The notes under the pieces: generated by a model | Databases searched by the model: none | Told to the model about the DNA's origin: nothing | The model's input: only the letters and a program-made list of their open reading frames with translations | Shown here: positions 1 to 64,000 of the stretch, in pieces | Layout of the letters: each line of letters begins with the position of its first letter | Numbering within the stretch: the first letter of the stretch is position 1 | Program-made: the position numbers and the translations under genes | Assembly (NCBI GenBank): GCA_000004985.1 | Contig: GG738848.1 | Strand: one strand, 5' to 3' | Length of the DNA stretch: 64,000 nucleotides | From: Naegleria gruberi | Taxonomy: Eukaryota

Positions 1-904
1 CCTTGTTATCATCATGCTGAAGGTTATGTAGAAGGGAATTAATTTTCGAGTGTTCATCTCTGATCGATTGAAGAAGATCGAGTGTGCTATTGTTGTTATC
101 TACTGCTGTTGAGGTTGACAATTGTTTGAGATTGTTTGAAGAGTTGGGTTGTTCTTGATGATGGAGATTAGTAAGAGAACCATCCAATGTATAGATTGAG
201 AAGGTCTCTCCTTCTTCACTTGTTGTTGAAGTGCTACTATGACTTGAATTACTATAGGAAAGTGCATGGTGATACTTTCTTTGGGGAGGTTCTAATATAA
301 TTTCATTGTTGTTGTCTTGTTCTTCATGATGTGATGATGATGAATTCATTACATTTCTTGAATAAGAAGGTTGAATAGAAAATGCTTCCATGTGAATAGG
401 TTCAACCAATGTTTCCTCCAATTTACCAATTATTGATTTCTCATAATGTTGATTATCACATCCTGATGGAGGTGTAATATCTGGTTGTTGCTGATGATTG
501 TTTTTTTCACAAAGAGAGGAAATAATTGATGGAGAAATCTTAGACAAATCAATTGTACTTGCATTCAGCATTTCAATATTCTCTCCAATAATATTATCTT
601 TAGTTTCTAATGCTTTTTCTTGACAAGTTGAATCGCCTTGTTTCTTCTGCATGTTGTTGAATGGGTTTGTTTGCATTTTCTTATTAATTTGGTTGTGAGA
701 GTCTGGCAACGAATCATGCAGCTGCTGAGAAGACATTCCAATAAATTTACCTTTCGTATAATTATTTTCTTCTGCATCCTCAATAATGTCCACAATAACA
801 ACACTATTGCTTGAAGATCCGTGGTCGGCCGAATAGGAGAAATGTTTCTCTTGATTATTTGTCTTGCTATTTATGTGACTTGTTTTGAAATTCATAAAAT
901 TCAT
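1..904 (-). CDS. Hypothetical S/N-rich protein, N-terminal part. The gene continues beyond the window start.
   Basis: Hand translation of the minus strand from the ATG at 902-904 (MNFMNFKTSHINSKTNNQEKHF...) stays open with no stop for about 300 codons to position 1. An in-frame stop lies about 22 codons upstream of the ATG. The ORF track omits it because there is no stop inside the window. No recognisable domain. Confidence 0.4.
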   Translation of the reverse strand, partial: MNFMNFKTSHINSKTNNQEKHFSYSADHGSSSNSVVIVDIIEDAEENNYTKGKFIGMSSQQLHDSLPDSHNQINKKMQTNPFNNMQKKQGDSTCQEKALETKDNIIGENIEMLNASTIDLSKISPSIISSLCEKNNHQQQPDITPPSGCDNQHYEKSIIGKLEETLVEPIHMEAFSIQPSYSRNVMNSSSSHHEEQDNNNEIILEPPQRKYHHALSYSNSSHSSTSTTSEEGETFSIYTLDGSLTNLHHQEQPNSSNNLKQLSTSTAVDNNNSTLDLLQSIRDEHSKINSLLHNLQHDDNK

Positions 905-1603
905 TTTGGCTATTGGATGAGAACAGTTAGTAATTTGATAAGAAGTGATTTAATATATATTGAAAAGATGATGAAAAGAATGTTCAGAAGTAATGATTGC
1001 AATAAAACGTTACTAAGTAACTTTAATAATAGATTCTGAGAGAGATATAAACAACATGAGCAGTGTGGGTAACAAGGTTTAATGTTGCCACACTTTTTAT
1101 GAGATATATATTTGACAAGAGAATAACCAACAGACAACCCAAGCTCTATTTTTAATGTTATCACAACAGGTTCTTTTGTTGGTAGTAGTTGGGTGTGGGT
1201 TTGAGTATTGTGAATTAGTTGAATTGGGAGTTTGTTGTTTCTAAAGTGCTCTGGGTGATGTCTTGATACTGTTTTATTAAATTGAAGCGTTATTGGATAA
1301 TGAAATGAATTTTCATGCCTTATCTAGTTTCTTTTAATGTAAATAACTGAAGAATTTGATTTAAGGATTGACTGTATTCAATCTGAATACTTGATAAATA
1401 TAATATCATAAATAACGAACTCAATAGGTACTGTAATAATCTTCCTATTGGTTCCTTAATATTACTTCCTTTTTACCACATCACATTTCAAGATCTGTTC
1501 ATTGTTCAAGAGTCTTTTCATAAATCATCGATAGGAAGCTATGAACTTTTAATCAAAAAAAAAGAATTTACATTGCCAATTCTTCTTCTATAACGTCGTC
1601 ATC

Positions 1604-4600
1604 ATGTCCCAACAACAACAACAACAACAGGAGGAAGAAATTGATCCAACATTGTTGAATTATAGAAACTTGACATTGTATGTAAAAAAGGGTGAAAGTA
1701 AGGATGTTGTCTCGGCATTGATCAGAGAGAATGAAAGTTCAAGTCAATCATCCTCTTCCGAAGATATTCAAAATAATGTGGAGGAGGCTTTTTCCAAGAC
1801 TGTTGATGAATCTACATTCCGAATTGAAGAATTAGATGAGGAGAGTTTAGAAAAATTATTAGCAGAATTATTAAAAGATCAAGATGATCAAGAAGTGTCA
1901 ATTCAACAAAATTATCTAATGAGAGAACAATCACTAAAACCTCCAGAACCTGGTACTGTTGAAATTAAACAACAAGTTGAATTTCCTCCTAAATTAGATC
2001 AATTAGAAACTGCCATAAATTCTGTAGGAAATTATCTGGCAGAAAAGGCAACAGAAAACAAGAAACAAGAAACAAACTTTAAAATCATTAGATCTGTTCC
2101 AACTGGAAAGCAAAATTCGGAAATAAGTTCAGTACCATTTATTTCCATTACATTTAGTCATGATATGATTGAAGAATTTGATGGAGAACCAAAATCATTT
2201 GAAGAAATTGATTTTGTTGAAATTAGTCCAGTCACTGAAAATGTTAAGGAAGGAAAATGGAAATGGATTGGAACTAAATCTTTAGTATTTCAACCAAGAT
2301 TCAGATTTGATAGATCTAATGAATTCACTTACAAGATTCTGAAAGAAAAGACCAAATCTGTGTTTGGTAACACGATTGAAGAAGATTTGGTGGTCACTTT
2401 CAAAACGCCAACATCACGCACTCTCTCAGTTATTCCTTCGTCAACAAGTTTCCCAATTTCCGAACTTCCTTTCATTTTCCTTCAATTTGATCAAGATATG
2501 GATAAGCAAAGTGTTCTTGCACATTTGTCAATAACAGTTTCTTCTAAATCTATTGGTGTAGAAGTATTAGAAGAAACATCAATTATTTCCAAAATGTTGG
2601 AAGATTTGGATTATGCTAAAAAGTTTCCATATGTTTTTGGATCATACAATAGATGCCTTCAAGGCACATATGACCCAAAGAGGTGTATGTGGCTGAAGTT
2701 GCATATTGCCAATGAAACTTTACATGCTGGAAAGGATTATCCAAAAATTGGATTAGGAGAATATTTGAGTATTTTATTGAAAAAGGGGTATAAGAGTTTG
2801 GAAGGACCAATACCGTCAGCTCATGAATACTCGACAGGTATTTATGGTTATTCCAAAATGGCAGTCAACTATCATTACCCAAAGAAACATTTATTTTATA
2901 ATGATATTTATCCAGGATGTTCATTTACTTTCAGTTTCAACAATCCAATTGATTTGGACAAGATAGAAAGTATTGAAACATTTGTCCAAGTTGAACCAGC
3001 CATTAAAAATTATAAGGTAACTTGTAATGGTAATAGTATTGTAATATCTGGTGATACACTTGCTAGAGAAAAGTATCGTGTGAAAATATTGAAAGGTGTC
3101 CCTGATATTTATAATCAAAGCTTGGAAAATGAATATGAAGCAACTTTTGAAGTGAGCGGAGAAGATAGAGAATTCAACATGACTCTTTCAAACTCAACAA
3201 TTATGCCACCTTGCTTGTTTGATTCACAAGATCCTTTTCTTTACTTTGATTCTGTAAATATTCAAGAAACTCATGTTATTATTAATCAAGTTGATCCTGT
3301 AGAAATGTACAAGGAAAGCTCTTTTCCCAAGTTAGCTGCAAAAACAGTATTTAATTCATATGATAATTATGATTACTTTGATTGGTATCCTCGTAAACCT
3401 CACAAGATTGGAAAGGAAGTTTTTGATCAAAAGGTAAAACCTGATAACTTTGTAAAAGATAGAACAGTTTCAACCAAGATTATGTTATCTCAATATCTCC
3501 AAAATGGAAAGACTGGATCTCTACTTGTTCACATCAAACCAAAGAGATCTATTTTATACAACTTATTTAATGGATACGAAACCAAGTGGATTCAAGTTTC
3601 AAATTTGTGTGCTGATATTATTAGTATCACAGGAGAGAAGGCAGCAGTTTTTGTTACTGATTTCTCAACTGGAAAACCAGTTCCAAATGCCACAGTAACT
3701 TTATCCTATTCTACCAATAATACACCAACGAAAGATGAAGACTTGAATATTATCTCAACAAGTGAAACAACAAATGAAAATGGAATGGCCTTCTTTTCCT
3801 ACAGTCGTAATTATCACACTGTTTTGATCATTTCAAAAGATCAAGATCAAGTTGTGTACACAAATCCAACAATTTACTCTCATTCAATCCGAACCGACAC
3901 AATTTCTGCTCATATATTTAATGATCGTGGTCTTTACAAGCCAAATGAAAATGTACATATCAAAGGTTTCCTTAGAGATATCAAGTACAATTATGAAAAG
4001 GGTTCTGAGAACTATGGCACCTATTCTATTAGAGAACCATCCACTGAAACTAAAGCTACCTATGAAGTTCAGGATTCTCGAGGTGTCAAATATTTGGATG
4101 GAAAGATTGAATTGAGTCCAAGTGGATCCTTTGTATTGGATTTAACTGTTCCTGATAATGCTAATTTGGGTTCTCATTCCTTGACAATTTGCTATGGATC
4201 TAGAAAATTTAACCACACTTTCAATGTTCAAGAATTTAGAACAAAAGAGTATACAGTTTCTAGCAGCATTATTCCTTCATCTGATAAGGTGGATTTGTTT
4301 ATTGGTGACAAATTGGTAAATAAGGTCAGCGCAAAGTATTATAGTGGAGGTGGCTTGTCCAATTCCCAAGTTAACTACCAGTTCAACACAGAACCTGCAA
4401 CCTTTAATCCAGAAGGATGGAGTAATTATGTCTTTCAAGATACAGATCTCAGAAATAATTACAAGCTCAATACTCTTATTGAAAATATGAAATCCAAATA
4501 TCAAGTATATCAAAGCTTTAACAGTGCAACTGACCCAAGCGGAGATGATCATGCCTTTATGCAGTTGTGGGATCCAGAAAAAATAGTAACTGGTCCAATA

Positions 4601-7600
4601 AGCATTAATTGTAAAGCAAATGTTCAAGATATTAATAGACAAACACAAGGAACATCTAGTGAGGTTATTCTCCACTCTTGTAAATACTATGTTGGTATTC
4701 GCTGTACAAAGAGAGTTGTTATGAAATCTGATGAAAATATTGACTGCTTTTTCATTGTTACAGATATTAGAGGTAAAATTGTAAAGGATATTCCAATATC
4801 TGTAAAATTGGTCAAGTTTGGTTATGATTCTAGGGGTTATGAAAGATGGGAAACCACTAAACCAATCAAGGAAATTAATCTAACCTCTCAAAGTCAACCA
4901 CTTCTTCATACATTTACCCTCAATGAAAACACAAATGATACTGCCTATGGAGAGTATGCAATTTTGTGTGAGGTAAAAGAGAGTGAAAGACCAAAATTTA
5001 GATCAGGCATTAACAGATGTAGTATTCCAATTCGTAAATTTGGATTTAAAGAACACTTGACATCAAAGGGATACACTTCACTCAGCACCAATTCACTTGA
5101 GTTAATTTCTAATAAGTTTGAAACTGATGAATACGAGCCAGGTGAAGAAGCCAAAGTTTATATTGTCTCTCCATTCAATGGTGAGTGCTCTGGATTTGCC
5201 TGGGTTTTATGCAATGGATTAATCAAAGAGGAGAGATTTGACATTACTAACGGTATCCATGAATTGACCATTCCAATCAAGAAGGAATACAGACCTAATA
5301 TCCAAGTAAGAGTTCAATTATTTGGTACTGAAAATTATATTGATGTTGATGACAAGCCAAGAGTTAATCCAGCTCATGCTACTGGATCTCTAACCCTCAA
5401 TATTTCCAAAACCGAGCATGAACTCACTGTAACTGTCACTCCAAAGGACCCAATCTTGAGTCCAGGAAAAGAAACTGATGTCAGCATTCTCGTAAAAGAT
5501 AAGCAAGGAAACAATGTACCAAATTGTGAGGTTTGTTTAATTGTTGCTGATCAAGCTGTTTTAGATATGGCCAATTATTCAGTTACCAATCCAATGTTTA
5601 CCTTTGTTTCTAACAATTCATGCTCTGTTGATTTCTCTTCGATAAGAGATCGAGTAAGATATTGGTTATATCCAAGAAAAAATCAAAGAGATGAAGAAAT
5701 CTTAGCAATAAGACAACAGGCACTCCCTTCTTCAAATTTGTGTGCATGTGATTTAGCTGGTTGCAGTGGAGGCCGTTCGCGTAAATGCTGTGAACAATGT
5801 GGCGAATGTGACGATATGGCTCAAAAGGAATGCAAACGTGAAAAGTGTTGCAAGAAGTCATGTGGCCTTGCATGTTTTTCTAGAAGGTGTTGTAAAAATA
5901 GTAAGGATTCATATGATGGCTCACGATCCCAGATGCCATCTATGGATGATAGAAATGGTGTATTTGAAATTCGTTCCAACTTTAAACCAGATGCTGCTTT
6001 TATTGGATTTGCTCAAACTGATGAAAATGGATTTGCAAAGCTTGATTTCAAATTGACTGACGCTCTCACAAAATTCAAAGTTACAGCTGTTGTAAATGCT
6101 AAACAAGACATGTTTGGTATTGGTAATTCTGCAATTACTACCAATTTACCTATTGCAGTTAGACCATCACTTCCAAGATTTTTGAATTATGGAGATTTAT
6201 GTGATTTGACCTATGTTTTACAAAATCAAACAGATTCTGATTTGACTCTTTCTCTAGTATGTAATGTATCAAATCTCAGAATATTCAATGGAAAGGATAA
6301 AAATCAACGTAAGAAGGGATATACTGTTGTGATACCAGCAATGGGAAGAAAAGAAATTAGAATTCCTGTTCAAGTACTCAAATGTGGTAAGGCTCTTATC
6401 AATCTTGGAGTTAGAGTGGTTAGAGCCATAGCCAAGAATCCTGAAAAGCAAGAACTTGCCGATGGAATGGTTGGATGGTCAGATGCTGTCAAGAATGATT
6501 TCAAAGTTTTTACTCCAGTAACCAATGAAGCTTTTGCAACGTATGGAGATGTTAGTGCAGAAAGTGAAACTATTGTACAACCAATTTCACTTCCATCCAA
6601 GAATCTATTGGCACACTTTGGTGAATTCACTGTTAGTACTTCAACAACAGCTCTATCTACATTGACTGATTCTCTCATTTATCTCTATTCTTATCCATAT
6701 GAGTGTAATGAGCAAATTGCATCAAAGATTTTAGGTATAGTTTGTATGAAGGAAATGATCTTACAATTCTACACACCTGAAGAGCTTCAAAGATTGATGG
6801 AAATTTCTGGAGAGGAAGAAGTTAACACATTCATTAATTCCAACCTTGCTAGATTATTTGATCGTCAAAGATATGACGGAGCATTCTCATATTGGGATAG
6901 CAAGTTAATTGGAGACCCATTCTTAACATGTCATGTAGCTCTCTGTTTTGCAAAATGTAAATCTGAAGGTTACAAAATCCCAGATCAAATATTATCAAGA
7001 ACCAAATCCATTTTGAAGAATATTTCAAGTTTATTCTTCTTTGGATTCCTTTGGCCAAGATGTATTAAGGATACAATCAAATCATATGCCTATTATATTT
7101 TATCATTGTTAGCTGAAAGTGAATCTGATAAGGGACAGGTAATTTCTCTGTGTGAAGGAATTCTTGATCATTATAATAGCATTACTGAATTGACACAAGA
7201 ATTATCCCCAGAGACTGCTGCCTACCTTGCTATGGCCATTCATAAATGTAAGAAGGAACCAGTAACAGAAGAAAAGAAGGGCTTCTTTGCTAAATTTACT
7301 AAAGAAAAGATAACTATTCATCAATGGTTGGATGCTATCAAATCATACTTTAAGGAAAATGTAACAATTGACTCTGGAATTTATGCTCACTTTATTACTC
7401 GTTATGAAGATAATGAACTCGCTCAAATGGTTATGTTGCATTCAAATACCAGAACTGATGCTGTTGTTTTGGGTTGTTTGATGGAAATTGATAGAGAAGA
7501 CAGTAGTGATATTATTCAAAAATTGGTGAGAAGTTTGTTGGCTGCCAGAAATGCAAACAGATATGGTCGTTGGTATAATACTCAAGAAAATTCCATCTGT

Positions 7601-8404
7601 CTCATGTCACTCACTGATTATTTCAAGATATTTGAGAAGGAAATTCCAGATATGAATGTCAATACTTGGCTAGTAGATAGTACTAGACCAGAGGAAACTG
7701 TATTCATGGGTAATCAATCTTGGAAGGGAAGAAGTAGAGAAAAGAAAACTACATCATTACCACTTGTTGCCTTTGTTCCACGAAGTGATATTGAAAAGGA
7801 AGTTGTTAATCCAAATGAAAGTGATTCCAAAAAGTCATTCTTGTTGACAAAGAATGGAGCTGGAAGGCTTTACTATAGAATTGCTCTTTCATACACTCCT
7901 GAAGAATTGGTTCTCAAAGCTCTTGATAAAGGATTTTCAGTTTCCAGAGTTTACGAAGCAATTACCAACCCAGATGATGTCAAGTTTGACAAGTCAACAA
8001 AAACATGGAAGGTAAAATCAGGAGAATTAGTCAGAGTAACAGTTACGATTTGCAATCCAACCAGAAGATACAATGTAGCCATGGTTGACAAGATGCCAGC
8101 AGGTTTCGAAGCTGTCAATCCAGAACTCGATACACAATTTACTGATTTTGGAAATAGTGGCAATGAAGAAGATTTAGCAAACAAATACTATTACAAATGG
8201 TTCGAAAATCAAAACATTAGAGATGAAAGAGTTGAAGCATTCAGCAGAATCTTATATGAAGGCTCCCACGTTTACAGTTATATATGCAGAGCTACTACGA
8301 TTGGATCATTTGTTTCTCCTCCAGCTTATATCGAAGAAATGTACTCTCCTGAATGCTTTGGAAGAAGTAAGACTGAGTTTGTGCAAGTTTATGATAAAAA
8401 ATAA
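1604..8404 (+). CDS. Alpha-2-macroglobulin / thioester-containing protein (TEP/CD109-like) family, 2266 aa, single exon.
   Basis: Uninterrupted ORF with a real ATG (MSQQQQQQQEEE). A2M N-terminal-type segment (...CEVCLIVADQAVLDMANYSV...). Thioester-like motif YPYECNEQ, compared with canonical GCGEQ. Cys/Lys-rich insert at the bait-region position (LCACDLAGCSGGRSRKCCEQCGECDD...KCCKKSCGLACFSRRCCKNS). No N-terminal signal peptide is visible. Confidence 0.6.
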   Translation: MSQQQQQQQEEEIDPTLLNYRNLTLYVKKGESKDVVSALIRENESSSQSSSSEDIQNNVEEAFSKTVDESTFRIEELDEESLEKLLAELLKDQDDQEVSIQQNYLMREQSLKPPEPGTVEIKQQVEFPPKLDQLETAINSVGNYLAEKATENKKQETNFKIIRSVPTGKQNSEISSVPFISITFSHDMIEEFDGEPKSFEEIDFVEISPVTENVKEGKWKWIGTKSLVFQPRFRFDRSNEFTYKILKEKTKSVFGNTIEEDLVVTFKTPTSRTLSVIPSSTSFPISELPFIFLQFDQDMDKQSVLAHLSITVSSKSIGVEVLEETSIISKMLEDLDYAKKFPYVFGSYNRCLQGTYDPKRCMWLKLHIANETLHAGKDYPKIGLGEYLSILLKKGYKSLEGPIPSAHEYSTGIYGYSKMAVNYHYPKKHLFYNDIYPGCSFTFSFNNPIDLDKIESIETFVQVEPAIKNYKVTCNGNSIVISGDTLAREKYRVKILKGVPDIYNQSLENEYEATFEVSGEDREFNMTLSNSTIMPPCLFDSQDPFLYFDSVNIQETHVIINQVDPVEMYKESSFPKLAAKTVFNSYDNYDYFDWYPRKPHKIGKEVFDQKVKPDNFVKDRTVSTKIMLSQYLQNGKTGSLLVHIKPKRSILYNLFNGYETKWIQVSNLCADIISITGEKAAVFVTDFSTGKPVPNATVTLSYSTNNTPTKDEDLNIISTSETTNENGMAFFSYSRNYHTVLIISKDQDQVVYTNPTIYSHSIRTDTISAHIFNDRGLYKPNENVHIKGFLRDIKYNYEKGSENYGTYSIREPSTETKATYEVQDSRGVKYLDGKIELSPSGSFVLDLTVPDNANLGSHSLTICYGSRKFNHTFNVQEFRTKEYTVSSSIIPSSDKVDLFIGDKLVNKVSAKYYSGGGLSNSQVNYQFNTEPATFNPEGWSNYVFQDTDLRNNYKLNTLIENMKSKYQVYQSFNSATDPSGDDHAFMQLWDPEKIVTGPISINCKANVQDINRQTQGTSSEVILHSCKYYVGIRCTKRVVMKSDENIDCFFIVTDIRGKIVKDIPISVKLVKFGYDSRGYERWETTKPIKEINLTSQSQPLLHTFTLNENTNDTAYGEYAILCEVKESERPKFRSGINRCSIPIRKFGFKEHLTSKGYTSLSTNSLELISNKFETDEYEPGEEAKVYIVSPFNGECSGFAWVLCNGLIKEERFDITNGIHELTIPIKKEYRPNIQVRVQLFGTENYIDVDDKPRVNPAHATGSLTLNISKTEHELTVTVTPKDPILSPGKETDVSILVKDKQGNNVPNCEVCLIVADQAVLDMANYSVTNPMFTFVSNNSCSVDFSSIRDRVRYWLYPRKNQRDEEILAIRQQALPSSNLCACDLAGCSGGRSRKCCEQCGECDDMAQKECKREKCCKKSCGLACFSRRCCKNSKDSYDGSRSQMPSMDDRNGVFEIRSNFKPDAAFIGFAQTDENGFAKLDFKLTDALTKFKVTAVVNAKQDMFGIGNSAITTNLPIAVRPSLPRFLNYGDLCDLTYVLQNQTDSDLTLSLVCNVSNLRIFNGKDKNQRKKGYTVVIPAMGRKEIRIPVQVLKCGKALINLGVRVVRAIAKNPEKQELADGMVGWSDAVKNDFKVFTPVTNEAFATYGDVSAESETIVQPISLPSKNLLAHFGEFTVSTSTTALSTLTDSLIYLYSYPYECNEQIASKILGIVCMKEMILQFYTPEELQRLMEISGEEEVNTFINSNLARLFDRQRYDGAFSYWDSKLIGDPFLTCHVALCFAKCKSEGYKIPDQILSRTKSILKNISSLFFFGFLWPRCIKDTIKSYAYYILSLLAESESDKGQVISLCEGILDHYNSITELTQELSPETAAYLAMAIHKCKKEPVTEEKKGFFAKFTKEKITIHQWLDAIKSYFKENVTIDSGIYAHFITRYEDNELAQMVMLHSNTRTDAVVLGCLMEIDREDSSDIIQKLVRSLLAARNANRYGRWYNTQENSICLMSLTDYFKIFEKEIPDMNVNTWLVDSTRPEETVFMGNQSWKGRSREKKTTSLPLVAFVPRSDIEKEVVNPNESDSKKSFLLTKNGAGRLYYRIALSYTPEELVLKALDKGFSVSRVYEAITNPDDVKFDKSTKTWKVKSGELVRVTVTICNPTRRYNVAMVDKMPAGFEAVNPELDTQFTDFGNSGNEEDLANKYYYKWFENQNIRDERVEAFSRILYEGSHVYSYICRATTIGSFVSPPAYIEEMYSPECFGRSKTEFVQVYDKK

Positions 8405-8454
8405 AGTTTGATATTACAAGTAAGGTCAATAAATTAGGTCCTAAACAGCTTATT

Positions 8455-11012
8455 TTACTCCATACCAAGTGTTGGTTGGTTACTTTGCTTTTGCATAATC
8501 TTTTTCCATTTTCTGTTTGTGTGATCCATATGGAAGAATATTTGTCTCTTTTCGTCATTGCCATATTCTTCGTGAATAAGAACTTTGTCTTCAAGAAGGC
8601 CATCATCAGGAACACGACCAGTAAGAAATTGGAAAATCTTAGTTCTAGTTTCCTCAGTCACACGATTACAATCTTTCAAAATATTTGTGTTCAAATAAAG
8701 TTCAACTCTTTGTCTTCTTTCTTCATCATTTGCTTGAGGTTGTTGTGGAGGTTGTTGAGTTGGTTGTGGCTGTTGTTGTACTTGAGTATTTTCGAATGGT
8801 TGTTGATAATTTGGTGGATATTGTGGTTGTCTCATTTGATTTGGATTAGCTTGAGGCCTACTCATCATCATCATTTGATTATTCAATCCATTCATAGTGT
8901 TATTATCAGGTTGTTGGTGGAATCCCATCATGTTAGGGAATGCAGGGTTACCAATGGAAGGTAATAAATTGTTGGTTGGAGGTCGAGCATTAGATGGTTG
9001 AGAAGAATTAATACCTAGTAATTGAGTAAAGCTTTCTTGTCCCTTTCCAATACCACCAGGTAATACTCCTGGAGGAGCCATTAATCCAGGTTGTTGACTT
9101 GTGGGTTGAGAAGGATTTTGTTGATTGGCAAAGAATGGATTTGTCAACAAGCCAGACATGTTGGAATATTGATTTTGAGGGAAGTGTGAAAATCCTCCAG
9201 GAGTACCAGGATTAAACATTGGAGTAAGATAAGGTGCAGTATGATTCATGAGTGTTGTACTGAATAATGCTTGTTGATGAGGGTTAGTAGGATTGGCATG
9301 CATTGGTTGATTAATATTAGGATCTTGAGCTTGTGGCATCATATTATCAGCACCTTGTGGCATACCTTGTTGAGCATTAGCAGGATTGTTCTTTCTTCTC
9401 TTTCTACCAGGACCTGCACCATTTGCTAATTGAGCTTGTTGTGCAGCAACCTTTCTTTCTTCGGCCTGTTTCTTCTTAGCTTCTTCCTTTGCTTTCTTCT
9501 TCTCGATTTTTTCTTTTTCCTTCTTTTCCTTCATCTCAATCTTTTCAATCTTCTTTCTTTCTTTTTCTTGAACCTTTTGTTCATCTGTCATTTGTTTGGT
9601 GGAGGTTCTCTTCTTTTCATTTAATTGTTGTTCTTTCATTCTTTGAAGAGCAACAGAGTCATCTAGAAAAACTGATCTCGATGTGGAAGCTGACGAAACA
9701 GGAGTAGAAATGAGTTGTGTACCATGAGTAGGAGGATTTTTGATAAGGGTTGTCTTAGGTGTGGAAGGTAGATTGTTAATTTTCTTGATACCAGTGAGTT
9801 TGTTCTTATTTAACATAGTTGCACTTGTTGGTGTGTGGGTATTAGAATTGTATGTTTGTGGTCTAGTTGGAGTAAGTTTTTTAAGAGGAGAAAGTTTAAC
9901 TCCAACATTCTTCTTAGCAGACTCACTCTCCAATTCATCAAGAACAGAAAGCGGTTCAATTAAATTTTTACAAGCAGATGGTCTTAGGTTGAAATGTTTG
10001 TTAGAAACTAAACTACATGAGTGAGAACTGTACAAGGATCGGCCATTAGCCATCTCTTCCAAGTAGTGTTTCTTTTCGTTGAATTCTTTTGTGAGTTGTT
10101 CATTGCCCTCAGAGGAAACGTTCAAATATTTGAAAACGTTTGGTTTAAGAGTAGCAAAAGGAGATTGGGAGTTTTTAGAATCATCGTTCATCATATGAGC
10201 ATCATTATCTTCATCCTTTAGTGATAAATTACGGAAATACTTGATAGCTTGTTGGAAATATCGTTGAGGAGAATCTTCTTGCTCAATAGGGGCACTAATA
10301 GCCAATTCATTCAGGATACTAGTTTGAATATCAGTTCTAATACATGAATGTTCTGGGAATAAGTACAGTATTTCTGCCATCATTCTAACCCAATCATCTT
10401 CTCCATGGGTACTCTCGATAATATTCTGTATTTGTGCAATAATGATAATAACGAAAGTTGTTGGTTTTGTAGTGTGATGGTTTGAAGGGAGTGATGGGAG
10501 TAAAATGCATTTCGTAAAATAAGCAAGCCAACACCCAAAAAAAATAATAGAAGGGTTCAAAAAGTAGTTAGTTTGGTATGAAGGTTAATTGCATTCGGTT
10601 TGCTTTCAAAACTTACCTTGAATAATGTACAAAAGTGAGATGCCAATGTAGGAGACATTTGCTTCTTCTTTACAGAAAGGCAACACATTATGAATCGAAG
10701 TTTTATCAGTGGAGAGTTTGAAACACCCAAATTATAAAAATTTTCATAGTTATGATGAGTAGAGTCTGTCAAGAACAACTCTAGTGTTTCTTCATTGATT
10801 TGGGATGCGATACGATCCGAACTCCAGTCTGTATTCAGCTTGGAACATAACCACAATTCAATTTCTGGTAATTCTTTCTTGTGTTTTATACCACCATATG
10901 CTGAGGATGTATTTGTGTAGGAACCATCATGATGATGATCATCTATTATTGCGTCGTGATGAGAGCCGTTATAGTCATCTTGGTGGTGATAGGGTGAGGG
11001 TGTATCAATCAT
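8455..11012 (-). CDS. Q/P/N-rich nuclear-type protein with a K/E-rich charged coiled coil, 2 exons (10616-11012 and 8455-10425). Function unknown.
   Basis: Real ATG at 11010-11012 (MIDTPSPYHHQDDY...). GTAAGT donor after ...HFCTLFK at about 10615. Acceptor AAATACAG at about 10426, giving ...TLFK|NIIESTHGEDDWVRMMAEILYLFPEHSCIRTD. Long KEKKEKEKIEKKKAKEEAKKK block, then PQ-rich low complexity. Structured C-terminal about 90 aa (RVELYLNTNILKDCNRVTEETRTKIFQFLTG...). Confidence 0.5.
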
Positions 11013-11285
11013 ATTTTTTTTTATATTTATTATTAGATAAAATATTTTTTAAAAAAAAACGGATTGTAAAAAAACCTAACGTTTGTCATATCTGTCTTGC
11101 TGCTCCTCTGAAAAGCCACTTCAAGCCTATTGCTAACTTGAGGAAGGAAGCTTGATTTTCATCTTGATTAATAGTAGTCAATAATAATTTATGTGATTGG
11201 CGGAAGAAGATATATAGCTACTCTGCATTGAAGCTTTTGAGAGAAGAATTTTAATAGTTTGGTTTCGATATATTGCATCATCGTG

Positions 11286-12116
11286 ATGATTTTAGGAAAA
11301 GTATTCGATCCAGACTTTGTTGTACACTCTATTAGTTACGAGAATGGAGGAAATAGTAATACTATGGTAAATAGGAATACAGTATTTTCATCCATTCTTC
11401 AACTTGGTGGGAAAGTAAAACAAGAAATGATGACAAGTATTAATAGTGGTGATTCTAAAGGAACAAACAAGGAACCTGTTCTTCCTTCACTACAATATTT
11501 GCAAACAAACCCTCTAGTGACTGGCAACTATAAGGAGACAATCAATAATAGGGAAGAATCTACAAGAGAAATTGCTTCCTCGGAAAATAGTGATGGCTCA
11601 CTCCTTCCCAAATTTCTAATAATTACCCACAAATTGAATCCTATTTCTATTGAGGATTTTATTGAATCTCTTAGTGGATGTATAAAAAGAATGTATGATA
11701 TTCAAAAGGAACAATTTCAGAATTTGAAGCAAAATATTCCTCATTATCACATTATTGATGGATTCACAATAGAAGGTGTTATTGCTTTACCAGAAGATAG
11801 ACAGAGTTCAGTATTTGTTCCATTTGCTGGAAATCGTGTGCATTTCAATGAAGATATGTTCTTTAGGTTGGTGGATGGATTATCAGAAGGTGTTAGTGAT
11901 GACTTGTTGCCTTCTCAGGTTGTAACTTGGCTCAATAATTCAATGTTGCCTTATTTTACAGATCCACAAAGAAAATTCCATTTTTTTGCTTTTGTACAGA
12001 CGCATGGTCATTCATCTATGCTGAAATCTGACACGTCCAGCGCGTTTGTAAAGAACCAGAGCCCGTTGAACAAGTTATGCACACAATTGGGTTTTCACAG
12101 GACTTCTAAATTGTGA
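11286..12116 (+). CDS. Hypothetical protein, about 276 aa.
   Basis: Track ORF 11259-12116 begins at an alternative start. The first in-frame ATG is at 11286 (MILGKVFDPDFVVHSISYENGG...). No recognisable domain. The last about 40 codons are unusually GC-rich (ACGTCCAGCGCGTTTG...), so the true C-terminus may be spliced. Confidence 0.35.
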   Translation: MILGKVFDPDFVVHSISYENGGNSNTMVNRNTVFSSILQLGGKVKQEMMTSINSGDSKGTNKEPVLPSLQYLQTNPLVTGNYKETINNREESTREIASSENSDGSLLPKFLIITHKLNPISIEDFIESLSGCIKRMYDIQKEQFQNLKQNIPHYHIIDGFTIEGVIALPEDRQSSVFVPFAGNRVHFNEDMFFRLVDGLSEGVSDDLLPSQVVTWLNNSMLPYFTDPQRKFHFFAFVQTHGHSSMLKSDTSSAFVKNQSPLNKLCTQLGFHRTSKL

Positions 12117-12152
12117 TCACGTTTCAAAAAGACACAACAACACAAAAAAACA

Positions 12153-14225
12153 ATGAAACCTATGTTACTGCAAATCTGGTTGGTCGTTTCATATATTATT
12201 CTAATCAACCATGTTCATGTATCAACATGCTCACCTTCATATAGTTTAGATTTTATTTATTCAAAGAACTTTACAATACCGTCATTTGCGAAGGGGAAAG
12301 AGATCGATATAGCTAACATTAAAGAAGGAGATGTACTATCATATGGGTATTCCTTTTCTTTTTTATTGGTTAGAGAGGAAACCTTTCTTCATCTTAAGAT
12401 TACTACATTCAAGGATTTTATCACATACAACTACAACCAAACAATTGGAGTTGCAAGTGAGATGGTCCCATATTGGGAGGAAGTGCTTAAATTTTATTCA
12501 GTAGCTTCGATCAATTGGAAAACTTTTGAATACTATAATTCATTCTGTGCTCCAAATAACCCTTTCAACGAATATGACATTATCTTCACAAATAGGGAAG
12601 TATTCTTTGCAGCACATTTCTATGGCTCTGAACATTTGTTTAAATTTCTACCAATTAGAGCAATCCCTCTCTCCTTAAGATCTCAAGAAGCCTTTCCAGC
12701 ATCGTTTGCATATGCAATATCATTTGACAAACAGACGGATTTTATGAGCACAAATATTTACATGTACTTTAGATATGGAAATTTATCTGCAGATGATATT
12801 TCTTTTATCAAATTTTACTCTGGAGTTGAGAATGTTGTTGTGGACTATAACAGCTTTAAATCAATGATTGATAATGCTAGTAATCTGTACCATATTGATC
12901 TTGAAAACATTAAGCCAACATCAAGTGACTACTTTGATAACCTCAAAACTTACTATTTAAGTCCATATTTTGTAGACATGGATTACTGGCATATTCCCTG
13001 CATAGTATTAATCATATTATACTTTCTATTTCTATTTATTTCAAGACTGTTCTTGAAACCATCGATGAAAATTAGATTAATTATACCATATTTTCCTATT
13101 TTGATATTTATTCAGGAGATAGGAGGCTCTAACTATATATTCTATTATTGTTCAGAGTGGATTGGATATTTGAGAAGTTTTATTTTCTGTTTTGTTTGTT
13201 TTTCATATGGATTTACTGTGGTAAGAATATACTATCTCAGGAACATCTATTCTATTATGTATAACAACGAAAGTATAGACGAAAACAGAATTAAACGAAT
13301 GAAATTGTTAACTACTAAGAAGTTTGCTCTAGTTGCTATCCCTTTAGTTTCATTTATTCTATCATTTTTGCTAACCCTACAATGTGTAGCCTTATTTTTT
13401 GACATTGGATACAAAACAAGATTCTTAATTACAAATATTAGTTTTCCAATTTATCCAATAATTGGTGCTTTGATTGGTTTGTTTGCAATAATTGTAGACA
13501 TTAAAATGAATTGGAAACAAATTAGAGAAAATGGGGTTAAAAAGTTTCTACTTTGGGATGATGTGTATAATATTCGGATAGATTTAATGTTAATGTCAAT
13601 TTTATTGGTTTTGGTGATATCCATTGTGATTCTGTTTGCATTAGATGTTTACAATCATTCCATCAAAGTTTTGCTTTGGTTGTCGTATCTTGTTTTCACA
13701 TTAATTTGTGGTGGTAGTACTTTTATTAAGGAGCTAGTGATAGCCATACGAAAGGATAGAAGTCCAAAATCAGAATTAGAAAAGCTTTTAGAAAATCATT
13801 CATTCAGACAATTATTCAAAGAGTATAGCACAAAGGAATTATCACTTGAAAATTTTATGTTTTATGAAAAGTTGAGAGAATTGGTATCAAAATATGGAAT
13901 GAATGGTTTTATTCCACATGAAACTCTTCAACAAGTTGAAAACCAATTCTTTAAACAAGACTCTCCCTATGAATTGAATATACCATCCAGAACTAGAAAA
14001 CTCTTTTATGCCTTATTTGAAAATTATGAAAAACCAGATTCATCAAGTGCAGAATTAATTGAATATGCTAATACTACAAAAGTATCAGATTTATACACAA
14101 TTATTTACAATGATTTACTTACTAACATGTCTGATACTCAAAGTAGACTTATTGAAACTGATGTTTTTCAAAATTGGTATGCTGTATTTACTATTCAAAG
14201 AAAACAATCAGTGATTATTGTATAA
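12153..14225 (+). CDS. Seven-transmembrane receptor-like protein fused to a C-terminal RGS domain (7TM-RGS, AtRGS1-like architecture).
   Basis: Real ATG with signal peptide (MKPMLLQIWLVVSYIILINHVHVSTCS). Extracellular domain of about 270 aa. Seven hydrophobic helices, for example WHIPCIVLIILYFLFLFISRLFL, IGYLRSFIFCFVCFSYGFTVV, FALVAIPLVSFILSFLLTLQCVALFF, LMLMSILLVLVISIVILFAL, VLLWLSYLVFTLICGGSTFI. C-terminal RGS-box signature FRQLFKEYSTKELSLENFMFYEKLRELV. Confidence 0.6.
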   Translation: MKPMLLQIWLVVSYIILINHVHVSTCSPSYSLDFIYSKNFTIPSFAKGKEIDIANIKEGDVLSYGYSFSFLLVREETFLHLKITTFKDFITYNYNQTIGVASEMVPYWEEVLKFYSVASINWKTFEYYNSFCAPNNPFNEYDIIFTNREVFFAAHFYGSEHLFKFLPIRAIPLSLRSQEAFPASFAYAISFDKQTDFMSTNIYMYFRYGNLSADDISFIKFYSGVENVVVDYNSFKSMIDNASNLYHIDLENIKPTSSDYFDNLKTYYLSPYFVDMDYWHIPCIVLIILYFLFLFISRLFLKPSMKIRLIIPYFPILIFIQEIGGSNYIFYYCSEWIGYLRSFIFCFVCFSYGFTVVRIYYLRNIYSIMYNNESIDENRIKRMKLLTTKKFALVAIPLVSFILSFLLTLQCVALFFDIGYKTRFLITNISFPIYPIIGALIGLFAIIVDIKMNWKQIRENGVKKFLLWDDVYNIRIDLMLMSILLVLVISIVILFALDVYNHSIKVLLWLSYLVFTLICGGSTFIKELVIAIRKDRSPKSELEKLLENHSFRQLFKEYSTKELSLENFMFYEKLRELVSKYGMNGFIPHETLQQVENQFFKQDSPYELNIPSRTRKLFYALFENYEKPDSSSAELIEYANTTKVSDLYTIIYNDLLTNMSDTQSRLIETDVFQNWYAVFTIQRKQSVIIV

Positions 14226-14357
14226 TATATGTATTATTTAAATTTGATTACCAAATATGGACCTCAATTATCTATTAACAATTATTAACAACAATGTAAA
14301 TAAATGTAATAAGAAATTAATAATAGATAATTTTGGATAATTTAATTATTAAAAAAA

Positions 14358-15325
14358 ATGAGTTTATTGGAGGTGATCAATCACCCACTCGTCAAGTCGG
14401 GTCACTCTGTTTTAAAGAACGCTTTTGATACATATCAATCTTTGGATGCTACTCTTGTATTTAACTTATTCTTTTTAAGTCATGCTTTTATTGTTGCCTT
14501 GATGGTCAAGAGATGTTTTGAAGGCTTGATCGCTAAAGGAAAAGTCAAGGAAATTCCTTTTGTTGCCGGAATGTTGTTGTGCTTTGCTGTTGGTACTGGT
14601 GGAGCTATTTTAACTTCTCTCCTCTTAGGAAAAACACAAATCTTCTTTGATAATGATATTATTAATTTATATTTAATTTGGTAGGTTGATGATTGTGATT
14701 ATTTACAAACAAAATAAGTGCTTGGATCATTACAATTTATGCACCATTTAACCTTGTTGATATCCTTTTGGGTAATGCCCTAGTTCAACTTTTTACTTTT
14801 GCTGCTGAAGGATTCTTTGTTGGTGGATTTTGTATTGGTGGAGTTAATAGAGGTGCTGCTGAATATCCACAATCACACTTTGCACCAATTATTCTTGGTT
14901 CTATTGCTTGTGTTGGAGGTGCTATTTTGAGACCATTCTTTGTCAATCTCTATGTTGGTGAAAGTGTTGAAGGAAGTGTTTTGAGCTCACCAAATTTCAC
15001 TCTTAAGGCTCCAATTTTGATAAGTGCTTTCCTCTATGTCACCAAGTTTATTCTCAAATTGGATGTTATTGAAATTCCATTGTCTTCTATTCCAGTTAAG
15101 GAAATTTCTGGACAAGTCATTGCATTCACACCTGAACAACTTGTTAAGGCATACTTTGTTTTGCACTTTATCATTATTTATTATATTTCACATCCATTCT
15201 TCCAAAAGGCTCCAAAGGTTGTAAAGAAGACATCTGTTGCTACTGTTACCACAACAAGTGTTGAACAACCATCATCAGCTGATAAATCTTCCAATAAGAA
15301 AAAGGAAACTAAGAAGAATAAGTAA
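14358..15325 (+). CDS. TRIC-type trimeric intracellular cation channel (TMEM38 family), 2 exons (14358-14680 and 14719-15325).
   Basis: Real ATG at 14358. GTAGGT donor at 14681 (phase 2) and acceptor AATAAG at 14718 (38-nt intron), joining ...NLYLI-C-AWIITIYAPFNLVDILLG. Multi-pass membrane protein with TRIC hallmarks: KEV-like motif KVKEIPFVAGML, glycine motifs AVGTGGAIL and ILGSIACVGGAIL (compare TRIC-A FGSACGG), and a lysine-rich C-terminal tail SSNKKKETKKNK. Confidence 0.5.
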
Positions 15326-15347
15326 ATTCTCTAAACTTTTAAAAAAA

Positions 15348-16400
15348 ATGGAGTTGAATCAATTAACGTATTTTTTAATGATCATTTTCATGGTTGTTTT
15401 TAGTTTTAGTGTTTTTTATCATTCTAAACCAATCGGAACCTCCAATTCAATAACATTTAATGTTACAGATTCTATCGGAAATATTAAACAATTAACCAAG
15501 ACAGTTTGTGATTATGGAAATAGAATACCAAGTGTTTCTACTGGATATTATCAAACACAAGAATATATTAAATCTACAATTGAAAATTATACAAAATATT
15601 ATACGATCAGTTTTGATAATTTTACTGCTACAACACCAATATTTGGAGATTTGAAAATGTCAAATATTATTTTTGATTTTACTCCTTCTTCTGATTTGGA
15701 AAGTGAAAATAGAAAGAGAATTGTTCTTGCTTGTCATTATGAAAGTAAATATTTCAAAGGAAATACTTTTGTTGGAGCAACTGATTCTGTAGTTCCATTG
15801 GCCATGATTTTAAATTTTATGGTTGAATTTGAACATTATTATAATGAAACAATTAATTCAGGAAATAAGTTGAATTATGATTTACAAAGTGAGTAGCAGT
15901 ATTATTTGGAATTTTGGATTTATATTTCAATAGTTGTTTTATTTGATGGAGAGGAAGCTTTTGAAAATTGGAGTAATGATGATTCCTTATATGGAGCTAG
16001 ACATTTGGCTAATTTATGGTCCTCTCAAAACAAATTATCATCCATTAAATATTTAATGCTCTTAGATTTAATTGGAACTGCTGATGTCAAATTTAAGAAT
16101 TTCTATATTCACAAGAGTGGAGGAACAAGTTCTCTATTTTCAAGAATGACCACCATCGAAAAAACTAAATATGGATCTGCAAAGTTTTTCAATGATGGTA
16201 TCTCATATTCTGGAATTGATGATGACCACAGACCATTTATGGAGAAGGGTGTGCCAATTATTCACTTGATTAGTGAACCATTCCCGTCTGTTTGGCACAC
16301 TTTGAGAGATGATTTTGATCATTTGGATTGGAAATCTAATGAAAGAATTTATGATGTAATTGCTTCGTTCTTGAAAGAGCAACTTATTGTGAGAAAGTAG
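15348..16400 (+). CDS. Glutaminyl-peptide cyclotransferase (glutaminyl cyclase, M28-like fold), 2 exons (15348-15888 and 15934-16400).
   Basis: ATG at 15348 (MELNQLTYFLMIIFMVVFSFSVF, an N-terminal membrane anchor or signal). GTGAGT donor at 15889 and CAATAG acceptor ending at 15933 (45-nt intron, phase 1). The join gives ...[31 protein letters not shown], matching the QC core LQLIFFDGEEAF. Downstream: LMLLDLIGTADVKF and FPSVWHTLRDDFDHLDW. Confidence 0.65.
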
Positions 16401-16432
16401 AATGTCATTACTGTAGTGAACTAATAAATTAT

Positions 16433-18514
16433 TTATTTTCTATTTGATAGGATTTTCTTTACAGTTTTGTTATCTGAACTCAAAACGAGATCAGGAGCAA
16501 TGTTCAGAACAATATCACCAGTAATTCCTTGTTTTACAATATAATTCTCTTGCGCTAATTTTTCAGTACTATCTGCAATTTCAGTAAAGTTACTTCTGAA
16601 ATCGTCATCAAGTATCTCTTCATATTTTCTTCTAAATTCCTCAGAGGTTATTTCTCCATTAAACTTTTCCTTCTCAGATGCAACACAGCAAAGTATGACA
16701 AGTACTTCAATTGTTGTCTGACCTAATCCTTTTAGTATATCCAATTTTCTGCTAAATTGTGTATTTACAAGTTTTATCAGCTTACTTGTATCCAAGGTAT
16801 GAGCAATTGGAATCAAGTGAGTTTCCACAAATGATTTAATTTGTCTCATATCATGTTTGTTCTTTAAGAGACCCATCATTTTCTGAATCATATCTGCTGA
16901 AATCTTGTGCTTGTATTCATGAACAAGGATTGAGGTAATATCATCCTGTTCATACTGATTAAATGCCAAAAAGTTAATACCTGGATTCTTTGGTGGATCG
17001 TTGGTGATGGCCAATATTATTACTTTAGCCACTCGAATTTGTTCCAGATATTTGTTATGCTTGCTATATGAAAATTCATCAAGTAAGATGAGTGCTGGTG
17101 TGTGCTTCTTATTGAAATACTCCAATAACTTGGTGATTCTCTCTTGCTTCTTTGTTGAATCTGTTGATCGAGTGTAAACTTTTTCATAGAGCCTATATAT
17201 CAAATCAGATGCTTTTTCTGAACCAGCTAAATTCAATTGATACTTTTCCAAACAAGATGCATCAAATACTGAAGTTGTTACCATTGTTTTTCCTTGACCA
17301 TTAGTTCCGTAAATAAAAAGCACATTCTTTTGGGGATTAAAATCTTCATAACAGTTTTGGATAAAGTTAATTATTGTATCACATTCCTGCTTTCTTGAGA
17401 ATACTTCAACGTTTTGATTAAAGATTTTTGGTGATGATTTTTGTTTCTTTAGAGAAGATTCAAAAGGATGTTTCTCTTGTTCTTCTTCTCTTTCTGTGAC
17501 TGGAAGCTTAGCAATTGTCTTTCTTCTTGCTTGTCTTTGTTTTTTTGGAACTATTTCAATCTCGTCTTCAGATAGTAATGGTTCTTCAGTTTTCACAACC
17601 AAATCTTGTGAATCCTCAACTGGTTCAATTTTGACTTTTTGTCTGCGTCCTTGCCTAGATTTAACAGGAACAGGTTCTAATACTTCTTCTTGTGGTTGTT
17701 GCTGTATCTCATTAACAATAGGCACACTAGTTGAGGGTGAAACAATTTCTTGTGAATCTTCGGCTACTGTTGGAGGTACTGTTTCGTCTTTCGTTTCTGG
17801 AGTGATGCTAATAGTAGGTCGGGCTTGCCTCTTCTTTGTTCTAGTTTTAACAGATGCATGAATTACAGGGGATTGAATGTTGTTGGTAGTAGTATTCGAA
17901 TTGGATTGTTGTGATGAACTAGTTTCTTGAATTGGAGATTGTCTAACTAGATGAGTTTGAGGAGGGGAAAGAGGTGAAATTGATGGAGGCATCATTGGAA
18001 TTGAATGTTGACTATTGCTGTATGGACTTTGTGATAATGAGCTTTCGACTGGCATATTTCTCATTGGTGTTGAAAAGCTTCTAGAGGTTGTTGGACTGAA
18101 AAAGTATTCTCTTGTTTGATTAACAGATGTAATATATTGATCTCGATCCATAAGATCGATTTCTCTTTGTTCTGGTGGTAGTAATAAGAGTTTCTTCCAC
18201 AGCAGTCTATATTGAGTATTAGAGGTAATTTTAATGTCCTTGTTTGTTTTAATATCGTGAAAAACAATCACAAATTTACTCCTATCAACATTAGGATCAT
18301 CTATCACTTCCGACATTAAAAATTGTCTTGTTGATTCAATATCGGAATTTTCTTGTAATAGAGTTGTAGTTACACCATAATTTAAACACGATAGAGTGAC
18401 TTCCATTTCATCGGTAACACTATCATCAATCATGGAATGATCGGACAGAAGTGATGAGGAGAAAGAAGAGGTTTGTCTCCTTGTTGATGTATCTGTGATG
18501 TGTTGTTGACTCAT
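16433..18514 (-). CDS. Cdc6/Cdc18-like AAA+ ATPase (ORC1/Cdc6 family), 693 aa, single exon.
   Basis: Real ATG at 18512-18514 (MSQQHITDTSTRRQ). N-terminal region rich in S/T-P sites (SPYSNSQHSIPMMPPSISPLSPPQTHLVRQSPIQ, TPMR, SPST), like the Cdc6 CDK-phosphorylated N-terminus. Walker A FIYGTNGQGKTMV. Walker B LILLDEFSY. Sensor-1-like VIILAITNDPPKNPG (compare Cdc6/ORC1 LIGIANTMDLPER). The family assignment is inferred from motifs only. Confidence 0.45.
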   Translation of the reverse strand: MSQQHITDTSTRRQTSSFSSSLLSDHSMIDDSVTDEMEVTLSCLNYGVTTTLLQENSDIESTRQFLMSEVIDDPNVDRSKFVIVFHDIKTNKDIKITSNTQYRLLWKKLLLLPPEQREIDLMDRDQYITSVNQTREYFFSPTTSRSFSTPMRNMPVESSLSQSPYSNSQHSIPMMPPSISPLSPPQTHLVRQSPIQETSSSQQSNSNTTTNNIQSPVIHASVKTRTKKRQARPTISITPETKDETVPPTVAEDSQEIVSPSTSVPIVNEIQQQPQEEVLEPVPVKSRQGRRQKVKIEPVEDSQDLVVKTEEPLLSEDEIEIVPKKQRQARRKTIAKLPVTEREEEQEKHPFESSLKKQKSSPKIFNQNVEVFSRKQECDTIINFIQNCYEDFNPQKNVLFIYGTNGQGKTMVTTSVFDASCLEKYQLNLAGSEKASDLIYRLYEKVYTRSTDSTKKQERITKLLEYFNKKHTPALILLDEFSYSKHNKYLEQIRVAKVIILAITNDPPKNPGINFLAFNQYEQDDITSILVHEYKHKISADMIQKMMGLLKNKHDMRQIKSFVETHLIPIAHTLDTSKLIKLVNTQFSRKLDILKGLGQTTIEVLVILCCVASEKEKFNGEITSEEFRRKYEEILDDDFRSNFTEIADSTEKLAQENYIVKQGITGDIVLNIAPDLVLSSDNKTVKKILSNRK

Positions 18515-18553
18515 TTTTTTGATTGTTTAAAAATTTAACGGACTCGAGAAAGA

Positions 18554-18570
18554 AAAAGGCGCCAAAAAAC
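18554..18570. promoter_or_regulatory. E2F-like element AAAAAGGCGCCAAAAAA (TTTTTTGGCGCC on the minus strand) in the divergent promoter between the Cdc6-like gene and the PH gene.
   Basis: GGCGCC core at 18558-18563 flanked by A/T runs, 45 bp upstream of the Cdc6-like ATG. It matches the E2F consensus TTTSSCGC. Confidence 0.35.
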
Positions 18571-18780
18571 AGTTTGATTTTATTGGCAATGATAACAATA
18601 TTAATATTTCAACTAAGAATCAATATTACTATTGAACAACAGTATTGTACTTGCGAGAGTTGATGAAGGTTCCTTACAATTCATTTTTTATTAAAACAAT
18701 ATAAACGGAAAGAAGGCTGTAACAAGGGCGCTAACAAAGGTCGCTTCATCTTAAAAAAACGCACACTTTCATTCACCAAC

Positions 18781-21700
18781 ATGTCTTCTGAGGGATCATC
18801 ACTACTTGAAGGCTATTTCCACAAACAAGGACAAGGTGCTACCGGAGCCTCATATAAAAGAAGATGGTTTAAAGTGTATTCTGATCGGATAGAATACATG
18901 GTTGGTCCTAAAGATAAAAAGATTAAGGGTGATGTAAAAACATTAGATATGATTAGACTTGAAGATGGTTTTCATGGTCCAAATCAATTTAAAAATTATG
19001 GATTATCTCTTGTTACTGAAAGTAGAACATATAAAATTTGTTTTGAGGATGTTGTTACTAGACAAAGGTTTAAGGAAGTTGTTACAAAATTAATTCCTTC
19101 TACCGTCATACATCATGAAGAAAAACAAGATGACGATATTGATGATGATGAAGATATGCCTACTTTTGATGATAGTTCGGAAGAAGGTTTTGATGATTTG
19201 GAAATAGATAATTTTGATAAGGATAATGAAGAACACGAAGGTAAAGAAGATGAAGGATTAATGGACGATGGTGATGAAGAATTGGAAGTTAAATCCCATA
19301 TAGATATAAAAACAGATGATAGCAGGATGATCAAAAACCCTCTAATTCCTGATTACTTGGTAAGAGAAACTCCTTTTGGGTCTGTAAATAGTGATGATAG
19401 CAATAATTTCTCGAGTGGTGATGAAAGTTTTATGCCATCTACAAAAGATGATAAGAAGCATCTCAACCAAACTCCTCCGTCACAAGAATTAAAAATTAAG
19501 GAAGATTGGAGCGATTATAGCGATTATAGTGATGATGAGACTCTTCAAACTTCAAGACAAGAAGAACCAACAAACTCTACTGAGGAGGAAGTAATTATTA
19601 GTTCCCAAATTGAAATCCAATCGAAACTTCTTTTCCCTGAAAAGGATGTTGACGAATTACTGGAAGACGAAGAAAAAACAAGAAGAGAAACAAAAAGTTC
19701 AGATCACAAACAGGTGTCCTTGTTAAGTGAAGATAATCTTAATATAGGATCTTACAAGCATTTCATTGAAAGAATGACAGAACATGGAGAATCTGAAATC
19801 TTATGGAGTGGTTCTGTAAGAAAGGTGGTAAGAGGAAAGGTAAACAAGTTTGACGAAAGAAGTTTGGTTGTCACGAAATCAGCACTTTATCTTTTAACTG
19901 CAAAATCAAAAGGACTTGAATTCAAAGCCCGAGTTACATTCAGGGATATTTCTTCTCTTCTTATTAATGCATACGAAACAGAAGAGAAAGACTTCTTATC
20001 AATTTTGATCACAAACCCTGCAATCAACAATGGACATGATATGTTACTTGCATTCAACGATAATAGAGAAAAGTTTCTTGCTCATATCAAGAATGCGTTT
20101 GAGCAAAAAATGCTTAAGGAATTAATTGTCCATCTTGTTGATGACGTGACATTATATACAAGAACAAATAGAGCTGAGAGAAAGCCAATACCTCAACCTA
20201 TTTCCAAGGAAGATATCGTAACTTCAACAGATCACGATTATGCAAACTTTATTGTATCAGCAGATTGGAGATATCTTCTCAAACAATACGGAGACAGACA
20301 TATCTATTTTAGCGAGGAAATGTTAGTTAATAACACAAAACATGCTATTTTGATAACAAACTTGGCATTAATCAAAACAACAGACGCTAAAGTAAAAAGA
20401 AGAATAGAACTTGTTGATATATCAGAGATTTGGATTGACAATGCTGCCAAAGAAAACCTTCTAATCAAAGTACCTTCGGAGTATGACATATTTATTTCAA
20501 CAGCAAAGAGAAATGAAGCTGTTTCATCTTTACAAGAAGCTTTGGAAAAGTTAAAGGTAGACTTTAAACTTATTCAATCAGTAAACATTAAGGAAAAAGG
20601 TCAATTAAAGAAAACTGGAGATTACAGACAAAAAATGAAAAAGATGAAGGATCCAAAGAGAATTAAAGATCTAATGACACACGCAATTAAATCAAAGGAT
20701 GTTAGTGAGCTTGAAAAAGCAATTTGTAGCGCAAGAATATATGGATTAACAAACGATAAGCTGTATATCTTGTGCCTTCAACAAATACAAAAGATCAAGA
20801 CATCATCGATGGTACAAGAGGAGATGGAAGATGCCTATAAAAATTGTCATCTTAAGAAAATGAGAGAGCTTTTAAAGAAGGCTGAATCATTACGTCCACA
20901 TCTCACCCAATTGATTCATGTGATGACTCCTAAGTATACTGAACTTGTTAACACTAGGTTATTCAAAAAGAAAATGGAAGAAGCTATCAGTAAGAAGGAC
21001 TTTAGAATGATGAAGGATATATTTTCCAAAGCTCTTAGAGCTGGCTTGGCAGGTGATGTTGAAAAATACAAGCGAGATTATGATGCAGATGTACAAAAGG
21101 AATATTTGAGAGATCTGGTTTCTCAACATTTAGCTAATAGGGATGGAGACGCTCTTCGTCTTATTCTTATTGATGCTAAAAGTCTAGGCGTGGAAAATGA
21201 GAAAATTTTCCAAGAAGCTAAAAATTCAGTTTTGTTATTCAAAGAAGAAACTAAAATCAAAAGAAGATTAAATAAGGGTGTTGACGACGCTAACGACATA
21301 GGGAATATTGAAAAGTTGAGGGAATTGATTAAGGATGCAAAGGCCTTTGTTTCTACCAATCCTTCTATTTCACTCTCGAATACTATTGATTTTTGTAATA
21401 AGGAATGTGATAGAATCCAACAACGATTTTCTATTATTGAAAAGATAGATGAAGCCATCATGAAAAGAGACAAATCAGCAATTGATGAAATTATTGAGAG
21501 CAACAAACTTGATGATAGGTTGGATTTAACAAAAGCATATGAATGTCTAGATCACATCAATACTGATAGAGAACAAGAACAATTGGCAGCTATTTACAAG
21601 CTGGAAGAAACTCTTGATTCTCTGATTGTACTATATGACCATGAAACAACACCTGATAATGAAATCAAGTTGATGCAAATTATTGTTGAAGCAGAAATGT

Positions 21701-23540
21701 TTGTTGAATTGGGAGACTTGGTAGATTCTGCTAAAAATCTCATTCAAAAGAAGAGAATGGAAGCAAAGAGAAAGGAAAGAAAAATTCTCTCAATCAAATA
21801 TAGACTTGCTCAAGGTATTAAGGAAAGAGATATAGATGATCTTGAGACTGTTCTTGAAGAAGGACCATTTTATCCTGAATTGGCAACAGAGGTTCAAATT
21901 GCTAAAGAAATGTTAAGTGAATTATATCTTCATACACACGTTAAGGAAAATATCGTGGTGGTACCAGCTTTAACAGAAAAGGTTGAAAAGAAGGAAAATA
22001 CCTCAACTGGAAAATTCGAAGCCTTCCTAAAGAGTGCTCATATGTCCTTAGGAAGTGTTGAAAAGAGTGTTGAAGTCAAATTAGATTTTGAAGAATTGTT
22101 AGAAAAGAAGGATATTGTTGCTCTGGCTAAATTTATCAATAAGAATAAGCAGTTACTTACAAAAGAAGAAGCACAAAGAGCAACAGAAGTTATGGAAGAG
22201 TTATCATTGCCAAGTGCAACACCTGCAACTGCCACTGAATCATCAAAAGAGGAACTTCAAAAGAAGACAAAACCATTTTCATTCAACACAATGGTTTCAT
22301 CTCTCCATAGTAATATTATGAACTTGCTTAGTACTTGTGATGCAGACTCTATTGATCCAACATCAGGAAGATATGTTGTTCACTTATTCCCTCTTGGTGA
22401 TATCATTGTTAAGAATATTACATCAATTTTATATAATGGAACAAGAGTAAGTAGAAAATTTACTAACTTTGAAATCTTATCATTCATTAGAAAATTTATT
22501 GGATTAAAGAAAGAACACCATATGACATTTTTAAAAATCTTCAGGTTAGTGCTGTACAAGATGTAATTAGAGAATTTGAAGCCTTGGATCAAGTTCAACA
22601 TTTACCAAGTGATAACTTTGGAAAGACTGCTTCTCTTCTTCTGGTTCAATATTTACTTGATTGTGACTTCTTTGTTTATGCAATCAATCAATTGGCAATT
22701 GATGAAATGTACTTGCAAGAATGTTACGATAAGACTGCTATTTTATTTAACAAACAACTCAAAGATGAAATTTTGGGTGTATTCTCATTGCTCAATCAAT
22801 TTGATTTCCGTTTTGGATTTACCAAGGAAGTTGACGCAAAGGATGTTGCTTCTGCTAATATAGATCCACTTGCATCAACACAATCTGGCGTATCAATCAC
22901 GCAAACAGCTCAACCAAGTTTAAGTTTACAATTAACTTCAAGTACTTTGGACATGATTTCACTTTCACCTTTACTTCAATTGAAACAGTCAATCAAATCA
23001 ATTGTTCAGTTCTTCTATATGAAGAAGAATGATGAAAAGATGGATTTATATGATATTGGTGATGATTCAAAGAGTAGAGAAATTGATGTTCTTATAAGAA
23101 AGAAGCTTTGTTATTCATTGATGGATATTTTCTTGAAAGGATTTAAGAGTTTCTCAATATTCAAGACCTACCATGTTTGGAATGTGATTGAAGAAGCTGC
23201 AAGACTGAAAAAGTCATCTGCTGTTGATATTGGTGGTATTGGTATTCCATCGGCTGTTGAAACTGTTAACAAGATTGTTGAAGAGAGATTATCTTTAAAC
23301 ACCAAACAATTATCAAACATTGAAGATCTCAAGTTTAGAATCTTTGTTTGTTACTCATTGAATGATAATCAATTATCATACTTTATTCAATCTATTTTGA
23401 GAGAAAGTGATTTAATTAATAATTATTATGAAGCTGATTCATTGATAAGAAATTCCAACATTAGAGAAAAGGTGATTGGTTTCTTATCCAAGTTGGACAG
23501 ACTTCCATTTAACCTTTCTTTAACATCTGAATTGTTGTAA
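18781..23540 (+). CDS. PH-domain protein with an acidic region, a long coiled coil and a C-terminal globular region. 2 exons (18781-22446 and 22491-23540). About 1570 aa.
   Basis: Real ATG at 18781. N-terminal PH-like domain (GYFHKQGQGATGASYKRRWFKVYSDRIEYMVGPKDKKIKGDV...YKICFEDVVTRQRFKEVV). Acidic stretch DDDIDDDEDMPTFDDSSEEGFDD. Extended heptad-like K/E-rich sequence. GTAAGTAG donor at 22447 and CATTAG acceptor ending at 22490 (44-nt phase-0 intron), joining ...LYNGTR|KNYWIKERTPYDIFKNLQVSAVQDVIREFEALDQVQHLP. The track split this into ORFs 18781-22566 and 22584-23540. Confidence 0.5.
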
Positions 23541-23558
23541 ATAAAAAATACCTAGATG

Positions 23559-26500
23559 TTAAATGTGATACAATTCGTGAATCATGAAAAAGTATTCAAT
23601 TGGACAATATAATTTGAGTTTTCGTACCATCTCTTCATCTAATTTGATCGTTATCAATAAATCTCTACATTGATTGATAATTTCAAATAATTGTTCAATA
23701 ATGAAAGGTTTTAAATGTTCATGTTCCATCAAATCAATAAAAATTCTCATTCCTTTCAAAATTTCATCAGAGGCAACAGAATTTAAACTCAACGAGCTTA
23801 TAGTTCCATTACTATTGTTATTGGAATTTTGAATCAGAGAAGTTTCATAATTATAAGAATGATTAATGGATTCATTCTTCAATGCAGTAATATCATTTAG
23901 AACATTAAATCTACTTGTTATTGTTTCTAATCCTAAACGAACAATTTGATGTTCCATACATGGTTGTATTAAACCTTTCAATACTTGATTAGGAAAATAT
24001 GAAATATGAGTTGTAACATTAGAATATCCAAAATTTAAAGAATCAACAATTAATGAAGATGCAGCACTAATATTTCCAAATAAACTTGTTAAGGTTGATT
24101 TACGTCTATTGTTAGATTGTCCAGATGATCCAATAGTATTATAATTACCAGCATTGCCACTATTATTTGTCTGTTGTTGAGAATCTTGAGAATTAATATT
24201 ATTATAAATTGAATAATTTGGAAACATGGCACTTGTTGGTGAATTCATTCCTCCTCCAACTCCACCACCCATAAATGTACCACTATTATTATTGCTATTG
24301 CTTGTAGTATTAGAAGTAGGAGGATATAACAAGTGAGAAAGTTGAACTGTCCACTCACTAATATTCACACCACTATTATTCATTCCACCAACACTACTAA
24401 CATTACCAAAACTTCCACCTATACCACCTATATTATTATTACTTGAATTATTATTACTACCACCACCTATATTACCAATATTATTATTATTACCAGTATT
24501 AATATTATTATTACCAGTATTATTAATATTATTATTATTATTACTTGAACCACCATTAAAAGATTGTGAAGTTGTTGCAATTAATCTTTTTAAAATTGTT
24601 TGTTCAAATTCTTCTTTTTGTTGTTGATTAGTTCCAAATTTAATGAAATGAAAAATGTGATTTAATAATTTTTGAGTATTTGAATTTAAAATAAAAGAAG
24701 AAATTCCATCAATTAATTGTCTTTCAATAATAGTATTACTAAATAAAGATAAAGTATTAACATTTGATAAATTTTGATCTTTTCTAAAAATTTCATTTAA
24801 ATAAAAACAAGCATAAAATCTAATTATAAAAGGTTGATTTCCATTTTGAATTAAATCCATAAATCTTTTTATAACTCTTTCAGATGAAATTGGTAAAATT
24901 GATAAAACTTTAAAAGTTTTAATAATTAATTCATTATTAATTTCATAATTATTTCTATTATCATCATGAATAAATAATAATAATAACATTGATAAATTAT
25001 TTAATAATTGTTCATGTAAATTATTTTTAATATTTCCATTTTTAGTAGTAATATTACTATTTATAGTATTATCATTATATTTATAGTAATTAATTAAATA
25101 TTCTTTCATAATTTTTAAATAATGTTTATAAACAAGTAAAAGTAAAATTGTTTGTTTAAATTCAGATAAAGGTTGTTGTGAAATTCTAATTAAAGATTTA
25201 AATAAAATTGATAATAAATCACAAAATATTCTTTCTATAATAATTGGAACTCCTTTACATGTAATTGTATAATTTCCATATATAGGTAGTAATTTAGTTA
25301 CTATATATAGACATGATAAATGTTGTTCTAAATTAAAATTTTGATCAAAATAATATAATTCTATATTTGTAGGTATTGAAGCAATTCCTTTTTGTTCATT
25401 ATTATCTAATAAATTTGGTAATAAATATGAAATACATAATTTTAAAATATGTGAAATTTTACCATTTGAATTTAATTCTAAAAATTCAAATTGATTTAAT
25501 AAATTTTTATGTGAAATTTCCATTTCTGTATTATTATTACCATTTTTATCAGAATGAGAAGAAGAACAAGATGATGATGATGAATCTGAAATATCATCTG
25601 AAATATCATCTTCATCTTCTGAATTTACTATATTTGTTAATAAAATTGTAATTGATTTTGCTAAATTTAAAAATCTTGGAATTAAATAATTTTTTTTAAT
25701 TAAAATATATTCCCTTTTTAAATATTGATCATTTTCAATTTGTAAAATATATTGATTATTATTAATATTATTAAATAAATTATTTTGATTATTTAAAATT
25801 CTTTCCATAATTATTAATAAATGAATTTCCTTATTAGTAGAAATAGTTTCAATTAATTTTACAAAATTTAAATCTAAAGAATTTAAAATACAATTATCAA
25901 TAATTGATAAAATACTTGTTTTAGAATTACTATTTATAGTAAAATTAAAAGGTACATAAATGGAAATTAATTTACTCATGTAAGATTCATCTTGTTCAAA
26001 AATATCAATAAATTTAATTAAATGATCATAAAATAATTTGTTAAATTCAATTGAATTATTATAAATTTTACCTAAAAAATTAAAATTAATTAATTTTTTA
26101 AAATCATCCATAATTTTATCTAAAATTAAATTATCAATAATTAAATTTAAATTTAATAATTGTAATAAAAAATTAGAACAATTAATTTTTTCATTATTTT
26201 TATAATTTTTAAATAAAAAATTATATAATTGATAAACAATTTTATAACTATCATAACTTGTTTTAGATTCCAAATTTGGAGAAATAAATTCATCTGGATT
26301 TATATTTTGAATTATATTAATTAAAGTTAAAATTAAATTAAATAAAATTATAATTCCTTCATCATTTTTATAATTATTAATTAAAATTAATAAATCATTA
26401 ATTGACTTTTTTAGTAATTTCATATAAACATTTAAAATTTGTCTATTTTGTATAATTTCTATATTTGAATTTAAAATAATTAATAATAAAAATGGTGTTG

Positions 26501-29500
26501 TATTATAAATATTTAATAATAAATTACTCATTTGTTCAAATAAATAATTTAATTGGCAATGTTCAATTAATTTAGTAATTCCAAAACAAGTATGTACATA
26601 ATTAGAAATATTAAAATTTGTAATATTAAAAAAATCAGAATCATTAAATTCACTTAAATTAATTGGTTGTGATAATTTTAAAGAAGGTGTAATTGACCTT
26701 CTAAAAATAGATTTTGTTTTCTTTTTTTCTAAATTTATAATTAAATCTTCAGAAATTTTCTTATTTTTTAAAAAATCACTTAAAATTTCTATAAATGTAT
26801 TTGAATTTAAATCATTATTATTAAAATAACTTGTTTCATTTTTAATTAAAATTCTTAAAGCAATTTGTTGAATACTTGTATATTTAGAAGTAACTGCCCT
26901 TTTTAGATATTCTCTATATATAGTTTCAATTTCTTGTATATCTTTTAATTCTCCATTTATATTATTAAGAACATTACTTCCATTTATATTATTATTATTA
27001 TTATTATTAGTAGTATTATTAGTAGTAGTGGATGATGATGATGGTGATGAATTATTCCATAAATTACCACTATTAGATTTATTAGATGATAATCCATTTA
27101 AAATACTACTTGTATGATTATTCATACTATTATATTGTCTTGAATGTTGTTGTTGTTGTTCTTTCTTATTTCTTATATTCATTATATTCATTATACTATT
27201 ATTACTATTATTATTATTATTAGATCTACTACTATTATTTTTAAAAGAATTAGAAGTAGATGATAAATTATCAACACTATTTGAATAATTTGTTGTTGAT
27301 GATGAAATTTGTCTAAAAGAAGATAATTCATTCTTTCTTCTAATTTGATTTGTAAATTGTTCAAGTTTATCCAATGATAAATTTCTAATTAAAATTCTTT
27401 CAATAATTAATTCTTCAGNNNNNNNNNNNNNNNNNNNNNNNNNNNNNNNNNNNNNNNNNNNNNNNNNNAAATTGTGGTAAATATCCTAATAATGGAAATT
27501 GTTGTGATGCAATTTGATGATCATCTTCATAATATTGTTGATAAATAAAAACTAATTGTCTCCAAATTAGGCGATACAATTGTGGTCTTTCAGAAAAGAA
27601 ATCATCGGGTAATTTTCTAAACTTTTCAATTTTGGAAACTGATAAATATTCTGCTAAATCTAACATGAATTCCATAAATTCATTAGATGTTAATATTTTT
27701 TCCTTTTTTGTAAATTGTTCAATATTATTAAAGGAAATTCTCTTTCTTTCATCACTTTCTTTTAATGAAAGTCTATTTCCACTACTATTATTATTATTAT
27801 TAGTAGTAGTAGTATTAGTAGTAGCACTACCTCCTCCACTATTACTATATATACTTGAATTTGAGATAACACCACCACTTGAAGAATTTGTTTGATTGTT
27901 AAATAAATTCAAATTCTTTGAATCTCTTTTACCCATTGAAAATCTTAAACTTCTACTTCTGACACGTCCACCACCAGCACCAACACCACCACTAGATGTT
28001 GGTGTTCCACTACCACCTACATAATTAGAAGTAAAAACACCAGTACCAGCACCACCACTATTAGTATTAGTATTATTTGGACTAATACTGAGTGAATGAG
28101 CCATAGCAGTATTGGAATCAGATGAATTTGGTATTAAAGTGGATGGAGTATTAGATGCTGAATTAAATACATCACTATATTGTTGTTCAATATTAGCAAA
28201 TAAAGAAGGTGTTACAACAACAACAAGTGAATCAGTTGATGAATCATAATCCATATGAGTTGATTGTTGTTGCTGCTGTTGTTGTTCAGATCCTCTTCTA
28301 AAGAATGATTGTGAATGATGATGTGATGATTGATTCATTCCAATACTATTATTACTATTAACATTTCCAAATAAATAATTATTAGATGCCAAATTACTTG
28401 GTAATAAATTCAAATCAGATGAAATGTAAAATTTGTTTAAAAATTGTTCTAACATCATTCTAATTGGTATTTCATTCATTTCAATTAAACTATTACTAGT
28501 ATTAGTATTACTATTAGTAGTATTAGTATTATTACTAGTATTATTAGTAGTAGATTCAATATTTTCCTGTTGTTTGAGTGCAAAATAATGAGCAAATGAT
28601 GGAATTCTAGCAATTTCCAAATATCTAAAATCATATTCATTCAATTCATTAAATAAAGTATTATATAAATTTAATGATCCACTATAATTCTTTTTATCCT
28701 TATTCTTTTTAACATTTGAATTGGCATTAATTGAAGAAGAAGAAGTGGATGATGAAGAATTTGATTGTCCTGAAACAATATTTCCTAAAATATTTGATAA
28801 ATTAGTAGAAATGAATAAATTAGGAGGAGGTGGAGCACAATTTTGTAAAAGAGATGAAATATTATTAATACCCATTGATTGAATATCAATAGTTTTTAAA
28901 ATATAATTATAATGTTGTGATTGATTAAAATTTGGATCTAATGGATGTTGTTGTTGTTGCTGAGTAAAATTTTGATTTTCAATAATATAAATGGTATTAT
29001 TTGTTAAATTTGATAATTGTGACATGATATTAAAATATTCTTGACCTTTAAAATGTTGAAAATGATCAAAAATTAAAATACATTTACCATTTAAAATTAA
29101 TTGTTTTAAATATTGTTGAATTTCCTTATTAAATTGTAAATGTTGTTTTTGTAAATTGTTTGCAGTTGATGAATTATTTCTAGAATTAAATCTTGGACTT
29201 TGTGTAAAACTACCAAAATTAGAATTTGAATTTTCATTAAATAAAATATCATTTGCTAATTTTATAACATTTCCAAAATAATATTCAAAACATCCTTGAA
29301 TTATTTTATCTATAAAATCATTTATATTTGGCATATTTAATATATTTCTTAAAGATACCATAATTGGTATTTTAAATAAACTATTAGAATGATTTGATAA
29401 TAATTGATTTAATAAATTATTATTACTTGCCATATTAGAAGAATTACTAGTATTTAAAGTATAAATATGTTCCATATAATATCTATGTATAGATGAAATA

Positions 29501-32500
29501 AAAAATGATAAATCTGAATCTGTAAAATTACAATTTCTACAATTTAAAACATAACATATACAAAGTGATGAATATTTGTTATATTGAAAATTATCATTTC
29601 CACCTCCTCCATTACCATTTCCACTATTATTACTTCCAATACTACTATATCCACTACTACTATTTACACTATTAATACTATTATATCTATTATTAGAAGA
29701 TTGTGTACTAAATCTATTATTATTATTATTATTATTATTATTACTGATATTATTACCGATATTATTGATATTATTATTGTTAATACTATTTCTATAATCG
29801 AATGAATTTGAATTATTTGAATCAATTAAATGACTTGATTGAAATAAAAGATCAAAATTTGTATTTCTAACACCAATAACAGCACCTCTCTTTCTTGTTT
29901 TAAAATTATCACCATCATTAATATCCATTGAAAATACATTCATTGACATTCTATTAGATGCTATATTAGAATAGCATGATAATCCAATTGTAGAAGAAGA
30001 AGAGGATGATGATATTATTGAATTAGATTGATTATTCATATTAATATTATTGGATTGATTCATATTAGTATTATTAATATTGGATTGATTGATAGATGTT
30101 GAAATGGTATTATTTAAAAATGGTGAATTAAATAGTGGTGAATTATTATTAGCAACACCTGAAGAAGAATTAAATGAAGAATTTCTTGATATTGAAATTG
30201 GTAATGAAGATGCAATATTTGATACATTAATATTACTTATATTTGTTGTTGTTATTGAAGTGGTAGTGGTGGTATTATTATTATGAATATTATTATTATT
30301 AATATTATTAATATTACTATTTATAGTAGTATTATTATTATTATTATTATTTAATAAATTATTTAAACTTGATGAATGTGAAAGTTTTCTTGAAGAAGAA
30401 AATTGATTTGATGATAAATAATTATTTTGAGGTGTAATATAAGAAGTAATTTCCAATTTTACTTCTTTTAAAAATCGAATATAATCAAATTTTCCTTTTA
30501 TAGAAAATATTAAATTATCTTCATCTTGAATTCTTTTAAATAAATCATATAACATTACATTCATATTATTTTCATTAAATGTTTCAGATTTATCTTCTTC
30601 CTCGTTTTCATTAAAAATATTACTATATATATATAAATTACTAAAATATTCATCCTTAAATGGAAAGTTTTTACAATTTTGTACACATTTTACAAAAGTA
30701 TAAATGGAAACATTATTTTCACTATCACTTGATAATAAAGTTTTTAAAACTTTTTCAGATTTTGAATGAAAAGCAGATTTTGTAAAAAAATAATAACAAT
30801 CTTTAAATTCATTCCAAGAAACTTTGTAATTTTGAGTTCCAAACATTTGATCCCAAAAATGTCTTGCTAATCTATAAATAATATAATAGGTAGATGTAAA
30901 TTTATGTATAAATGATAATGAATTTCCTAAATTAGTATTTCCTAAATTGGATGATTGATTATTCATTAAAATATTACTTAAATTAGAAGACATGGGTGAT
31001 GATGAAATCATTTGAATATTTCTAGGTGAAAAATCTAATCCATTATTATTATTATTATTATTATTTATATTTATATTATTTATATTATTTATATTATTAT
31101 TTATATTATTATGATCTATTAAATTTAAATTATATGAAGAAATTGATTGTATTGAATCAATATCTTTTTGAATTGATTCTAATGCAGATAAAATATCTAC
31201 TTTTTCATCCATACTTGTATTTATATTTCCATTAATGGATGTATTATTACCATTAATAGAATGATGATTGTGATGATTATTATTAATATTATTATTAAAA
31301 TTTGATTCTTTTCTTTCTTTTAATAAAAAATTTAAACATTCAGTTGCATTTAATCTTTCACTTGAATCTAATCTTAAACATTTATATACCAATTTTAGTA
31401 ATATTGAATGTCCTTTATCAAGTAATAAAGTTAATAAATTAAAAGATTGATTCTTATCAATACATTCACTTATAAAATTATCAATTACTAATTTAGTTTC
31501 ATAATTATTTGAACAATTAAATAATAAATCTCTTAATGAATCAAATCGACTTCTCCTTTTTTGTACAAGTAATTGTAATGCTACTATTCCTAATGCCCAC
31601 ATATCAACTGATTCATTATAATATTTACCATCAAATATTTCAGGTGCCATATAATTTTTAGATCCTTTTTTTAAAATTATTAAAATATTAAAATATTATT
31701 TATGGAAATTATTTAATATATATGGAAATTAATATATAAAATTAATATGAATAAATGAATATGAATGAATAAAACTTACCTGTTATACTCATAAGAGGTG
31801 AATCACCAACTTTAAATTCACGTGTTAATCCAAAATCAGATAAATAAATTTGAGCATTTTCAATAATTTCCTTATATGATAAATTTGTATCATTTGTTTT
31901 TTTAGATTGTAATAAAATATTATCAGGTTTCTAAATTATTTAAATATATTTATAAATATTAATAAATATTAATAAATTAAAAATATTAAAAATATAAAAA
32001 AACATACAATATCCAAATGTACTAATTTCCTTTTATGAAAAAATACCAAACTTCTAGTTATATCAATCATCCAATTTAATTTTAATTCACCACTAATAAA
32101 TTCATTTCCATAACTATTTGAAAAATTTAAAATAACATCTTCTAAACTTCCCAAATCACAACATGCCATTACAATAGATAATGCATATTCAATTTCACCT
32201 TTTAAATTATTTTTATATTCCTTATAGAATATATCATAGTGTGGTACTATACGAACTACTACTTGTTTATTGGAAGATGATGAAGATGATGAAGCATATG
32301 AAGATGAGGATGATGAAGCATATGATGCATATGATGAATTAAATTGATGATTAAATGTTGATTCAACATTACAAACTTGTAATATTAATTTAATTTGTTG
32401 TTCCAAATCACTTAAATTACTAATAGTTATACGTTTAATTGCTAAATTTATATTATTATTTTCATCCGTGGATCCATCATTATGTTGTTGTTGTTCTTGT

Positions 32501-33004
32501 TGTTGTTGATTTATACTTGCAAGGAACTATTCAACAACAGTTAATAATAAATTTAATATATTAAAAACAATCAGTTGATGATTTAAAACCTACCACTTGA
32601 CCTTCAATTCCACCTCCTAACTTTTTAATAATTTTATAATCATATTTTGGATTTGTAAATTTAGTTAAATCTAAGGGATGATGTTTTAAACAGACATCAA
32701 TCATTGTTTTATATAAATGTGATCTCGATGATGATATTGGTATTAATGTATTATTACTATTTTCTAATGTTACTAAATTATTCATCGTTGAAGGAGATGA
32801 AGGTGAATGTTGTTGAACATTATTTCTATCAATGGTTAGAAAATTTAATTGTGGTGATGTTGATAGTTTATTATTATTATTGACATTTAATGATGATGAA
32901 GAAGAAGAGGATGATGGTGTTGATGATGATGATGAATTGATTCTTGTTCTTGATAATTGTTGTTGTTGTTGTTGTTTCGAATTATTATCATCATCCGCTA
33001 ACAT
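23559..33004 (-). CDS. Giant protein with an N-terminal Ser/Thr protein kinase domain (non-RD type) and a long N/S/Q-rich tail. At least 4 exons: 32594-33004, about 32009-32526, 31780-31931 and 23559-31664. The last exon spans the assembly gap at 27419-27468.
   Basis: Real ATG at 33002-33004 (MLADDDNNSKQQQQQQ). Exon 1 ends after the G-loop KKLGGGIEGQV (GTAGGT donor). Exon 2 carries the VAIK-type lysine (NLAIKRI), helix C (LEQQIKLILQV), the hinge (CCDLGSLED) and the start of the catalytic loop (VHLDI; GTATGT donor). Exon 3 reads KPDNILLQSKK...YLSDFGLTREFKVGDSPLMSITG (DFG; GTAAGT donor). Exon 4 reads SKNYMAPEIFDGKYYNESVDMWALGIV (APE, subdomain IX). The reading frame is open on both sides of the N run, so ORFs 27415-31650 and 23559-27374 are one exon. 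The ORF 23559-27374 has no ATG for about 60 codons and its frame stays open back to the gap. Confidence 0.55.
27419..27468. other. Assembly gap (50 N) inside the giant kinase gene.
   Basis: Run of n characters. The reading frame is open on both flanks. Confidence 0.95.
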
Positions 33005-33074
33005 TTTTTATCAGTGATGGTTGTGTTTGATTGATGACATTAGAAAATTATTATTTATTTAAAATTAGCATCAC

Positions 33075-35597
33075 TTATTCGTTTCTGGGTGATGAAACAT
33101 CTTCTTCCTCTTCATCATCATCATCATCATCAGAGGACATGTATTCATCATTAAAATTATGTTGTGTTTGTTGTTGATTAAATTCATTAACCATTCTTTC
33201 ATCATCACTTTCTTCAACAACATAATCAAAAGAAGTGGATAATTCATTATTATTTAAATCATGATTAACCATTTCATCATCAAGATATTGTTCATTTAAA
33301 TGTTTTTCTCTCTTTGATAATTCTTCTTCCTCTTCTTCATCATTCTGTTGTGGACTATCTAATATAATAGCTTCATTATTAGGTGCATCAATTTTGGCAA
33401 TACTTGTTCTTGGTATTATTTCTGCAAGTATTTGTTTAGGTGATGCTGGTTGAAGTCTCATAAATTGAGATTTAGATCTAGTTCTAGGTGTTTGAGCTGT
33501 TAATGATGATGGTGATGATGGACTATTAACATTTAGCAATCCATTATTAGTACTATTATTGTTGTAATTATTATTGATGATACCTCCACCACCAGTTCCA
33601 CTCACTGTATTATTGTTATTACTACTATTATTATTAAATACATATCCACTTGTTGATGGAATTGATAAACTTATGTTTGGTCCAATTGAAACTCCAGAAT
33701 TACGAGAATTATTTGATAATGTTAAATCATCATTAACACTTAATGAATCATTGGATAATTTTGAAATGTGAGATCTCTGATCAAATGATGATGATAATGG
33801 AACTGTTAAGGTATTTGGTGTTTGTTGAGAGGATTGAGTTAAATTATTCATTCTTTGAGAATTTAAAATTTCATGAAGTTCCTTTCTTAAATTTTCCTTC
33901 TCATTATGTACATTATTTCTATCATTTTGAACAATACTTAAATATCTCTTAGTTTCTTCTAATTGTCTTTGTAATTTTCTAATAGATTCAGTTAAAACTC
34001 TATTTTCTTTTTGAGTTTTTCTTTCAGATTCTTCAACATCTGATTTTGATTTTTGTAAAAATTGTTGAGATTTTCTTAAATTATTAATATCATCTTCTAA
34101 TCTTTTAGTTTGTGATTTTTGATTTTCAATTTCATTATTTAATTTTTCAACTTGTTGTACATGTTTCAAAGATAATTCCCTTTCTGTAAATTTAACTTTT
34201 TGTTGTAAATCTTGTAATTGTTGTTCAAATTTAGAAGATCTTTCTTCAAACATTATTGATCTTGATTTTTCTTCTTCTAATTTAACTTCTAATGCATGTG
34301 ATTGATCTGTTATTAATTGTAATTCAGCTATTGATCTACTTCTTTCTTCAATTAGAGTTTTCATTTCATTAACAATAACTTCAGTTTGTGAATTTTCAAT
34401 TGATAAAAGTGATCTTGAAAAGTTTTGAGCATCCCTAACTTGTTGTGATAAATTTGAATATCTATCTTTAACATTTACCATTGATGAACATATTTCTCTC
34501 AATTCATTTTGAACATCTCCAAGATATTTATAATGAATTGTCTTTAAAGATGAGTATTCTTGTGATAATTGTTTAAATTGTTTCATTAAATGATCATATT
34601 CTTCATTATTCTTTCTTAATTTTTCATTATGTGAAATGGTTTGTGATTCAAATTGTGTTTCCATTTCATAAACTTTCTTTTCTGTTAAATCTTTTTCAAA
34701 TAAAATTCGATCTCTTTCTTTATCACTTATTGAAAGTTCACGTTTTAATTTTTCAATATCTTCTGTTAATCTTTGAATATCATTCATAAAATCTTCTCTT
34801 TCTTGATCATATTGTTTTTGTAAATCTATATATTGATTCTTTTCATTTACAATTTGATTTGTATACTCATCCAATTGAAAATGTAAATTTGTAATTTCTT
34901 CTTCACATTTTTCACATTTATCTCTTAACATTTCTAATTCATGTTCTAAATCTTTTGTATGTGAATTTCTATCTGATAATTGTTGTGTTGAAACATCTAA
35001 TTTATCCAATGTTTCTTTAACTTCATTTTGAAGATCTTGATTCTTTCTTTTAGAATTTTCCAATTGATCTTTAACTGCTGAATTTTCATTCTCTAATCTA
35101 TCAACTATAAATTGTGCATTATATAATTCACCTTGTAATTTATCATTCTTATTTTGAAGAGAGAATTTCTCTTGTGATGAATTACGAAGTTCTTGATCTT
35201 TTAAACTTAATTCCTTATTTAAATCTTGAACTTTTCTTTCCATTGTTTGTAATTCTTTTAATAGGGCATTATTATATTCAATTTGACTTGCAAGTTCTTC
35301 TGAGAGATCTACTCTAGATCCACTCATTGGAGCCATTGATGAGAAGGAATAATCCTTTGATGGTGAAGATGTATTATTATTAGTATTCATCATCATGTAT
35401 TGTTGTTTTTCTGTATCGGGTGTAAGATAGGAATTTAATTTACTTGAATAGGATGTATTGTTGTTAGAAGTAGTATTTCTTGATGGAGGCGTATTTTGAT
35501 AATTTGATGGTTCATAGTAAGAGCTTGTTTGAGGTTGATGAAGGCTTGTGTTAGAGAATGCCTTAGAAGATGAGTTAGGCTTTAATTCCCTTTTCAT
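33075..35597 (-). CDS. Long coiled-coil protein, 840 aa, single exon.
   Basis: Real ATG at 35595-35597 (MKRELKPNSSSKAF). Central about 500 aa of continuous heptad-like, E/K/Q/L-rich sequence (KELSLKDQELRNSSQEKFSLQNKNDKLQGELYNAQF...). S/N-rich N-terminal region and acidic C-terminal region (DDDDDEEEEDVSSPRNE). Lies in tandem 70 bp downstream of the kinase gene start. Confidence 0.5.
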   Translation of the reverse strand: MKRELKPNSSSKAFSNTSLHQPQTSSYYEPSNYQNTPPSRNTTSNNNTSYSSKLNSYLTPDTEKQQYMMMNTNNNTSSPSKDYSFSSMAPMSGSRVDLSEELASQIEYNNALLKELQTMERKVQDLNKELSLKDQELRNSSQEKFSLQNKNDKLQGELYNAQFIVDRLENENSAVKDQLENSKRKNQDLQNEVKETLDKLDVSTQQLSDRNSHTKDLEHELEMLRDKCEKCEEEITNLHFQLDEYTNQIVNEKNQYIDLQKQYDQEREDFMNDIQRLTEDIEKLKRELSISDKERDRILFEKDLTEKKVYEMETQFESQTISHNEKLRKNNEEYDHLMKQFKQLSQEYSSLKTIHYKYLGDVQNELREICSSMVNVKDRYSNLSQQVRDAQNFSRSLLSIENSQTEVIVNEMKTLIEERSRSIAELQLITDQSHALEVKLEEEKSRSIMFEERSSKFEQQLQDLQQKVKFTERELSLKHVQQVEKLNNEIENQKSQTKRLEDDINNLRKSQQFLQKSKSDVEESERKTQKENRVLTESIRKLQRQLEETKRYLSIVQNDRNNVHNEKENLRKELHEILNSQRMNNLTQSSQQTPNTLTVPLSSSFDQRSHISKLSNDSLSVNDDLTLSNNSRNSGVSIGPNISLSIPSTSGYVFNNNSSNNNNTVSGTGGGGIINNNYNNNSTNNGLLNVNSPSSPSSLTAQTPRTRSKSQFMRLQPASPKQILAEIIPRTSIAKIDAPNNEAIILDSPQQNDEEEEEELSKREKHLNEQYLDDEMVNHDLNNNELSTSFDYVVEESDDERMVNEFNQQQTQHNFNDEYMSSDDDDDDEEEEDVSSPRNE

Positions 35598-35752
35598 TTT
35601 TTTAAAATCCTTAAACGTTTACTTTTTTACTGTTAAAATATTGGCGGTAAAGTTATTAATAGTATTGATGATGTAATTTAAAACAAAAGAATTTATAAAA
35701 AAATTATTTGAATCTACCACAGTTGGATGGAACACACTTTTCTGAAAATTTC

Positions 35753-36013
35753 ATGTCTTCGGAATCAACTTCATATGGAACTAGATTTGTAAATAAATTT
35801 AAAAATCAAAATGTGTGTCTATTGTTAACTTTATCCATTATTTTACTCTGTATCATTTTCATGTGTTTACAAATAGTTTATCAACAAGATCAAAAACAAG
35901 CAACATTACAATCATTTGAAACTAATCCATTGAGAGATTATGAAGCCATTAGACATGATTTAATTAAAACAGGTGATAATAATGCACCACCAACATTATT
36001 ACCCAATATTTAA
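35753..36013 (+). CDS. Small single-pass membrane protein (about 86 aa), hypothetical.
   Basis: First ATG inside track ORF 35708-36013 gives MSSESTSYGTRFVNKFKNQNVCLLLTLSIILLCIIFMCLQIVYQQ..., with one hydrophobic helix. Sits in the short interval between two minus-strand genes. No homology recognised. Confidence 0.25.
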   Translation: MSSESTSYGTRFVNKFKNQNVCLLLTLSIILLCIIFMCLQIVYQQDQKQATLQSFETNPLRDYEAIRHDLIKTGDNNAPPTLLPNI

Positions 36014-36055
36014 AAACAAGTAATAATTGAAAATAAATTTTTTTAATAAATAAAA

Positions 36056-37895
36056 TTAACAAGAAAGCAAAGCTTCATCAGCAAAGAATTTCACATCTGG
36101 ATCATTATCATCATGGAGAATTTGCAAAACTGGTTTGATTCTTTCTTGGACAATCTTAGCTTCAACACGTGGAATAATTATGCCCAAAGTCTTAGCAACA
36201 TTGAAACGAATATTTGGTACAGGATCTTTTGACATTTCAATAACTACATCAAGTAAATGAGATGCAATATTTTCTTCTGTCATAACTTGAGACAAAACAC
36301 CAATAGCAAAAAGTGTTGTCATTCTATATAAATAATTAGAATCCTTTGACATTTCAACAACTTTTGGTAATAAATGTTCAACAGCCCAAGCAGGACCAAA
36401 AGTTTCAGTCAATTTCTTCAAGTTATTTGTAGCAGCTTCACGAATTGAATAAACAGAGTCTGATAACCATGTCATACACAAATCGTTCAACCTTTCATTG
36501 AAGAATTTAACACCTAATTGACTTGATAACAATGGAATATGTTCAATAATAGCAGCTCTAACTCTCCATTGTTTATCTTCTGCTAATTCCACAATAGCTG
36601 GTAAAAGTGATTGTGCCAATAAATCAACACCAATAACATCATTAACAGATTCCAATCTAGAAATAATATTTAAACGAACTTCTGGTGATTCATCCTTCAA
36701 TAATTGTAAAAATAAAGGTAAAAGAGCATCAATAGTATGTTCTCTTCCTAAAATTGGAGCCAATCCCATAATTTCAGATGCCAAAGCAGATCGTACATGT
36801 TCAGATTTGTCTGAAACTAAATTCTTAATACTTGGTAAAACTTCTGAAACAATCAATTCTTTTGGAACCAAAGAACAAACATCAGCAACTCTCAAAGAAG
36901 CAGCTGTTCTAACTTCAGCTTCAGAGTCTGTGCATAATTTCACGTAAGAGTGTAACAATTCATTTGTTAAAATTTCTTGACCCATTCCTTCACAAATAGA
37001 TTTAAAGTGATCAGCGGCCATATATCTTACTCTCCATGATTTATCAGTACAACAACTCTTAATTGCTGGAAGAATATGTGTAACAGCTTCTTTTGGTGAA
37101 AGTAACTTTGAGAATGCAACACAATTTTCAACAGTCAACAATCGTACAGAATCTTGATCATCTTGATGTAAGTTAAGAAACATTGGTACCATTTCACTAA
37201 CAATAAATTCCTTTTCAACTTTAGCAGCAAAATCACCTAAATTTGTACAAGCAGCTCTTCTAACCATTGGTGTTTCATCTTTGCACAATTTGGCATAAGT
37301 TTGTCTCAGTTCAGCTCTAATATCTTTACCAACAACAGAATATAAAACTGAGAATAAGCCACATGATGACGATCTACTTGTAAACCAATCTCCGGAAGAT
37401 AACTTTCTAACTAGTGGTAAAATGTATTGTTCAGTATGTTGCAAAGCCTTCATTTCATTGGCAATCTTGCAGAGAGATTTTACAGCCTTTTCTCTAACAG
37501 AATTTTCCTCAACATTACATAATGTTTCGAGTGGTAAAATCAGACAATGAGCATGTTCTGCACCACCAACATATTGTACAAAATTACCTAACTCTTCGGC
37601 AAGAGCAAGAAGAACTTCATCTTCATCATCAATACATGATTCGTTGAGGAATGGTATTAATTCATAACGTGTTCTATCCGCGCCAAGAGCATTAGCAATT
37701 GTTCCTAATCGTTTTATAGAATTTAAACGTAATTGTACGTCTTCATTCTTTAGTTCATCAATAAGAATAGCAATTGGATAAAGTGATTCTTCGTTTTCGT
37801 CAGCAACTAATTTTAATCATCAATATAATAAAAACAATAAATAATAATAATAATATATCAATAATAGTCATCATCGTCAACACACTTGCCGCCAT
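36056..37895 (-). CDS. Protein phosphatase 2A scaffold (A/PR65) subunit, HEAT-repeat protein. 2 exons (37886-37895 and 36056-37806).
   Basis: A 10-nt first coding exon ATGGCGGCAA with a GTGTGT donor and TTAG acceptor at 37807 (79-nt intron) yields [57 protein letters not shown]..., colinear with PR65 N-termini. About 15 HEAT repeats follow (...[24 protein letters not shown]...). The track ORF 36056-37453 is the 3' part, read from an internal M. Confidence 0.7.
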
Positions 37896-38541
37896 CAAAC
37901 AATATAAAATAACCTACCCATTTTTTAAACAAGAAGGTGACGAGTTTTTAAAAAGATAATTTTTTTAAAAAGATTTTCAAAAAAGCAAAGCCTTGAAATT
38001 TAAGAGCCAATAGACCGGATCATCATTATAACATTCGCAAAGACAATTACCAATTTGAATGACATTGAACTACAACATGGTGTTTGTTGGTCAACATTTA
38101 TTGAAATATTTTAATATTATTATTGTGTCTGCTAGCACTTTGAAGATGAAATGAAATTTTTGATCTTGTCTGTAAATAGATAACACGTTCATTAATTGGG
38201 GTGATTGAGAAAATTTTTCCCTATTAATTGTACGGTTGGTTTCATGTCATCATCTCTTTCAATTAATTCATATTATTCAATTAGAAAACCTCAATATTTT
38301 AATAATTTGATGGTCCTAATTGGTGACAGGCAATTTTCCTTCCTAAATCCCAACGGAAATTTAAAAAAAATTGAAAAGAAGGGAATTGAAGAGAATTTGT
38401 TTTTATCTTTGTTTTTCTTCTCAATTGACTTATTGTATCATCACCACCATCATCATTATTGTATCATTTATCATTGTAACCTTTCATAATATTATTATTA
38501 CCCGAAAAGCCTAATAATCCTCAAACCGCCAAAAAATTACA

Positions 38542-41107
38542 ATGAATCATTTGGAAGTAAAATCTCCATCATCATTAACTCCTTCTTCATCTACTACAAG
38601 TAATACATTAAATACAAGTACTACTACTATTACATCTACACCATCATCATCTTCATTAAAAAAGCCTTCTTCTGTATTTATTGCTCAACCTCATTCAATT
38701 AAAATGAAAAATCAATCAAATCAAAATCATTACCAAAATAGTAAAGATGATGATTTATTAAATAATAATACATCTAATACATTAAATAATACTAATAATA
38801 CATTAAATAATACATCATATAATAATACATCAAATACATCAAATAATAATACATCAATTAATTTTATTCATGAAATTTCATCACCAAATATATCATCCAA
38901 TAATACAAATAATTTAACAACAGCTAATTTTATACCACATAATGTAGAACAAGAAATAGGAGAAGATGTTTTATTTGGCTATACTGATTTAACTAGAATA
39001 GAATTACCACCCTTATCTAAAAGACCATTTTACAAAAAAGGAATATTTAAAATATTTTATTTATTTTATTATTTATTTAAAATGATAATATTTTTATTTA
39101 AATTTTTAATTTCATATATTGGATTAATTAATCATCAAAGTAAACAAAAAAAACATTGTAAAATATTATTAGAAGAAAAAGTAGAAAATTATAAAGAATA
39201 TAAAGAAATTTCACTATATTTAGATCAATTAGAAGGATTTGATTTATGGAAAGCAGAAAATGAATCAAAATATTATAATTATGAACAAATTGAATCTATA
39301 AATTATCAATTAATTGCCATGTTAAGAAAAAAAGATATACACGGATTACAATGGTTATTAAGAGCACAATTACATCGAAATATTGCTGGAATTTCACATG
39401 TTAAATTATATGAATGTCATACTGGAACTAAACAATTAATTGAAGAATATATTGAATTGGTTTCAAAGGCTTTAATTTTCATTAAGGAATCAACAATGCA
39501 ATTATCATTGGAAGATAAATTAAAATTCTTCAGAGATACTTCACATGCCTATGGAAGAAGTGCTCTATTATTGAGTGGAGGTGGTGGTTTATCAATGTAT
39601 CATTTGGGTGTTATTAAATCTTTATATGATGCAAAAGTTGTAGGTTTTAACTTTGAAATATATATATATCTAACTTTAATTTATTCATTTAATTTATAAT
39701 TAATATATAATATATTCATATAATATTTAATTGATATATCTATTCATATAATATTCATATAATTGATATAATATAATATATTATTGAATAGTTACCTAAT
39801 ATAATAAGTGGATCAAGTGCAGGATCAATATTAGCATCCGTTCTAGCAACTAGAAAAGATGAAGATATTGCCAAATGTTTTGAAAGTGATGGATTTAAAT
39901 TGGATGCATTTGGTGGTAGTTCAGATACACCAGAGAGAAGTGCCATGAGAAAATTGAATAGATTTCTAAATAATGGAGTAATAATGGATGTTAACAAATT
40001 AGCACAATGTATTAGAGAGAATATTGGTGATTTAACATTTGAAGAGGCTTACAAAATAAGTGGAAGAGTTTTAAATATAACTGTTAGTGGATTGGGCGGC
40101 TATCAGACACATGAGGGTTTATTAAATTATTTAACTGCTCCAAATGTTTTAATTTGGTCTGCTGCATGTGCTAGTAGTTGTATACCAGGTGTATGTTGTT
40201 TTTATTATTTTATATTAATATTTAATACTTTACAATGATATTTAATATATTTAATAATATTTAAAAATAATAGTTTTATAAAGCAGTACCATTAATGGCT
40301 AAAGATAGAGATGGTAATATAATACCTTATCATAATTTTCCAAATCAAAAATATCAAGATGGAACATTATTTAATGATTTACCAATAACAAGACTTGCAG
40401 AATTATTTAATGTTAATTTTTATATTGCAAGTCAAGTTAATCCACATGTGTTACCATTTATAACATCATCATCTTCATCACAAAATAATGGATCAATTAT
40501 TTCAAATATTATAAATTTATGTTTATCTGAAATTAAATATAGAATTGGACAATTATATAATTATGGATTAATACCTGAAAGATTTAGATGGTTTGAATTG
40601 GTTTTATCACAACCTTATCAAGCAGATATTACCATTGTACCAACTAAATTAAATTTAGATAATTTTAAAAAGATTTTATCAAATCCAACTGCTGAATATA
40701 TTAAATCTGCAATTAATCAAGGTTTGAGAAAAACCTATCCACACATGAATAGAATTGAAAATATGTTAAAAATTGAATTTACACTTGATAGATGTTTAAG
40801 AGAGGTCAGAAGAGATTTATTTAAAAATAGTCCAAATGTTGCAATGAGATTATCAAAATCTTCATCTTTATTCGATTTGGAATCTGAAGATTTTATTCAA
40901 CAAGATGAAGATGAAGAAAATGATGGAAATGGATATGGAAATATTCATTCTTCTAATCATACTTCTACTACTAATTTTAATAATGGAATGATGACGACGA
41001 TGATGGATGAAGAAGGATCATCGCTTGTATCAACCAGCAATACAACAGTAAGAAGAAATTTATTACACGAAGTAAATCCATATACTATTACTAGAAAATT
41101 TCAATAA
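38542..41107 (+). CDS. Patatin-like phospholipase / triacylglycerol lipase of the SDP1/TGL4 family. 3 exons (38542-39639, 39792-40190 and 40274-41107).
   Basis: Real ATG at 38542. S/T/N-rich N-terminal region. DUF3336-like segment ending in the oxyanion motif LLSGGGGLSMYHLGVIKSLYDAKV. GTAGGT donor at 39640 and AATAG acceptor at 39791. Exon 2 begins LPNIISGSSAGSILASVLATR (GxSxG lipase serine). GTATGT donor after ...SSCIPG at 40191, acceptor AATAG at 40273, then exon 3 FYKAVPLMAKDRDGNIIPYH... All introns are phase 0. Confidence 0.6.
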
Positions 41108-41169
41108 TAATAATAATAAAATTCAACAATATTATTAATTTATAATTTTATGAATTAAAAATATTTTGA

Positions 41170-43407
41170 TTAAACATCTCTATCTTTTGGTTCTTTAAAT
41201 GGTATTCCAATAAAATTAAAAATATCATTTTCAGTTTTACAATTAATTTTAGTACCATCATGAATTCTATTTGATTTTGAATCTCTAATAGTATTTATAC
41301 ATAATGATTTATCACTTAGAGAATAACCCTTCTTTCTACATAATAAACGTAATGATCTATTAAAATGATCTGAACCTGTAAAATATAATAATGCAAATGC
41401 AAAATGTTCTCTCCTATAAACTTTAATATCAATTCTTCTGTGAATTCCAATTTGTGGTAAATAATAAACTCCCATAAATGTATCATTTTCATCTTGATTT
41501 AAATGTATTTTACATGAAATTGATAATGTATCAGTTATTATTTTCATTTCTTCAAGTTTTGTTACTATTTTTTGTAATAATCCATCAATTATTATTTTTT
41601 CATTATTATTATTATGATTATTATTAATATGATTATTATTATTATTATTATTATTATTAATATTATTAATAGTTATCAATTCATTTGATTCAATTGATGA
41701 TGATTCATTTGATGATAATTCAATTGATGAAAATTGATTATCATTTTCATCTTGTTTTAGAGTAATTAAAATGTCAACATCACCTGAATCTTGTTTACCT
41801 CTTCTATATGAACCACATACTTGACATACTATAAATGGATTAATTTCATAACAAACTTGATTAATTAAATTATAAATTTGTTCAACTTCCATTCTTGGAA
41901 TTCTTTGTTGAAATTCATAAAAATATTTTAATCCAATTAATTGTTGTGAATTTAATTTAGATTTATCAATTTCATTTATATTTCTATATCCATATGAATA
42001 TAATTGGAAAGCTGTTTTTTGTCCAACTCCCCAAATTTTTGTAAATTCTTGAATTATTTGATTTTGATATGAAGATGAAATTCCTTCAACTCTTTTCATT
42101 TTACCAAATTTTAAATATTCTTTAATTTTATCTTTAACTTTATCTCCAATTCCTTTTATGGTATTTACTTGTTCTATTTTAGTAATTTTAAAATTTAATT
42201 TTTTTATTATTGTTATTGATTTTTTATAGGCTAATGATCTAAATATATCATTATTATCAGAATAATGTTTATATAATTTATTAAATAATTCAATTAATTC
42301 TTCATTATTATTAGAATTATTTCCATTTATATCATTTATATTATTAGAAGAAGAATTATTATTATTAGAATTATTATTAGAATTATTATTATTGGATGAA
42401 CTTCCACTAACACATACAAATGAATTTAAAAATCTTTCTTGTCTTTCTTTTTTAATTTCCATAATTGATTTATTATTACTATTTATATTATTATTATTAT
42501 TAGAAATAATAGAATCATTTAAATTATTATTATTAGAAATATTATTAACATCTTGTTGTTGTGGTTGTTGTGAAGAATTTAATTCTTGTTGAGAATTATT
42601 TAATAAATTAATTTCATAATTACTAAATTTAGTAATTAATTTATCATATTTAATACAATCTATTATATATTTACATTTTAATAATTTACAATTTAAATAA
42701 TTTGGATAAATTTCTTTAATTTTTTCAATATTTTCATTTCCACAAATAATAAAATCAAATAAAATATTAAAATTATTAAATTTATAAATTTCACAAATTC
42801 CACCTTTTTTTCTAATATTATTTAAATGAATATTTGCTTGTTGATTTGACATGTTTTTACCACAAATTAATAATATTTTAATTCCTTCAAATATTTTATT
42901 TTGTTGTGAATTTTTATTTTCTATAAATGTATTATTATTACTTTCCATATATGTATTATTATTAATATTTATATAACTATTATCTATATATGTATTATTA
43001 TTTATATCATCATTAGATGTATCCATTAAATTATTACTATTATTAGAAATATTATTAACATCCATATTTGTAATATTATTTTCTATTAAATTTTCAGGTA
43101 ATGAAAATAATTGATTATTTTTAAATCTAATATCATATTTATTTTGAATTAAATTATTTAATTTTGTATAATTAAATTTTAATTCCTTTTCTATTGGATT
43201 TAATTTTGAATATAAATTATATAAATGATTAACTACTTGTTCCGAATTATTATTATTAGAATTATTATTAGAATTATTAGAATTATTAGAAATGTTAGAA
43301 TTATTTAATTGATGATTGTTATATTCCAAATCTTCCTTTTCTAAATCGATTAGATAATTTTCAATATGAGAGAAGAAGGCTTGATAATTTTCTGATGTCA
43401 TTTTCAT
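41170..43407 (-). CDS. Family X DNA polymerase with an N-terminal BRCT-like region (Pol lambda / Pol4-like), 745 aa.
   Basis: Real ATG at 43405-43407 (MKMTSENYQAFF). BRCT-like segment (IKILLICGKNMSNQQANIHLNNIRKKGGICEIYKF). Helix-hairpin-helix motif GIGDKVKDKIKEYL. PolX catalytic motif GSYRRGKQDSGDVDILIT, then ...DIKVYRREHFAFALLYFTGSDHFNRSLR. Several poly-N insertions. Confidence 0.65.
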   Translation of the reverse strand: MKMTSENYQAFFSHIENYLIDLEKEDLEYNNHQLNNSNISNNSNNSNNNSNNNNSEQVVNHLYNLYSKLNPIEKELKFNYTKLNNLIQNKYDIRFKNNQLFSLPENLIENNITNMDVNNISNNSNNLMDTSNDDINNNTYIDNSYININNNTYMESNNNTFIENKNSQQNKIFEGIKILLICGKNMSNQQANIHLNNIRKKGGICEIYKFNNFNILFDFIICGNENIEKIKEIYPNYLNCKLLKCKYIIDCIKYDKLITKFSNYEINLLNNSQQELNSSQQPQQQDVNNISNNNNLNDSIISNNNNNINSNNKSIMEIKKERQERFLNSFVCVSGSSSNNNNSNNNSNNNNSSSNNINDINGNNSNNNEELIELFNKLYKHYSDNNDIFRSLAYKKSITIIKKLNFKITKIEQVNTIKGIGDKVKDKIKEYLKFGKMKRVEGISSSYQNQIIQEFTKIWGVGQKTAFQLYSYGYRNINEIDKSKLNSQQLIGLKYFYEFQQRIPRMEVEQIYNLINQVCYEINPFIVCQVCGSYRRGKQDSGDVDILITLKQDENDNQFSSIELSSNESSSIESNELITINNINNNNNNNNNHINNNHNNNNEKIIIDGLLQKIVTKLEEMKIITDTLSISCKIHLNQDENDTFMGVYYLPQIGIHRRIDIKVYRREHFAFALLYFTGSDHFNRSLRLLCRKKGYSLSDKSLCINTIRDSKSNRIHDGTKINCKTENDIFNFIGIPFKEPKDRDV

Positions 43408-43575
43408 TCATTTTTTTTAGGCGGGAAATTCATCTCTCCCATTATTCTTTTTGATATCATCATAACAATAACTGATGATGATTCCGAGTAACGAATATTT
43501 ATTCATGTCCATCACACAAATATTTGTGAAGATGAAATAATAAAAATAAATGATGACATTTAAAAATCAAAAAAA

Positions 43576-44049
43576 ATGGCTTATAACGTTGAAAAGGAAA
43601 TTGAACATCTTGTTCATGAAATGAAGAGAAGTATGTGTGATAAATTGATATAAATATTGAAAGATGATGATGGTGTTGATGGTTAAATTTTACTAGTTGG
43701 TGATTCTGAAGGTACTTGTACTTTCGGTCAAATCTTCCATGACGATAAGATTCAAAACTTGTTGGAAAGTTTAGGTACGATTATTATTATTTAAATGTCA
43801 TATATTAATGTCATATATTAATGATGATAAATTATAATTTACTAAAATTGTTATTTACAAAGTTGGTACAATGAAAGGTAAGTTAATCACCATTTTGATC
43901 AAAATATCTAACTAATTAATCAATGCAACAATGAAATAGCTGCCAAGAAGCGTAAAATTATTGATTTCCAAGGTGAATTACTTTTGCAAGGTGTTCATGA
44001 TAAAGTTGTTGTTACACTCTTGCAACCTGACTACAAGGCTTCTCAATAA
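43576..44049 (+). CDS. Small conserved-looking protein of about 85 aa from 4 exons (43576-43630, 43697-43774, 43863-43877 and 43940-44049). Function unknown.
   Basis: ATG at 43576. Donors GTATGT, GTACGA and GTAAGT. Acceptors CTAG, AAAG and ATAG. All introns are phase 1. Product [85 protein letters not shown]. It includes a 15-nt micro-exon, so the model is tentative. Confidence 0.35.
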
Positions 44050-44528
44050 AAGTCTAATAATTCTACGTCAAATATAATGGTTTTATCTCCTTTGAAAAGA
44101 CCTGGAAATCCTGTTGATCCATAGGCTACATCTGGTGTCATTCTTACTTTAGCTCTTTCTCCTAAACTCATCTTTATATTCCAATATTTGAAATGGAAAT
44201 TCAATAATCATCATCATCGTAATTAAATATATAAATATTAATTAATAATTGAAGGATTGAAAAACAAACCTGACCAACACCTTCATCCCATCCTTTAATT
44301 ACTTCTCCAACTCCTAATTTAAATTTGAATGGTTTTCCTCTCTTTCTACTACTATCAAATTCAACTCCTTCATCTGATCCATTATCTGAGGCAATCTAAA
44401 TTGTATTTTAATTCCACAACATTCATCCTTAAACTTACAAATCCTGTGTAGTGTACACTCACTGTTTGTCCTGGTTTTGGTACATTCTTTCCATCTCCCT
44501 TAACAATAATTTCCAAAGTAACACCCAT
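44043..44528 (-). CDS. FKBP12-type peptidyl-prolyl cis-trans isomerase. 3 exons (44439-44528, 44270-44395 and 44043-44171).
   Basis: ATG at 44526-44528. Product [30 protein letters not shown] | [42 protein letters not shown] | [42 protein letters not shown]. Nearly colinear with FKBP12 (VHYTG...FDSS..KPFKF.LG..EVIRGWEEGV..MS.G.RA......AYG..G.P......L.FDVELL). Introns of 43 and 98 nt with GTAAGT and GTTTGT donors. Missed entirely by the ORF track. Confidence 0.65.
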
Positions 44529-44703
44529 TTTCTTATTCCGATTTAATCAATTGAACTATTTTTGACTTCAAGTACTACTATTATTCAATATTGAATGCAA
44601 ATGAATACAAAAAAAGGCTTTGATGTGTTTTTTTTTTGTAGTTATTTACAGTTTTTATGATGGGGATGATTATTTGAAAATGATTAAAATTTTGGAGGGA
44701 AAT

Positions 44704-45456
44704 TTATTCCTTCTTCTTTGCTTGAGAAGCGACACTATTAATCTTTTGTTGAATAGCTTCTTGATCACCCAAATAGTAATGTTTGATTGGTTTCAAATTT
44801 TCATCTAATTCATAAACCAAAGGAACACCAGTTGGAATATTCAATTCAACAATTTCTTCATTTGGAATGTTATCTAAATATTTAACCAAAGCACGAAGAG
44901 AATTACCATGAGCAGCAACGAGAACTTTCTTTCCTTCCTTAACAGATGGAGCAATAACATCATTCCAATATGGAATAACTCTATCAACAGTTAAAGCAAG
45001 TGATTCAGTCTTTGGTAATTCTTCTTCAGTCAATGATGAGTATTTTCTTTCATGTCCTGGATATCTTTCATCAGAAACTTCAAGTGCTGGTGGTGGAATA
45101 TCGTAGGATCTTCTCCAAACTTTAACTTGTTCTTCACCATGTTTTTCAGCTGTTTGAGCCTTGTTTAATCCTTGAAGAGCACCATAATGTCTTTCATTCA
45201 ATCTCCAACTCTTACTAACTGGTAAATACATCATATCCATAGTTTCCAATACAATCCACAATGTCTTGATGGCACGTTTTAATAAACTTGTATAACAAAC
45301 ATCAAATTGATAGCCTTCTTTGCTCAAAATTTGACCAGCTTCTACAGCTTCCTTCAATCCTGTTTCACTCAAACCACAATCATACCAACCAGTAAATCTA
45401 TTTTCCTTGTTCCATTCTGATTCACCGTGTCTAATTAATACAATTTTATAAACCAT
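44704..45456 (-). CDS. 2,3-bisphosphoglycerate-dependent phosphoglycerate mutase (dPGM).
   Basis: Real [29 protein letters not shown] (RHGE catalytic histidine motif), ...[22 protein letters not shown]..., single exon, 250 aa. Confidence 0.8.
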
Positions 45457-45895
45457 TTTATAATGTGTTGTTGTGGGTATATCTAGTTGTTGTCTTGTTT
45501 TTTTTAATTGTGTTTGATCGGAACCGAAAAAGGTACTGTGGATAGGCTTGATTATTTGTTATTAGATAAATTTCCTTAGGCTGGATGGTATAGACTTGAG
45601 AGTAAGCTAGATAATTAATGGATAACAAAGTTAATCAAGTTGAATAATCCATTTAAAGATTTCTTTACAAATCAATATAATTTCTCATTTTAATATAAAT
45701 TGAAATCTTTTCAATCATTTTAAGCTCCAAAGGATTTAATTATTATTCAATAAAAAACTTTTTCAGCTGATTCATTGAATATATGATCACCACCAATATG
45801 AATTAACAACACTATGAATTCTCTCTTCCCGCCAATGATATCCTACAATATTTTCATCACCAGTAATAAATTTTTATTATTCAGCCTTTAAAAAA

Positions 45896-47392
45896 ATGTC
45901 ATCATCTAGTACAATGACTCCATCACCTCATCATCATCATTCTAGTAGTGGTGGTGGTATTGGTGGTGATAGTATTGATGATCATCATACTAATAATAAT
46001 AATAATAATAACAAATCAAATATTAATATTTTCTTCCAACAATTAACAAGTAAACAATCACTATTTTATATATCTATAATAGCAATATTATTTGAAATAT
46101 TATTTAATATAATAATAATTAAAAAAGTATCATATACAGAAATTGATTGGATTGCATATATGGAAGAAGTTAAAGGTTTTTTAAATGGAGATTGGGATTA
46201 TTCACATTTACATGGTCAAACAGGACCACTTGTATATCCTGCTTTATTTGTTTATATTTATTCTATTTTAAATATAATTACTTTAGATGGAAGTGTAATA
46301 ATTGGACAATATATTTTTGTATTAATTTATATTTTTATTTTTATTATAGTAATTACATTATATTTAAATTATAGTAAATTTAATAATAATAAATATATTT
46401 GGATAATAATAATGTTAATGTTAAGTAAAAGAATACATTCTATATTTGTATTAAGAATGTTTAATGATTGTATTGCAATGATGTTTCTATATTTAGCAAT
46501 ATTATGTTTTTGTAAAGATTATTATAAATTTGGATTATTTTTCTATAGTTGTGCATTAGGAATTAAAATGAATATTTTATTATTTTTACCAGCAGTTGGA
46601 ATTTTAATTGTTCAAAGATTTGGATTTACATTTAAATCAATTTTAAAATTAATTATTTTTATATTTGGATTACAAATATTATTTGCAATTCCATTTATTT
46701 ATGGAAATATGTTTGAATATTTTAATTATGCATTTGATTTTGGAAGAGAATTTACATTTAAATGGACTGTTAATTTTAGATTTTTAAATGAAGAATTTTT
46801 TAAATCAAAATTATTAGCAAAATTATTATTATTATTACATGTTTTATTTTTATTAATTTTTATTTTTACAAAATGGTGTAATGGTAAATTATTTAAAAAT
46901 CCATTTCATTTATTATTTAAATATAAAAATAACAAACCATTAGATACACAACATGTCATTTATTTAATGTTTACAAGTAATTTTATTGGTTTTATTTTTG
47001 CTAGAAGTTTACATTATCAATTCTATGTTTGGTATTTTCATACCATTCCATTCATGTTAATGTTCATTCCTTATTTTAAATTTAATTTTATTAGATTGGT
47101 TATTTTATTAGCAATTGAATATGTTTGGAATGTTTATCCATCCACTTCATTCTCATCTGCTCTTTTACATTTGTGTCATTTCATTATTTTATTAGGTTTA
47201 TTATTCACTCCATCACCTGCTTCTAAAATGAATGAAAATGGAACTATTATTAATCAAAATAATGATAATAATAATATTAATGATATGAACAATACAACAA
47301 CACCAACACCAACAACTATTAATCAAAGTAATATTGTTGATAATGTTAGTGTTTGTAACAATGATGATGATACAAAGAAGAAGAATAATTAA
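45896..47392 (+). CDS. ALG3-family dolichyl-P-Man:Man5GlcNAc2-PP-dolichol alpha-1,3-mannosyltransferase.
   Basis: Real ATG at 45896. His/Gly/Asn-rich N-terminal leader. Multi-pass membrane protein with ALG3-like conserved blocks (WIAYMEEVKGFLNGDWDYSHLHGQTGPLVYPA, NDCIAMMFLYLAILCF, FIYGNMFEYFNYAFDFGREFTFKWTVNF). Confidence 0.65.
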   Translation: MSSSSTMTPSPHHHHSSSGGGIGGDSIDDHHTNNNNNNNKSNINIFFQQLTSKQSLFYISIIAILFEILFNIIIIKKVSYTEIDWIAYMEEVKGFLNGDWDYSHLHGQTGPLVYPALFVYIYSILNIITLDGSVIIGQYIFVLIYIFIFIIVITLYLNYSKFNNNKYIWIIIMLMLSKRIHSIFVLRMFNDCIAMMFLYLAILCFCKDYYKFGLFFYSCALGIKMNILLFLPAVGILIVQRFGFTFKSILKLIIFIFGLQILFAIPFIYGNMFEYFNYAFDFGREFTFKWTVNFRFLNEEFFKSKLLAKLLLLLHVLFLLIFIFTKWCNGKLFKNPFHLLFKYKNNKPLDTQHVIYLMFTSNFIGFIFARSLHYQFYVWYFHTIPFMLMFIPYFKFNFIRLVILLAIEYVWNVYPSTSFSSALLHLCHFIILLGLLFTPSPASKMNENGTIINQNNDNNNINDMNNTTTPTPTTINQSNIVDNVSVCNNDDDTKKKNN

Positions 47393-47447
47393 AAATGAAT
47401 CCATTAATTAATATCATCAATATTGTGAGAGAAGAATAAATGATTTA

Positions 47448-48257
47448 TTAACCACCTTTTAATGCACAAACAATTTGAAAAATACAATTATTTTCAATTC
47501 CAATAATTTCACATAATCTTAGCGTATTTACATTAGATTGAGTTGGTATTATTCTTCCTTTTAAAACAATTCTTTGTTTTGGAATTGGAATTCCGAGTTG
47601 TTCATTAATTATTTGTTGTAAATCAAATAATGTACTCGATTCTATATCAACTTGACTGAATGAAATGGTTTGACCACTTAATCCTTTCACTTGAAAATTA
47701 ATTATACTATTCTTTCTATTCAATTCTTGATTTATAACTGTTGCACGTAAATATTCTACATGTTGTAAATGTTTTCTATATATATAAGAATCATGAATAT
47801 TAGATGATGATGATGGTGATAATATTTGATCATCTTCCATTATTGAATTATCTTGATGCATATTATTATTATTACTGTGTTGATTAATAGATAGATCAAA
47901 GCCTATCGTTGATTGTATGTACAAGGAGGAGGAGGGTTGTTGGTGATGAGTTTGGTGATAGAAGGGAGTGTCATGATGATGATGATGTTGATGATGTGGT
48001 GATGGTTGAATGGTGGTAGGAGTATTAGTAGTGATGGTAGTGACATTATGAGAAGTGTTATTATTGAATGAAAAAAGGCTTTGTGAAGGAGGATCAAATC
48101 TCTTCTTTTTTAAACTTGATTCATAATAATTTAAATGTACATGATCCGAATCATAAAAGATAGTTTGGTGATGTGGTAGAAAAGCCTGTAGGGAAAAATC
48201 AGGCTCACACAAATGATCATCTTCATATGAATATTCTTCATAGGTACGTTTACTCAT
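47448..48257 (-). CDS. Protein with a C-terminal ubiquitin-like (beta-grasp) domain terminating exactly in Gly-Gly, preceded by a His/Gln/Asn-rich disordered N-terminal region. About 269 aa.
   Basis: The track ORF starts on an alternative codon. The first real ATG is at 48255-48257 (MSKRTYEEYSYEDDHLCEPDF). C-terminal about 80 aa: NFQVKGLSGQTISFSQVDIESSTLFDLQQIINEQLGIPIPKQRIVLKGRIIPTQSNVNTLRLCEIIGIENNCIFQIVCALKGG followed by a stop. This is ubiquitin-like spacing ending in a free diglycine. Confidence 0.45.
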   Translation of the reverse strand: MSKRTYEEYSYEDDHLCEPDFSLQAFLPHHQTIFYDSDHVHLNYYESSLKKKRFDPPSQSLFSFNNNTSHNVTTITTNTPTTIQPSPHHQHHHHHDTPFYHQTHHQQPSSSLYIQSTIGFDLSINQHSNNNNMHQDNSIMEDDQILSPSSSSNIHDSYIYRKHLQHVEYLRATVINQELNRKNSIINFQVKGLSGQTISFSQVDIESSTLFDLQQIINEQLGIPIPKQRIVLKGRIIPTQSNVNTLRLCEIIGIENNCIFQIVCALKGG

Positions 48258-48321
48258 TTTTTTTGATTTGTTTTCCAGCCTCACTTGGAATATTTTTGAA
48301 ACAAAATTTGTTACCTAAATT

Positions 48322-48333
48322 TTTGGCGCCAAA
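48322..48333. promoter_or_regulatory. Perfect palindromic E2F-type site TTTGGCGCCAAA.
   Basis: Seen directly in the sequence, 64 bp upstream of the ATG of the ubiquitin-like gene, at the edge of a GC-normal non-coding island. Confidence 0.35.
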
Positions 48334-48743
48334 CAAACTTTCTGGATTTTGTAATACTTTATGAATTTGAAAGAATAGTCTGCAAATAAGTAGATTGTTC
48401 CAGTTCCATTAAGGTATTTGGCTACACCCAATGAAAGGCACCACCAAAGCAACCATTTTCCAAACATCCAAAATCAAGAAATTGTAATATTTACAATGTG
48501 CAAAAATACTAATCAGGAATAATTTCACACATTGTAAATACAACATAGATACTATTATTAAATTAATTAATTGTAAAGACTTCATATTTCGAATTCAAGC
48601 TATTAGAAGGATAGTTAAGAAGAGTGGTCTGTTATTCCTTCGCTATTGGGTTACCGTATATTTATGCTTTGAGATAACCATCAAATCTTTTAATCTAACA
48701 AATACATCTCATTTAAATACAATACACAACTTTCACTGGTCAC

Positions 48744-48754
48744 TTTGCGGGAAA
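48744..48754. promoter_or_regulatory. E2F-like motif (minus strand TTTCCCGCAAA).
   Basis: The plus strand reads TTTGCGGGAAA. Its reverse complement matches TTTSSCGC. Lies inside the 48300-49880 non-coding island. Confidence 0.2.
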
Positions 48755-49882
48755 GTTAAATAGCTTTGCAACCTACGAAACGCAGCAAATTTTATGTTCT
48801 AATATCCATACACAACAACATATGGTAACGATGCTTCATTTGTTGTCAAACAACTGAAACACTTAGAATTTATGAATCACTAACTACCATACAGAAGTGT
48901 ATATGTAAATTGAGATAACTACTTTGCACCATACAATAACTGATCATCATCTGTGGTTGTTCATTGATTACCACCGTTTGAGCAACAATCATATTTCCCA
49001 ACGGATGAGCCCAACTAAGATCAAGGATAACAACTTAGGCTAACCAAAAATACTTATAATATTATGTCTATTACGTAATTATACATACTGTAGATCAACA
49101 AACATATCTGAAAGCCCTTTCAATTGCGGTAACTGTTCAGTACTCTTTTCGTTTCACATTTTACGGATGTTTGTCTCAAGAATGGTCAATACATTGTTTA
49201 TTTTTATTTTTTTTACGTATAGTGCTCAAAGCGATTTTAGTTTTTACAGCATATAATATTTGATTGTTTCAACAGCAGATTTTGTTTCTAATTTAAGTAA
49301 TAAACTAAGGTCTCTATTTCTATTATCCAATTTGGTAACCAGTTCATAAAGTGGTCATGTTTTGCACGTTTTACACACATTTAAAGCAAGTTCGTAGTAC
49401 TTCATCTTAATAAAAGAATTGATTTCATGAAAAGTATCCTCAATTTCACCAGTTCACAAAATAATCACTCAAGTCAAAAACCATTTCAACCAATTCAACA
49501 ACCTTCACCTAGTTTGAAGACAGCAACTGGATAAACACTCCAAGAAAACATTTAAAATACTCTTTTTATTAATTCTGCTGGAAGATATTATTCAAATTAA
49601 TCATTAATTATTTTGTATTCCGCAAAAACTGATATTACTACTGGTACTTGCAGCTTGCTATTTGTTTTTATGTTTCAAGAAGGTGAGTTGGAACAAAAGT
49701 TGGACTGTAAGAGAGACGACAAAGGATCTTCAATTGTATTGATTGAGGAATGCAACAACAAAGGTACTTCTCTTTTAGATCCGTTTCCATGGCTAAATAT
49801 GTTCATGACAGTAAAAAAGCGCCGTCACACATTTATGCAATTTGAACCTTTTATCATGCATTTGAGCAATAAAAAAAAGAAA

Positions 49883-52800
49883 ATGGCAGTACGTTAGAGA
49901 TTCTTTAAGATTTTTTAATAGTAAAATTTATCTCTCATATTTTCTCATTGTTTTTGATTGTTATTAATTGTTATTGTTGTTACTGATTGTTTGTTATTAA
50001 AAAGACTTTGAATCAATTCACTATTGCTCATAGTAATAATAGTAGTACTAATAGTAGTACAAATACTGAAAATGATCCAACAAAGAATTGGCAAAGTACA
50101 ATTTTATTCTATGTGAACGGAGAACGTCATGAAATTACAAAACCAAATCCAAACACAACACTTGCAAATTATCTTCGTAAAAAGTTACATTTAACCGGTA
50201 CAAAGGGTATGTTGTTTTAATGTCGTTAAATTATATATTTAAATATATTTTAAATATATTTTAATAATAATAATAATAATACTAAATATTAAACAGTTGC
50301 TTGTGGTGAAGGTGGATGCGGAGCATGTACAGTTGTATGTATTATTCTTTAACAATATTTAATAATAACAATTTAATAATAATATTTAATATTTAATAAT
50401 ATTTAATAATATTTAATAATAGCTTGTATCACATTATGATCATTTAACAAATTTTGTAGTGAATAGAAGTGTTAATGCATGTTTATTTCCATTAATTCAA
50501 ATAGATGGATGTGCTATTGTAACAGTTGAAGGTATTGGTAATAATCATTCAGAAGATGTATTACATTTAATTCAACAACGTTTTAGAGAATTTGGTGCAT
50601 CACAATGTGGTTTTTGTACTCCTGGTTTTGTTATGGCTTTATATTCTTTATTGAGAAATAATCCTCATCCATCTCTTGAGGAAATTTCAAGAGCATTTGA
50701 TGGTAATTTATGTAGATGTACTGGTTATAGATCGTATGTATTATTATATTATTGTTGTTGTTTAATAATAATTATAATAATTATAATAATATTGATTGTT
50801 GTTTAAATGATGACTATGAAATGCATTACCTTAAATATGATACTATTTATGTATGATGATATGATACTATTTATATATGTGATGATATGATACTATTAAA
50901 TATGTTTGGTGATGGTGATTGAATATGATTAGCATTTTTGAGGCAGCTGCTACATTTGCACGTGTTCATGAAGATTCTGAATATCATCCAGCAAAAAGTG
51001 TTTGTAGTATGGGTGATAATTGTTGTAAAAAGACAGGTGAATCTTCTAATGATTGTGGTGGTGGTAATAGTAATAATAATACTAGTAATAATAATGGTTG
51101 TGGTAAGAATGATTGTTGTAAAAAATCACCAACACATGAAAATGATCAACATTCAAGAAGTAATGTAATTGGTAAACATTTATATAATCTAGTTGGACAA
51201 AAACATCCATTATTTCCACATGAATTGAGAAGATATAATCCAAATGAAAGATCACTTTGTGTTGAATCACCTGTACAATCAGGATCAGATAGACATGAAA
51301 CTAAAACTATTTATTATAGACCTTCTAATTTAAATGAATTTTTATATTTAAGAAAGAAATATGAACATGAAAAACATTTACGTATCATTTGTGGTAATAC
51401 TGAACTTGGTATTGAAACTAAATTTAAAAAATTTGATCATTATAGATATTATATTGAAGCTGTTAGAATTCCTGAATTACTTGTTAAAAAAGTTAATTAT
51501 ATTGATATTAATAATACTATTAATAATAACAATGATACTATTAATAACAATGATGATACTATTAATAACAATGATAATGATAATAATAATAGAATTGCTA
51601 AAAGTATTGAAATTGGAGCATCATTAACATTAACAAATTTATATAATTATTTAAAAAGTTTAATAGATGAATTACCAGAATATCAAATTCAAGGTATTAA
51701 AGCAGTATGTGAACAAATTGAAAGATTTGCATCAAATTCAGTTAGAAATGCAGCATCATTAGGTGGTAATATTGTAACTGCATCTCCTATTTCTGATTTA
51801 AATCCATTATGGTTAGCAATGGATTGTTCTTTAAATATTATGAATTCAAATGGTAATATTAGAATTGTACCTTTTAATCAATTCTTTTTAGGTTATAGAA
51901 AAGTTAATTTATTAGATGATGAAATTGTTATTTCAATTAATATTCCTTTATTTAATCATTTTAATACATTATCTTATAATAATATTAATAATATTGATAA
52001 TATTAATAATAATAATACTATTACTAATAATAACAATTTAATTGAAATAGTACATTCATATAAACAATCTAAAAGAAGAGAAGATGATATTGCTATAGTA
52101 ACATCAGGTATGAGAATGATTATAGATAAAAGTAATGGTATTATTAGAGAATGTAAAATATCATTTGGTGGAATGTCATTTAAAACATTATTAGCAGATG
52201 AAACAAGTAAATATTTAATTGGAAAGGAATTGAATGAACAAGTATTTTTACAATCATTAGAATTATTAAAACAAGATGTACCATTAAAAGAGAATGCACC
52301 TGGTGGTATGATTGAATATAGATGTTCATTAACATTATCATTTTTATATAAATTTTATATAAGTGTTTTAAAAGAATCAAAATTGAGAGAATTAACAATT
52401 GATGAAGAATCAGTATTAGAATCACAATTTATTAAACCCTATCCAAGAGGTGAACAAGTATATAGACCATTAAAAGAACAAGGTACAAGTGTAGGTAAAC
52501 CTATACCACATAATTATAGTCATTTACAAGTAACAGGTGAAGCAACCTATGTACAAGATATACCACCTCAATCAAGAGAAGCCTATGCATATCCTGTTTT
52601 ATCAACTAAACCATTTGCTATTATTAAAAAAGTAGATTATAATAGAGCATTAACATTTGAAGGTGTTATTACATGGGTTGATTATAAAGATGTTAAAGGT
52701 TCAAATAGATGTGGTGCTGTTATACATGATGAAGAAGAATTATTTTTAACAAGTGAAACTACTAGTTGTGGTCAATTAATTGGTTTTATTATTGCTGATT

Positions 52801-55495
52801 CTCATTTAAAAGCAATGACTGCTGCTAAATCTGTACATGTTGAATATGAAGAATATCAAAATCCTATTTTATCTATTCAAGATGCTTTACAATTTAATGC
52901 TCCTTCTTTAATTGATAGAAGAATATTTAGAGGTGATGCTATTAATAGATTAAATGAAATTAAACAATTAATTAATAATGATAATTCAAATAATAATAAT
53001 AATAATAATAACAATGATAATAATGATAACAATGATAATACTACTAGTGATAATTCTAATTCTAATAGTAATGAAGAATATGAAATAATTGAAGGTGATT
53101 TAAATATTGGAGGACAAGAACATTTTTATTTTGAAACACAATCATGTTTAATATTACCAGGTAGATATGGAATGTCAGGAGATGAAGGAGAATATGTTGT
53201 ATTTTCATCTACACAATCACCTACACATACTCAATCTATTGTTGCAAGTGCATTAGGTATACCAGATCATAAAGTTATTTCAAAATTAAAAAGATTAGGT
53301 GGTGGTTTTGGTGGTAAAGAAAGTAGAAGTTGTATTTTAGCAGGTATGTTTTTAATTTTTTAATTTTATTTTTAATTTTAATTTAATTTTAATTAAATTA
53401 TTAAATTATATTTAATTATAATAATATATTATTATTATATTTATAATTTAATATAGGAGCTGTTGCAGTTGCAGCACAAAAGACTAATAGACCAGTTAGA
53501 TGTATATTAGATAGAGATGTAGATATGCAATCATCTGGTCAAAGACATCCATTTTATTCTAAATATAAAATAGTAATTAATAAGAAGACATTAAAATTTG
53601 AAACAGTACTTGTTGATACATATGCAAATGGAGGATATTCATTAGATTATTCTAAAGGAGTATTAGAAAGAGCATTATATAGTTTTGATAATGTTTATTA
53701 TTTTCCACATATTGATTTGAAAGGTAAAGCTTTAAAAACTAATTTACCTACAAATACTGCTTTTAGAGGTTTTGGTGGTCCACAAGGTTTAATGATTTGT
53801 GAACATATTATTGAACATGTTTCACATTATTTATCTGTTAAATATCCAAATTTAATTAATCAATTCATTTTAAATCATTTAAATCAATATAATATTTTAA
53901 AGAATGTTATTTTACCTTCTATTCATTTGAATGATAATATTAATGATACAACTATTAATAATATTAATGATACTATTAATAATACAAATAATACAAATAA
54001 TATTAATAATAATACTATTAATATAAATACAAATAATAATAATAATATACAATTAAGTCATTTAATTAGACAAGTTAACATGTATGAAAAAGAGAATGCT
54101 ATAACACCATATAAAATGCCAATTGGTGATGTTCATAGAATTATATTAATGTGGGATAGAATTATTGAAATTACAAAATATCAAGAAAGATTACAACAAG
54201 TGAATGAATTTAATAGTAAAAATAAGTATCAAAAGAGAGGATTATCTTTAATTCCAACTAAATTTGCAATTTCATTTGGAGTTTCATTTTTAAATCAAGC
54301 AAGTGCATTAATTAATATATATAGTCATGATGGTAGTGTATATGTATCACATGCAGGTACAGAAATGGGACAAGGTGTTTCAATTAAAGTTGCACAATGT
54401 GTTGCTTCTTCATTAGGTATTCCAATTGAATTAATTCATATTGGTGAAACTTCAACTGATAAAGTACCAAATACATCTGCTACTGCTGCTTCTGTTGGTT
54501 CTGATTTAAATGGTTTTGCTGCAAAGAATGCATGTGAAAAAATTAATCAACAATTATCATCTTTAAAACAATCTTTATTTCCACATTTATTTAAGAAGAA
54601 TTATTCAAATGAATCTAATACTCAATCTAATGATAATACTCAATCTAATCAATCAAATCAATCAAATGATAATACTCAATCTAATCAATCAAATAATATT
54701 CAAACAAATCAAACAAATGGTGAAAATAATAATAATATAACAACACCTCAATTAAGTATTGAAGAATGGAAGAAATTAGTTAAAGAAGCCTATATGAAAT
54801 GTATACCATTAACAGCTACAGGATATTATAACACACCTAATTTATATATGGATTGGGATAAAAGTGAAGGTACACCATTTTCATATTTTACATATGGAGT
54901 AGCATGTAGTGAAGTACAAATTGATACATTAACTGGTGATTGGACATGTTTAAAAACAGATATTGTAATGGATGTAGGTGATAGTTTAAATCCTACTATT
55001 GATATTGGTCAAATTGAAGGAGCATTTATACAAGGAATGGGATATTATACAATGGAAGAATTAATATTTGGAGATAAAGAACATCCATGGGTACAACCAG
55101 GTCATTTATTTACTAAAGGACCAGGTAATTATAAAATACCATCTGGTAATGATATTCCAAATGAATTTAATGTACATTTATTAAGAGATGAACAAAATAG
55201 ACAATTTCCATCATCTGTATTTTCATCTAAGGGTGTTGGTGAACCTCCTTTATTCTTGGCTTCATCTGTTTTATTTGCTATTAGAAATGCTATTGCTGAT
55301 TTTAGATCTAGAAATTGTAATAATCCTTCTTATTTCATTTTAGATTCACCATGTACATGTGAAAGAATTAGAATGTTATGTGAAGATGATTTTACAAGAC
55401 ATTTTTATAATAAGAATATTAATGATATGGAAAATAATGAAAATAATAATGAACATGTTGAAAATGTTGCATTTAGAGCAAAGGGTAGTTTTTAA
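49883..55495 (+). CDS. XDH: Xanthine dehydrogenase/oxidase. 6 exons (49883-49888, 50005-50206, 50297-50334, 50423-50733, 50933-53343 and 53457-55495). About 1668 aa.
   Basis: Exon 1 is ATGGCA with a GTACGT donor. Exon 2 reads TLNQF...STILFYVNGERHEITKPNPNTTLANYLRKKLHLTGTK. Exon 3 is a mini-exon encoding VACGEGGCGACTV (first 2Fe-2S cluster). Exon 4 reads LVSHYDHLTNFVVNRSVNACLFP...ASQCGFCTPGFVMALYSLLRNNPHPSLEEISRAFDGNLCRCTGYRS (second 2Fe-2S cluster). Exon 5 reads IFEAAATFAR..., the FAD domain, ...RLGGGFGGKESRSCILA (molybdopterin signature GGGFGGKE). Exon 6 reads GAVAVAAQKTNRPVRCILDRDVDMQSSGQRHPF...GVGEPPLFLASSVLFAIRNAI. Donors GTATGT and GTACGT. Many poly-N/S insertions in loops. Confidence 0.75.
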
Positions 55496-55883
55496 AAGTA
55501 ATTGATTGATTGAAAATTTGAAAATAAATTTTTATCCCACACATGCCTCTATTTGTTCATATCATTCCACTTTGTGTTAATCTTGGAATTACTTTCACAT
55601 GCTCTAATACATTTAAAACCCAAATAAATTTGTAATTTTAATTCTTTCATTAAAAGATTCAGTCATGCCTTAAATGAACAATTCCAATAACACCGATTTA
55701 TTATTAAGATTAGAATCTCAACAATTAATCCTACAATGTTATAATGGAAGTAGTAACGATATGAGAGAAAATGTAACAATGAATGGGTAAAGAAATCAAA
55801 CGGACTTTTTAGTGTTACCAATCACCACTATTTATCATCCATTTAAGGATTCATTTTGAAACTAATTTAACACTTTAAAAAAA

Positions 55884-57710
55884 ATGTTACGAAACACTAA
55901 CATTATATTGATGATGAGTTGTGTAATGATACTGATGATGATCATTCACTCAACTCTATCAACACTCACTCCAACAAGTAAATTCATGATATGGCCAGAT
56001 CCAATCACAACAGAATCAAAAGTATTATTATGGGAGAATGGAACTGTTGTAACTAGAACATTGTCTCTATATGATGTTGGTAAATCTGCATGGAATGATG
56101 TTAATGCTGTTACTTCAAGTATTAGAGATACTATTGCAAGTGGTCAAGTTGTATTTGTGTATGTAAATTCAGTTAGTTATATATTTATATAGTAAATATA
56201 TTTGAAATTAGAGATTCATATCATTTTGGTGATACAGGTTGGAGAAATTTATCAGAATGTCCAACAGTTATTGCCTTTGATCAACAAGTAGCTAAAGCTA
56301 TTGGATCTAATTTTGCCATAATTAATATTGAATCAGAGTGGGATGTTGGAGTTGTTTTATCACTCTTTCAAACCAATGAAGGAATTCAATGTTTTCAAAA
56401 TAGAATTCTACAATATAATACCTATGCACCAAATGCATTGATTACATCTGCACCTGGATTATGGAATTCCTATTCAACTTATAATTTCTTTCAACCTGTT
56501 GAAAAAATGTTAAATTTAAGATCACTTAATATTAATGCTGTAAATTCAGGTAATACTACATGTTCGAGAGTATATGATGGATCTTATTGGACAAGTGGTC
56601 AAATGAATTTAAATGAAGCTAAACAATATATTGATGATAAAATTGTTGGTGATTTAACTAAAATGAATAATGCATGGGGTCAAAGTCAAAATAATCAATT
56701 TTTAGCTTTTAGTGCTGTTACTTCATGTGGATGGGGTTTTGATGGTCAGGCTGAAATTTTATCAACTCTTATTAATGTATGTTTTTTTACTATATTTTGT
56801 TGTAATAATTATTGTAATGATTATTGTAATATAGAATTTAGATTGTTTATATGAAAATGGATTTCGTGGATTTAATTTAAGAAATTCAGGACCTGCAGCA
56901 GAATATTGTGCTACAGGTATTAATAATGAACAAATGTATACCTATTCAACATCAGTTAAAAGTGTAGCAGTGTTAAATGAAGGTTGGTTGAGAGTTAGAT
57001 CACTATTTTCTGGAAATGTTAAACCTAATTGTACACTTCCAACATTGGATAATGTTAATATTCAAATATTAAGTGGAAGTGATTCATGGTGGTTAAAATT
57101 ACAAGTTAATCCATCTATATATGTATATGGTAATGTTAATATTACATGTAATGGTGTTACAACAAGTCTTAGTCAAACAAGTTGGTCAACTATACAATAT
57201 ACAAATAGTTTAAATGCTAATTGTCCAAATAATTCAATTGCTATTGTTTCATTACAACCTGTTCCAAATATTGGTACTATTACTATTAAACAATTTACTA
57301 TTAATTATTTTGTTGGAAGTATTGGTGTTCCAATTATTACAATTATTAATAATACTAATACTAATAATTCAAATAATAGTTCAAATAATACTATTATATC
57401 AAATAATTCAACTATAACTAATGGAACTGTAATTAATAATTCAACTATAACAAATGGAACTGTAATTAATAATTCAACAATTATTACAAATGGTACTATT
57501 ATTAATAATAATAGTACTAATAATAGTAATAATACTAACAATGGTAACAATAATAATTCAAATAATAATAATAATAGTAGTAATACTACTAATGCAACAC
57601 CATCTACTATTAATCGTTTGAATAGTTACCATCTTTCAATGTCAAATCATTCTTTTACAATGAATATTATATTACTTATTAGTATTACTATGTTAATTTC
57701 CTTAATGTAG
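55884..57710 (+). CDS. Secreted, probably GPI-anchored, N-glycosylated cell-surface protein. 3 exons (55884-56158, 56212-56776 and 56835-57710).
   Basis: Real ATG with signal peptide (MLRNTNIILMMSCVMILMMIIHSTLS). GTATGT donor at 56159 and TTAG acceptor at 56211 (phase 2), joining ...GQVVFV-DSYHFGDTGWRNLSECPTVIAF. GTATGT donor at 56777 and ATATAG acceptor at 56834 (phase 0), giving ...NLDCLYENGFRGFNLRNSGPAAEYCATGINNEQMYTYSTSVK... Many N-x-S/T sites. Tandem 11-aa repeats NSTITNGTVIN. C-terminal hydrophobic tail NHSFTMNIILLISITMLISLM, typical of a GPI signal. Confidence 0.5.
57403..57510 (+). repeat. In-frame tandem 33-nt coding repeat (about 3 copies) encoding NSTITNGTVIN.
   Basis: AATTCAACTATAACTAATGGAACTGTAATTAAT occurs twice with one substitution, followed by a degenerate third copy. 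Confidence 0.6.
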
Positions 57711-57900
57711 TAAATGAAAACAAAATAATCAAATTCAAATTAAATAAATTTTATTTTAACATGTTGATTATAATAAAATAATCATTTTCAATATTAACTA
57801 TATTGTGTTCTTCTTTTGTGTTTCACTTGTTCTGCTCTTCTTCTTATCAATAATACTATTAATAATAATACTATTAATAATATTATTATTGTAATGTCTA

Positions 57901-58143
57901 TTATGGAGTCATTACAAGTCTAAGATTTTGAAAATTATTTAATAATTCACTATCTAAAATGGTATCATCTGATAAAAAATTACATTTTGAAATAAATGTT
58001 AATTTTTCCTTTCTAATTCCTTCATTTTGTTGTTCAATTTCATTCTTTAATTCACCAATTGTTAATTGATTATTTTTATATTTTTCAGTATTGTAGTCAA
58101 CTGTAATAACTGGTCCAAGTGCTATTCTTAATAATAATTGCAT
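57901..58143 (-). CDS. Small hypothetical protein of about 80 aa, possibly a ubiquitin-like (Hub1/UBL5-like) beta-grasp fold.
   Basis: Real ATG at 58141-58143. MQLLLRIALGPVITVDYNTEKYKNNQLTIGELKNEIEQQNEGIRKEKLTFISKCNFLSDDTILDSELLNNFQNLRLVMTP. The TIGELK segment resembles TIGDLKK of Hub1. The resemblance is weak. Confidence 0.2.
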   Translation of the reverse strand: MQLLLRIALGPVITVDYNTEKYKNNQLTIGELKNEIEQQNEGIRKEKLTFISKCNFLSDDTILDSELLNNFQNLRLVMTP

Positions 58144-58878
58144 TATTCTTCTAATATTATTATTATTTGTTACTAATATGAAGATGATGAGAGAAGAAGG
58201 CAATGAATTGCTGTTGAATTGTTTTTTTAATTTCTATTATTGAGTCAACTGTTGTTCAACAAGTTTAAATTGCATTCGGACAGTCGGTGATGGAATGGTT
58301 TTTAATTGATTTCCAACAAAAATCAATACAAGTGAGAACAAGAGAGTAGTACGTGCGTAGGTGAGTAAGGACAATGGAAAGCATCTCCACAAGAATGTGC
58401 GTAGTAGCAGCTATTGAGTGAAGAAGTAGAGTAATAAAAGGTCATAGCCTAGGTAAGGACAATAGGTGTTGATGTTGTTCTAATAAGAACTCAAAAATAT
58501 TTCTATTTATCGCTCTTTTACAATGAATTCTAAATCGTACTTGAACATATTCCTTATACTTTCAAATTAATTATCCTATTCATTGTTAGTGATGCCATAT
58601 ATGAAATTAGATAATACGTTTGAGATGAAATGTAAATATCTTGTCAGAAGATTATTATGGAGGATATTTGTCAAGCCTTTACAGTTTTTTAAAATTACAA
58701 AATTTTAATCATGATGTACTGTTAATTATTTTTCTTGTAGTTCTATTCCTCTCCTATTTAAAAAGTTAAAAGTAAATATTCATAATTAAATATTAATTTT
58801 CAATCATAAAAAATTGACAAGATTATCATAATCATTTTACATTTTTTTAAAATAATAAATCATCAACAATCTATCGGA

Positions 58879-59601
58879 ATGGATCAATCGTCATCATCTC
58901 ATAATACTAATAATAATATTAATAATTTAATATATAATTATACAATTAATAATAGTATAAATAATGACAATAATAATTTATCATATACATCATTAGAAAC
59001 ATTTAATAGAATGAAATGTTTAGATGATATATCTTCTCTAATAACAGAATATACACAATTAGAATTATTATTTAAAAATAATCAACAATCTAATACAAAT
59101 AATACTGATAATAATAATAATAATACAACAACAACATCTATAATATCATCACAATCATCATCATCATCTATTGATAAAGAAATAAATGAATTAAAAAAAT
59201 CATGTCTTGATAAATTAAATTTATATTCATATAATACAAGTATATTATTATCATCACTAAGTGAAGAATATGATGAACAATTAAATGAAATTGAAAATAG
59301 ATTAAATAATTTTAAAAATGAAATTAATCAATTTAAAAATATTAAAATACCAAATTTAAATAATCAATTACAAATTGAAAAGAAACAAAAACAATTTAAT
59401 GAAGAATATAATTTAATTTCTGAATTAATTTTAAAAAAACAATCTACTAATCAATTACAACATGAAAAGAATTTGCATCAATTGGAATTAAATAAAATTA
59501 AAGAAGAAACAAATCAAAAAAATCAAAAAATTAAATTTTATGAAAAACAATTACAATTATTATTTATTGCTGCAAATGATTTATTAAATAATTTTAAATA
59601 A
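58879..59601 (+). CDS. N/S-rich protein with a C-terminal coiled coil, 240 aa, hypothetical.
   Basis: Real ATG at 58879 (MDQSSSSHNTNNN). C-terminal heptad-like region (LNEIENRLNNFKNEINQFKN...LQHEKNLHQLELNKIKEETNQKNQKIKFYEKQLQLLF). Composition typical of this genome. No domain recognised. Confidence 0.35.
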   Translation: MDQSSSSHNTNNNINNLIYNYTINNSINNDNNNLSYTSLETFNRMKCLDDISSLITEYTQLELLFKNNQQSNTNNTDNNNNNTTTTSIISSQSSSSSIDKEINELKKSCLDKLNLYSYNTSILLSSLSEEYDEQLNEIENRLNNFKNEINQFKNIKIPNLNNQLQIEKKQKQFNEEYNLISELILKKQSTNQLQHEKNLHQLELNKIKEETNQKNQKIKFYEKQLQLLFIAANDLLNNFK

Positions 59602-60244
59602 ATATTTTAAATACATTGTAAATTTTTAATTTAAATTGTTAAAATATATCTCCAATAATAACAACATAACCAGCAATAGAATTCATTCCTTTTTCACACA
59701 GTTTTGAAATTTCAAGAATCATGATTCTAAGAGTTTTGAATCGTCATTTTCATTCATCCACCCACTCTTCACGCGCTCAATAATTGATGCTGAAGCTTAA
59801 TCTTCAAAAACTTCTCAACAAATCATGAAAATCTAAAGTTTCTCTTCTCACTGAGCAGTGAACGTTTCACTAATTTTGAACCTTCGTTATTTTAACCAAA
59901 ACCGTAAACCCCGTTTTCTGTGCGCTGTTTTGATTGAAGAGTGTTATTGGTGTAAATAAAGCGAGTTTACCGTTTGTGTCTGAGTGAGGGAGAAGAACCT
60001 TCCTTCATCCTCATAAATGTTTTGATACTTCTTGGAACTTTCAACGTATTCTTGCCTCCAATTTTTCAACCCGAAGAAAAAAAAGTTTTTTCTCATCATA
60101 CTGGTGTAACAGAAAGCACATTTCACACACCTCATAAATTAATATTACTAAACTCTAGTTGTGTCTCTATATTACACATACAACAATACAACATTATCTT
60201 TTAACTTGGTATGTATTTTCGGGTGGTGTTATTTTAAAAAAGCC

Positions 60245-60256
60245 TTTGGCGCCAAT
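60245..60256. promoter_or_regulatory. Near-palindromic E2F-type site TTTGGCGCCAAT.
   Basis: Seen directly, about 200 bp upstream of the acetyl-CoA synthetase ATG, inside a GC-normal non-coding island. Confidence 0.25.
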
Positions 60257-60290
60257 TTTCTTTGGTTATTGATAACAAAAACAAATTTCT

Positions 60291-60440
60291 CTACACCAAC
60301 AATAATAACAATAACAACAACAATAACAAATAACAACAATTATCTACTCCTAATCATACAACAACAACAATATTCTACAATAACAACAATAACAACAATA
60401 ACAACAATAACAACAAATACAACAATAACAACAACAATAG
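60291..60440 (+). repeat. (AAC/AAT/ACA)n microsatellite-like tract in the 5' leader of the ACS gene.
   Basis: ACAATAATAACAATAACAACAACAATAACAAATAACAACAAT...AATAACAACAATAACAACAATAACAACAAATACAACAATAACAACAACAATAG lies immediately upstream of the ATG at 60459. Confidence 0.6.
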
Positions 60441-60458
60441 AAAGAAAAACACAAAAGA

Positions 60459-62810
60459 ATGGATAATCAAAGTTTTACACCACTTCCACATGTTCAACAA
60501 CGTGCTTGGATTCAATCCTATGAACAATATTTAGGAATGTATAGAGAAAGTGTTGAAAAGCCTTATGATTTTTGGTATAAGGTAGCCAATGAAAATTATC
60601 ATTGGAAGGAAAAGAATTTTAGTTTAGAAGAACCTAAAAGTATTCTAGATTATAATTTTGATTTGAGTAAAGGACCAATTCATATTGAATGGTTTAAGAA
60701 TAGTTTAACAAATATTTGTTATAATGCATTGGATAGACATGTAGAAAATGGAAATGGAGATCGTGTAGCCTTTTATTATGAAGGAAATGATATTAATGAT
60801 AATCATTCAACAATTACATATAAGGAATTATTGAAACAAGTTTGTAAATTTGGTAATGTATTAAGAAAATTAGGAGTTAAAAAAGGTGATCGTGTTGCAA
60901 TGTACATGCCAATGGTAATGGAATTAATTATAGCAGTATTAGCTTGTGCACGTATAGGTGCAATTCACTCTGTTGTATTTGGAGGATTTAGTGCTGAAGC
61001 CTTAGCAAGTCGTTTAATTGATTCACATTCTAAAATTATTGTTACATCTGATTATGGTATTCGTGGTGATAAATTAATTGCTTTAAAACAAGCAGTTGAT
61101 GAAGCAATTGATCATCATTGTCAAGATACTGGTTTTACTTGTGAAAAGGTAATTGTTGTTAATAGAATGAATTCAAAAATTGTATCAATGGATACAAAAC
61201 CAAGTCATTCAATTTCATCTCCACAAATTCATTGGTATGAAAAACGTGATGTTTTTTATAATGATTTAATGAATGATGAAACAATAAGTGAAGAATGTCA
61301 AGTTGAATGGGTTAAAGGTGAAGATGGTTTATTCATGTTATATACAAGTGGTAGTACAGGTAAACCAAAAGGTTTATTACATACTACTGCTGGTTATATG
61401 ATTTATACTTCAACTACATTTAAATATGTTTTTGATTATCATGAAAATGATGTTTATTGGTGTGGTGCTGATATTGGTTGGATTACTGGTCACTCTTATG
61501 TTATTTATGGTCCTTTAATTTGTGGTGCAACAAGTGTTATATTTGAAGGTATTCCAACTTATCCAACTCCATCTAGATATTGGCAAATTATTGACAAGTA
61601 TAAGGTTAATCAATTTTATACTGCTCCAACTTTAATTCGTACTTTGATGAAAATTGGTGATGAACATGTTAAAAATGGTTCAACACGTGATTCACTTCGT
61701 ATTTTGGGTTCAGTTGGTGAACCAATTAATCCAGAAGCATGGTTATGGTATCATAATGTTATTGGTAATGGTAAATGTGCTATAGTTGATACTTTTTGGC
61801 AAACTGAATCAGGTGGTCATTTAATTACTCCAATTCCAGGTTGTATTACAACTAAACCAGGTTCTGCTACTTTCCCATTCTTTGGTGTTCAACCTGCTGT
61901 TTTACCACCAACTATAGAACCTCAAACACCTGCTGTTATTAATTCCAATGTTACTTCTGTTTTTAATTCATCTGATGCTGCTGTTGTTGTTAACAATGGA
62001 ACTACTACTACTAGTAAGGCAAGTGAAGAATTGGAAGGTGATTGTGAAGGTTATTTGGCAATTAAATTCCCATGGCCTGGTATTGCTAGAACAATCTTTG
62101 GTGATCATGATCGTTATGAAAAGACATACTTTGGTATTGTTAATGGTTACTATATGACTGGTGATGGTTGTAGAAGAGATTCAGATGGTTATATTTGGTT
62201 GACTGGACGTGTTGATGATGTTTTGAATGTTAGTGGACATCGTTTAGGTACTGCTGAATTGGAATCTGCATTTGTTGCTCACTCTTCTGTTGCTGAAGCT
62301 GCTGTAGTTCCATGTCCTCATGATATTAAGGGTCACGGTATTTATTGTTATGTTGTTTTGAAGGATCATGTTGATATTTCTGAACAAAAGAAACGTGATG
62401 AATTATCTCATGCTTTGAAACAATGGATTAGACATGAAATTGGTCCAGTTGCTACTCCTGATTTTATTCATTTTGCTTTTAAGANNNNNNNNNNNNNNNN
62501 NNNNNNNNNNNNNNNNNNNNNNNNNNNNNNNNNNNNNNNNNNNNNNNNNNNNNNNNNNNNNNNNNNNNNNNNNNNNNNNNNNNNNNNNNNNNNNNNNNNN
62601 NNNNNNNNNNNNNNNNNNNNNNNNNNNNNNNNNNNNNNNNNNNNNNNNNNNNNNNNNNNNNNNNNNNNNNNNNNNNNNNNNNNNNNNNNNNNNNNNNNNN
62701 NNNNNTTTGAGAAAGATTGCTGAAGGTAGTGAATCATCTTTGGGTGATGTTCTACTTTGGCTGATCCATCTGTTGTTGACGATTTGATTGCTACTCGTGT
62801 TGTTAAATAA
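60459..62810 (+). CDS. ACS: Acetyl-coenzyme A synthetase (AMP-forming). Interrupted by an assembly gap and carrying an apparent 1-nt frameshift near the 3' end.
   Basis: Real ATG (MDNQSFTPLPHVQQRAWIQSYEQYLGMYRESVEKPYDFWYKVA). AMP-binding signature LYTSGSTGKPKGLLHTTAGYM. ...WQTESGGHLITPIPG... After the N run: LRKIAEGSESSLGDV. The conserved C-terminus STLADPSVVDDLIATRVVK* is then read in the +1 frame. Confidence 0.75.
62485..62705. other. Assembly gap (221 N) inside the ACS coding region.
   Basis: Run of n characters. Confidence 0.95.
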
Positions 62811-62879
62811 ATTTTACAAGCACCAATCATTCTAATTGAAATGATGATTAAGCAAATTCAAAAGGAGTTAAATCTTTTA

Positions 62880-64000
62880 TTAACATTGTTCGAAACAGCT
62901 TTCATCCATAAGCAAGTCAGCATTAGAAGCAAAGATTGTATCAAGCTCTTCATTAGTTAAGAATGGATCCAACAGATCAGCAATAGTTTCATTATTTTCC
63001 AAGGTAAAAGTGAGATCTTGTTGATTTCCATCATCTTCAAAGAGTGAAGCTTCTTCTTGATCCTCTTCCAATAGTAAAGGTTCACCTCCTTCTACAATGA
63101 AGGATGGTGGAGATGTTACTGTCTTTATACTGGTAGGAAGTGTACTTTGATGTAGCAGTGTTGGTTGTTGAGTGGTAATTGAAGAAGTTTGAGGTATCAT
63201 TGAAGTAAATGATTGTTGTTGTATTGGAGGTGTAATAAATTGATTAGTATTACTGCTATTCATTTGATTATTCATCATTGAGGTAAGAGTTTGTTGAGGT
63301 TGTTGAACTCGATTAATAATATTATTATAAATAGATTGAATTGGTTCTTGTTGTGGTTGTGTTACACCAATATTATTAGGTTGACTATTCATTTGACTAT
63401 TCATTATTTGATTCATTAATTGTTGTTGTTGATATTGTTGATTATTTAATTGATTCATATTCATATTATTATTATTAATTAATTGATTATTTAAATAGCT
63501 AGTTGTAATATTATTATTGGATTGATTTGAAATATTAGAATTAGTAGTGAAAGAATTTTGAATTATTGGTTGTTGTTGTTGATTCATTAAAATACCATTA
63601 TTCAAATTATTCATATTATTATTATTCATATTCATGTTATTATTCATATTACTATTCATATTCATATTATTCATATTATTCATATTATTCATATTATTCA
63701 TATTATCAGAATGTTGTTGTAGTTGTTGTTGATGATCTGATTGATTTCCTCCTCTTAAAGTATTTTTAAACATCATTGATTGAGGTAATTTACTAATAAC
63801 TTCAATGTTATTTAATTTTCCTTCATAAATTTCACTTGCTGGAGCTTGATAAACATTTTTATCATCAAAAAATGTTATTGAAGTTTCATGAATTTTTAAA
63901 ATATTACTTGTTGAATGTTTTAAAGTATTAGAATTATTTAAAGTATTATTATATTGATTTAAATAAAGTAAATCTTCAATTTCCTTAATAAAATTACCAT
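62880..64000 (-). CDS. Q/N-rich protein with an acidic C-terminus, C-terminal part. The gene continues beyond the window end.
   Basis: The minus-strand frame is open from position 64000 (GNFIKEIEDLLYLNQYNNTLNNSNTLKHSTSNILKIHETSITFFDDKNVYQAPASEIYEGKLNNIEVISKLPQSMMFKNTLRGG...) through poly-Q/N to an acidic tail ...EGGEPLLLEEDQEEASLFEDDGNQQDLTFTLENNETIADLLDPFLTNEELDTIFASNADLLMDESCFEQC*. Contains (MNN)n encoded by a 9-bp tandem repeat. Confidence 0.4.
   Translation of the reverse strand, partial: GNFIKEIEDLLYLNQYNNTLNNSNTLKHSTSNILKIHETSITFFDDKNVYQAPASEIYEGKLNNIEVISKLPQSMMFKNTLRGGNQSDHQQQLQQHSDNMNNMNNMNNMNNMNMNSNMNNNMNMNNNNMNNLNNGILMNQQQQPIIQNSFTTNSNISNQSNNNITTSYLNNQLINNNNMNMNQLNNQQYQQQQLMNQIMNSQMNSQPNNIGVTQPQQEPIQSIYNNIINRVQQPQQTLTSMMNNQMNSSNTNQFITPPIQQQSFTSMIPQTSSITTQQPTLLHQSTLPTSIKTVTSPPSFIVEGGEPLLLEEDQEEASLFEDDGNQQDLTFTLENNETIADLLDPFLTNEELDTIFASNADLLMDESCFEQC
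63662..63706 (-). repeat. Five perfect tandem copies of a 9-bp unit (TCATATTAT) inside coding sequence, with degenerate copies upstream.
   Basis: Plus strand reads TCATATTATTCATATTATTCATATTATTCATATTATTCATATTAT. On the minus strand this encodes NMNNMNNMNNMNNMN. Confidence 0.7.

Follow-up and report, generated by a model that had tools for sequence, protein, structure and literature searches.

A bacterial-type alpha-2-macroglobulin with a cysteine-rich bait region and without a classical export signal in Naegleria gruberi

The alpha-2-macroglobulins (A2Ms) of Escherichia coli (ECAM, or YfhM) and Salmonella are class 1 proteins with a monomeric trap mechanism (PMC4498604, PMC3328433). ECAM, of about 1650 aa, is a periplasmic inner-membrane lipoprotein whose gene adjoins pbpC (PMC3735191), and its bait comprises residues 923-942 (PMC4498604). 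Bacterial A2Ms carry a CxEQ thioester motif, CLEQ in E. coli (PMC4498604, PMC3735191), together with RDDR and EXMY motifs, all used here as defined previously (PMC4498604). Class 2 includes E. coli YfaS and Pseudomonas MagD. The latter carries a signal peptide, is devoid of the CxEQ cysteine and is encoded within the six-gene mag operon (PMC3735191). Metazoan A2Ms, insect TEPs, complement C3-C5 and CD109 harbor GCGEQ, signal peptides and a receptor-binding C-terminal domain instead of bMG10, and their pocket residues are placed differently (PMC4498604).

We analyzed a stretch of 64,000 nucleotides of Naegleria gruberi contig GG738848.1, referred to as the window. The open reading frame listing and translation gave one uninterrupted plus-strand frame at 1604..8404, a complete single-exon gene encoding a 2266-aa protein, and comparison with protein databases showed 100% identity to XP_002681967.1 (NAEGRDRAFT_45966), for which a literature search found no experimental data on expression, localization or thioester. 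Pfam detected bMG10 (residues 2110-2250, E 5.7e-30), A2M_BRD (PF07703; residues 1172-1322, E 1.8e-16), MG2 (residues 769-875, E 4.1e-15) and A2M (PF00207; residues 1466-1550, E 4e-11), thus confirming the assignment to thioester proteins of the A2M superfamily made in an earlier note from the DNA alone. On the plus strand, an N-terminal region is followed by a chain of Ig-like/macroglobulin (MG) domains (2084..5116; Pfam MG2 at 3908-4228, bMG3/Big_1 weak), the bait-region domain A2M_BRD (5117..5569), which aligns with Salmonella A2M residues 753-926, the bait region, the MG8-equivalent A2M domain (5999..6253), an alpha-helical thioester domain (TED; 6650..7633, helices at model residues 583-910), which aligns with those of Salmonella A2M and ECAM, and a C-terminal MG10 domain (7931..8353) aligning with Salmonella A2M residues 1516-1635.

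Sequence and fold searches of the PDB placed the class 1 proteins first (4u48, 5a42, 4ziq), with Salmonella A2M 4u48 and ECAM 5a42 ranking at the top. In AlphaFold models, the N-terminal half was beta-rich from residue ~160 onward, and the C-terminal half was closer to native Salmonella A2M/ECAM (TMq 0.50) than to the activated forms (TMq 0.29-0.35). The Naegleria protein shares with class 1 A2Ms the CxEQ motif, the Y-x-Y pocket tyrosines, RDDR/EXMY-type motifs and a disordered bait in the BRD (PMC4498604, PMC3328433), but it is ~600 residues longer than ECAM, only ~16% identical to it and devoid of a lipobox or signal. With class 2 it has the multi-MG-domain fold in common but, unlike MagD, it keeps CxEQ and is encoded by a stand-alone gene. 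The superfamily fold is also shared with the metazoan proteins (Foldseek E 1e-42 to 1e-35), as is a working principle built on a bait or activation site, a thioester and a conformational change, although identity was only 10-13%.

Among the best 120 matches of a search of 5.8 billion proteins, relatives outside Naegleria were bacterial only. The nearest of those listed are proteins of about 2050 aa, collinear with the Naegleria protein along 93-99% of the length; identity was 27-28%, rising to 33-37% within the C-terminal 640 residues. They share its Pfam order (Big_5, bMG3, MG2, A2M_BRD, A2M, bMG10), although in Naegleria bMG3 was weak and Big_5 did not reach the threshold. Members of this stand-alone subfamily are frequent in Acidobacteriota, Chloroflexota and Myxococcota and also occur in other phyla; relatives are encoded at no fewer than 594 loci in bacterial genomes. 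In view of the bMG10 domain and of these matches, the product of NAEGRDRAFT_45966 is a bacterial-type A2M and not, as the earlier A2M/TEP label might suggest, a metazoan or dictyostelid A2M/TEP.

The gene family has two copies in N. gruberi, one in N. fowleri and two in N. lovaniensis. A neighbor-joining tree singled out no donor: Naegleria sat on a long branch as sister to the entire set of bacterial members sampled and was nested among them in only 20 of 50 bootstraps. The direction of transfer is read from the taxonomic distribution. The family is most likely derived from a bacterial A2M of the ~2050-aa subfamily by horizontal acquisition. The Naegleria frames are intact (2266-2381 aa), and omega between the N. 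fowleri and N. lovaniensis orthologs was 0.18 over 2344 codons: the gene is under purifying selection, which speaks for a retained function.

The thioester site, YPYECNEQ (6692..6715, plus strand; residues 1697-1704), contains CxEQ and two pocket tyrosines, and the MG10 domain holds two plus-strand thioester cap motifs, RDER (8216-8242) and EEMY (8333-8353). YPYEC[N/T]EQ, RDER and EEMY are kept across the Naegleria proteins and align with the Salmonella A2M motifs; YP[YF][ED]C[SANT]EQ, RDER and EEMY are common to Naegleria and the ~2050-aa subfamily. In 51 complete bacterial relatives, the x of CxEQ was always one of S, A, N and T, and YPYECNEQ itself occurred once. CNEQ, flagged earlier as a variant motif, is therefore normal for bacterial A2Ms. 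The whole machinery of the thioester trap is kept, namely, the MG chain, the BRD, a TED with CxEQ and Y-x-Y, and an MG10 cap with RD(D/E)R and ExMY, and the thioester would be expected to form.

The bait region (5663..5962, plus strand; residues 1354-1453) is hypervariable, predicted to be disordered (pLDDT 26-36 in AlphaFold) and contains 14 Cys per 100 residues. A Cys/Lys-rich cassette of 54 residues (5741..5902, plus strand; residues 1380-1433) between the A2M_BRD and A2M/MG8 domains holds 14 Cys, versus a Cys share of 1.5% in the rest of the protein (binomial P of enrichment, ~6e-14). In the alignment, the cassette falls in the gap between Salmonella A2M chain residues 926 and 1000, where the bait sits, indicating that it occupies the bait position. 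Its GC content is 0.44, versus 0.34 for the whole frame, and it contains neither tandem DNA repeats nor stop codons, which marks it as coding sequence rather than a retained intron. A Pfam search of the cassette gave no match, including to metallothionein, other Cys-rich families and ANATO, the anaphylatoxin domain that complement proteins have at the bait position. The baits of the four Naegleria proteins examined are 100-128 residues long with 13-17 Cys (14, 13, 17 and 13), whereas those of the bacterial subfamily are 31-100 residues long (median, 68.5), with no Cys in 60 baits; the median Cys number of a whole bacterial protein is 6. An unusual cysteine-rich segment unlike typical baits, as had been suspected, is thus indeed present, at least in comparison with bacteria. 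The bait core was only 21% identical between the N. gruberi paralogs, versus 76% elsewhere, and 35% versus 77% in a second pair; dN was 0.69 in the bait and 0.13 elsewhere, and Cys positions were not conserved among the Naegleria proteins examined. A longer, fast-diverging bait with 10-14% cysteine, predicted to be disordered, has thus taken the place of the Ala/Gly/Glu-rich bacterial bait, and this Cys-rich bait is specific to Naegleria.

The protein starts with MSQQQQQQQEEEIDPTLL, and its N-terminal ~160 residues (1604..2083, plus strand), an addition relative to the ~2050-aa subfamily, are acidic, polar and mostly disordered (pLDDT mostly below 50 over residues 1-160), with a plus-strand (CAA)n tract encoding poly-Gln at their beginning (1610-1629). 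The Kyte-Doolittle 19-residue mean peaked at 0.22 within residues 1-120 and stayed at or below 1.3 throughout the protein, so that there is neither a signal peptide nor a membrane helix. Since the maximum over the first 120 residues was 0.06-0.37 in 4/4 Naegleria proteins examined, the reported absence of a signal peptide proved to be general among them. By contrast, all 62 bacterial relatives (11/11 from the database and 51/51 from genomes) had a hydrophobic N-terminus, as signal peptide, lipobox or anchor. The Naegleria A2M has thus lost the element that exports or anchors its bacterial relatives.

We consider it fairly probable that this protein is a thioester protease trap that was gained by horizontal transfer and now acts without classical secretion. 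ECAM lacking its signal peptide and lipoprotein sequence keeps its methylamine and protease reactivity (PMC3328433), so that an A2M trap outside the secretory route is feasible. The Naegleria protein would fold in the amoeba cytoplasm or elsewhere off the classical secretory route, with its Cys1701-Gln1704 thioester forming spontaneously. A protease cutting the exposed bait would release the MG10-TED lock, and the exposed thioester would couple covalently to the protease and inactivate it, the protein working as a monomeric trap like ECAM. Likely targets would be proteases misplaced in the cytoplasm, for instance after leaking from lysosomes or phagosomes, or those of microbes that have been ingested or live inside the cell. 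In the reducing cytoplasm, the bait thiols would be free, metal bound or S-acylated; a redox or metal-binding bait is possible, and the cysteines probably tune how accessible the bait is or where it is located. An exposed thioester might, however, be quenched by the thiols and amines of the cytoplasm.

A missing classical signal is no proof of cytoplasmic residence, and unconventional secretion or extracellular vesicles are possible. The signal-less protein could thus act extracellularly or in the phagosome on prey or host proteases, like the periplasmic bacterial A2Ms, an alternative that we regard as unlikely but that deserves weight, given that every characterized A2M-family protein works outside the cytoplasm (PMC3735191, PMC4498604). 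An oxidizing extracellular setting, where disulfides could form, would also fit the high Cys content. However, the bait Cys counts are odd in 3/4 Naegleria proteins and the positions are not conserved, arguing against a defined disulfide fold, and we found no export cues in the sequence: no hydrophobic segment anywhere and, on inspection of the termini, no MG start for myristoylation, no CaaX and no KDEL.

Cys richness was kept in the four Naegleria proteins even though their baits are barely alignable, suggesting that selection acts on composition rather than on sequence, a situation also met in metallothioneins and cysteine-string anchors. The CC, CxC and CxxC patterns, their basic neighbors and motifs such as KKSCGLACFSRRCC are features that we take to resemble both. 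The trap function might therefore be gone and the scaffold reused, the Cys-rich loop serving as a metallothionein-like metal/redox buffer or sensor or, given that the bacterial relatives are all anchored or exported, as a multiply S-palmitoylated replacement of the lost anchor. We give this little credence, since a mere scaffold needs neither intact pocket motifs (CxEQ, YxY, RDER and EEMY) nor purifying selection over the whole gene; the cassette, moreover, has no Pfam match to any Cys-rich family, and a modified bait does not preclude trapping.

There is a slim chance that a 5' exon was missed and that the true protein is an ordinary secreted protease inhibitor with a signal peptide and disulfide-bonded bait cysteines. 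The divergent intergenic/promoter region (905..1603), between the A2M gene and a minus-strand gene starting at 904, contains a signal-peptide-like mini-ORF (1155-1244) that begins with MLSQQVLLLVVVGCG, its start forming a hydrophobic core (KD10, 2.99). In-frame splicing to the A2M frame is possible from GT 1218 or 1230 to AG 1564, 1630 or 1633, giving MLSQQVLLLVVVGCGFEYCEL-EEEID...; of the acceptors, aacaacag|G at 1630 seems plausible, the paralog model begins just 5' of the same EEEID motif, and a secreted isoform made in this way is possible in N. gruberi. However, this mini-ORF is at chance level: the window has 1.3 of the kind per kb per strand, and 24.5% of the sequences obtained by dinucleotide shuffling of 905-1603 contain one. 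The only in-frame donors, tta|GTTGAA and gga|GTTTGT, appear weak by eye, and an in-frame stop at 1550-1552 excludes a simple 5' extension. In addition, the N. fowleri and N. lovaniensis orthologs are single-exon genes with longer hydrophilic N-termini, both beginning MISS, and lie 150-175 bp from the preceding gene; neither this gap nor the upstream genes contain a signal, making a hidden exon, as the earlier note had suggested, unlikely.

Bacterial contamination or a decaying pseudogene, to which the exclusively bacterial matches listed beyond the genus might have pointed, is already refuted by the position of the gene on a 712-kb scaffold among eukaryotic neighbors (RGS, myosin TH1/PH, kinase, PP2A-A HEAT and Pol beta-like in the window), by its GC content (34%, like nearby ORF-bearing parts of the window, versus 55-57% in two metagenomic bacterial loci checked), and by its presence in three Naegleria species with intact frames and low omega.

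A thioester trap acting without classical secretion would have a functional analogy, with unrelated fold and chemistry, in the intracellular clade-B serpins. These suicide-type protease inhibitors without signal peptides guard the cytoplasm against leaked proteases. Dictyostelium CPRas2, here set beside the Naegleria protein by its published description, is a bacterial-type (COG2373) A2M-like protein of more than 3000 aa with an inserted, circularly permuted Ras-like GTPase domain (PMC2430557). To us, this fusion suggests an intracellular location, and CPRas2 is a precedent for a bacterial-type A2M in another amoeboid protist. If our reading is true, the Naegleria A2M would represent a thioester protease trap at work inside a eukaryotic cell.

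The alpha-2-macroglobulin (A2M) gene consists of one frame of 2266 codons (positions 1604-8404, plus strand), with an in-frame stop at 1550-1552 directly 5' of its ATG, and its product is 100% identical to XP_002681967.1 (NAEGRDRAFT_45966). N. gruberi harbors a paralog, NAEGRDRAFT_59848, with 74% identity to this protein, while FDP41_008308 of N. fowleri and C9374_010671 of N. lovaniensis both show 51% identity to it. A second N. lovaniensis copy, C9374_010623, is 99% identical to C9374_010671 and lies with it on PYSW02000044.1 (locus L003 in our scan, P0004 and P0121 among the database relatives), the pair reflecting either a very recent duplication or a duplication in the assembly. Nei-Gojobori comparison between the orthologs from N. 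fowleri and N. lovaniensis over 2344 codons gave a dN of 0.145, a dS of 0.79 and an omega of 0.18, and the gene is under purifying selection. An NCBIfam search of the protein returned no match. As far as the literature could be searched, by locus tag and accession and including the supplementary data on the N. fowleri genome, no paper on these genes was found.

The other genes of the window encode RGS, myosin-TH1/PH, protein-kinase, PP2A-A HEAT and Pol-beta-like proteins, and the GC content of the A2M ORF (34%) matches that of the nearby ORF-bearing parts of the window (31-37%). Eukaryotic neighbors and matching GC thus identify a resident nuclear gene and rule out contamination as its source. 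The gene is flanked by one for a Ser/Asn/Gln-rich protein starting MNFMNFKTSH (1-904, minus strand) and by a 701-amino-acid ORF (8455-10560, minus strand), both devoid of Pfam domains. Local synteny is not conserved, as the 5' neighbor bears no relation to the genes that precede the orthologs of N. fowleri and N. lovaniensis. Further along, two very long ORFs of 1271 and 1411 amino acids (23559-31650, minus strand) are found where the window is richest in AT (18-23% GC), and one of them has a partial protein-kinase domain. The 271 N bases of the window fall within 27001-28000 and 62001-63000, where they mark assembly gaps, and the first of these runs may split one long-ORF gene in two.

We found that the gene is a bacterial-type A2M that was domesticated by Naegleria. 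Pfam matches to bMG10 (E 5.7e-30), A2M_BRD (1.8e-16), MG2 (4.1e-15) and A2M (4e-11) lie in canonical order, accompanied by a weak match to bMG3, and, as is typical of bacterial A2Ms, the protein contains a series of MG domains, the last of which is the bacterial MG10 at its C-terminus. Pfam PF07678 and PF07677, the metazoan-type thioester and receptor-binding domains, gave no matches. In a sequence search of the PDB, Salmonella A2M (4u48) and the E. coli A2M ECAM (YfhM; 5a42) were the only solved relatives, and the AlphaFold models of the two halves of the protein (pLDDT 75 and 71) both had native 4u48 and 5a42 as their best structural matches. Activated ECAM, metazoan A2M, TEP1 and complement ranked below these, the metazoan structures showing 10-13% identity to the Naegleria model. 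Pfam and AlphaFold thus both place the protein in the A2M superfamily, as the earlier note had anticipated, although not as the aberrant metazoan-type TEP it had taken it for: the bMG10 domain, the bacterial relatives and the best-matching native bacterial structures all speak for the bacterial type. Membership in the metazoan A2M/TEP/complement group was rejected given the ECNEQ motif, the lack of a signal peptide and the presence of bMG10 instead.

Beyond Naegleria, all the matches listed were bacterial, with no other eukaryote among the best 120. The closest are proteins of about 2030 amino acids with 27-28% identity over 93-99% of the query and the same Pfam order as the Naegleria protein, in which Big_5 and bMG3 score more strongly. 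When one genome per bacterial species was scanned with a 13-sequence alignment as the query, at least 594 loci were recovered. Their products share 33-37% identity across the C-terminal 640 residues, and they belong chiefly to Acidobacteriota (Pyrinomonadaceae, Blastocatellia), Chloroflexota and Myxococcota. With hundreds of bacterial species from several phyla on one side and a single eukaryotic genus on the other, horizontal acquisition from bacteria is the simplest reading. In a neighbor-joining tree with 50 bootstraps, the Naegleria proteins were monophyletic in 50/50 replicates and formed a long branch that was placed as sister group to the whole set of 60 bacterial ingroup sequences; they were nested among these in only 20/50, so that no donor lineage can be named. 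A metagenome scan produced no further eukaryote-like copies, its only two matches being bacterial loci rich in GC (55-57%). A viral scan returned one 40%-identical fragment from this A2M subfamily, covering query residues 344-662 (L086, on the 21-kb contig IMGVR_UViG_3300020029_000886); the contig is classified as viral, but the sequence is probably bacterial or prophage-flanking.

Two classes of bacterial A2M have been described (PMC3735191). Neither the pbpC adjacency of class 1 nor the mag-type operon of class 2 is seen in Naegleria, where the context is eukaryotic. At two bacterial loci of the parent subfamily, L010 and L035, the neighboring genes were unrelated to each other and pbpC or a mag operon was absent; judged from these two loci, the subfamily appears to stand alone. 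Its members, of about 2050 amino acids, carry the thioester motif and in many cases a Big_5-type N-terminal Ig domain. On the basis of the two loci checked, this stand-alone subfamily may represent a third, uncharacterized class of bacterial A2M.

The thioester region YPYECNEQ reported in the earlier note is present at residues 1697-1704 and aligns with YPYGCLEQ of 4u48. Its CNEQ had been regarded as an anomalous variant. CxEQ is the motif of bacterial A2Ms and reads CLEQ in ECAM (PMC4498604, PMC3735191). Among 51 complete bacterial relatives, the x residue was S in 33, A in 11, N in 5 and T in 2, one of these proteins having the exact string YPYECNEQ, and the Naegleria proteins have CNEQ or CTEQ. 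In Salmonella A2M, the thioester pocket is formed by two Y-x-Y tyrosines together with RDDR and EXMY of the C-terminal MG domain (PMC4498604). Both tyrosines are found ahead of the CxEQ cysteine in the Naegleria protein, and the capping motifs appear as RDER, in IRDERVEAF (residues 2205-2213), and EEMY, in EEMYSPE (2244-2250), which align to FRDDRF and ESMYAP of the Salmonella protein. As CxEQ with S, A, N or T is normal among the bacterial relatives and the Y-x-Y, RDER and EEMY elements are all conserved, CNEQ is no anomaly, and judging from these motifs the trap machinery looks intact.

In two respects, both conserved across the lineage, the protein is genuinely unusual: it has lost the signal for export, and its hypervariable bait is crowded with cysteines. 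Its N-terminus, MSQQQQQQQEEEIDPTLL, is hydrophilic, and the Kyte-Doolittle mean over 19 residues peaks at 0.22 within the first 120 residues and does not exceed 1.3 anywhere in the protein, which bears out the previously noted absence of a signal peptide. None of the four Naegleria proteins examined has a hydrophobic N-terminal segment. Such a segment was found in 62/62 bacterial relatives (11/11 from databases and 51/51 derived from genomes), as a signal peptide, often with a lipobox-like cysteine, or as a signal anchor. The signal peptide with lipobox, or other anchor, that tethers bacterial A2Ms to the membrane in the periplasm is therefore missing in Naegleria, and the export signal has been lost lineage-wide. 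Residues 1-160 are predicted by AlphaFold to be mostly disordered. A perfect (CAA)6.7 repeat at 1610-1629 codes for N-terminal poly-Gln; the paralog (MKIEEEID...) lacks this repeat, indicating that the extreme N-terminus is evolutionarily labile.

The alternative raised in the earlier note, that a hidden upstream exon supplies a signal peptide, is improbable. The 699-bp intergenic region (905-1603) is divergent, the minus-strand gene starting at 904, and it does contain a mini-ORF, MLSQQVLLLVVVGCGFEYCELVELGVCCF (1155-1244, plus strand; 360 bp 5' of the A2M gene), with a hydrophobic, signal-peptide-like start, MLSQQVLLLVVVGCG; splicing could bring this mini-ORF into frame with the A2M ORF. However, the sole in-frame donors for this splice are weak by eye, the GT-rich window has 1.3 signal-like mini-ORFs per kb on each strand, which is the frequency expected by chance, and 24.5% of dinucleotide shuffles of 905-1603 contain one. 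Moreover, the N. fowleri and N. lovaniensis orthologs are single-exon genes whose same-strand upstream neighbors end only 150 and 175 bp away, and neither of these gaps contains a signal-like ORF. The upstream genes of both species also lack a signal, so fusion to them would supply none; a fusion was rejected in addition because the upstream gene terminates in a stop codon and is unrelated to the N. gruberi neighbor. Alignment of the upstream DNA of N. fowleri and N. lovaniensis was noisy and did not mark out the start codon.

The second feature, a Cys/Lys-rich cassette where the bait is expected, was confirmed. The cassette (positions 5741-5902, residues 1380-1433) contains 14 Cys in 54 residues, versus 1.5% Cys elsewhere in the protein (binomial P ~6e-14), and is flanked by the bait-region domain on one side and the following MG domain on the other. 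When the protein is aligned to Salmonella A2M, the cassette fills the gap that separates chain residues 926 and 1000 of the latter, matching the ECAM bait at residues 923-942 (PMC4498604), which places it at the bait position. Residues ~1347-1462 have a pLDDT of 26-36 and are predicted to be disordered like other baits; together with the A2M_BRD match, this corresponds to the bait-region domain with an exposed disordered bait known from bacterial A2Ms. Between the flanks VRYWLYPRKNQ and FEIRSNF, the Naegleria baits comprise 100-128 residues with 13-17 Cys (10-14%). Those of 60 bacterial relatives comprise 31-100 residues, are rich in Ala, Gly, Glu and Met and have no Cys.

Bait and N-terminus are among the fastest-evolving parts of the protein. 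Identity in the bait core was 21% versus 76% elsewhere between the N. gruberi paralogs and 35% versus 77% elsewhere between N. fowleri and N. lovaniensis, and dN in the bait was 0.69 versus 0.13. Cysteine richness is kept in all four Naegleria proteins but Cys positions and parity (14, 13, 17 and 13) are not, which points to selection on the composition of the bait rather than on a defined disulfide fold. Lysine richness is peculiar to this paralog and no family feature. With 10-14% Cys in CC, CxC and CxxC patterns, the bait resembles metallothioneins and the palmitoylation clusters of cysteine-string and SNAP-25-type proteins. Its composition and Cys patterns fit a metallothionein-like or S-acylated cysteine-string segment, such segments being Cys-rich (>10%) and poor in aromatic residues, and Pfam matches none: searched up to E 10, the four cassettes hit no family, and metallothionein, EGF, granulin and similar families were thus rejected as detectable homologs. 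An ANATO domain (PF01821, the six-Cys helical module of C3, C4 and C5) gave no match at the bait, a segment predicted to be disordered. A retained intron was discarded as the origin of the cassette, its GC content being higher than that of the ORF, with no tandem repeat and a frame free of stop codons in all four Naegleria proteins examined; the DNA thus reads as coding sequence.

By analogy, the most likely model for how the protein works is monomeric ECAM, whose bait-cleavage trap mechanism has been described (PMC4498604, PMC3328433). In the native state, a thioester between Cys1701 and Gln1704 would be buried between the thioester domain and MG10; cleavage of the bait would free the MG10-thioester domain lock, and the exposed thioester would couple to the attacking protease. 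ECAM retains its reactivity when it is made without the signal peptide or the lipoprotein sequence (PMC3328433), which makes folding and thioester formation without export plausible for the Naegleria protein. In the absence of a signal or anchor, we infer from the sequence that its site of action is the cytoplasm, or in any case lies off the classical secretory pathway. There it might guard against misplaced proteases, in analogy with intracellular serpins, and the thiols of its Cys-rich bait would be free, metal-bound or S-acylated. An amoebal precedent is Dictyostelium CPRas2, in which a bacterial-type A2M is joined to a GTPase domain (PMC2430557); this protein is probably intracellular.

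We tentatively propose that Naegleria, including N. fowleri, acquired a periplasmic A2M horizontally from bacteria and turned it into a thioester protease trap of the cytoplasm, in which a metal-bound, redox-sensitive or S-acylated Cys bait might gate or localize the trap. The cell would thereby be defended against proteases that come from microbes, ingested or intracellular, or from leaking phagolysosomes. To our knowledge, an A2M-family effector that works within a eukaryotic cell and whose bait can be switched chemically would be without precedent. The characterized members of the family (A2M, TEPs, complement, ECAM and MagD) all act outside the cytoplasm. If the proposal is true, thioester protease capture would extend to the cell interior, in a free-living genus that includes the brain-eating N. 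fowleri, and it would offer a clean case of a bacterial defense protein re-used by a bacterivorous eukaryote. The hypervariable Cys-rich bait represents a natural experiment in bait design, which could reveal how thiols, metals or acylation in the bait tune the specificity of the trap and which bears on engineered A2M capture systems.

What the first reader, a model, noticed from the sequence alone, without database searches (positions are those of the whole stretch)
12153..14225. 7TM-RGS fusion protein (receptor-GAP chimera)
A signal peptide, a large extracellular domain, seven predicted helices and a bona fide RGS box (SLENFMFYEKLRELV) occur in one polypeptide. This architecture is best known from plant AtRGS1, where a receptor-like module directly regulates G-alpha GTPase activity. 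It is uncommon outside plants and a few protists, so it deserves explicit annotation.
Basis: partly seen in the sequence, partly recalled or inferred. Interest (0 to 1): 0.55.

Follow-up and report, generated by a model that had tools for sequence, protein, structure and literature searches.

The report
Naegleria 7TM receptor fused to RGS
This is a real gene from the amoeba Naegleria gruberi that joins an extracellular sensor domain, a GPCR-like seven-helix membrane domain and a G-protein "off-switch" (RGS) domain in one protein; the protein type is already published for Naegleria, but the public gene model here is cut to its last third.

Summary
ORF 12153..14225 (+) encodes 690 aa with four parts:
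- a signal-like N-terminus
- a ~250-aa α/β ectodomain

The window is Naegleria gruberi. A 100% identical public protein (XP_002681969.1, 239 aa) covers only residues 452-690, so the public model is truncated.

The architecture is not new. Bosch et al. 2022 (PMC9283941) describe 28 7TM-RGS proteins in N. fowleri and show GAP activity for three of their RGS domains. This locus is one paralog of a heterolobosean expansion (Naegleria, Willaertia): 74 cluster representatives score E≤1e-10.

The modestly new part is the ectodomain. About 35 relatives share it. It is related (hhalign 89%, far above shuffle controls) to a paralog ectodomain that passes Pfam NMT1/THI5, a periplasmic solute-binding fold. 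That suggests a solute sensor coupled to a GAP output.

Verdict: a correct call, an ordinary member of a known kind, useful mainly as an annotation fix.

The parts
12153..14225 (+). Complete single-exon CDS of the 7TM-RGS protein (690 aa plus TAA stop). The start context is aaaaaaacaATGaaa.
   Evidence: ORF list and sequence. Full-length homology to Naegleria and Willaertia paralogs. It is the only ORF in the window that matches the family HMM (E 2e-189).
12153..12230 (+). Signal-peptide-like N-terminus (aa 1-26, MKPMLLQIWLVVSYIILINHVHVSTC).
   Evidence: KD hydropathy, a family-mean hydropathy peak at aa 8-20 and the translation. Cleavage after C26 is inferred from the -3/-1 rule. No SignalP run was possible.
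12231..12974 (+). Extracellular α/β ectodomain (aa 27-274). It is an orphan by sequence and is probably a divergent type-II periplasmic-binding-protein-like (NMT1/THI5-like) sensor module.
   Evidence: AF2 gives pLDDT about 80-90 with alternating β/α elements. About 35 of 128 relatives share it (jackhmmer). hhalign of A2 against A3 gives prob 89%, score 49.9, against shuffles of 12.0±1.8. A3 members and the A3 consensus pass the Pfam NMT1 gathering cut-off. Foldseek PBP hits are weak. There is no direct Pfam or PDB hit for the query-type domain.
12975..13751 (+). Seven-transmembrane bundle with a GPCR fold (aa 275-533): TM1 275-296, TM2 311-332, TM3 334-363, TM4 389-415, TM5 420-452, TM6 474-496, TM7 502-533.
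13509..13577 (+). Conserved third intracellular loop motif (aa 453-475, NWKQIRENGVKKFLLWDDVYNIR; family consensus NRKxIKxKGxxxFLFFDDPFxxR). It is the best-conserved cytoplasmic element outside the RGS box.
   Evidence: Invariant G461, D470 and R475, and nearly invariant N453 and P471, in the 29-member alignment. Translation. Its function is unknown. A contact site for Gα or for the RGS domain is inference only.
13764..14219 (+). Cytoplasmic RGS box (aa 538-689), joined to TM7 by a linker of only about 5 residues. It has no C-terminal tail.
13506..14225 (+). Extent of the public gene model (XP_002681969.1 / EFC49225.1, NAEGRDRAFT_62703, 239 aa). It starts at internal Met452 in ICL3, so it holds only TM6, TM7 and the RGS box.
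   Evidence: P0001 is 100% identical to query aa 452-690. Its name and accessions come, and its sequence.

Best explanation
The locus encodes a type-I-oriented receptor-GAP of the heterolobosean 7TM-RGS family.

- A cleavable signal peptide puts a ~250-aa ectodomain outside the cell. The ectodomain is probably a divergent solute-binding (PBP-II/NMT1-like) fold.
- A GPCR-fold 7TM bundle spans the membrane.
- A canonical RGS box sits directly under TM7 in the cytoplasm.
- The RGS box binds the transition state of one or more of the many N. gruberi Gα subunits and accelerates GTP hydrolysis, holding 'self-activating' Gα proteins off.
- An extracellular cue sensed by the ectodomain and 7TM module changes that GAP access or activity, so the signal is transmitted by modulating the off-rate rather than by nucleotide exchange.

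Shown here: the architecture, the topology, the folds, conservation of the Gα-contact residues, and membership of a large Naegleria/Willaertia paralog family.

Shown by others for distant paralogs: GAP activity of Nf 7TM RGS2-4 on Nf Gα2/3/5/7.

Inferred: GAP activity of this paralog, ligand control, and the nature of the ligand.
For: - Architecture and topology.
- RGS HMM above gathering. Only RGS domains are found in the PDB by profile.
- Equivalents of RGS4 E87, N88, N128, D163 and R167 are invariant in 29 of 29 family members.
- Family: 125 representatives, of which the named ones are N. gruberi, N. fowleri, N. lovaniensis and Willaertia magna, most aligned across 7TM plus RGS.
- Substrates exist: N. 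gruberi has about 44 Gα subunits (PMC8584482).
- Biochemistry in the sister species (PMC9283941): 28 7TM-RGS proteins, RGS domains of three of them are GAPs, binding is selective for the GDP·AlF4 state, and the switch-1 G-to-S 'RGS-insensitivity' mutation abolishes GAP activity.
- Ectodomain link to the PBP fold.
Against: - No experiment exists on this protein or on its ~700-aa subfamily. The four N. fowleri proteins tested are much longer (RGS fragments at aa 1036-2459) and have EGF, lectin and GPS ectodomains.
- The Pfam RGS match on the query is partial (positions 2-83 of 117). A ~20-residue insertion separates α6 and α7, where AF2 confidence is low (aa 629-639, pLDDT below 50).
- Expression of the full-length transcript was not verified, and the public model is shorter.
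Confidence: 0.8

Rival explanations
1. The public 239-aa model is right. Only TM6, TM7 and the RGS box are expressed, and the upstream 451 codons are a decayed or untranslated remnant.
For: The deposited annotation starts at Met452. The exact 690-aa product is not on record in the assembly index.
Against: The frame is open for 690 codons from an ATG in an A-rich start context. The N-terminal 451 aa align to paralogs and keep every family-invariant residue (R308, R358 and others) and the shared ectodomain. AF2 folds the whole chain confidently. A two-TM fragment would be an incomplete bundle.
Confidence: 0.05
2. The RGS box is a non-catalytic RGS-homology scaffold, as in GRKs, axin and mammalian RhoGEF rgRGS domains. 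It tethers partners without GAP activity.
For: The Pfam match is partial and there is an α6-α7 insertion. Some RGS domains are known to have lost GAP function (PMC3971589).
Against: All canonical Gα-contact positions are invariant across the family, including the Asn equivalent to RGS4 N128 and the E87/N88 pair. The fold matches R4-type RGS4 at rmsd 2.0 Å. Naegleria 7TM-RGS domains that were tested are true GAPs using the canonical interface.
Confidence: 0.1
3. The ectodomain is not a solute-binding (PBP-like) sensor. It is a lineage-specific α/β domain with another role, such as adhesion or glycan binding, or the 7TM part is merely a membrane anchor with no ligand control.
For: There is no direct Pfam or PDB hit for the query-type ectodomain profile or its consensus. 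Foldseek PBP matches have poor rmsd (15-17 Å) and E>0.1. The published Naegleria paralogs have adhesion-type ectodomains with EGF, lectin and GPS elements.
Against: The query-type ectodomain is homologous to the P0034-type ectodomain well above shuffle controls. The P0034 type passes the NMT1/THI5 gathering cut-off, and the same stretch gives concordant weak NMT1_3 and TRAP-TAXI hits. PBPs are the only non-GPCR, non-RGS fold class in the Foldseek top 50.
Confidence: 0.35

Closest known systems
Naegleria fowleri 7TM RGS proteins (Nf 7TM RGS1-4 and 24 others; Bosch, Jeck & Siderovski, J Biol Chem 2022, PMC9283941)
   Same: Same genus-level family: an N-terminal ectodomain, 7TM and a C-terminal RGS box. 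An N. fowleri protein (XP_044557647.1, P0004) aligns to the query over aa 181-687 at E 1.2e-67. The RGS interface is canonical.
   Different: The four biochemically tested proteins are much larger, with RGS fragments at aa 1036-2459, and have EGF, lectin and GPS ectodomains. The query belongs to a ~700-aa subfamily with a different, PBP-like ectodomain that the paper does not mention (0 occurrences of 'periplasmic'). The query and its nearest relatives also lack the juxtamembrane Cys motif (SSCHxCxxxxC) found in about two-thirds of paralogs.
Arabidopsis AtRGS1 (plant 7TM-RGS)
   Same: The logic is the same: a 7TM module fused to a cytoplasmic RGS box that acts as a GAP on self-activating Gα, with an extracellular cue relieving GAP action (PMC3718340).
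   Different: From established knowledge, AtRGS1 has almost no ectodomain, a longer TM7-RGS linker, and a phosphorylated C-terminal tail that drives endocytosis. The query has a ~250-aa ectodomain, a ~5-residue linker and no tail after the RGS box. No plant protein was seen among the 20 hits whose names were looked up. Homology of the two 7TM modules could not be tested, so independent fusion is possible.
Class C GPCRs (mGluR, CaSR, T1R, GABA-B)
   Different: Class C receptors use a type-I PBP (ANF_receptor) Venus flytrap and signal as GEFs. Here the ectodomain relates to the type-II NMT1/THI5-like family and the output is a fused GAP. There is no sequence similarity, and class A receptors score equally well.
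R4/RZ-type RGS domains (RGS4, RGS1, RGS10, RGS17)
   Same: Fold and Gα-contact residues.
   Different: Only about 17-19% identity. The query has an insertion between α6 and α7 and is tethered directly to a membrane bundle.

Membership tests
RGS domain (Pfam PF00615) | HMM score above the curated gathering cut-off | tested here: met
   28.3 bits against 23.9, aa 542-627, model positions 2-83 of 117. 22 of 29 family members also match at E<=0.01, and P0021 matches end to end.
RGS domain (Pfam PF00615) | All-helical RGS fold superposable on solved RGS boxes | tested here: met
RGS domain (Pfam PF00615) | Gα switch-contact residues (RGS4 S85, E87, N88, N128, D163, R167) | tested here: met
   They correspond to S564, E566, N567, N609, D661 and R665, each present in 29 of 29 aligned members.
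RGS domain (Pfam PF00615) | GTPase-accelerating activity on a Gα subunit | not testable with these tools
   Demonstrated only for the distant paralogs Nf 7TM RGS2-4 (PMC9283941).
7TM-RGS receptor-GAP architecture (AtRGS1 type, Naegleria type) | Seven TM helices N-terminal to an RGS box in one polypeptide, with the RGS box cytoplasmic | tested here: met
   Seven family-conserved hydrophobic peaks, seven AF2 helices, and a positive-inside pattern that places the C-terminus inside.
7TM-RGS receptor-GAP architecture (AtRGS1 type, Naegleria type) | Sequence homology of the 7TM module to the AtRGS1 7TM module (common origin of the fusion) | not tested
   No AtRGS1 sequence could be retrieved: the word-indexed search returned only 2 close relatives and AFDB was unavailable. 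None of the 20 named hits is from a plant.
Heterolobosean (Naegleria/Willaertia) 7TM RGS family | Full-length similarity (7TM plus RGS) to annotated Naegleria 7TM-RGS proteins | tested here: met
   N. lovaniensis 2.8e-72 (aa 96-687), N. gruberi paralogs 1.6e-70 to 2.4e-51, N. fowleri 1.2e-67, and Willaertia magna members.
GPCR fold / known GPCR families | Structural match of the 7TM bundle to solved GPCRs | tested here: met
GPCR fold / known GPCR families | Membership of a curated 7TM sequence family (Pfam 7tm_1/2/3, Dicty_CAR, Frizzled and others) | tested here: not met
   No Pfam 7TM family matched any of the 29 members at E<=0.01. The PDB profile search returns only RGS domains.
Type-II periplasmic solute-binding fold (Pfam NMT1/THI5-like, PBP clan) | Direct HMM or profile match of the query-type ectodomain | tested here: not met
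   No PBP family at E<=1 for 19 ectodomains or at E<=10 for their consensus. The PDB profile search was empty.
Type-II periplasmic solute-binding fold (Pfam NMT1/THI5-like, PBP clan) | Homology to a domain that does pass the family threshold | tested here: met
   hhalign of A2 against A3 gives prob 89%, E 2.2e-6, score 49.9, against shuffled 12.0±1.8 and reversed 13.4. A3 members and the A3 consensus score 22.3-24.2 bits on NMT1 against a cut-off of 20.5.
Type-II periplasmic solute-binding fold (Pfam NMT1/THI5-like, PBP clan) | Structural match of the modelled ectodomain to solved solute-binding proteins | tested here: inconclusive

The most novel reading that the evidence does not exclude
The ~700-aa subfamily to which this gene belongs is a heterolobosean 'inverse class-C receptor'. 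A bacterial-type (type-II, NMT1/THI5/TAXI-like) solute-binding domain sits on a GPCR-fold 7TM bundle whose built-in output is a GAP rather than a GEF. Binding of a small extracellular solute would then directly tune the off-rate of self-activating Gα proteins. This ectodomain class is not described in the one paper on Naegleria 7TM-RGS proteins. It would give the family a tractable class of candidate ligands.
Probability: 0.5. Interest if true: 0.5.

Novelty: new member of a known kind. Interest (0 to 1): 0.3.

Why it matters
- Annotation: the public N. gruberi model (239 aa, 'predicted protein') hides the receptor part. Restoring the 690-aa product adds a 7TM-RGS receptor to the N. gruberi signalling inventory. 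It also suggests that counts of such proteins based on the 2010 gene models are underestimates.
- Biology: Naegleria combines self-activating and conventional Gα subunits with a large 7TM-RGS radiation (PMC9283941). Nobody knows what these receptors sense. A subfamily whose ectodomain derives from a solute-binding fold would offer a concrete route to ligand discovery, using a soluble ~250-aa domain and thermal-shift screening. The pathway has been proposed as a drug target in the pathogenic sister species N. fowleri.
- Limit: none of this changes the current picture of G-protein signalling. It extends a published family.

Tried and rejected
1. The word-indexed homolog search with the full protein found nothing. 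It missed even the 100% identical P0001 (compare). The exhaustive HMMER search was needed.
2. Single-sequence AF2 was useless (pLDDT 39). The MSA-based model was used instead.
3. I first guessed a dictyostelid or amoebozoan origin from the AT-richness. The 100% match to N. gruberi rejects that.
4. I considered that the same-frame upstream ORF 11259..12116 might be an upstream exon or a read-through. It ends in TGA 36 nt before an ATG in a good context that is followed by a signal peptide, and the family HMM does not extend into it. This was rejected.
5. Ectodomain profile and consensus searches against PDB, Pfam and NCBIfam gave no direct hit. The A3 PDB hits to LRIM1 are spurious and marginal.
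6. A local pairwise alignment of the query C-terminal RGS third to RGS4 was uninformative. The mapping was made through paralog P0021 instead.
7. The AtRGS1 comparison failed. The RGS-profile word search returned 2 proteins, AFDB50 was unavailable, and Bradford 2013 and Anantharaman 2011 are not held.
8. Exact-product look-ups for the 690-aa ORF and for P0001 found no contig record, so public neighbouring gene calls could not be inspected.
9. No tandem paralog or other family member lies in the window.

Full report
**1. The observation**

The quoted motif SLENFMFYEKLRELV is at aa 564-578, nt 13842-13886. The start codon sits in an A-rich context (aaaaaaacaATGaaa), 36 nt after the TGA of an upstream ORF in the same frame. 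The protein begins MKPMLLQIWLVVSYIILINHVHVSTC|SP, which has one basic residue, a hydrophobic core and small residues at -3/-1.

**2. Which genome**

The neighbours are eukaryotic: a myosin TH1/PH protein, RUN, a protein kinase, the PP2A-A subunit, ALG3, xanthine dehydrogenase and acetyl-CoA synthetase. The DNA is AT-rich, 18-37% GC.

The exhaustive HMMER search found a protein 100% identical to aa 452-690 (P0001, 239 aa). This is N. gruberi XP_002681969.1 / EFC49225.1, NAEGRDRAFT_62703, 'predicted protein', and its sequence starts at the internal Met452. The window is therefore Naegleria gruberi (Heterolobosea). The public model holds only TM6, TM7 and the RGS box.

**3. The RGS box**

- Pfam RGS scores 28.3 bits against a gathering cut-off of 23.9, covering model positions 2-83 of 117.
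- A profile of 29 family members finds only RGS domains in the PDB (RGS17 1.6e-8, RGS10, RGS1, RGS18, GAIP, EhRGS-RhoGEF, RGS4).
- An HMM alignment, together with a transitive mapping through paralog P0021 (which matches the Pfam model end to end), equates RGS4 E83/S85/E87/N88/N128/D163/S164/R167 with query E562/S564/E566/N567/N609/D661/T662/R665. Each of these positions is identical in all 29 aligned members.
Its numbering reproduced all nine published contact positions.

The box therefore looks GAP-competent. It carries a ~20-residue low-confidence insertion between α6 and α7 (aa 629-639).

**4. The membrane domain and topology**

Hydropathy averaged over the family shows a signal-like peak and exactly seven peaks between aa 280 and 525. 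AF2 gives seven long helices at 275-296, 311-332, 334-363, 389-415, 420-452, 474-496 and 502-533.

Loop charges follow the positive-inside rule for N-out/C-in. Net charge is +4.0, +3.2 and +1.9 on ICL1-3 and +2.1 on the post-TM7 linker, against about 0 on the ECLs. TM7 runs almost directly into the RGS box, with a ~5-residue linker, and the protein ends right after the last RGS helix. The best-conserved cytoplasmic element besides the RGS box is ICL3, with consensus NRKxIKxKGxxxFLFFDDPFxxR.

**5. The family**

The exhaustive search gave 125 cluster representatives at E<=1e-3, 74 at <=1e-10 and 29 at <=1e-30. Most are 600-850 aa and align across 7TM plus RGS at about 30-35% identity. All the named ones are heteroloboseans: N. 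gruberi (at least 5 paralogs), N. fowleri, N. lovaniensis and Willaertia magna. The rest are unnamed environmental sequences. No other member lies in this window.

**6. What is already known**

Bosch, Jeck & Siderovski (J Biol Chem 2022, PMC9283941) report 28 7TM proteins with C-terminal RGS domains in N. fowleri. They compare them explicitly with AtRGS1 and Trichomonas. They show that the RGS domains of Nf 7TM RGS2-4 accelerate GTP hydrolysis on Nf Gα2/3/5/7, bind the GDP·AlF4 state selectively, and use the canonical interface, since GAP activity is lost with the switch-1 G-to-S mutant.

N. gruberi has about 44 Gα subunits (PMC8584482). de Mendoza et al. 2014 list 7TM-RGS proteins in many bikonts, chytrids, filastereans and ichthyosporeans, but no TM-RGS proteins in Amoebozoa (PMC3971589).

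The architecture is therefore established for this genus.

**7. The ectodomain, the only part that goes beyond the literature**

- The four N. fowleri proteins tested biochemically are much longer, with RGS fragments at aa 1036-2459, and have EGF, lectin and GPS ectodomains. That paper never mentions a periplasmic-binding-type domain.
- The query ectodomain (aa 27-274) is modelled as an alternating β/α domain at pLDDT about 80-90.
- About 35 of the 128 retrieved relatives share it (jackhmmer).
- Its profile (A2) and its consensus hit nothing in the PDB or Pfam.
- A second ectodomain class occurs in P0034 (Willaertia), P0031, P0024 and P0046 (alignment A3). It passes the Pfam NMT1/THI5-like gathering cut-off (22.3-24.2 bits against 20.5), and the same stretch gives concordant weak hits to NMT1_3 and TRAP-TAXI. 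All three are type-II solute-binding families.
- hhalign relates A2 to A3 at 89% probability, score 49.9, over 153 columns that include the NMT1-matched stretch.
- Sixty column shuffles of A3 give 12.0±1.8 (maximum 15.8) and the reversed alignment gives 13.4. The link is therefore not a composition artefact.

I put the PBP-like reading at about 0.5-0.65.

The query and its closest relatives also lack the juxtamembrane Cys motif (SSCHxCxxxxC) present in about two-thirds of paralogs.

**8. Mechanism**

Shown here: the domain order, the topology, the folds and the intact Gα-binding surface. Shown by others for paralogs: GAP activity.

Inferred: the protein sits in the plasma membrane with its RGS box held just under TM7. 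It accelerates GTP hydrolysis on one or more N. gruberi Gα subunits. An extracellular cue, possibly a small solute bound by the ectodomain, alters that activity, by analogy with AtRGS1 (PMC3718340).

Unlike AtRGS1, this protein has no C-terminal tail for phosphorylation-driven endocytosis. The very short TM7-RGS linker instead suggests direct conformational coupling. That point is speculation.

**9. Verdict**

The gene is an ordinary member of a published, lineage-specific family, and its public gene model is truncated. The ectodomain assignment is a modest, testable addition. Interest is about 0.3.

Noticed in passing
window 1604..8404 (+): A 2266-aa ORF carries bacterial-type alpha-2-macroglobulin domains (bMG10 5.7e-30, A2M_BRD, MG2, A2M, and weak Big_1/bMG3) in a eukaryotic (Naegleria) genome. 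This could be a horizontally acquired bacterial A2M.
   Followed up: no
window 23559..31650 (-): Two very long ORFs (1271 and 1411 aa) lie in DNA of only 18-23% GC. Only the C-terminal half of a protein-kinase domain (model positions 164-259 of 263) is detected, at the very N-terminus of ORF 27415..31650. The first half of the kinase must therefore lie in another exon upstream, and the rest is probably low-complexity sequence.
   Followed up: no
window 11259..12116 (+): A 285-aa ORF with no Pfam match is in the same reading frame as the 7TM-RGS gene. It stops (TGA) only 36 nt before that gene's ATG. This is an unusually tight gene junction. The family HMM does not extend into it.
   Followed up: partly
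window 50919..55495 (+): Xanthine dehydrogenase/oxidase is split over two ORFs, 50919..53363 and 53525..55495, with MoCoBD_1 divided between them. This is presumably a short intron.
   Followed up: no
window 14358..15325 (+): Immediately downstream of the focal gene, a small multi-pass membrane protein appears split into two ORFs (14358..14684 and 14768..15325). There is a GT...AG-like gap after 'ttggtaggt'. This is probably one gene with a short intron.
   Followed up: no
window 16433..18514 (-): A 693-aa ORF has an AAA_22/NB-ARC-type (STAND-like) NTPase domain.
   Followed up: no
family alignment A1, query aa 453-475 (window 13509..13577): The third intracellular loop (consensus NRKxIKxKGxxxFLFFDDPFxxR) is the most conserved cytoplasmic segment outside the RGS box across 29 paralogs. 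No function is known. It could be a Gα- or RGS-docking element.
   Followed up: no
tool behaviour: The word-indexed protein search with the full 690-aa query returned no hit, although a 100% identical 239-aa protein is in that collection. Hydrophobic TM words probably saturated the 8000-candidate list. Negative results from that tool on membrane proteins should not be trusted.
   Followed up: yes

Follow-up and report, generated by a model that had tools for sequence, protein, structure and literature searches.

In animals and plants, E2F/DP sites (TTTSSCGC) are known in the promoters of CDC6, ORC1 and MCM genes, and the structures of ORC-Cdc6 complexes have made it clear that Orc1 needs its arginine finger for the activation of the Cdc6 ATP site. 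In Naegleria and other excavates a single Orc1/Cdc6-type protein has been recognized (for N. gruberi its identifier is not given), and it is debated whether this reflects ancestral simplicity or divergence beyond recognition (PMC3297607); the supplements of PMC7052976 contain no N. gruberi ORC identifiers. The ORC1B of Trypanosoma brucei and the Orc1/Cdc6-like proteins of metamonads are divergent and lineage-restricted, with atypical domains, and some protist Orc1/Cdc6-like proteins have no R finger and are not assignable by orthology to either Orc1 or Cdc6 (bioRxiv 10.1101/2021.03.14.435266; PMC3297607). On the regulatory side, the genome of N. gruberi encodes E2F, DP and RB proteins: the sequences of NgruE2F (RRIYDITNVLEG), NgruDP (RRRVYDALNVL), NgruDEL and NgruRB are given in the supplement of PMC4862756. 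No cell-cycle transcriptome of Naegleria was found in the literature.

The locus described here lies in a stretch of 64,000 nucleotides of N. gruberi DNA (the window). Its coding sequence opens with the first ATG to follow an upstream stop, and the product is identical to N. gruberi XP_002682117 / NAEGRDRAFT_62705, annotated as "predicted protein"; since this identity extends over an uninterrupted open reading frame, the gene is intronless. We found no real mention of its accession numbers in the literature. A chimeric origin of the window, suspected from a drop in GC content past 24 kb, was rejected, as proteins from both ends belong to one N. gruberi contig of 712,659 bp. The features of the gene are as follows.

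16433..18514, minus strand: coding sequence of a divergent Orc1/Cdc6-family AAA+ protein of 693 aa (open reading frame and database identity, family searches)
18146..18403, minus strand: N-terminal folded domain, aa 38-123 (AF2 model, pLDDT 70-87; Foldseek)
17429..18145, minus strand: low-complexity linker, aa 124-362, with 10 S/T-P dipeptides and the K/R clusters KTRTKKRQARP, GRRQKVK and KKQRQARRK
17285..17308, minus strand: Walker A, GTNGQGKT, aa 403-410 (sequence; family alignment)
17066..17092, minus strand: Walker B, LILLDEFSY, aa 475-483, with D479 and E480 (sequence; profile alignment)
16991..17011, minus strand: sensor-1 strand, AITNDPP, aa 502-508, with N505 (sequence; profile alignment)
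16838..16855, minus strand: HDMRQI, with the candidate sensor-2 arginine, D555-x-R557 (family-invariant; resemblance to GDxR inferred)
16436..16759, minus strand: C-terminal helix-helix-helix-hairpin region (secondary structure of the model, pLDDT 45-69; Foldseek)

The protein belongs to the Orc1/Cdc6 initiator clade; the similarity is marginal, and it is at the level of the clade that the profile searches make this assignment right. Among the NCBIfam models, the archaeal orc1/cdc6 model TIGR02928 ranks first for each of the three family members, at E = 4.3e-9 in the best case, with a score of 27.4 bits that is far under the curated cut-off of 181.3, while the model for the RFC large subunit matches one member only (2.2e-3); the RFC or Rad17 identity that, according to the first-pass annotation, would refute its Cdc6-like call is therefore rejected. 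In Pfam the generic AAA_22 alone reaches its cut-off, and barely (27.1 vs 27). When the family profile is compared with the PDB, the significant matches are all Cdc6/ORC1 (archaeal Cdc6/Orc1, 2.9e-4; human ORC1, 1.7e-3), with Mfa1 and FtsE as the weaker rows (E ≥ 0.03), and Walker A, Walker B, sensor 1 and F-x-x-Y are all aligned in these matches. The top 29 chains retrieved by Foldseek are likewise all ORC/Cdc6, the first being Drosophila ORC1, and the alignments to whole ORC1/Cdc6 chains extend over 363-380 columns. Used as a single sequence, the full protein gives no match in the PDB at E up to 10, its word-indexed homologue search returns only itself (the C-terminal alignment and the C-terminal sequence alone gave no match at all, the protein itself included), and two metagenome scans for relatives found none. 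An exhaustive search of 1.84 billion representatives yields three clusters, all heterolobosean; these are 50% clusters, each of which may hold further orthologues. Most likely, then, the gene encodes a lineage-restricted and very divergent Orc1/Cdc6 paralogue, so far known from Naegleria and one related metagenomic organism.

The motifs noticed in the first pass (GTNGQGKT, LLDEFSY and AITNDPP) are all found in the 693-aa product. The Walker A pattern G-x-x-G-x-G-K is invariant in the family and with respect to Sso Orc1-1 and human ORC1; D479 and E480 of Walker B are invariant across the family; AITND, with N505, is aligned to archaeal GITND and human AIANT, and the F-x-x-Y motif (LAFNQY) to FPPY and FQPY of the canonical proteins. 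D555-x-R557 occurs at the distance expected for sensor 2, in a lid with pLDDT of 40-60 that falls outside all sequence alignments. Judged from its motifs, the ATP site is complete, comprising Walker A, Walker B, sensor 1 and a probable sensor-2 arginine. The segment after sensor 1, which in canonical proteins carries the arginine finger (box VII), is deleted, being 8-14 aa shorter, and neither the three Naegleria proteins (N. gruberi, N. fowleri, N. lovaniensis) nor the orthologue from the metagenome has an arginine between sensor 1 and F-x-x-Y; a deletion of ~10 aa relative to canonical proteins also follows Walker B. The loss of the arginine finger, together with these two deletions in the ATPase core, could signify a changed function.

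Outside the ATPase, the structure models, which were built on a 3-sequence alignment (mean pLDDT 69, with low confidence in the lid and in the winged-helix region), predict an N-terminal domain of 86 aa with the order beta-beta-alpha-beta-beta-alpha-beta. Foldseek matches it best, though never strongly (E about 1e-2 throughout), to RA/RBD, FERM-F1 and UBL domains, and as modelled it is a ubiquitin-like beta-grasp fold; on the model and these matches a BAH domain at this end of the protein was rejected. The C-terminal region is read from its model as winged-helix-like; Pfam Cdc6_C has no match in the 693-aa protein. In the linker the orthologues align poorly. Of the S/T-P dipeptides, 10 fall within the 362 aa ahead of the ATPase and 1 within the 331 aa behind it, which bears out the earlier description of an SP/TP-rich N-terminal region; one of these sites only, TPMR149, matches the full CDK consensus.

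Compared with the systems outlined above, the Naegleria protein has its best match, both among curated families and among PDB sequences, in archaeal Orc1/Cdc6 (S. solfataricus Orc1-1, 2qby_A; P. aerophilum Cdc6, 1fnn): it shares the sensor-1 string ITND with Sso Orc1-1, but lacks the DPR(V)KS segment and has a eukaryote-style N-terminal extension of 360 aa. Its identity to eukaryotic Cdc6 (human CDC6, yeast Cdc6, Drosophila Cdc6) is only 12-16%, and it differs from these proteins in its folded ubiquitin-like N-terminal domain and in both deletions. The Cdc6-like call of the first pass can be retained to the extent that TIGR02928 and the PDB profile place the protein in the Orc1/Cdc6 clade; a narrower identity as Cdc6 itself is not established, with the arginine-finger segment missing and the scores far below the cut-offs. 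The protein shares its clade with Orc1, and human ORC1 is its best eukaryotic profile match; unlike Orc1, it has a beta-grasp domain in place of BAH, and no arginine finger. The missing BAH is compatible with an Orc1 identity, because euglenozoan ORC1 also has none (PMC7052976 supplement). A parallel in character is offered by T. brucei ORC1B and the metamonad proteins, which it resembles in divergence, narrow distribution and odd architecture, and some such proteins also in the missing R finger; no sequence link to them was detected in the exhaustive search, and the Naegleria protein is larger, with a winged-helix-like C-terminus and a UBL-like domain.

These same peculiarities, namely the extreme divergence and narrow distribution, the absence of the arginine-finger segment and of ~10 aa after Walker B, the likeness of the N-terminal domain to RA/RBD/FERM-F1 modules, and the weak NB-ARC/STAND matches also seen for the 693-aa protein, would fit an Orc1/Cdc6-derived paralogue that has left licensing altogether, to serve in chromatin or silencing, like the Orc1 derivative Sir3, or as a signalling NTPase using its ubiquitin/RA-like domain. 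We consider this unlikely. Nucleotide binding has been lost in Sir3, whereas Walker A, Walker B, sensor 1 and D-x-R are all invariant in the Naegleria family; the best matches are consistently Cdc6/ORC1; the promoter holds a conserved E2F-type site, described below; and the single Orc1/Cdc6-type protein of the literature leaves a slot vacant (PMC3297607). The features of the promoter are these.

18515..18780, no strand assigned: intergenic region of 266 bp, common to both divergent genes (open reading frame positions)
18553..18569, minus strand: E2F-type element, TTTTTTGGCGCCTTTTT on the gene strand, with the core GGCGCC at 18558-18563 (sequence; core in 4 orthologous promoters)
18537..18541, minus strand: second conserved block, CCGTT (AACGG on the plus strand; four-promoter comparison)
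18781..23540, plus strand: divergent neighbour with PH, myosin-TH1 and RUN domains (domain searches, orthologous loci)

The region between the AAA+ gene and the gene starting at 18781 on the plus strand agrees with the bidirectional promoter proposed earlier. The neighbour spans two open reading frames in the window, which are probably one gene, and its head-to-head pairing with the AAA+ gene is found in four of four species. The E2F-type element that had been reported 45 bp upstream of the ATG is indeed present at that distance, but its position has to be corrected by one base: AAAAAGGCGCCAAAAAA is located at 18553-18569 and not at 18554-18570. On the gene strand TTTGGCGC occupies 18559-18566 and ends 45 nt ahead of the A of the start codon. 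In N. gruberi the CCGTT block occupies the bases 23-27 nt from the ATG, 16 nt downstream of GGCGCC, and in the three Naegleria species AAATTTTTAAA comes after the block; on the plus strand, AACGG resembles the Myb/MSA core.

The promoter element is conserved. In all four promoters, those of N. gruberi, N. fowleri, N. lovaniensis and the metagenomic relative, an SSCGCC core stands 43-72 nt before the ATG, the CCGTT block comes 12-17 nt downstream of the core, and the two blocks keep one order and one orientation with respect to the AAA+ gene. The metagenomic relative has an exact TTTSSCGC match, TTTCCCGC; N. fowleri has ATTCCCGC/TTTGGCGG, with one mismatch; in N. lovaniensis the CCCGCC core alone is kept. 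The sites of the last two species are 1-2 positions off the strict consensus, with a core of the GGCGGG type. Scans for SSCGCC over 20.7 kb of N. lovaniensis and over 6 kb of the metagenome contig hit the promoter core alone; over 20.7 kb of N. fowleri they hit it and one other site. As MAFFT put the N. gruberi core in the wrong place, the blocks of the four promoters were aligned by eye and shuffle-tested; no alignment across species was found for the intergenic sequence outside the blocks. Exact consensus in N. gruberi and the metagenomic relative, and proximity to the start codon, are features shared with the E2F/DP sites of animals and plants; the accompanying conserved CCGTT block is a departure from the classical E2F site. 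The retention of an E2F-type site in four amoebae suggests, short of proof, the same cell-cycle wiring as in animals and plants.

A second difference from the animal and plant sites is that in the window the motif is also found at several genes that have no part in replication. Its sites there lie upstream of the PolX polymerase, a UBL protein and acetyl-CoA synthetase, and, with one mismatch, ALG3. Its presence upstream of unrelated genes means that it lends little independent support to the functional call, contrary to what the first-pass annotation had claimed. It could be asked whether the GC-rich element, real and conserved as it is, might be a general promoter element, or the site of some other factor, in the AT-rich promoters of Naegleria and not an E2F cell-cycle switch. 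The distribution of SSCGCC points that way, as it is ~15 times denser outside long open reading frames than inside them (0.58 vs 0.04 per kb) and is carried by about a fifth of the window promoters, those of PolX, the UBL protein, ALG3, acetyl-CoA synthetase and others. Against this, the longer consensus shared by the sites in the window (TTTSSCGCC plus an A/T run) matches the E2F consensus; the genome encodes E2F and DP with unchanged DNA-contact motifs (RRIYD and RRRVYD are present among the N. gruberi proteins); and among the orthologous promoters compared, the core is kept in all species only at the AAA+ gene. As conserved E2F sites the others were rejected: the PolX and ALG3 sites are missing in N. 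fowleri, that of ALG3 in N. lovaniensis too, and that of the UBL gene is degenerate in N. fowleri and missing in N. lovaniensis. On balance we judge a general element improbable, and a putative E2F/DP site remains our preferred reading.

The shared region also raises the question of which gene the element serves. Three of the promoters are compact (74-116 bp), and in them the core is 33-46 nt from the ATG of the PH/TH1/RUN neighbour, about as near as to that of the AAA+ gene. In N. gruberi, however, where the space between the two genes has widened to 266 bp, the core is still 45 nt and CCGTT still 23-27 nt away from the AAA+ ATG, with ~215 nt between the element and the neighbour; the constancy of block order and orientation relative to the AAA+ gene in all four species speaks for the same side, and service to the neighbour instead is very unlikely. 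That the motif is a functionless chance match, as its shortness, its imperfect versions in N. fowleri and N. lovaniensis and the definition of some of the tested patterns after the data had been seen might suggest, can be dismissed as having next to no probability in view of 6 TTTSSCGC matches in the window vs 0.44 expected (none of 100 shuffles reached 6), 3 of GGCGCC vs 0.08 expected, and a core present in three independent lineages (chance of 0.004-0.025 per promoter by shuffling) amid intergenic sequence that does not align.

Our proposal, which we hold to be slightly more probable than its negation when taken as a whole, is that the gene encodes a divergent Orc1/Cdc6 paralogue with a Cdc6-like role under a candidate E2F/DP-driven promoter. 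The protein would most likely bind ATP, join an ORC-type ring and take part in MCM loading, in a ring position where an arginine finger of its own is not needed, such as the Cdc6 slot beside Orc2, while the linker would be the target for CDK and nuclear-import control. Transcription would most likely proceed from the compact promoter, with the putative E2F/DP site TTTGGCGCC ~45 nt before the ATG as its key element; RB would repress this promoter outside G1/S, so that expression would be periodic, and the CCGTT block may bind a further factor. A bolder version, which we advance tentatively and to which we give rather less than even credence, is that Heterolobosea have here their "missing" second Orc1/Cdc6 paralogue: a functional Cdc6 that escaped annotation by diverging past the reach of BLAST, gaining a UBL domain and losing its arginine finger.

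If this were true, Naegleria would have separate Orc1 and Cdc6 functions and not a single archaeal-style bifunctional protein, and the link from E2F/RB to a licensing factor, possibly together with a Myb-type AACGG, would reach Discoba and so probably the last eukaryotic common ancestor. That three Naegleria species conserve an unannotated gene of the Orc1/Cdc6 family speaks for the divergence view of the excavate replication initiators, for which the gene is a concrete candidate. The conserved E2F-type site provides an entry into the transcriptional control of the cell cycle in the Naegleria lineage, in which we know of no promoter logic. N. fowleri is a pathogen; a lineage-specific licensing factor built in so unusual a way could have practical value as well.

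The open reading frame at 16433-18514 on the minus strand is as the first-pass annotation had described it; its 693-aa product is identical to N. gruberi XP_002682117 (EFC49373, NAEGRDRAFT_62705), whose database name is only "predicted protein". Since one N. gruberi contig carries both the 2266-aa ORF (1604-8404) and the phosphoglycerate mutase gene (44704-45456), which come from the two ends of the window, the whole window belongs to N. gruberi, although its G+C content, about 33% at first, is 18-25% beyond 24 kb. The AT-rich part (24000-64000) contains two very long, extremely AT-rich ORFs, 23559-27374 (1271 aa) and 27415-31650 (1411 aa, with a partial kinase domain match only). The 2266-aa protein is alpha-2-macroglobulin-like; its MG2, bait-region, A2M and bacterial MG10 domains are combined as is usual in bacterial proteins.

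Sequence similarity of the 693-aa protein to proteins of other families is very weak; Pfam returned the generic AAA_22 model alone, at threshold, and a single-sequence search of the PDB gave no match. With its C-terminal 347 aa as query, an exhaustive phmmer search of 1.84 billion cluster representatives recovered three proteins, namely the query and two others: FDP41_009304 of N. fowleri (49% identity) and one encoded on an ENA metagenome contig (39% identity). The N. lovaniensis orthologue (831 aa) is intronless. A profile built from the C-terminal regions of three family members matched, in the PDB, archaeal Cdc6/Orc1 (2qby_A, E = 2.9e-4) and human ORC1 (E = 1.7e-3), with no significant match to other families (the weaker rows, with E at least 0.03, were Mfa1 and FtsE). 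In NCBIfam, TIGR02928 (orc1/cdc6) was the top match for all three members (best E = 4.3e-9), and the RFC large subunit was matched in one (2.2e-3). Modelled with AlphaFold, the C-terminal 331 aa have a mean pLDDT of 69 (70-94 in the ATPase core), and Foldseek retrieved with this model ORC/Cdc6 chains exclusively through rank 29. RFC and Rad17, the competing clades named at first pass, do not give the best similarity; Orc1/Cdc6 models score best, and we consider membership of the Orc1/Cdc6 family highly probable.

The three ATPase motifs originally reported are all located in the ORF:

aa 403-410, Walker A, GTNGQGKT
aa 475-483, Walker B, LILLDEFSY
aa 502-508, AITNDPP

The N-terminal region is SP/TP-rich, as had been noted, with 10 S/T-P dipeptides in the 362 aa preceding the ATPase and 1 in the 331 aa following it; among these sites only TPMR149 fits the full CDK consensus. 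Between residues 38 and 123 a beta-beta-alpha-beta-beta-alpha-beta arrangement is predicted (pLDDT 70-87), which in structure comes closest, though weakly, to RA/RBD, FERM-F1 and UBL domains; these matches make the predicted fold a ubiquitin-like beta-grasp, and an N-terminal BAH domain was rejected. When the heterolobosean family was aligned with S. solfataricus Orc1-1 and human ORC1, the Walker A G-x-x-G-x-G-K, the Walker B D-E, the sensor-1 asparagine and F-x-x-Y were invariant throughout, and the sensor-1 string ITND is identical in the archaeal protein. Unlike these two references, the heterolobosean proteins are without about 10 aa after Walker B and are 8-14 aa shorter between sensor 1 and F-x-x-Y. 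Canonical initiators bear their arginine finger in the latter stretch (archaeal DPRVKS, human NRVSSRLG); all four orthologues lack an arginine there. The lid has an invariant D-x-R (HDMRQI), which may be sensor 2, and the C-terminus is predicted as three helices and a hairpin, winged-helix-like; at both places the model is of low confidence. A paralogue that has departed from replication is an unlikely reading of this protein.

In structures of the ORC-Cdc6 ring the arginine finger of Cdc6 faces the non-catalytic Orc2, whereas that of Orc1 is required at the Cdc6 ATP site; because of this difference, the absent finger would argue, by inference, for the Cdc6 position in the ring over that of Orc1. 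The original label "Cdc6-like" stands as regards the Orc1/Cdc6 family (TIGR02928, PDB profile, Foldseek); Cdc6 in particular, as against Orc1, is a tentative assignment. A single Orc1/Cdc6-type protein has been reported in N. gruberi, together with Orc2, Orc4 and Orc6, and a second one would escape detection only if strongly diverged (PMC3297607). NAEGRDRAFT_62705 is probably not the protein recognised earlier, because its gene has no curated name. Divergent "Orc1/Cdc6-like" proteins are known in metamonads and T. brucei (ORC1B), and some of them, like the heterolobosean protein, have no R finger (bioRxiv 10.1101/2021.03.14.435266).

The E2F-type element AAAAAGGCGCCAAAAAA is present upstream of this gene, at 18553-18569, one base lower than first placed. 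On the gene strand it reads TTTTTTGGCGCCTTTTT, and the last base of its E2F octamer, TTTGGCGC (18559-18566), is 45 nt upstream of the ATG. The bidirectional arrangement also held: the AAA+ gene shares a 266-bp intergenic region (18515-18780) with a divergent neighbour, whose start is at 18781 and whose product has PH and myosin-TH1 domains. The RUN ORF at 22584-23540 is probably part of the same gene (18781-23540), because the N. fowleri orthologue has all three domains; PH, TH1 and RUN occur in single products in N. fowleri (1549 aa, L004 11635-16432) and N. lovaniensis (1542 aa, L006 11597-16381). At the opposite end of the expanded N. gruberi intergenic region from the AAA+ gene, about 50 nt upstream of the PH/TH1 ATG, there is a weaker GC-rich block, GTTAGCGCCC (18726-18735).

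TTTSSCGC is expected 0.44 times in the window and occurs 6 times; for GGCGCC the expected and observed counts are 0.08 and 3. The remaining TTTSSCGC matches are all outside long ORFs, and the density of SSCGCC is about 15x higher outside ORFs than inside. The other sites considered are:

43421-43428, TTTCCCGCC, 14 nt upstream of the ATG of a family-X DNA polymerase (PolX)
45826-45835, one-mismatch site TTCCCGCCAA, 68 nt upstream of ALG3
48322-48333, perfect palindrome TTTGGCGCCAAA, about 62 nt upstream of a 270-aa protein with a C-terminal ubiquitin-like domain (UBL)
48747-48754, E2F-type site within a 1.6-kb ORF-free stretch
60245-60253, E2F-type site between acetyl-CoA synthetase and a small minus-strand ORF

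As a promoter element of Naegleria the motif looks genuine. About one in five promoters in the window has such an element, and most of the genes concerned have no S-phase link; the presence of the motif alone gives little information on the function of the downstream gene, and the "independent support" that it had been thought to lend to the functional call is weak. In comparable orthologous promoters the PolX and ALG3 sites are unconserved and the UBL-gene site partly conserved; the informative part is conservation at the AAA+ gene specifically. The supplementary sequences of Medina et al. 2016 (PMC4862756) include E2F, DP, DEL (E2F7/8-type) and RB of N. gruberi. Since in these NgruE2F and NgruDP have the family DNA-contact motifs (RRIYDITNVLEG and RRRVYDALNVL, respectively), binding of E2F/DP to the element is plausible. 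An element that is conserved yet is no E2F cell-cycle switch seems to us improbable.

Orthologous loci were compared in N. fowleri (L001, L004), N. lovaniensis (L006) and a metagenomic relative (L002).

Core to second block on the gene strand, with position of the CCGTT block
N. gruberi: TTTTTTGGCGCC-TTTTTCTTTCTCGAGT-CCGTTAAATTTTTAAA; window 18526-18541, CCGTTAAATTTTTAAA
N. fowleri: GAATTCCCGCC-AAAAAAAGTTCGACCAA-CCGTTAAC; L004 about 16501-16507
N. lovaniensis: CCAACCCGCC-AAGAAAAGTTCGAGCAA-CCGTTAAATTTTTAAA; L006 about 16444-16459
Metagenomic relative: GATTTCCCGCC-TATTTTACAAAA-CCGTTTCC; L002 about 2441-2445

The AAA+ gene is head-to-head with the PH/TH1 gene in all four species, each with an SSCGCC core 43-72 nt upstream of the ATG and a CCGTT block 12-17 nt downstream of that core; the remaining intergenic sequence gave no alignment among the four promoters. 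Strict TTTSSCGC is found in N. gruberi and the metagenomic relative; N. fowleri has TTTGGCGG/ATTCCCGC instead, and N. lovaniensis keeps the GGCGGG core alone. CCGTT, whose reverse complement AACGG resembles the Myb/MSA core, is followed by AAATTTTTAAA in the three Naegleria species. In the metagenome protein (L002 2409-2467) the start is probably Met20 (ATG 2467), so that TTTCCCGC would fall outside the CDS; in N. fowleri the 772-aa model (L001 5001-7390) ends early (…RKNVAL) relative to N. gruberi and N. lovaniensis and looks imperfect. UBL, ALG3, PGAM, Costars, PH/TH1/RUN, AAA+ and SNF2 follow one another in this order within 12 kb in N. fowleri and N. lovaniensis. The N. gruberi arrangement (16.4-48.3 kb compared with L004 and L006) separates PGAM from the AAA+ gene by 26 kb and has an M28 peptidase beside the latter; the conserved unit across these orders is the head-to-head pair of the AAA+ and PH/TH1/RUN genes.

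That the element acts for the neighbouring gene, with which the promoter is shared, is very unlikely; in the expanded N. gruberi region core and CCGTT block are both still beside the AAA+ gene. SSCGCC occurs 8 times in the 64-kb window, twice in 20.7 kb of N. fowleri, and once each in 20.7 kb of N. lovaniensis and the 6-kb metagenome contig, in both at the AAA+ gene promoter. In shuffled intergenic regions the core has a chance of 0.004-0.025 per promoter, and the core followed by CCGTT about 1e-4, figures that somewhat overstate significance, as inspection preceded the definition of the patterns and N. fowleri is closely related to N. lovaniensis; a chance match is nonetheless hardly credible.

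In the mechanism that we propose, the 693-aa protein would be an ATP-binding Orc1/Cdc6-family initiator, most likely loading MCM from a Cdc6-like position and open to CDK and nuclear-import control through its basic, phosphorylatable linker; its compact promoter would be transcribed through the E2F/DP site under RB control, with another factor at the CCGTT (AACGG) block. Taken whole, we hold this scheme to be just on the probable side; E2F dependence of the AAA+ gene, taken separately, we regard as evenly balanced. The Orc1/Cdc6 family and this classical type of regulatory site are already known; what is new is an unannotated, unusually built member of the family, with relevance to the evolution of replication initiation and cell-cycle control.

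What the first reader, a model, noticed from the sequence alone, without database searches (positions are those of the whole stretch)
23559..33004. Giant single gene: non-RD kinase domain split over 4 exons, fused to a low-complexity tail of about 2,900 aa that runs through an assembly gap
The kinase catalytic loop reads VHLDIKPDNILL, so the HRD arginine is replaced by Leu (a non-RD kinase). A roughly 30-residue Q/N-rich insert sits between the glycine loop (LGGGIEGQV) and the VAIK-type lysine (NLAIKRI). The DFG, APE and DMWALGI motifs are intact, so it is probably active. Downstream, the frame is open on both sides of the 50-N gap. The ORF below the gap has no ATG for about 60 codons, so track ORFs 27415-31650 and 23559-27374 are most simply one exon of a protein of more than 3,000 aa. 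Structured islands such as ...FGTQNYKVSWNEFKDCYYFFTKSAFHSKSEKVLKTLL... are embedded in the N/S/Q-rich sequence. Most gene callers would split this or miss the N-terminal kinase exons.
Basis: partly seen in the sequence, partly recalled or inferred. Interest (0 to 1): 0.6.

Follow-up and report, generated by a model that had tools for sequence, protein, structure and literature searches.

The report
Giant mis-annotated Naegleria kinase gene
This is one real gene of the amoeba Naegleria gruberi that encodes a protein kinase of about 3,130 amino acids with a long, partly conserved tail; the gene is already in public databases, but as a model that is about one third too short, and it is otherwise an ordinary, uncharacterised, lineage-restricted kinase.

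Summary
On the minus strand, four GT-AG exons (33004-32594, 32526-32008, 31930-31780, 31664 onwards) encode a protein kinase domain with HLD in place of HRD. The last exon stays open on both sides of the 50-N gap and ends at the TAA at 23561-23559. That gives 3,044 visible codons.

The window is Naegleria gruberi, not a dictyostelid as I first assumed. The locus is the public gene NAEGRDRAFT_62707 (XP_002682118.1, 2,038 aa).

Two orthologues show it is one gene. An environmental Naegleria-like contig and Willaertia magna KAL9654569.1 (1,887 aa) both run straight through the gap position with 90 conserved residues. Both also keep the HLD motif.

The public model starts 100 residues too late. 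It splices out six blocks of the big exon that are in frame and free of stops, five of them clearly conserved, and it has a frame-shifted C-terminus.

The tail is not simply low complexity. About 40% is N/S-rich filler specific to N. gruberi. About half aligns to the compact Willaertia protein, including a predicted all-helical, HEAT-like solenoid region.

An exhaustive search of 1.84 billion representative proteins found only these two relatives. The kinase is probably active. The tail's function is unknown.

Verdict: real, partly already annotated, of modest interest.

The parts
32594..33004 (-). Exon 1 (aa 1-137). It holds the start ATG at 33004, an S/N-rich N-terminus, the conserved IPISSSRSHLYKTMIDVC stretch and the glycine loop GGGIEGQV (32594-32617).
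   Evidence: There is a stop two codons upstream of the ATG. The region upstream of the public model's start (Met101) is conserved in both orthologues. Orthologue fragment P0003 ends at the same ...GGGIEGQV followed by GT.
32527..32593 (-). Intron 1: 67 nt, GTAGGT...AG, phase 0.
   Evidence: The environmental orthologue has an intron at the same codon position (179 nt). The same junction is used in public model P0023.
32008..32526 (-). Exon 2 (aa 138-310). It holds the species-specific Q/N insert, the AIKRI lysine (32428-32442), the alpha-C LEQQIK motif, an S-rich insert and the first half of the catalytic loop, HLDI (32008-32019).
31931..32007 (-). Intron 2: 77 nt, GTATGT...AG, phase 0. It lies inside the catalytic loop, between HLDI and KPDN.
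   Evidence: The environmental orthologue has an intron at the same position (190 nt).
31780..31930 (-). Exon 3 (aa 311-361, first base of codon 361). It holds KPDNILL, SDFG and the activation loop.
31665..31779 (-). Intron 3: 115 nt, GTAAGT...AG, phase 1.
   Evidence: The environmental orthologue has no intron here, and its contiguous DNA encodes exactly the predicted spliced peptide MSITGSKNYMAPE.
27469..31664 (-). Exon 4, part upstream of the gap (aa 361-1759). It holds the kinase C-lobe (to about 31312) and the first half of the tail.
   Evidence: no stop codon; collinear with both orthologues.
31312..32641 (-). Protein kinase domain (aa about 122-478), interrupted by the three introns.
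   Evidence: Pfam Pkinase 4.6e-30 on aa 230-472. In the compact orthologue the full domain is matched, profile positions 1-259. Best PDB matches are STK33, ULK1/2 and NEK1 at E 1e-13 to 1e-11.
30406..30903 (-). Conserved tail module 1 (aa 615-780): HFWDQMFG...VSWNEFKDCYYFFTKSAFHSKSEKVLK...MLYDLFKRIQDEDNLIFSIKGKFDYIRFLKEVKLE. It is predicted helical, at low confidence.
   Evidence: Most of it is spliced out of the public model.
29875..29895 (-). Conserved basic motif RKRGAVI, with Ala at the position a phospho-acceptor would occupy. It reads RKRAAVI and KKRRAAI in the orthologues.
   Evidence: Any functional reading is inference.
28396..29592 (-). Conserved tail module 2 (aa 1052-1450): YVLNCRNCNFTD..., KIPIMVSLRNIL, NGKCILIFDHFQHFKGQ, TNNTIYIIENQN, NNISSLLQN, DFRYLEIARIPSF and EQFLNKFYISSD, split by N/S-rich inserts. 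It has a beta-alpha-beta pattern. Its identity is unresolved.
   Evidence: Fold and profile tests against AAA+/STAND NTPases were not significant.
27937..27960 (-). Conserved basophilic motif RSRSLRFS in a disordered Ser/Thr/Gly-rich linker. It reads RSKSLRLS in Willaertia.
27730..27747 (-). Conserved RKRISF motif (KRRISF in Willaertia) at the start of the C-terminal helical region.
27419..27468 (.). Assembly gap (50 N) inside exon 4. It hides about 90 codons.
   Evidence: Both orthologues have 90 conserved residues at this point.
23559..27416 (-). Exon 4, part downstream of the gap: 1,285 codons plus the TAA at 23561-23559. It holds an all-helical, HEAT-like solenoid region interrupted by N/S/G-rich inserts, and a conserved C-terminus ...IEYFFMIHELYHI.
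   Evidence: The orthologue model is all-alpha with about 45 helices, pLDDT 53. Foldseek matches karyopherin-beta, CAND1, SA2 and SF3B1 at E 4e-6 to 1e-3 with TM 0.13-0.27.

Best explanation
Window 23559-33004 (minus strand) is a single Naegleria gruberi gene, the public locus NAEGRDRAFT_62707. It has three short introns, all within the kinase-coding part, and one last exon of about 8.4 kb that contains the assembly gap.

The product is about 3,130 aa: 3,044 visible plus about 90 hidden in the gap. It has two parts.

1. **An N-terminal eukaryotic Ser/Thr protein kinase domain.** It keeps every catalytic residue (glycine loop, AIK Lys, alpha-C Glu, catalytic Asp and Asn in HLDIKPDN, DFG, APE). 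The Arg that precedes the catalytic Asp is Leu. This change is conserved in all three known orthologues, so the enzyme is most likely active and does not rely on the usual contact between a phosphorylated activation loop and that Arg.
2. **A tail of about 2,650 aa made of conserved modules joined by fast-evolving N/S/Q/T-rich linkers.** The modules are a helical module, a beta-alpha-beta module of unresolved identity, a disordered linker carrying conserved basic motifs (RKRGAVI, RSRSLRFS, RKRISF), and a long all-helical HEAT-like solenoid.

The most likely mode of action is inferred, not shown. The solenoid and the other modules would act as a docking or scaffold platform that positions the kinase. 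The conserved basic motifs would be regulatory (auto)phosphorylation or pseudosubstrate-type sites.

The low-complexity runs are N. gruberi-specific expansions. The Willaertia orthologue fits the same modules into 1,887 aa. The public 2,038-aa model is an over-spliced, N-terminally truncated version of this gene.
For: **Gene model**
- Canonical GT-AG introns restore kinase subdomain order.
- Intron positions 1 and 2 are conserved in the environmental orthologue, and intron 3 is absent there.
- The last exon of that orthologue is uninterrupted.
- The window protein and the orthologue are collinear at 41% identity over about 2,940 columns.
- Both orthologues have 90 conserved residues across the gap position.
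- The Willaertia protein has the kinase and tail in one chain with the same C-terminus.
- Open frames this long have chance probabilities of about 1e-63 and 1e-58.

**Identity of the locus**
- P0023 = XP_002682118.1 [Naegleria gruberi]. It matches the window in 100%-identical blocks covering 2,016 of its 2,038 residues.

**The public model is deficient**
- The blocks it omits are in frame and free of stops, and all but the first (aa 470-571, 32/87 identical to the environmental orthologue, barely alignable to Willaertia) are clearly conserved. For aa 642-715, 56/72 residues are identical to the environmental orthologue and 49/74 to Willaertia. For aa 1972-2373 the figures are 225/396 and 112/287. 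For the true C-terminal 72 aa, 30/63 are identical to Willaertia.
- Its C-terminal 18 aa come from another reading frame of the same DNA.

**Kinase**
- Pfam Pkinase scores 4.6e-30 and 1.1e-33.
- The catalytic motifs and HLD are conserved in all three species.

**Tail**
- It has no Pfam or PDB sequence match.
- The AlphaFold model is all-alpha and gives HEAT-solenoid fold matches.
- 40% of the tail is low-entropy sequence and 1,313 of 2,564 residues align to Willaertia.

**Restricted distribution**
- An exhaustive phmmer search of 1.84e9 representatives found only two proteins.
- A metagenome scan with the kinase C-lobe found only generic kinases at 48% identity or less.
Against: - No transcript data were available, so the splice junctions and the absence of further introns in the 8.4-kb exon rest on comparative and statistical evidence only.
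- The sequence under the gap is unknown in N. gruberi itself.
- The structure models are of low confidence (mean pLDDT 53 and 37, from alignments of 2-3 sequences). They were made on the Willaertia orthologue, not on the window protein.
- Solenoid matches have low TM-scores (0.13-0.27). They show only the fold class.
- Kinase activity and any scaffold, pseudosubstrate or phosphosite role are inferred.
- The start codon lies only 70 bp downstream of the preceding gene's stop, which leaves little room for a promoter.
Confidence: 0.88

Rival explanations
1. The public JGI/NCBI model (XP_002682118.1, 2,038 aa) is the true product. On this view the stretches it removes, including the one bridging the gap, are real introns, and the gene starts at Met101.
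For: It is the deposited annotation. It shares the three kinase introns with the long model. The first omitted block (aa 470-571) is poorly conserved and of low complexity, so alternative splicing there cannot be excluded.
Against: - All omitted blocks are in frame and free of stops. At 0.098 stops per codon, even the shortest omitted block (74 codons) would stay open by chance only about 5e-4 of the time, and the 402-codon block about 1e-18.
- Five of the six, plus the N- and C-terminal pieces, are conserved as protein in two other species.
- The environmental orthologue's last exon is one continuous ORF.
- The model's C-terminus is a frame-shifted reading that loses the conserved ...EYFF.IH..YHI end.
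- Sequence upstream of Met101 (IPISSSRSHLYK) is conserved.
Confidence: 0.05
2. Two separate genes lie on either side of the gap: a kinase gene of about 1,760 aa, and a downstream gene encoding the helical protein.
For: With the literal 50 N the upstream frame hits a TGA at 27415-27417. The gap content is unknown.
Against: The 50 N is a placeholder. Both orthologues read straight through this point with 90 conserved residues. The downstream ORF has no Met for 75 codons. Willaertia encodes both parts in one protein.
Confidence: 0.03
3. The kinase domain is a pseudokinase. On this view the HRD-to-HLD change and the N-lobe inserts have abolished catalysis, and the protein works only as a scaffold.
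For: - The HRD Arg is lost.
- The N. gruberi N-lobe carries two inserts and is not covered by the Pfam match (profile positions 60-259 only).
- Large kinase-plus-solenoid proteins such as ULK4 and the SCYL proteins are pseudokinases (from my own knowledge).
Against: - The glycine loop, AIK Lys, alpha-C Glu, catalytic Asp and Asn, DFG and APE are all intact and conserved across three species.
- The inserts are species-specific. The Willaertia domain matches the full Pkinase profile.
- Active kinases with HLD exist, for example Mos and Myt1 (from my own knowledge, not tested here).
Confidence: 0.15
4. Tail module 2 (aa 1052-1450) is a degenerate STAND/AAA+-type NTPase domain. That would make the protein a kinase, pseudo-NTPase and solenoid signalling hub with an NLR-like architecture.
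For: - The order of conserved hydrophobic strands resembles P-loop strand, beta2, Walker B and sensor 1, followed by a helical region...CYVLNC..., KIPIMVSLR, CILIFDHF, TIYIIENQN, then ...EIARIPSF....
- The only moderately confident part of the model is beta-alpha-alpha-beta-alpha-beta.
- The top Foldseek hits are ORC/Cdc6/p97 AAA+ modules.
Against: - The model has pLDDT 37.
- hhalign against an NLRP3 NACHT sequence and against a neighbouring AAA_22/NB-ARC-like ORF gave probability 0.2%.
- There is no Pfam hit even at E<=10.
- No Walker A glycine or lysine is present, and only one acidic residue sits at the would-be Walker B.
Confidence: 0.15

Closest known systems
XP_002682118.1 / EFC49374.1 / UniRef100_D2V1V3 (NAEGRDRAFT_62707, 'predicted protein', 'non-specific serine/threonine protein kinase'), Naegleria gruberi
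   Same: It is the same locus. 2,016 of its 2,038 residues match the window translation in 100%-identical blocks, and it uses the same three kinase introns.
   Different: - The public model starts at Met101.
- It omits aa 470-571, 642-715, 731-810, 1724-1802 (which bridges the gap), 1972-2373 and 2478-2613.
- It replaces the last 72 aa with 18 aa from another reading frame.
- As a result it lacks about 1,100 aa, counting the roughly 90 residues hidden by the gap; apart from aa 470-571 and 731-810 these are conserved in orthologues.
KAL9654569.1, hypothetical protein ABK040_006633, Willaertia magna (1,887 aa)
   Same: It is the orthologue. It has the same kinase domain with HLDLKPDN, the same order of tail modules, the same basic motifs and the same C-terminal ...EYFF.(I/L)H..YHI. 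Identity over the C-terminal region is 42%.
   Different: It is compact. It lacks nearly all the N/S/Q-rich inserts, so it is about 1,250 aa shorter.
Eukaryotic protein kinases with an N-terminal kinase domain and a long C-terminal HEAT/ARM solenoid (ULK4, STK36/Fused, Vps15, SCYL1-3) - comparison from my own knowledge
   Same: The overall layout is shared: a kinase domain at the N-terminus followed by a helical-repeat region of about 1,000 aa. ULK1/2 are among the best PDB matches of the kinase domain (E 1.7e-12 to 1.6e-11).
   Different: There is no specific sequence relationship. STK33, NEK1, PKC and PKR score about as well as ULK. The tail matches no Pfam family. Between the kinase and the solenoid it has extra conserved modules that those families lack.
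Non-RD kinases with HLD in the catalytic loop (c-Mos, Myt1/PKMYT1) - from my own knowledge. Within tool results, Dictyostelium CDK-DD1 DDB0229424 (HLDIKPSN), PakE (HLDVKAAN) and Shk2 (HLDLKPAN) in the Goldberg 2006 supplement (PMC1420674); the first two are marked active there.
   Same: The HRD Arg is replaced by Leu while the other catalytic residues are intact.
   Different: The families are unrelated. No specific similarity of the domain to them was seen.

Membership tests
Eukaryotic protein kinase superfamily (Pfam PF00069) | A significant match to the Pkinase profile above the gathering score. | tested here: met
   Window protein: 105.3 bits against a cut-off of 31.7, E 4.6e-30. Willaertia orthologue: 117.2 bits over profile positions 1-259.
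Eukaryotic protein kinase superfamily (catalytically competent) | GxGxxGxV loop, VAIK Lys, alpha-C Glu, catalytic Asp and Asn (HxDxKxxN), DFG and APE. | tested here: met
   GGGIEGQV, AIKRI, LEQQIK, HLDIKPDN, SDFG and MAPE are present and conserved in three species. Enzymatic activity itself was not testable.
RD kinases | An Arg immediately before the catalytic Asp (HRD). | tested here: not met
   HLD in N. gruberi, in the environmental orthologue and in Willaertia.
ULK / Fused (STK36) / ULK4 family | The kinase domain is specifically closest to ULK-family domains, and the C-terminal region is homologous to theirs. | tested here: inconclusive
   ULK1/2 score E 1.7e-12 to 1.6e-11, but STK33 (8.8e-14), NEK1 (7.3e-12), PKC-theta and PKR score the same. 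The tail has no Pfam or PDB sequence match. No phylogeny was made.
HEAT/ARM alpha-solenoid proteins (fold class) | Tandem antiparallel helix pairs that form a superhelix. | tested here: inconclusive
   The orthologue model is all-alpha with about 45 helices, at pLDDT 53. Foldseek hits karyopherin-beta, CAND1, SA2 and SF3B1 at E 4e-6 to 1e-3, but with TM of only 0.13-0.27. No Pfam HEAT or ARM repeat was detected.
STAND / AAA+ P-loop NTPases (NACHT, NB-ARC, ORC/Cdc6) | A Walker A motif, GxxxxGK[ST]. | tested here: not met
   The corresponding conserved stretch reads YVLNCRNCNFTD / HVIITKNSNFMD. It has no Gly-rich loop and no Lys.
STAND / AAA+ P-loop NTPases (NACHT, NB-ARC, ORC/Cdc6) | Significant profile or fold similarity to an NTPase core. 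| tested here: inconclusive

The most novel reading that the evidence does not exclude
The protein founds an undescribed family of giant signalling proteins restricted to vahlkampfiid heteroloboseans. In this reading, a constitutively active-type (non-RD) kinase is fused to a degenerate, nucleotide-independent STAND/AAA+-like module and a HEAT-like solenoid of roughly 900-1,400 aa. That would be an NLR-like 'kinase, switch, repeat' architecture in which the switch has lost its P-loop. The conserved RKRxA[VA]I pseudosubstrate-like motif and the RSRSLRFS and RKRISF sites would provide autoinhibition.
Probability: 0.12. Interest if true: 0.5.

Novelty: new member of a known kind. Interest (0 to 1): 0.3.

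Why it matters
**Practical value.** The reference annotation of a model free-living amoeba, a close relative of the pathogen Naegleria fowleri, carries a model of this gene that lacks about one third of the protein, including conserved domains and the true N- and C-termini. The comparative evidence here gives a corrected model and predicts what closing the gap should reveal: about 270 nt of open frame encoding a basic, conserved 90-aa segment.

**Biological value.** It defines an orphan kinase family, found so far only in Naegleria and Willaertia. The family has a conserved non-RD catalytic loop and a large modular tail. It also shows how N. gruberi inflates a protein of about 1,900 aa to about 3,100 aa with N/S-rich inserts placed between conserved modules.

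None of this overturns current understanding. It is an annotation correction plus a lead for heterolobosean signalling biology.

Tried and rejected
1. **Dictyostelid origin.** I first assumed a dictyostelid because of the AT-richness, poly-N/Q runs and short AT-rich introns, and searched the Dictyostelium kinome paper and its supplements for HLDIKPDN and other peptides. Nothing was found. The assumption was rejected once the exhaustive protein search identified Naegleria gruberi.
2. **Word-indexed protein searches.** The search with the window's kinase domain returned only distant kinases and one orthologue exon-1 fragment, and it missed the identical public protein. The search with the Willaertia tail returned only the two known relatives.
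3. **Exact look-up of two neighbouring window ORFs.** Neither is on record.
4. **Rfam on the whole window.** No family was found.
5. **Metagenome scan with the kinase C-lobe.** It found 33 loci, all generic kinases at 48% identity or less, and no further orthologue.
6. **Structure prediction including the environmental orthologue.** Models therefore rest on 2-3 sequences and are of low confidence.
8. **AlphaFold-database fold search.** The afdb50 library was not available.
9. **Upstream coiled-coil ORF (33075-35597) as an extra 5' exon.** I rejected this. It ends in its own stop in both species, the orthologous ORFs diverge before the stop, and there is a stop two codons before the kinase ATG.
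10. **Literature.** No paper in the library mentions NAEGRDRAFT_62707.


Full report
**What is in the sequence**

On the minus strand an ATG at 33004, with a stop two codons upstream, opens a reading frame that ends at a GTAGGT donor right after the glycine loop LGGGIEGQV. Three short AT-rich GT-AG introns follow: 32593-32527, 32007-31931 and 31779-31665. Removing them joins four coding pieces into a canonical protein kinase:

- ...GGGIEGQV|FLASIN...NLAIKRI...
- ...KLVHLDI|KPDNILL...SDFGLTREF...MSIT|GSKNYMAPE...DMWALGI...

The fourth exon starts at 31664 and runs without a stop to the 50-N gap at 27468-27419, which makes 1,759 codons from the ATG. On the other side of the gap a frame is open from the first base for 1,285 codons, down to the TAA at 23561-23559.

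At the local composition (41.5% A, 37.9% T on this strand) a stop is expected every ten codons or so. Open stretches of this length have chance probabilities near 1e-63 and 1e-58. Pfam recognises the kinase domain at 4.6e-30 and nothing else.

**Which organism and which gene**

The AT-richness and the poly-N/Q/S runs made me assume a dictyostelid at first. That was wrong. An exhaustive phmmer scan of 1.84 billion representative proteins with the post-gap 1,136 residues found just two proteins:

- P0023, 99% identical, 2,038 aa
- P0024, 42% identical, 1,887 aa

Cluster look-up names them. P0023 is XP_002682118.1 / EFC49374.1, NAEGRDRAFT_62707, 'predicted protein [Naegleria gruberi]', listed in UniRef as 'non-specific serine/threonine protein kinase'. 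P0024 is KAL9654569.1, a hypothetical protein of Willaertia magna. P0023 matches the window translation in 100%-identical blocks covering 2,016 of its 2,038 residues. The window is therefore the N. gruberi reference scaffold, and the gene is already in the public record.

**Is it one gene?**

Three independent lines say yes.

First, a fragment found with the kinase query, P0003, is exon 1 of an orthologue. It ends at the same ...LGGGIEGQV followed by a GT donor. Its contigs, L001 and L002, are environmental assemblies with 35% GC. They carry the PP2A-A gene (91% identical) and a coiled-coil gene (55% identical) in the same order upstream, so this is the syntenic orthologue from a Naegleria-like species.
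- In that orthologue, introns 1 and 2 sit at exactly the same codons.
- Intron 3 is absent, and the contiguous DNA encodes ...SPLMSITGSKNYMAPE.... This is exactly the peptide predicted by splicing intron 3 in the window.
- The last exon is a single ORF of more than 3,000 codons with no gap.

Second, the window protein and this orthologue are collinear from the kinase to the C-terminal region, at 41% identity over about 2,940 columns. At the position of the window's gap, both the environmental orthologue and the Willaertia protein have the same 90-residue basic segment between ...LGYLPQF / ...LNYIPEF and EE(V/K)II(I/L)ERIL.... The gap therefore hides about 90 codons, and the full protein is about 3,130 aa.

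Third, the Willaertia annotation holds the kinase and the tail in one chain. It ends ...LEYFFILHDIYHI, matching the window's ...IEYFFMIHELYHI.

**The public model is too short**

XP_002682118.1 uses the same three kinase introns, but it differs from the long ORF in several ways:
- It starts at Met101.
- It removes aa 470-571, 642-715, 731-810, 1724-1802 (an 'intron' drawn across the gap), 1972-2373 and 2478-2613.
- It ends in 18 residues read from another frame of the last 60 nt.

The removed blocks are in frame and free of stops. All but the first are conserved as protein:
- aa 642-715: 56/72 identical to the environmental orthologue and 49/74 to Willaertia
- aa 1972-2373: 225/396 and 112/287
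- the true C-terminal 72 aa: 30/63 identical to Willaertia
- the stretch before Met101, which contains the conserved IPISS(S/P)(R/K)SHLYK

The caller kept the kinase exons and over-spliced the tail.

**The kinase**

GGGIEGQV, AIKRI, the alpha-C LE(Q/E)QIK, HLD(I/L)KPDN, SDFG, MAPE and D(M/I)WALG are present in all three species. The Leu in place of the HRD Arg is therefore an ancestral, conserved property of the family, not a recent lesion.

The Q/N-rich stretch after the glycine loop is real but species-specific. 28 residues separate the loop Val from the AIK Ala in N. gruberi, against 20 in the environmental orthologue and 14 in Willaertia. The same holds for an S-rich insert after helix C. 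In Willaertia the whole domain matches the Pkinase profile, positions 1-259.

Against solved structures the domain is equally distant from STK33, ULK1/2, NEK1, PKC and PKR, at E 1e-13 to 1e-11. It belongs to no recognisable family.

With all catalytic residues intact I predict an active Ser/Thr kinase that does not depend on the Arg-phosphate contact of RD kinases. That is inference from established kinase biochemistry, not something tested here. Precedents for kinases with HLD that are marked as active appear in the Dictyostelium kinome table (DDB0229424 and PakE; PMC1420674). From my own knowledge, Mos and Myt1 are further examples.

**The tail**

'Low-complexity tail' is only partly right. 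Of the 2,564 visible tail residues, 18% are Asn and 13% Ser, and 40% lie in low-entropy windows. However, 1,313 residues align to the compact Willaertia orthologue, 554 of them identical.

The three-way alignment shows conserved modules separated by unconserved inserts:
- a helical module (aa 615-780; HFWDQMFG..., VSWNEFKDCYYFFTKSAFHS..., MLYDLFKRIQDEDNLIFS...)
- a basic motif, RKRGAVI / RKRAAVI / KKRRAAI
- a module with alternating hydrophobic strands and helices (aa 1052-1450)
- a disordered linker with RSRSLRFS / RSKSLRLS
- RKRISF / KRRISF, followed by a long helical region that spans the gap and runs to the C-terminus

Neither Pfam (E up to 10) nor profile searches of PDB sequences match any part of the tail.

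- The C-terminal 888 residues gave an all-alpha model of about 45 helices at mean pLDDT 53. Its Foldseek matches are HEAT solenoids (karyopherin-beta family, CAND1, SA2, SF3B1) at E 4e-6 to 1e-3 but TM of only 0.13-0.27. This supports the fold class and nothing more specific.
- The N-terminal half of the tail gave pLDDT 37. Only a beta-alpha-alpha-beta-alpha-beta stretch reached 50-73.

**The NTPase idea**

The motif order in aa 1052-1450 reminded me of a STAND/AAA+ NTPase with a dead P-loop. I tested this, with these results:
- Foldseek's best hits are indeed ORC/Cdc6/p97, but at E 0.097 or higher.
- There is no Walker A.

I therefore do not file the module as an NTPase. It remains a low-probability lead.

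**How it probably works**

Shown:
- It is a single gene.
- It has a kinase domain with a full catalytic set and a conserved non-RD loop.
- Its tail is conserved and modular.
- The low-complexity inflation is specific to N. gruberi.

Inferred:
- The kinase is active.
- The solenoid and other modules act as a docking platform that localises the kinase or brings it substrates. This is how other kinase-plus-solenoid proteins work, which I state from my own knowledge.
- The three conserved basic motifs are regulatory. One has Ala at the would-be acceptor position and two have Ser. They could be pseudosubstrate and (auto)phosphorylation sites for a basophilic kinase.

No data here address the biological process the protein takes part in.

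**Distribution and novelty**

Only Naegleria and Willaertia sequences were found among 1.84e9 representatives. A metagenome scan with the most conserved kinase peptides gave nothing beyond generic kinases, and no paper in the library mentions the locus.

The finding is real. It comes down to a corrected gene model for an already catalogued, uncharacterised kinase, plus the recognition of a small heterolobosean-specific family. I rate it a new member of a known kind, of modest interest.

Noticed in passing
window 1604-8404 (+): An uninterrupted 2,266-aa ORF with bacterial-type alpha-2-macroglobulin domains (bMG10 5.7e-30, A2M_BRD, MG2, A2M) lies in this Naegleria gruberi scaffold. It is possibly a gene of bacterial origin.
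   Followed up: no
window 33005-33074, and L001 5973-6064: The kinase start codon lies only 70 bp downstream of the stop of the same-strand coiled-coil gene (33075-35597). The same tight tandem arrangement (92 bp) is kept in the environmental orthologue contig. The promoter must be very compact or must overlap the upstream gene.
   Followed up: partly
window 23541-23558: The kinase stop (TAA, 23561-23559) is 18 bp from the end of the convergent RUN-domain ORF 22584-23540. The two genes must share or overlap their 3' regions.
   Followed up: no
L001 2320-3527 compared with window 35598-36055: The order PP2A-A, coiled-coil gene, kinase is conserved. However, the environmental contig carries two extra minus-strand genes (a glutathione peroxidase and a 119-aa ORF) between PP2A-A and the coiled-coil gene, and these have no match in the window.
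   Followed up: partly
window 62485-62705: A second assembly gap of 221 N lies inside or next to ORF 60459-62723.
   Followed up: no
window 16433-18514 (-): A 693-aa ORF has weak AAA_22 and NB-ARC matches (E 5.9e-6 and 5.5e-4). It is a possible STAND-type NTPase gene about 5 kb from the kinase gene. Its Walker-B stretch was the segment hhalign paired, non-significantly, with CILIFDHF of the kinase tail.
   Followed up: partly
tool behaviour: The word-indexed protein search with the window's own kinase domain did not return XP_002682118.1. That protein is 100% identical over aa 101-469 and is in the collection, since one search returned it. Negative results from that tool should not be read as absence.
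   Followed up: yes

Follow-up and report, generated by a model that had tools for sequence, protein, structure and literature searches.

A candidate conjugatable ubiquitin-family protein specific to heteroloboseans, ending in Gly-Gly and preceded by an E2F-type promoter motif in Naegleria gruberi

The window analysed here, a stretch of 64,000 nucleotides of contig GG738848.1 from Naegleria gruberi, carries on its minus strand a complete single-exon gene, NAEGRDRAFT_62715 (47448..48257), which was delimited from the listing of open reading frames and the sequence itself and consists of 269 codons followed by a TAA stop. The reading frame runs from the ATG at 48257 to a last codon ending at 47451 and is closed by the stop codon at 47448-47450. 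The 269-aa product, whose C-terminus reads ...IFQIVCALKGG*, is 100% identical to Naegleria gruberi XP_002682123 (NAEGRDRAFT_62715), annotated as a “predicted protein”, so that the dictyostelid origin assumed in a preliminary description of this DNA was wrong; the C-terminal peptide quoted there is exact, and the reading frame does stop directly after Gly-Gly. No mention of the gene or its orthologues, under any identifier, was found in the literature, and they are absent from the supplements of a mitotic-synchrony study. An in-frame GTG at 48284 offers an alternative start upstream. Since MSKR forms the N-terminus of every full-length Naegleria and Willaertia orthologue (the most distant family member, P0143, starts with MKRKF), the ATG at 48257 is taken to be the true start.

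On the other side of the gene, the convergent ALG3 reading frame stops at 47392, 55 bp from the stop of NAEGRDRAFT_62715. This convergent gap measures only 45-78 bp in every species, and the tight layout recurs in N. fowleri, N. lovaniensis and Willaertia, which makes it very unlikely that the terminal Gly-Gly is an artefact of a missed exon; a hidden downstream exon removing the free Gly-Gly was ruled out by the same gap. The gene order RICTOR-UBL-ALG3, in which UBL denotes the ubiquitin-like gene, is retained in four other species. In the 1.6-kb ORF-free region upstream, tblastn gave no match to a RICTOR remnant and Rfam gave no match to a non-coding RNA.

A ubiquitin-family beta-grasp domain occupies residues 185-269 (47451..47705, minus strand). 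Profile, predicted structure and fold search together supported the C-terminal ubiquitin-like fold that had been proposed, here for the last 85 residues. Taken alone, the N. gruberi protein scored 20.8 bits against Pfam PF00240, under the gathering score of 25.4; PF00240 was matched by all seven family members (best E 2.3e-20), and the family profile aligned with mono-ubiquitin at E 7e-11, end to end over ubiquitin residues 2-76, with Gly-Gly falling on G75-G76. RUB1 scored equally to ubiquitin against this profile. Pfam gave no match to Urm1, ThiS/MoaD or APG12 at E up to 10, and listed only ubiquitin and NuA4, the latter a weak match (E 0.08) which was treated as spurious. A model built on a six-sequence alignment (pLDDT 76, pTM 0.56) predicted the canonical topology, beta-beta-alpha-beta-beta-(3-10)-beta. 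Positions with which ubiquitin and NEDD8 contact E1, E2 and other partners are kept, namely a hydrophobic residue at 8, an invariant R42, V44, an invariant G47, V/I70 and an invariant L73, and the Naegleria and Willaertia domains carry insertions in the beta1-beta2 hairpin and in the 50s loop.

The domain ends in L-K-G-G (residues 266-269; 47451..47462, minus strand), which is homologous by alignment to L73-R74-G75-G76 of ubiquitin and is followed directly by the stop codon. The last three residues are unstructured in the model (pLDDT below 50), and the tail is thus predicted to be flexible and unpacked. L266, G268 and G269, which correspond to L73, G75 and G76 in ubiquitin numbering, are invariant in all seven members; Gly-Gly occupies a single alignment column in this set, the most distant members of which share only 37-41% identity across the helix and the UBL domain. 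The expectation that orthologues would keep Gly-Gly held in these members. Position 72 is Ala or Gly and position 74 is Lys, or Cys in P0143, so that the terminal sequences are A-L-K-G-G in Naegleria, G-L-K-G-G in Willaertia and A-L-C-G-G in P0143 (LHLVLALCGG). Judged by this variation, the tail is less rigidly conserved than in ubiquitin or NEDD8.

The stop codon comes right after Gly-Gly in five of the seven members (N. gruberi, N. fowleri, the corrected ORF of N. lovaniensis, the environmental fragment P0005 and Willaertia magna). Short tails are found in the other two, GG-SGSMPSPQFL (10 residues) in the environmental Naegleria-like species P0002 and GG-GSQFL (5 residues) in P0143, and both end in QFL. 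A sequencing error was rejected for the P0002 tail, which is identical in a second independent assembly. By identity, the tailed P0002 is closer to Naegleria than the tail-less Willaertia, and the tailed P0143 is the most distant; this distribution implies that the tail was repeatedly lost, each time leaving exactly a Gly-Gly stop. Tails appear, from these comparisons, to have been lost at least twice, as would be expected of a dispensable pro-peptide. The precursors of ubiquitin, NEDD8 and SUMO are normally made with cleavable C-terminal tails, and the short-tailed P0002 and P0143 therefore fit a modifier; the earlier suggestion that residues beyond Gly-Gly would speak against one was mis-specified.

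The N-terminal region, residues 1-153 (47799..48257, minus strand), is rich in Ser, His, Thr, Asn and Gln (S 15%, H 12%) and is predicted to be disordered on the basis of composition and pLDDT. A full-length AF2 model of low quality (pLDDT 46), used for the disorder call only, gave pLDDT below 50 for residues 1-168. The 190 N-terminal residues had previously been described as His/Gln/Asn-rich; their low-complexity, disordered character stood, but for residues 1-153 only, and the richest set is the five-residue one given above. Nor is the extension featureless: the short motifs MSKRSF..Y, ES.LKKKRF and MEDD and a helix at 154-182 are conserved. The first of these, MSKR(S/T)(F/Y)..Y in the family, covers residues 1-9, and MEDD covers residues 140-143. 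A conserved basic motif, KKKRF (residues 50-54; 48096..48110, minus strand), lies within ES.(L/F)KKK(R/K)F in four Naegleria-type sequences, with KKMKF as its counterpart in Willaertia and KKRKF in P0143; it is a likely nuclear localisation signal, by which the protein would be directed to the nucleus.

Alignment and structure prediction further pointed to a strongly conserved helix immediately ahead of the ubiquitin-like domain (residues 154-182; 47712..47798, minus strand), with the pattern Y.YR(K/R)HLQH(V/I/L)EYL(R/K)A..INQ..N, in which H163, L164, H166, Y169, L170, Q177 and N180 are invariant in all seven members. This helix was predicted at model residues 15-43 with pLDDT 71-82 and adjoins the domain; in the weaker full-length model, part of residues 154-182 was drawn as strand. 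No sequence or fold match for the helix and the N-terminus was found in the PDB outside the beta-grasp. The stretch RKHLQHV (R161-x-x-L164-x-x-V167) was considered as an APC/C D-box and rejected, as P0143 lacks the Arg and the residues concerned are part of the predicted helix.

An exhaustive profile search of 1.84 billion representatives returned 481 matches at E up to 0.001. With few exceptions, the best 150 of these 481 were polyubiquitins or multi-UBL proteins whose scores were built up from many stretches; the only true full-profile single-domain relatives among those 150 were Willaertia P0009 and P0143. A word-indexed profile search yielded no further family members, and a search starting from P0143 yielded only generic UBL proteins, including P0154, which has a single terminal Gly and no helix motif. 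As far as sampled by these searches, the family is restricted to vahlkampfiid heteroloboseans. The N. fowleri orthologue, FDP41_009299, also ends in ALKGG. The annotated N. lovaniensis protein P0004, which has neither the ubiquitin-like domain nor Gly-Gly, was dismissed as an annotation error caused by a spurious intron; the uninterrupted ORF ends in ALKGG. For the orthologue pair of N. fowleri and N. lovaniensis, dN/dS is 0.18, with values of 0.15-0.17 along the whole length and 0.17 in the N-terminal part, and NAEGRDRAFT_62715 is a real gene under purifying selection.

The promoter contains the palindrome TTTGGCGCCAAA (48322..48333), made up of two overlapping E2F-consensus sites. Its perfect symmetry and its distance had been correctly reported, as exactly 64 bases separate it from the ATG (12-mer at -76 to -65), and its designation as an E2F-type motif was upheld, in that it matches the consensus, shows enrichment in the window and turns up again upstream of some orthologues. 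The exact 12-mer occurs once in the window, and one mismatch admits one more match (60245; chance 0.02). A second E2F-consensus match, TTTCCCGC, is located at 48747..48754 (minus strand), approximately 490 bp upstream of the ATG. Across the 64-kb window, TTTSSCGC was observed six times against 0.44 expected, a number reached in none of 100 shuffles, and all six sites are just upstream of gene starts, including that of a family-X DNA polymerase gene. Another E2F-like site precedes the gene of a 693-aa AAA_22 protein, for which an ORC1/Cdc6 identity was considered and could not be established. Of the five species with usable promoters, three have the 9-mer TTTGGCGCC at a distance of 63-95 bp from the ATG on its upstream side: N. 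gruberi (-76), the environmental species (-63, in two assemblies) and Willaertia (-95, locus GC 22%). One estimate puts the occurrences expected per 150 bp at 3e-5 to 6e-4 for the environmental species and Willaertia, and another at 1e-3 to 1e-2 for each of the three. In N. fowleri the motif takes a degenerate form (ATTGGCGC), and N. lovaniensis and L007 have none. These candidate sites resemble animal E2F/DP promoters of the DHFR type in their exact TTTSSCGC consensus, palindromic doublet and promoter-proximal position, and differ from them in the absence of the motif in N. lovaniensis and its degenerate state in N. fowleri. According to published surveys, E2F/DP genes are presumably present in Naegleria, and the motif may point to E2F/DP binding and cell-cycle timing of expression.

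The protein is not ubiquitin, NEDD8, SUMO, URM1 or ATG12. In contrast to ubiquitin, to which the Naegleria and Willaertia members are 29-35% and P0143 43% identical, the family has Arg72 replaced and K48 mostly changed to Arg, and contains no poly- or ribosomal fusion; for Naegleria ubiquitin itself, only about three positions are different from the human protein (PMC9741609). Common ground with NEDD8/Rub1 lies in the beta-grasp with its flexible tail, in Leu73 before Gly-Gly together with Ala72 (Naegleria and P0143) and a basic residue 74 (Naegleria and Willaertia), in the retained L8/I44/V70-type hydrophobic patch and in the short tail that follows Gly-Gly in some species. NAEGRDRAFT_62715 could on these grounds be the Naegleria NEDD8/Rub1 orthologue with an N-terminal extension, conjugated to cullins, and the resemblance of Ala72-Leu73-Lys74-Gly-Gly to the ALRGG of NEDD8, the LHLVLALCGG end of P0143 and the equal profile scores of RUB1 and ubiquitin would agree with this. 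We regard it as highly improbable, because identity to NEDD8 is only 31-39%, as compared with roughly 60% between NEDD8 and ubiquitin, and the N. gruberi protein has 269 residues rather than 76-81, with an extension of about 185 residues that includes a helix and with the hairpin and 50s-loop insertions in Naegleria and Willaertia. Moreover, the family is found in few heteroloboseans whereas NEDD8 is pan-eukaryotic, Gly replaces Ala72 in Willaertia and Cys is found at position 74 in P0143, and the presence of the deneddylase CSN5 in Naegleria (PMC7531848) suggests that an ordinary NEDD8 pathway exists there. A sulfur carrier of the URM1/MoaD type or a modifier of the ATG12 type would share the free C-terminal Gly-Gly and the beta-grasp. 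In ATG12, too, a disordered and poorly conserved stretch precedes the C-terminal beta-grasp, the reactive Gly is already C-terminal at translation and the whole protein is conjugated. The terminus of ATG12, however, is a single Gly, and its sequence family is APG12; as none of the three Pfam families was matched and the full-domain homology is specifically to ubiquitin/NEDD8, this origin is scarcely credible. Hardly any weight can be given either to the idea that the gene is mispredicted, or is a ubiquitin pseudogene in decay joined to low-complexity sequence, with an accidental Gly-Gly stop. The low-complexity N-terminus, the sub-threshold Pfam score of the N. gruberi copy alone and the broken N. 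lovaniensis annotation might hint at it, but it is refuted by an intact ORF in every species (in N. lovaniensis too, once the spurious intron is ignored), by the low dN/dS and by the conserved synteny, start context and MSKR.

The most serious alternative is a non-conjugated type II UBL adaptor, whose beta-grasp would bind a partner non-covalently (a proteasome receptor, an E2/E3 or a UIM/UBA protein) while the helix and N-terminal motifs would bind other factors, with Gly-Gly being inherited or a binding epitope and never activated; we consider this quite possible, if on balance doubtful. Classical modifiers less typically have an extension of about 185 residues with conserved motifs and a helix than UBL-domain adaptors do, tail positions 72 and 74 vary, the common QFL ending hints at a function of the extreme C-terminus other than removal, and no dedicated enzymes are known. 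Dsk2/ubiquilin, UBL4A/Get5 and BAG1 (type II) likewise hold a UBL within a larger multi-module protein, and weak sequence matches to them were seen, but in these proteins the UBL mostly sits at the N-terminus or internally, without a conserved terminal Gly-Gly, and the HL.H..YL helix occurs in none of them. As a rule, type II UBL domains lack a terminal Gly-Gly. Against an adaptor also stand the invariance of Gly-Gly and L73 over deep divergence, the stop placed after Gly-Gly in most members, the apparent losses of the tail to precisely that point and the predicted flexibility of the tail. FAT10 and ISG15 are modifiers that are also far larger than ubiquitin and have their conjugating domain at the C-terminus, and FAT10 is translated with a free Gly-Gly that needs no processing. 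They differ in that their N-terminal part is a second beta-grasp instead of a disordered region with a helix, and they are vertebrate-specific and cytokine-induced, with no specific sequence relationship to NAEGRDRAFT_62715.

We therefore lean, at somewhat short of even confidence, towards a heterolobosean-specific ubiquitin-family protein whose Gly-Gly tail is conjugated via E1/E2 and whose gene has an E2F-type promoter. Its architecture comprises a disordered N-terminal region with the NLS-like KKKRF, a helix of about 29 residues and a C-terminal beta-grasp with a flexible L-x-G-G end. The product is probably conjugation-competent, and the retained contact positions would fit the use of E1 and E2 enzymes. 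In such a pathway, an E1 would adenylate and thioesterify the exposed Gly-Gly. With Ala or Gly instead of Arg at position 72, the ubiquitin E1 is a less likely enzyme than a NEDD8-type or dedicated E1, by which activation would take place. The tag would then be transferred to an E2 and joined by an isopeptide bond to lysines of target proteins, whereby the entire 269-residue protein, including its helix and disordered region, would become a covalent docking platform. Where the protein carries a GG-...QFL tail, as in two lineages, Gly-Gly would have to be exposed beforehand by a C-terminal hydrolase. Transcription would be driven by the E2F/DP-type TTTGGCGCC element, which would link expression to G1/S. 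With slightly less assurance, we propose that the whole 27-30 kDa protein may be an unrecognised heterolobosean-specific modifier, attached with G1/S-linked timing to nuclear targets through its Gly-Gly, by means of a NEDD8 or dedicated E1, and thereby covalently delivering a disordered, helix-bearing docking module.

To our knowledge, new eukaryotic ubiquitin-like modifiers have rarely been found, the known ones being almost without exception ancient and pan-eukaryotic. Should NAEGRDRAFT_62715 encode a plain UBL-domain adaptor, the gene would be an ordinary one, lineage-specific and uncharacterised. The enriched TTTGGCGCC motif, which recurs before some of the orthologues, suggests at the level of sequence that E2F-type promoter logic operates in a discoban (excavate) eukaryote. 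If the protein is a modifier, it would indicate that individual protist lineages can still derive new conjugatable tags or tag-adaptor hybrids from ubiquitin or NEDD8, and such a tag would be translated ready for conjugation, with a long regulatory extension and an E2F-type promoter. As a trypsin cut after Lys267 would leave a di-Gly remnant identical to that of ubiquitin, its conjugates would hide in Naegleria ubiquitin-remnant proteomics, and given the LKGG tail, di-Gly remnants in these organisms are not assignable to ubiquitin alone. If true, this would amount to a Naegleria-specific pathway absent from humans, in the genus of the lethal pathogen N. fowleri.

The gene under study, NAEGRDRAFT_62715, lies on the minus strand, with its ATG at 48257 and its TAA stop at 47448-47450. 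The 269-residue product ends ...IENNCIFQIVCALKGG and shows 100% identity to Naegleria gruberi XP_002682123, annotated in the database as "predicted protein" and nothing more. The protein stops precisely at Gly-Gly, as the preliminary description had read it, and the dictyostelid origin assumed there is wrong. An in-frame GTG lies 27 bases upstream of the ATG; the ATG is taken as the start because MSKR begins all full-length Naegleria and Willaertia orthologues, and the most distant relative, P0143 (166 aa, from an SRA assembly), begins with MKRKF. The stop of the convergent ALG3 gene is at 47392, with 55 bp between the two stops, and there is very little room for an extra exon burying the GG; the same tight convergent layout is found in N. 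fowleri, N. lovaniensis and Willaertia magna. The ALG3 CDS itself (45896-47392, plus strand; Pfam ALG3, E 5e-120) has a middle part (46050-47100) with a GC content of 15-20%, far below that of neighbouring genes, reflecting a membrane protein very rich in Ile, Phe, Leu, Asn and Lys.

Three parts can be distinguished in the N. gruberi protein. Residues 1-153 are rich in Ser, His, Thr, Asn and Gln and predicted to be disordered. Short motifs conserved within them are MSKR(S/T)(F/Y)..Y, with which the protein begins, MEDD, and ES.(L/F)KKK(R/K)F, which could plausibly serve as a nuclear localisation signal. Residues 154-182, Y.YR(K/R)HLQH(V/I/L)EYL(R/K)A..INQ..N, are the best-conserved portion outside the ubiquitin-like (UBL) domain; H163, L164, H166, Y169, L170, Q177 and N180 are the same in each of the seven family sequences. 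When the last 130 residues were modelled with AlphaFold2 from a 6-sequence alignment (mean pLDDT 76, core 83-90), this segment was predicted as a single long helix, part of which is drawn as strand in a poorer full-length model; no PDB match to the helix was found by sequence or by fold. Residues 185-269 form the ubiquitin-family domain, and the beta-grasp suggested earlier is supported both by the canonical order of elements in the 130-residue model, where the KGG end is unstructured, and by the match of the family profile to residues 2-76 of mono-ubiquitin (E 7e-11), which aligns the GG end with G75-G76. With this profile Arabidopsis RUB1 and ubiquitin have equal scores, and identity to ubiquitin/NEDD8 is 29-39% for the Naegleria and Willaertia proteins and 39-43% for P0143. 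Pfam PF00240 is matched by all seven members, the N. gruberi protein by itself falling below threshold.

All seven members have the GG, and five terminate exactly there, in line with the earlier expectation that orthologues would end in this way. The C-terminus is ALKGG in N. fowleri (FDP41_009299, 256 aa), N. lovaniensis and the environmental fragment P0005, and GLKGG in Willaertia magna (KAL9648030.1, 343 aa). The annotated N. lovaniensis protein C9374_014540 (P0004, 209 aa; L005:6001-6762, PYSW02000008.1) has lost its UBL domain to a spurious intron, and the uninterrupted 253-aa ORF ends VCALKGG, as in other orthologues. Tails follow the GG in P0143 (LHLVLALCGG-GSQFL) and in one environmental Naegleria-like species (ALKGG-SGSMPSPQFL, in P0002 and P0153, which come from independent assemblies), and are seen neither in Willaertia nor in the named Naegleria species; from this distribution it follows that tails were lost independently two times or more, each time leaving precisely GG-stop. 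Judging by such repeated loss, the residues beyond GG look as if they were dispensable. Tails of this kind had been regarded as refuting a modifier, a criterion that fails, as the precursors of ubiquitin, NEDD8 and SUMO are themselves synthesised with residues beyond GG. A caveat is that both tails (SGSMPSPQFL, L001:1726-1758, with the same gene in L008; GSQFL, L007:1324-1338) end in Gln-Phe-Leu, although their bearers are the most distant pair within the family.

The gene is real, with selection acting over its entire length: between N. fowleri and N. lovaniensis, dN/dS is 0.17 in the N-terminal part and 0.15 across helix and UBL domain. When 1.84 billion representative proteins were searched exhaustively with HMMER, the best 150 matches contained no further single-domain, full-profile relatives, the remaining ones being polyubiquitin-like. 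P0154, an unrelated-looking protist protein from a soil metagenome (223 aa; L009:54-725, 3300012469), is built along similar lines: it combines a basic motif with low-complexity sequence rich in Asn, and a ubiquitin-like domain forms its C-terminus. Its ORF is complete and stops after one Gly (...HLVLGLSG-stop), and the HL.H..YL helix is missing. Among protists, UBLs with an N-terminal extension and a final Gly may be commoner than appreciated.

N. fowleri, N. lovaniensis and Willaertia share the gene order RICTOR-UBL gene-ALG3, with ALG3 convergent, and in the environmental species RICTOR is directly upstream and the downstream neighbour is not ALG3. Since RICTOR, directly upstream in these four species, is absent from the whole window by tblastn, synteny is broken in N. 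gruberi. Here, about 1.6 kb (48334-49950; GC 28-35%) free of ORFs of at least 100 aa and without an Rfam match, long for so gene-dense a window, separates the UBL gene from a divergent xanthine-dehydrogenase-type gene (exons about 49987-55495, plus strand), whose apparent intron carries a ATTATTAAAT-type tandem array (50240-50440). In both N. gruberi (41170-43407) and the environmental species (L008:8614-10272), the UBL gene has a family-X DNA polymerase gene no more than a few kb away, a matter of linkage only.

The palindrome reported 64 bp upstream of the ATG is indeed perfect: TTTGGCGCCAAA occupies 48322-48333, and allowing at most one mismatch it has two matches in the window against 0.02 expected, the second (TTTGGCGCCAAT, at 60245) differing by one base. 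The E2F consensus TTTSSCGC occurs six times in these 64 kb (GC 28%) against 0.44 expected, a count reached in 0 of 100 shuffles, and all six copies lie upstream of gene starts. Two overlap within the palindrome (48322 and 48326), and another (48747) is about 490 bp upstream of NAEGRDRAFT_62715. The others precede the ATGs of the family-X (lambda/beta-type) polymerase (minus strand; site 43421-43428, at 14-21 bp), a 693-aa AAA_22 ATPase (16433-18514, minus strand; site 18559-18566, at 45-52 bp) and an acetyl-CoA synthetase (60459-62723, plus strand; site 60245-60256, at about 210 bp), with the sequences TTTGGCGC / TTTCCCGC. A long simple-repeat leader, (AAC/AAT)n-like (60290-60440), sits directly in front of the synthetase ATG. 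Among orthologues, the 9-mer TTTGGCGCC is found at -63 in both assemblies of the environmental species, as the sole TTTSSCGC match in 10.4 kb, and at -95 in Willaertia (locus 22% GC), with a chance expectation of 3e-5 to 6e-4 per 150 bp. N. fowleri offers no more than a version with one mismatch (ATTGGCGC, about -50), not significant alone; in N. lovaniensis, where the spacer after RICTOR measures 37 bp, the motif is absent. Given this enrichment and recurrence, the TTTGGCGCC-type element very probably has a function in some of the family at least, and from the consensus we infer that it may bind E2F/DP and direct G1/S expression.

In ubiquitin numbering, a hydrophobic residue at 8, V44 and V/I70 are kept in the family, Q41, R42 and G47 are among the conserved positions (R42 and G47 invariant), and L73 and G75-G76 are invariant; position 72 carries Ala, replaced by Gly in Willaertia, and position 74 carries Lys, replaced by Cys in P0143. 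An invariant L73-x-G-G in a tail predicted to be flexible, with GG-stop in most members, is the pattern expected of a modifier entering an E1 site, and a conjugation-competent, lineage-specific ubiquitin-family modifier is the likeliest reading, to which we would give slightly less than an even chance. As ubiquitin E1 requires Arg72, the GG would be activated by an Ala72-tolerant E1, either NEDD8-E1-like or dedicated, and received by an E2; the entire protein would then be joined to lysines, the helix and disordered region acting as a docking module delivered covalently. The ubiquitin of Naegleria differs very little from the human protein (PMC9741609), and CSN5 is present in the genus (PMC7531848); canonical systems thus probably coexist with NAEGRDRAFT_62715.

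The main alternative is an adaptor that carries a UBL domain and is not conjugated, its GG being either a relic or an epitope for binding; the long N-terminal extension with its motifs of docking type favours it, as does the variation at positions 72 and 74. However, an invariant L-x-G-G in a predicted flexible tail, followed by a stop in five of seven members, is unusual for non-conjugated (type II) UBL domains, unlike type I, and we regard this explanation as possible, on the doubtful side. An N-terminally extended NEDD8 orthologue, a URM1/MoaD-type carrier, ATG12 and a pseudogene or annotation artefact were also considered, and each fails sequence or selection tests.

NAEGRDRAFT_62715 resembles NEDD8 and ubiquitin in tail and surface, and FAT10 and ATG12 in two respects, needing no processing after translation to expose its end for conjugation and exceeding the tag domain in size; it belongs to the broad ubiquitin family only, failing the membership tests for NEDD8, URM1 and ATG12. 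In UniProt the N. fowleri orthologue already bears the name "Ubiquitin-like domain-containing protein"; the literature searched mentions neither protein under any identifier, and NAEGRDRAFT_62715 is absent from the supplements of the Naegleria mitotic-synchrony study. The conserved free GG, helix, short motifs, phyletic restriction and promoter element appear to be undescribed, and the protein is a solid candidate for, as against a demonstrated, new modifier. Lys267 precedes the terminal GG in N. gruberi, and a trypsin cut after it would give a di-Gly remnant identical to that of ubiquitin.
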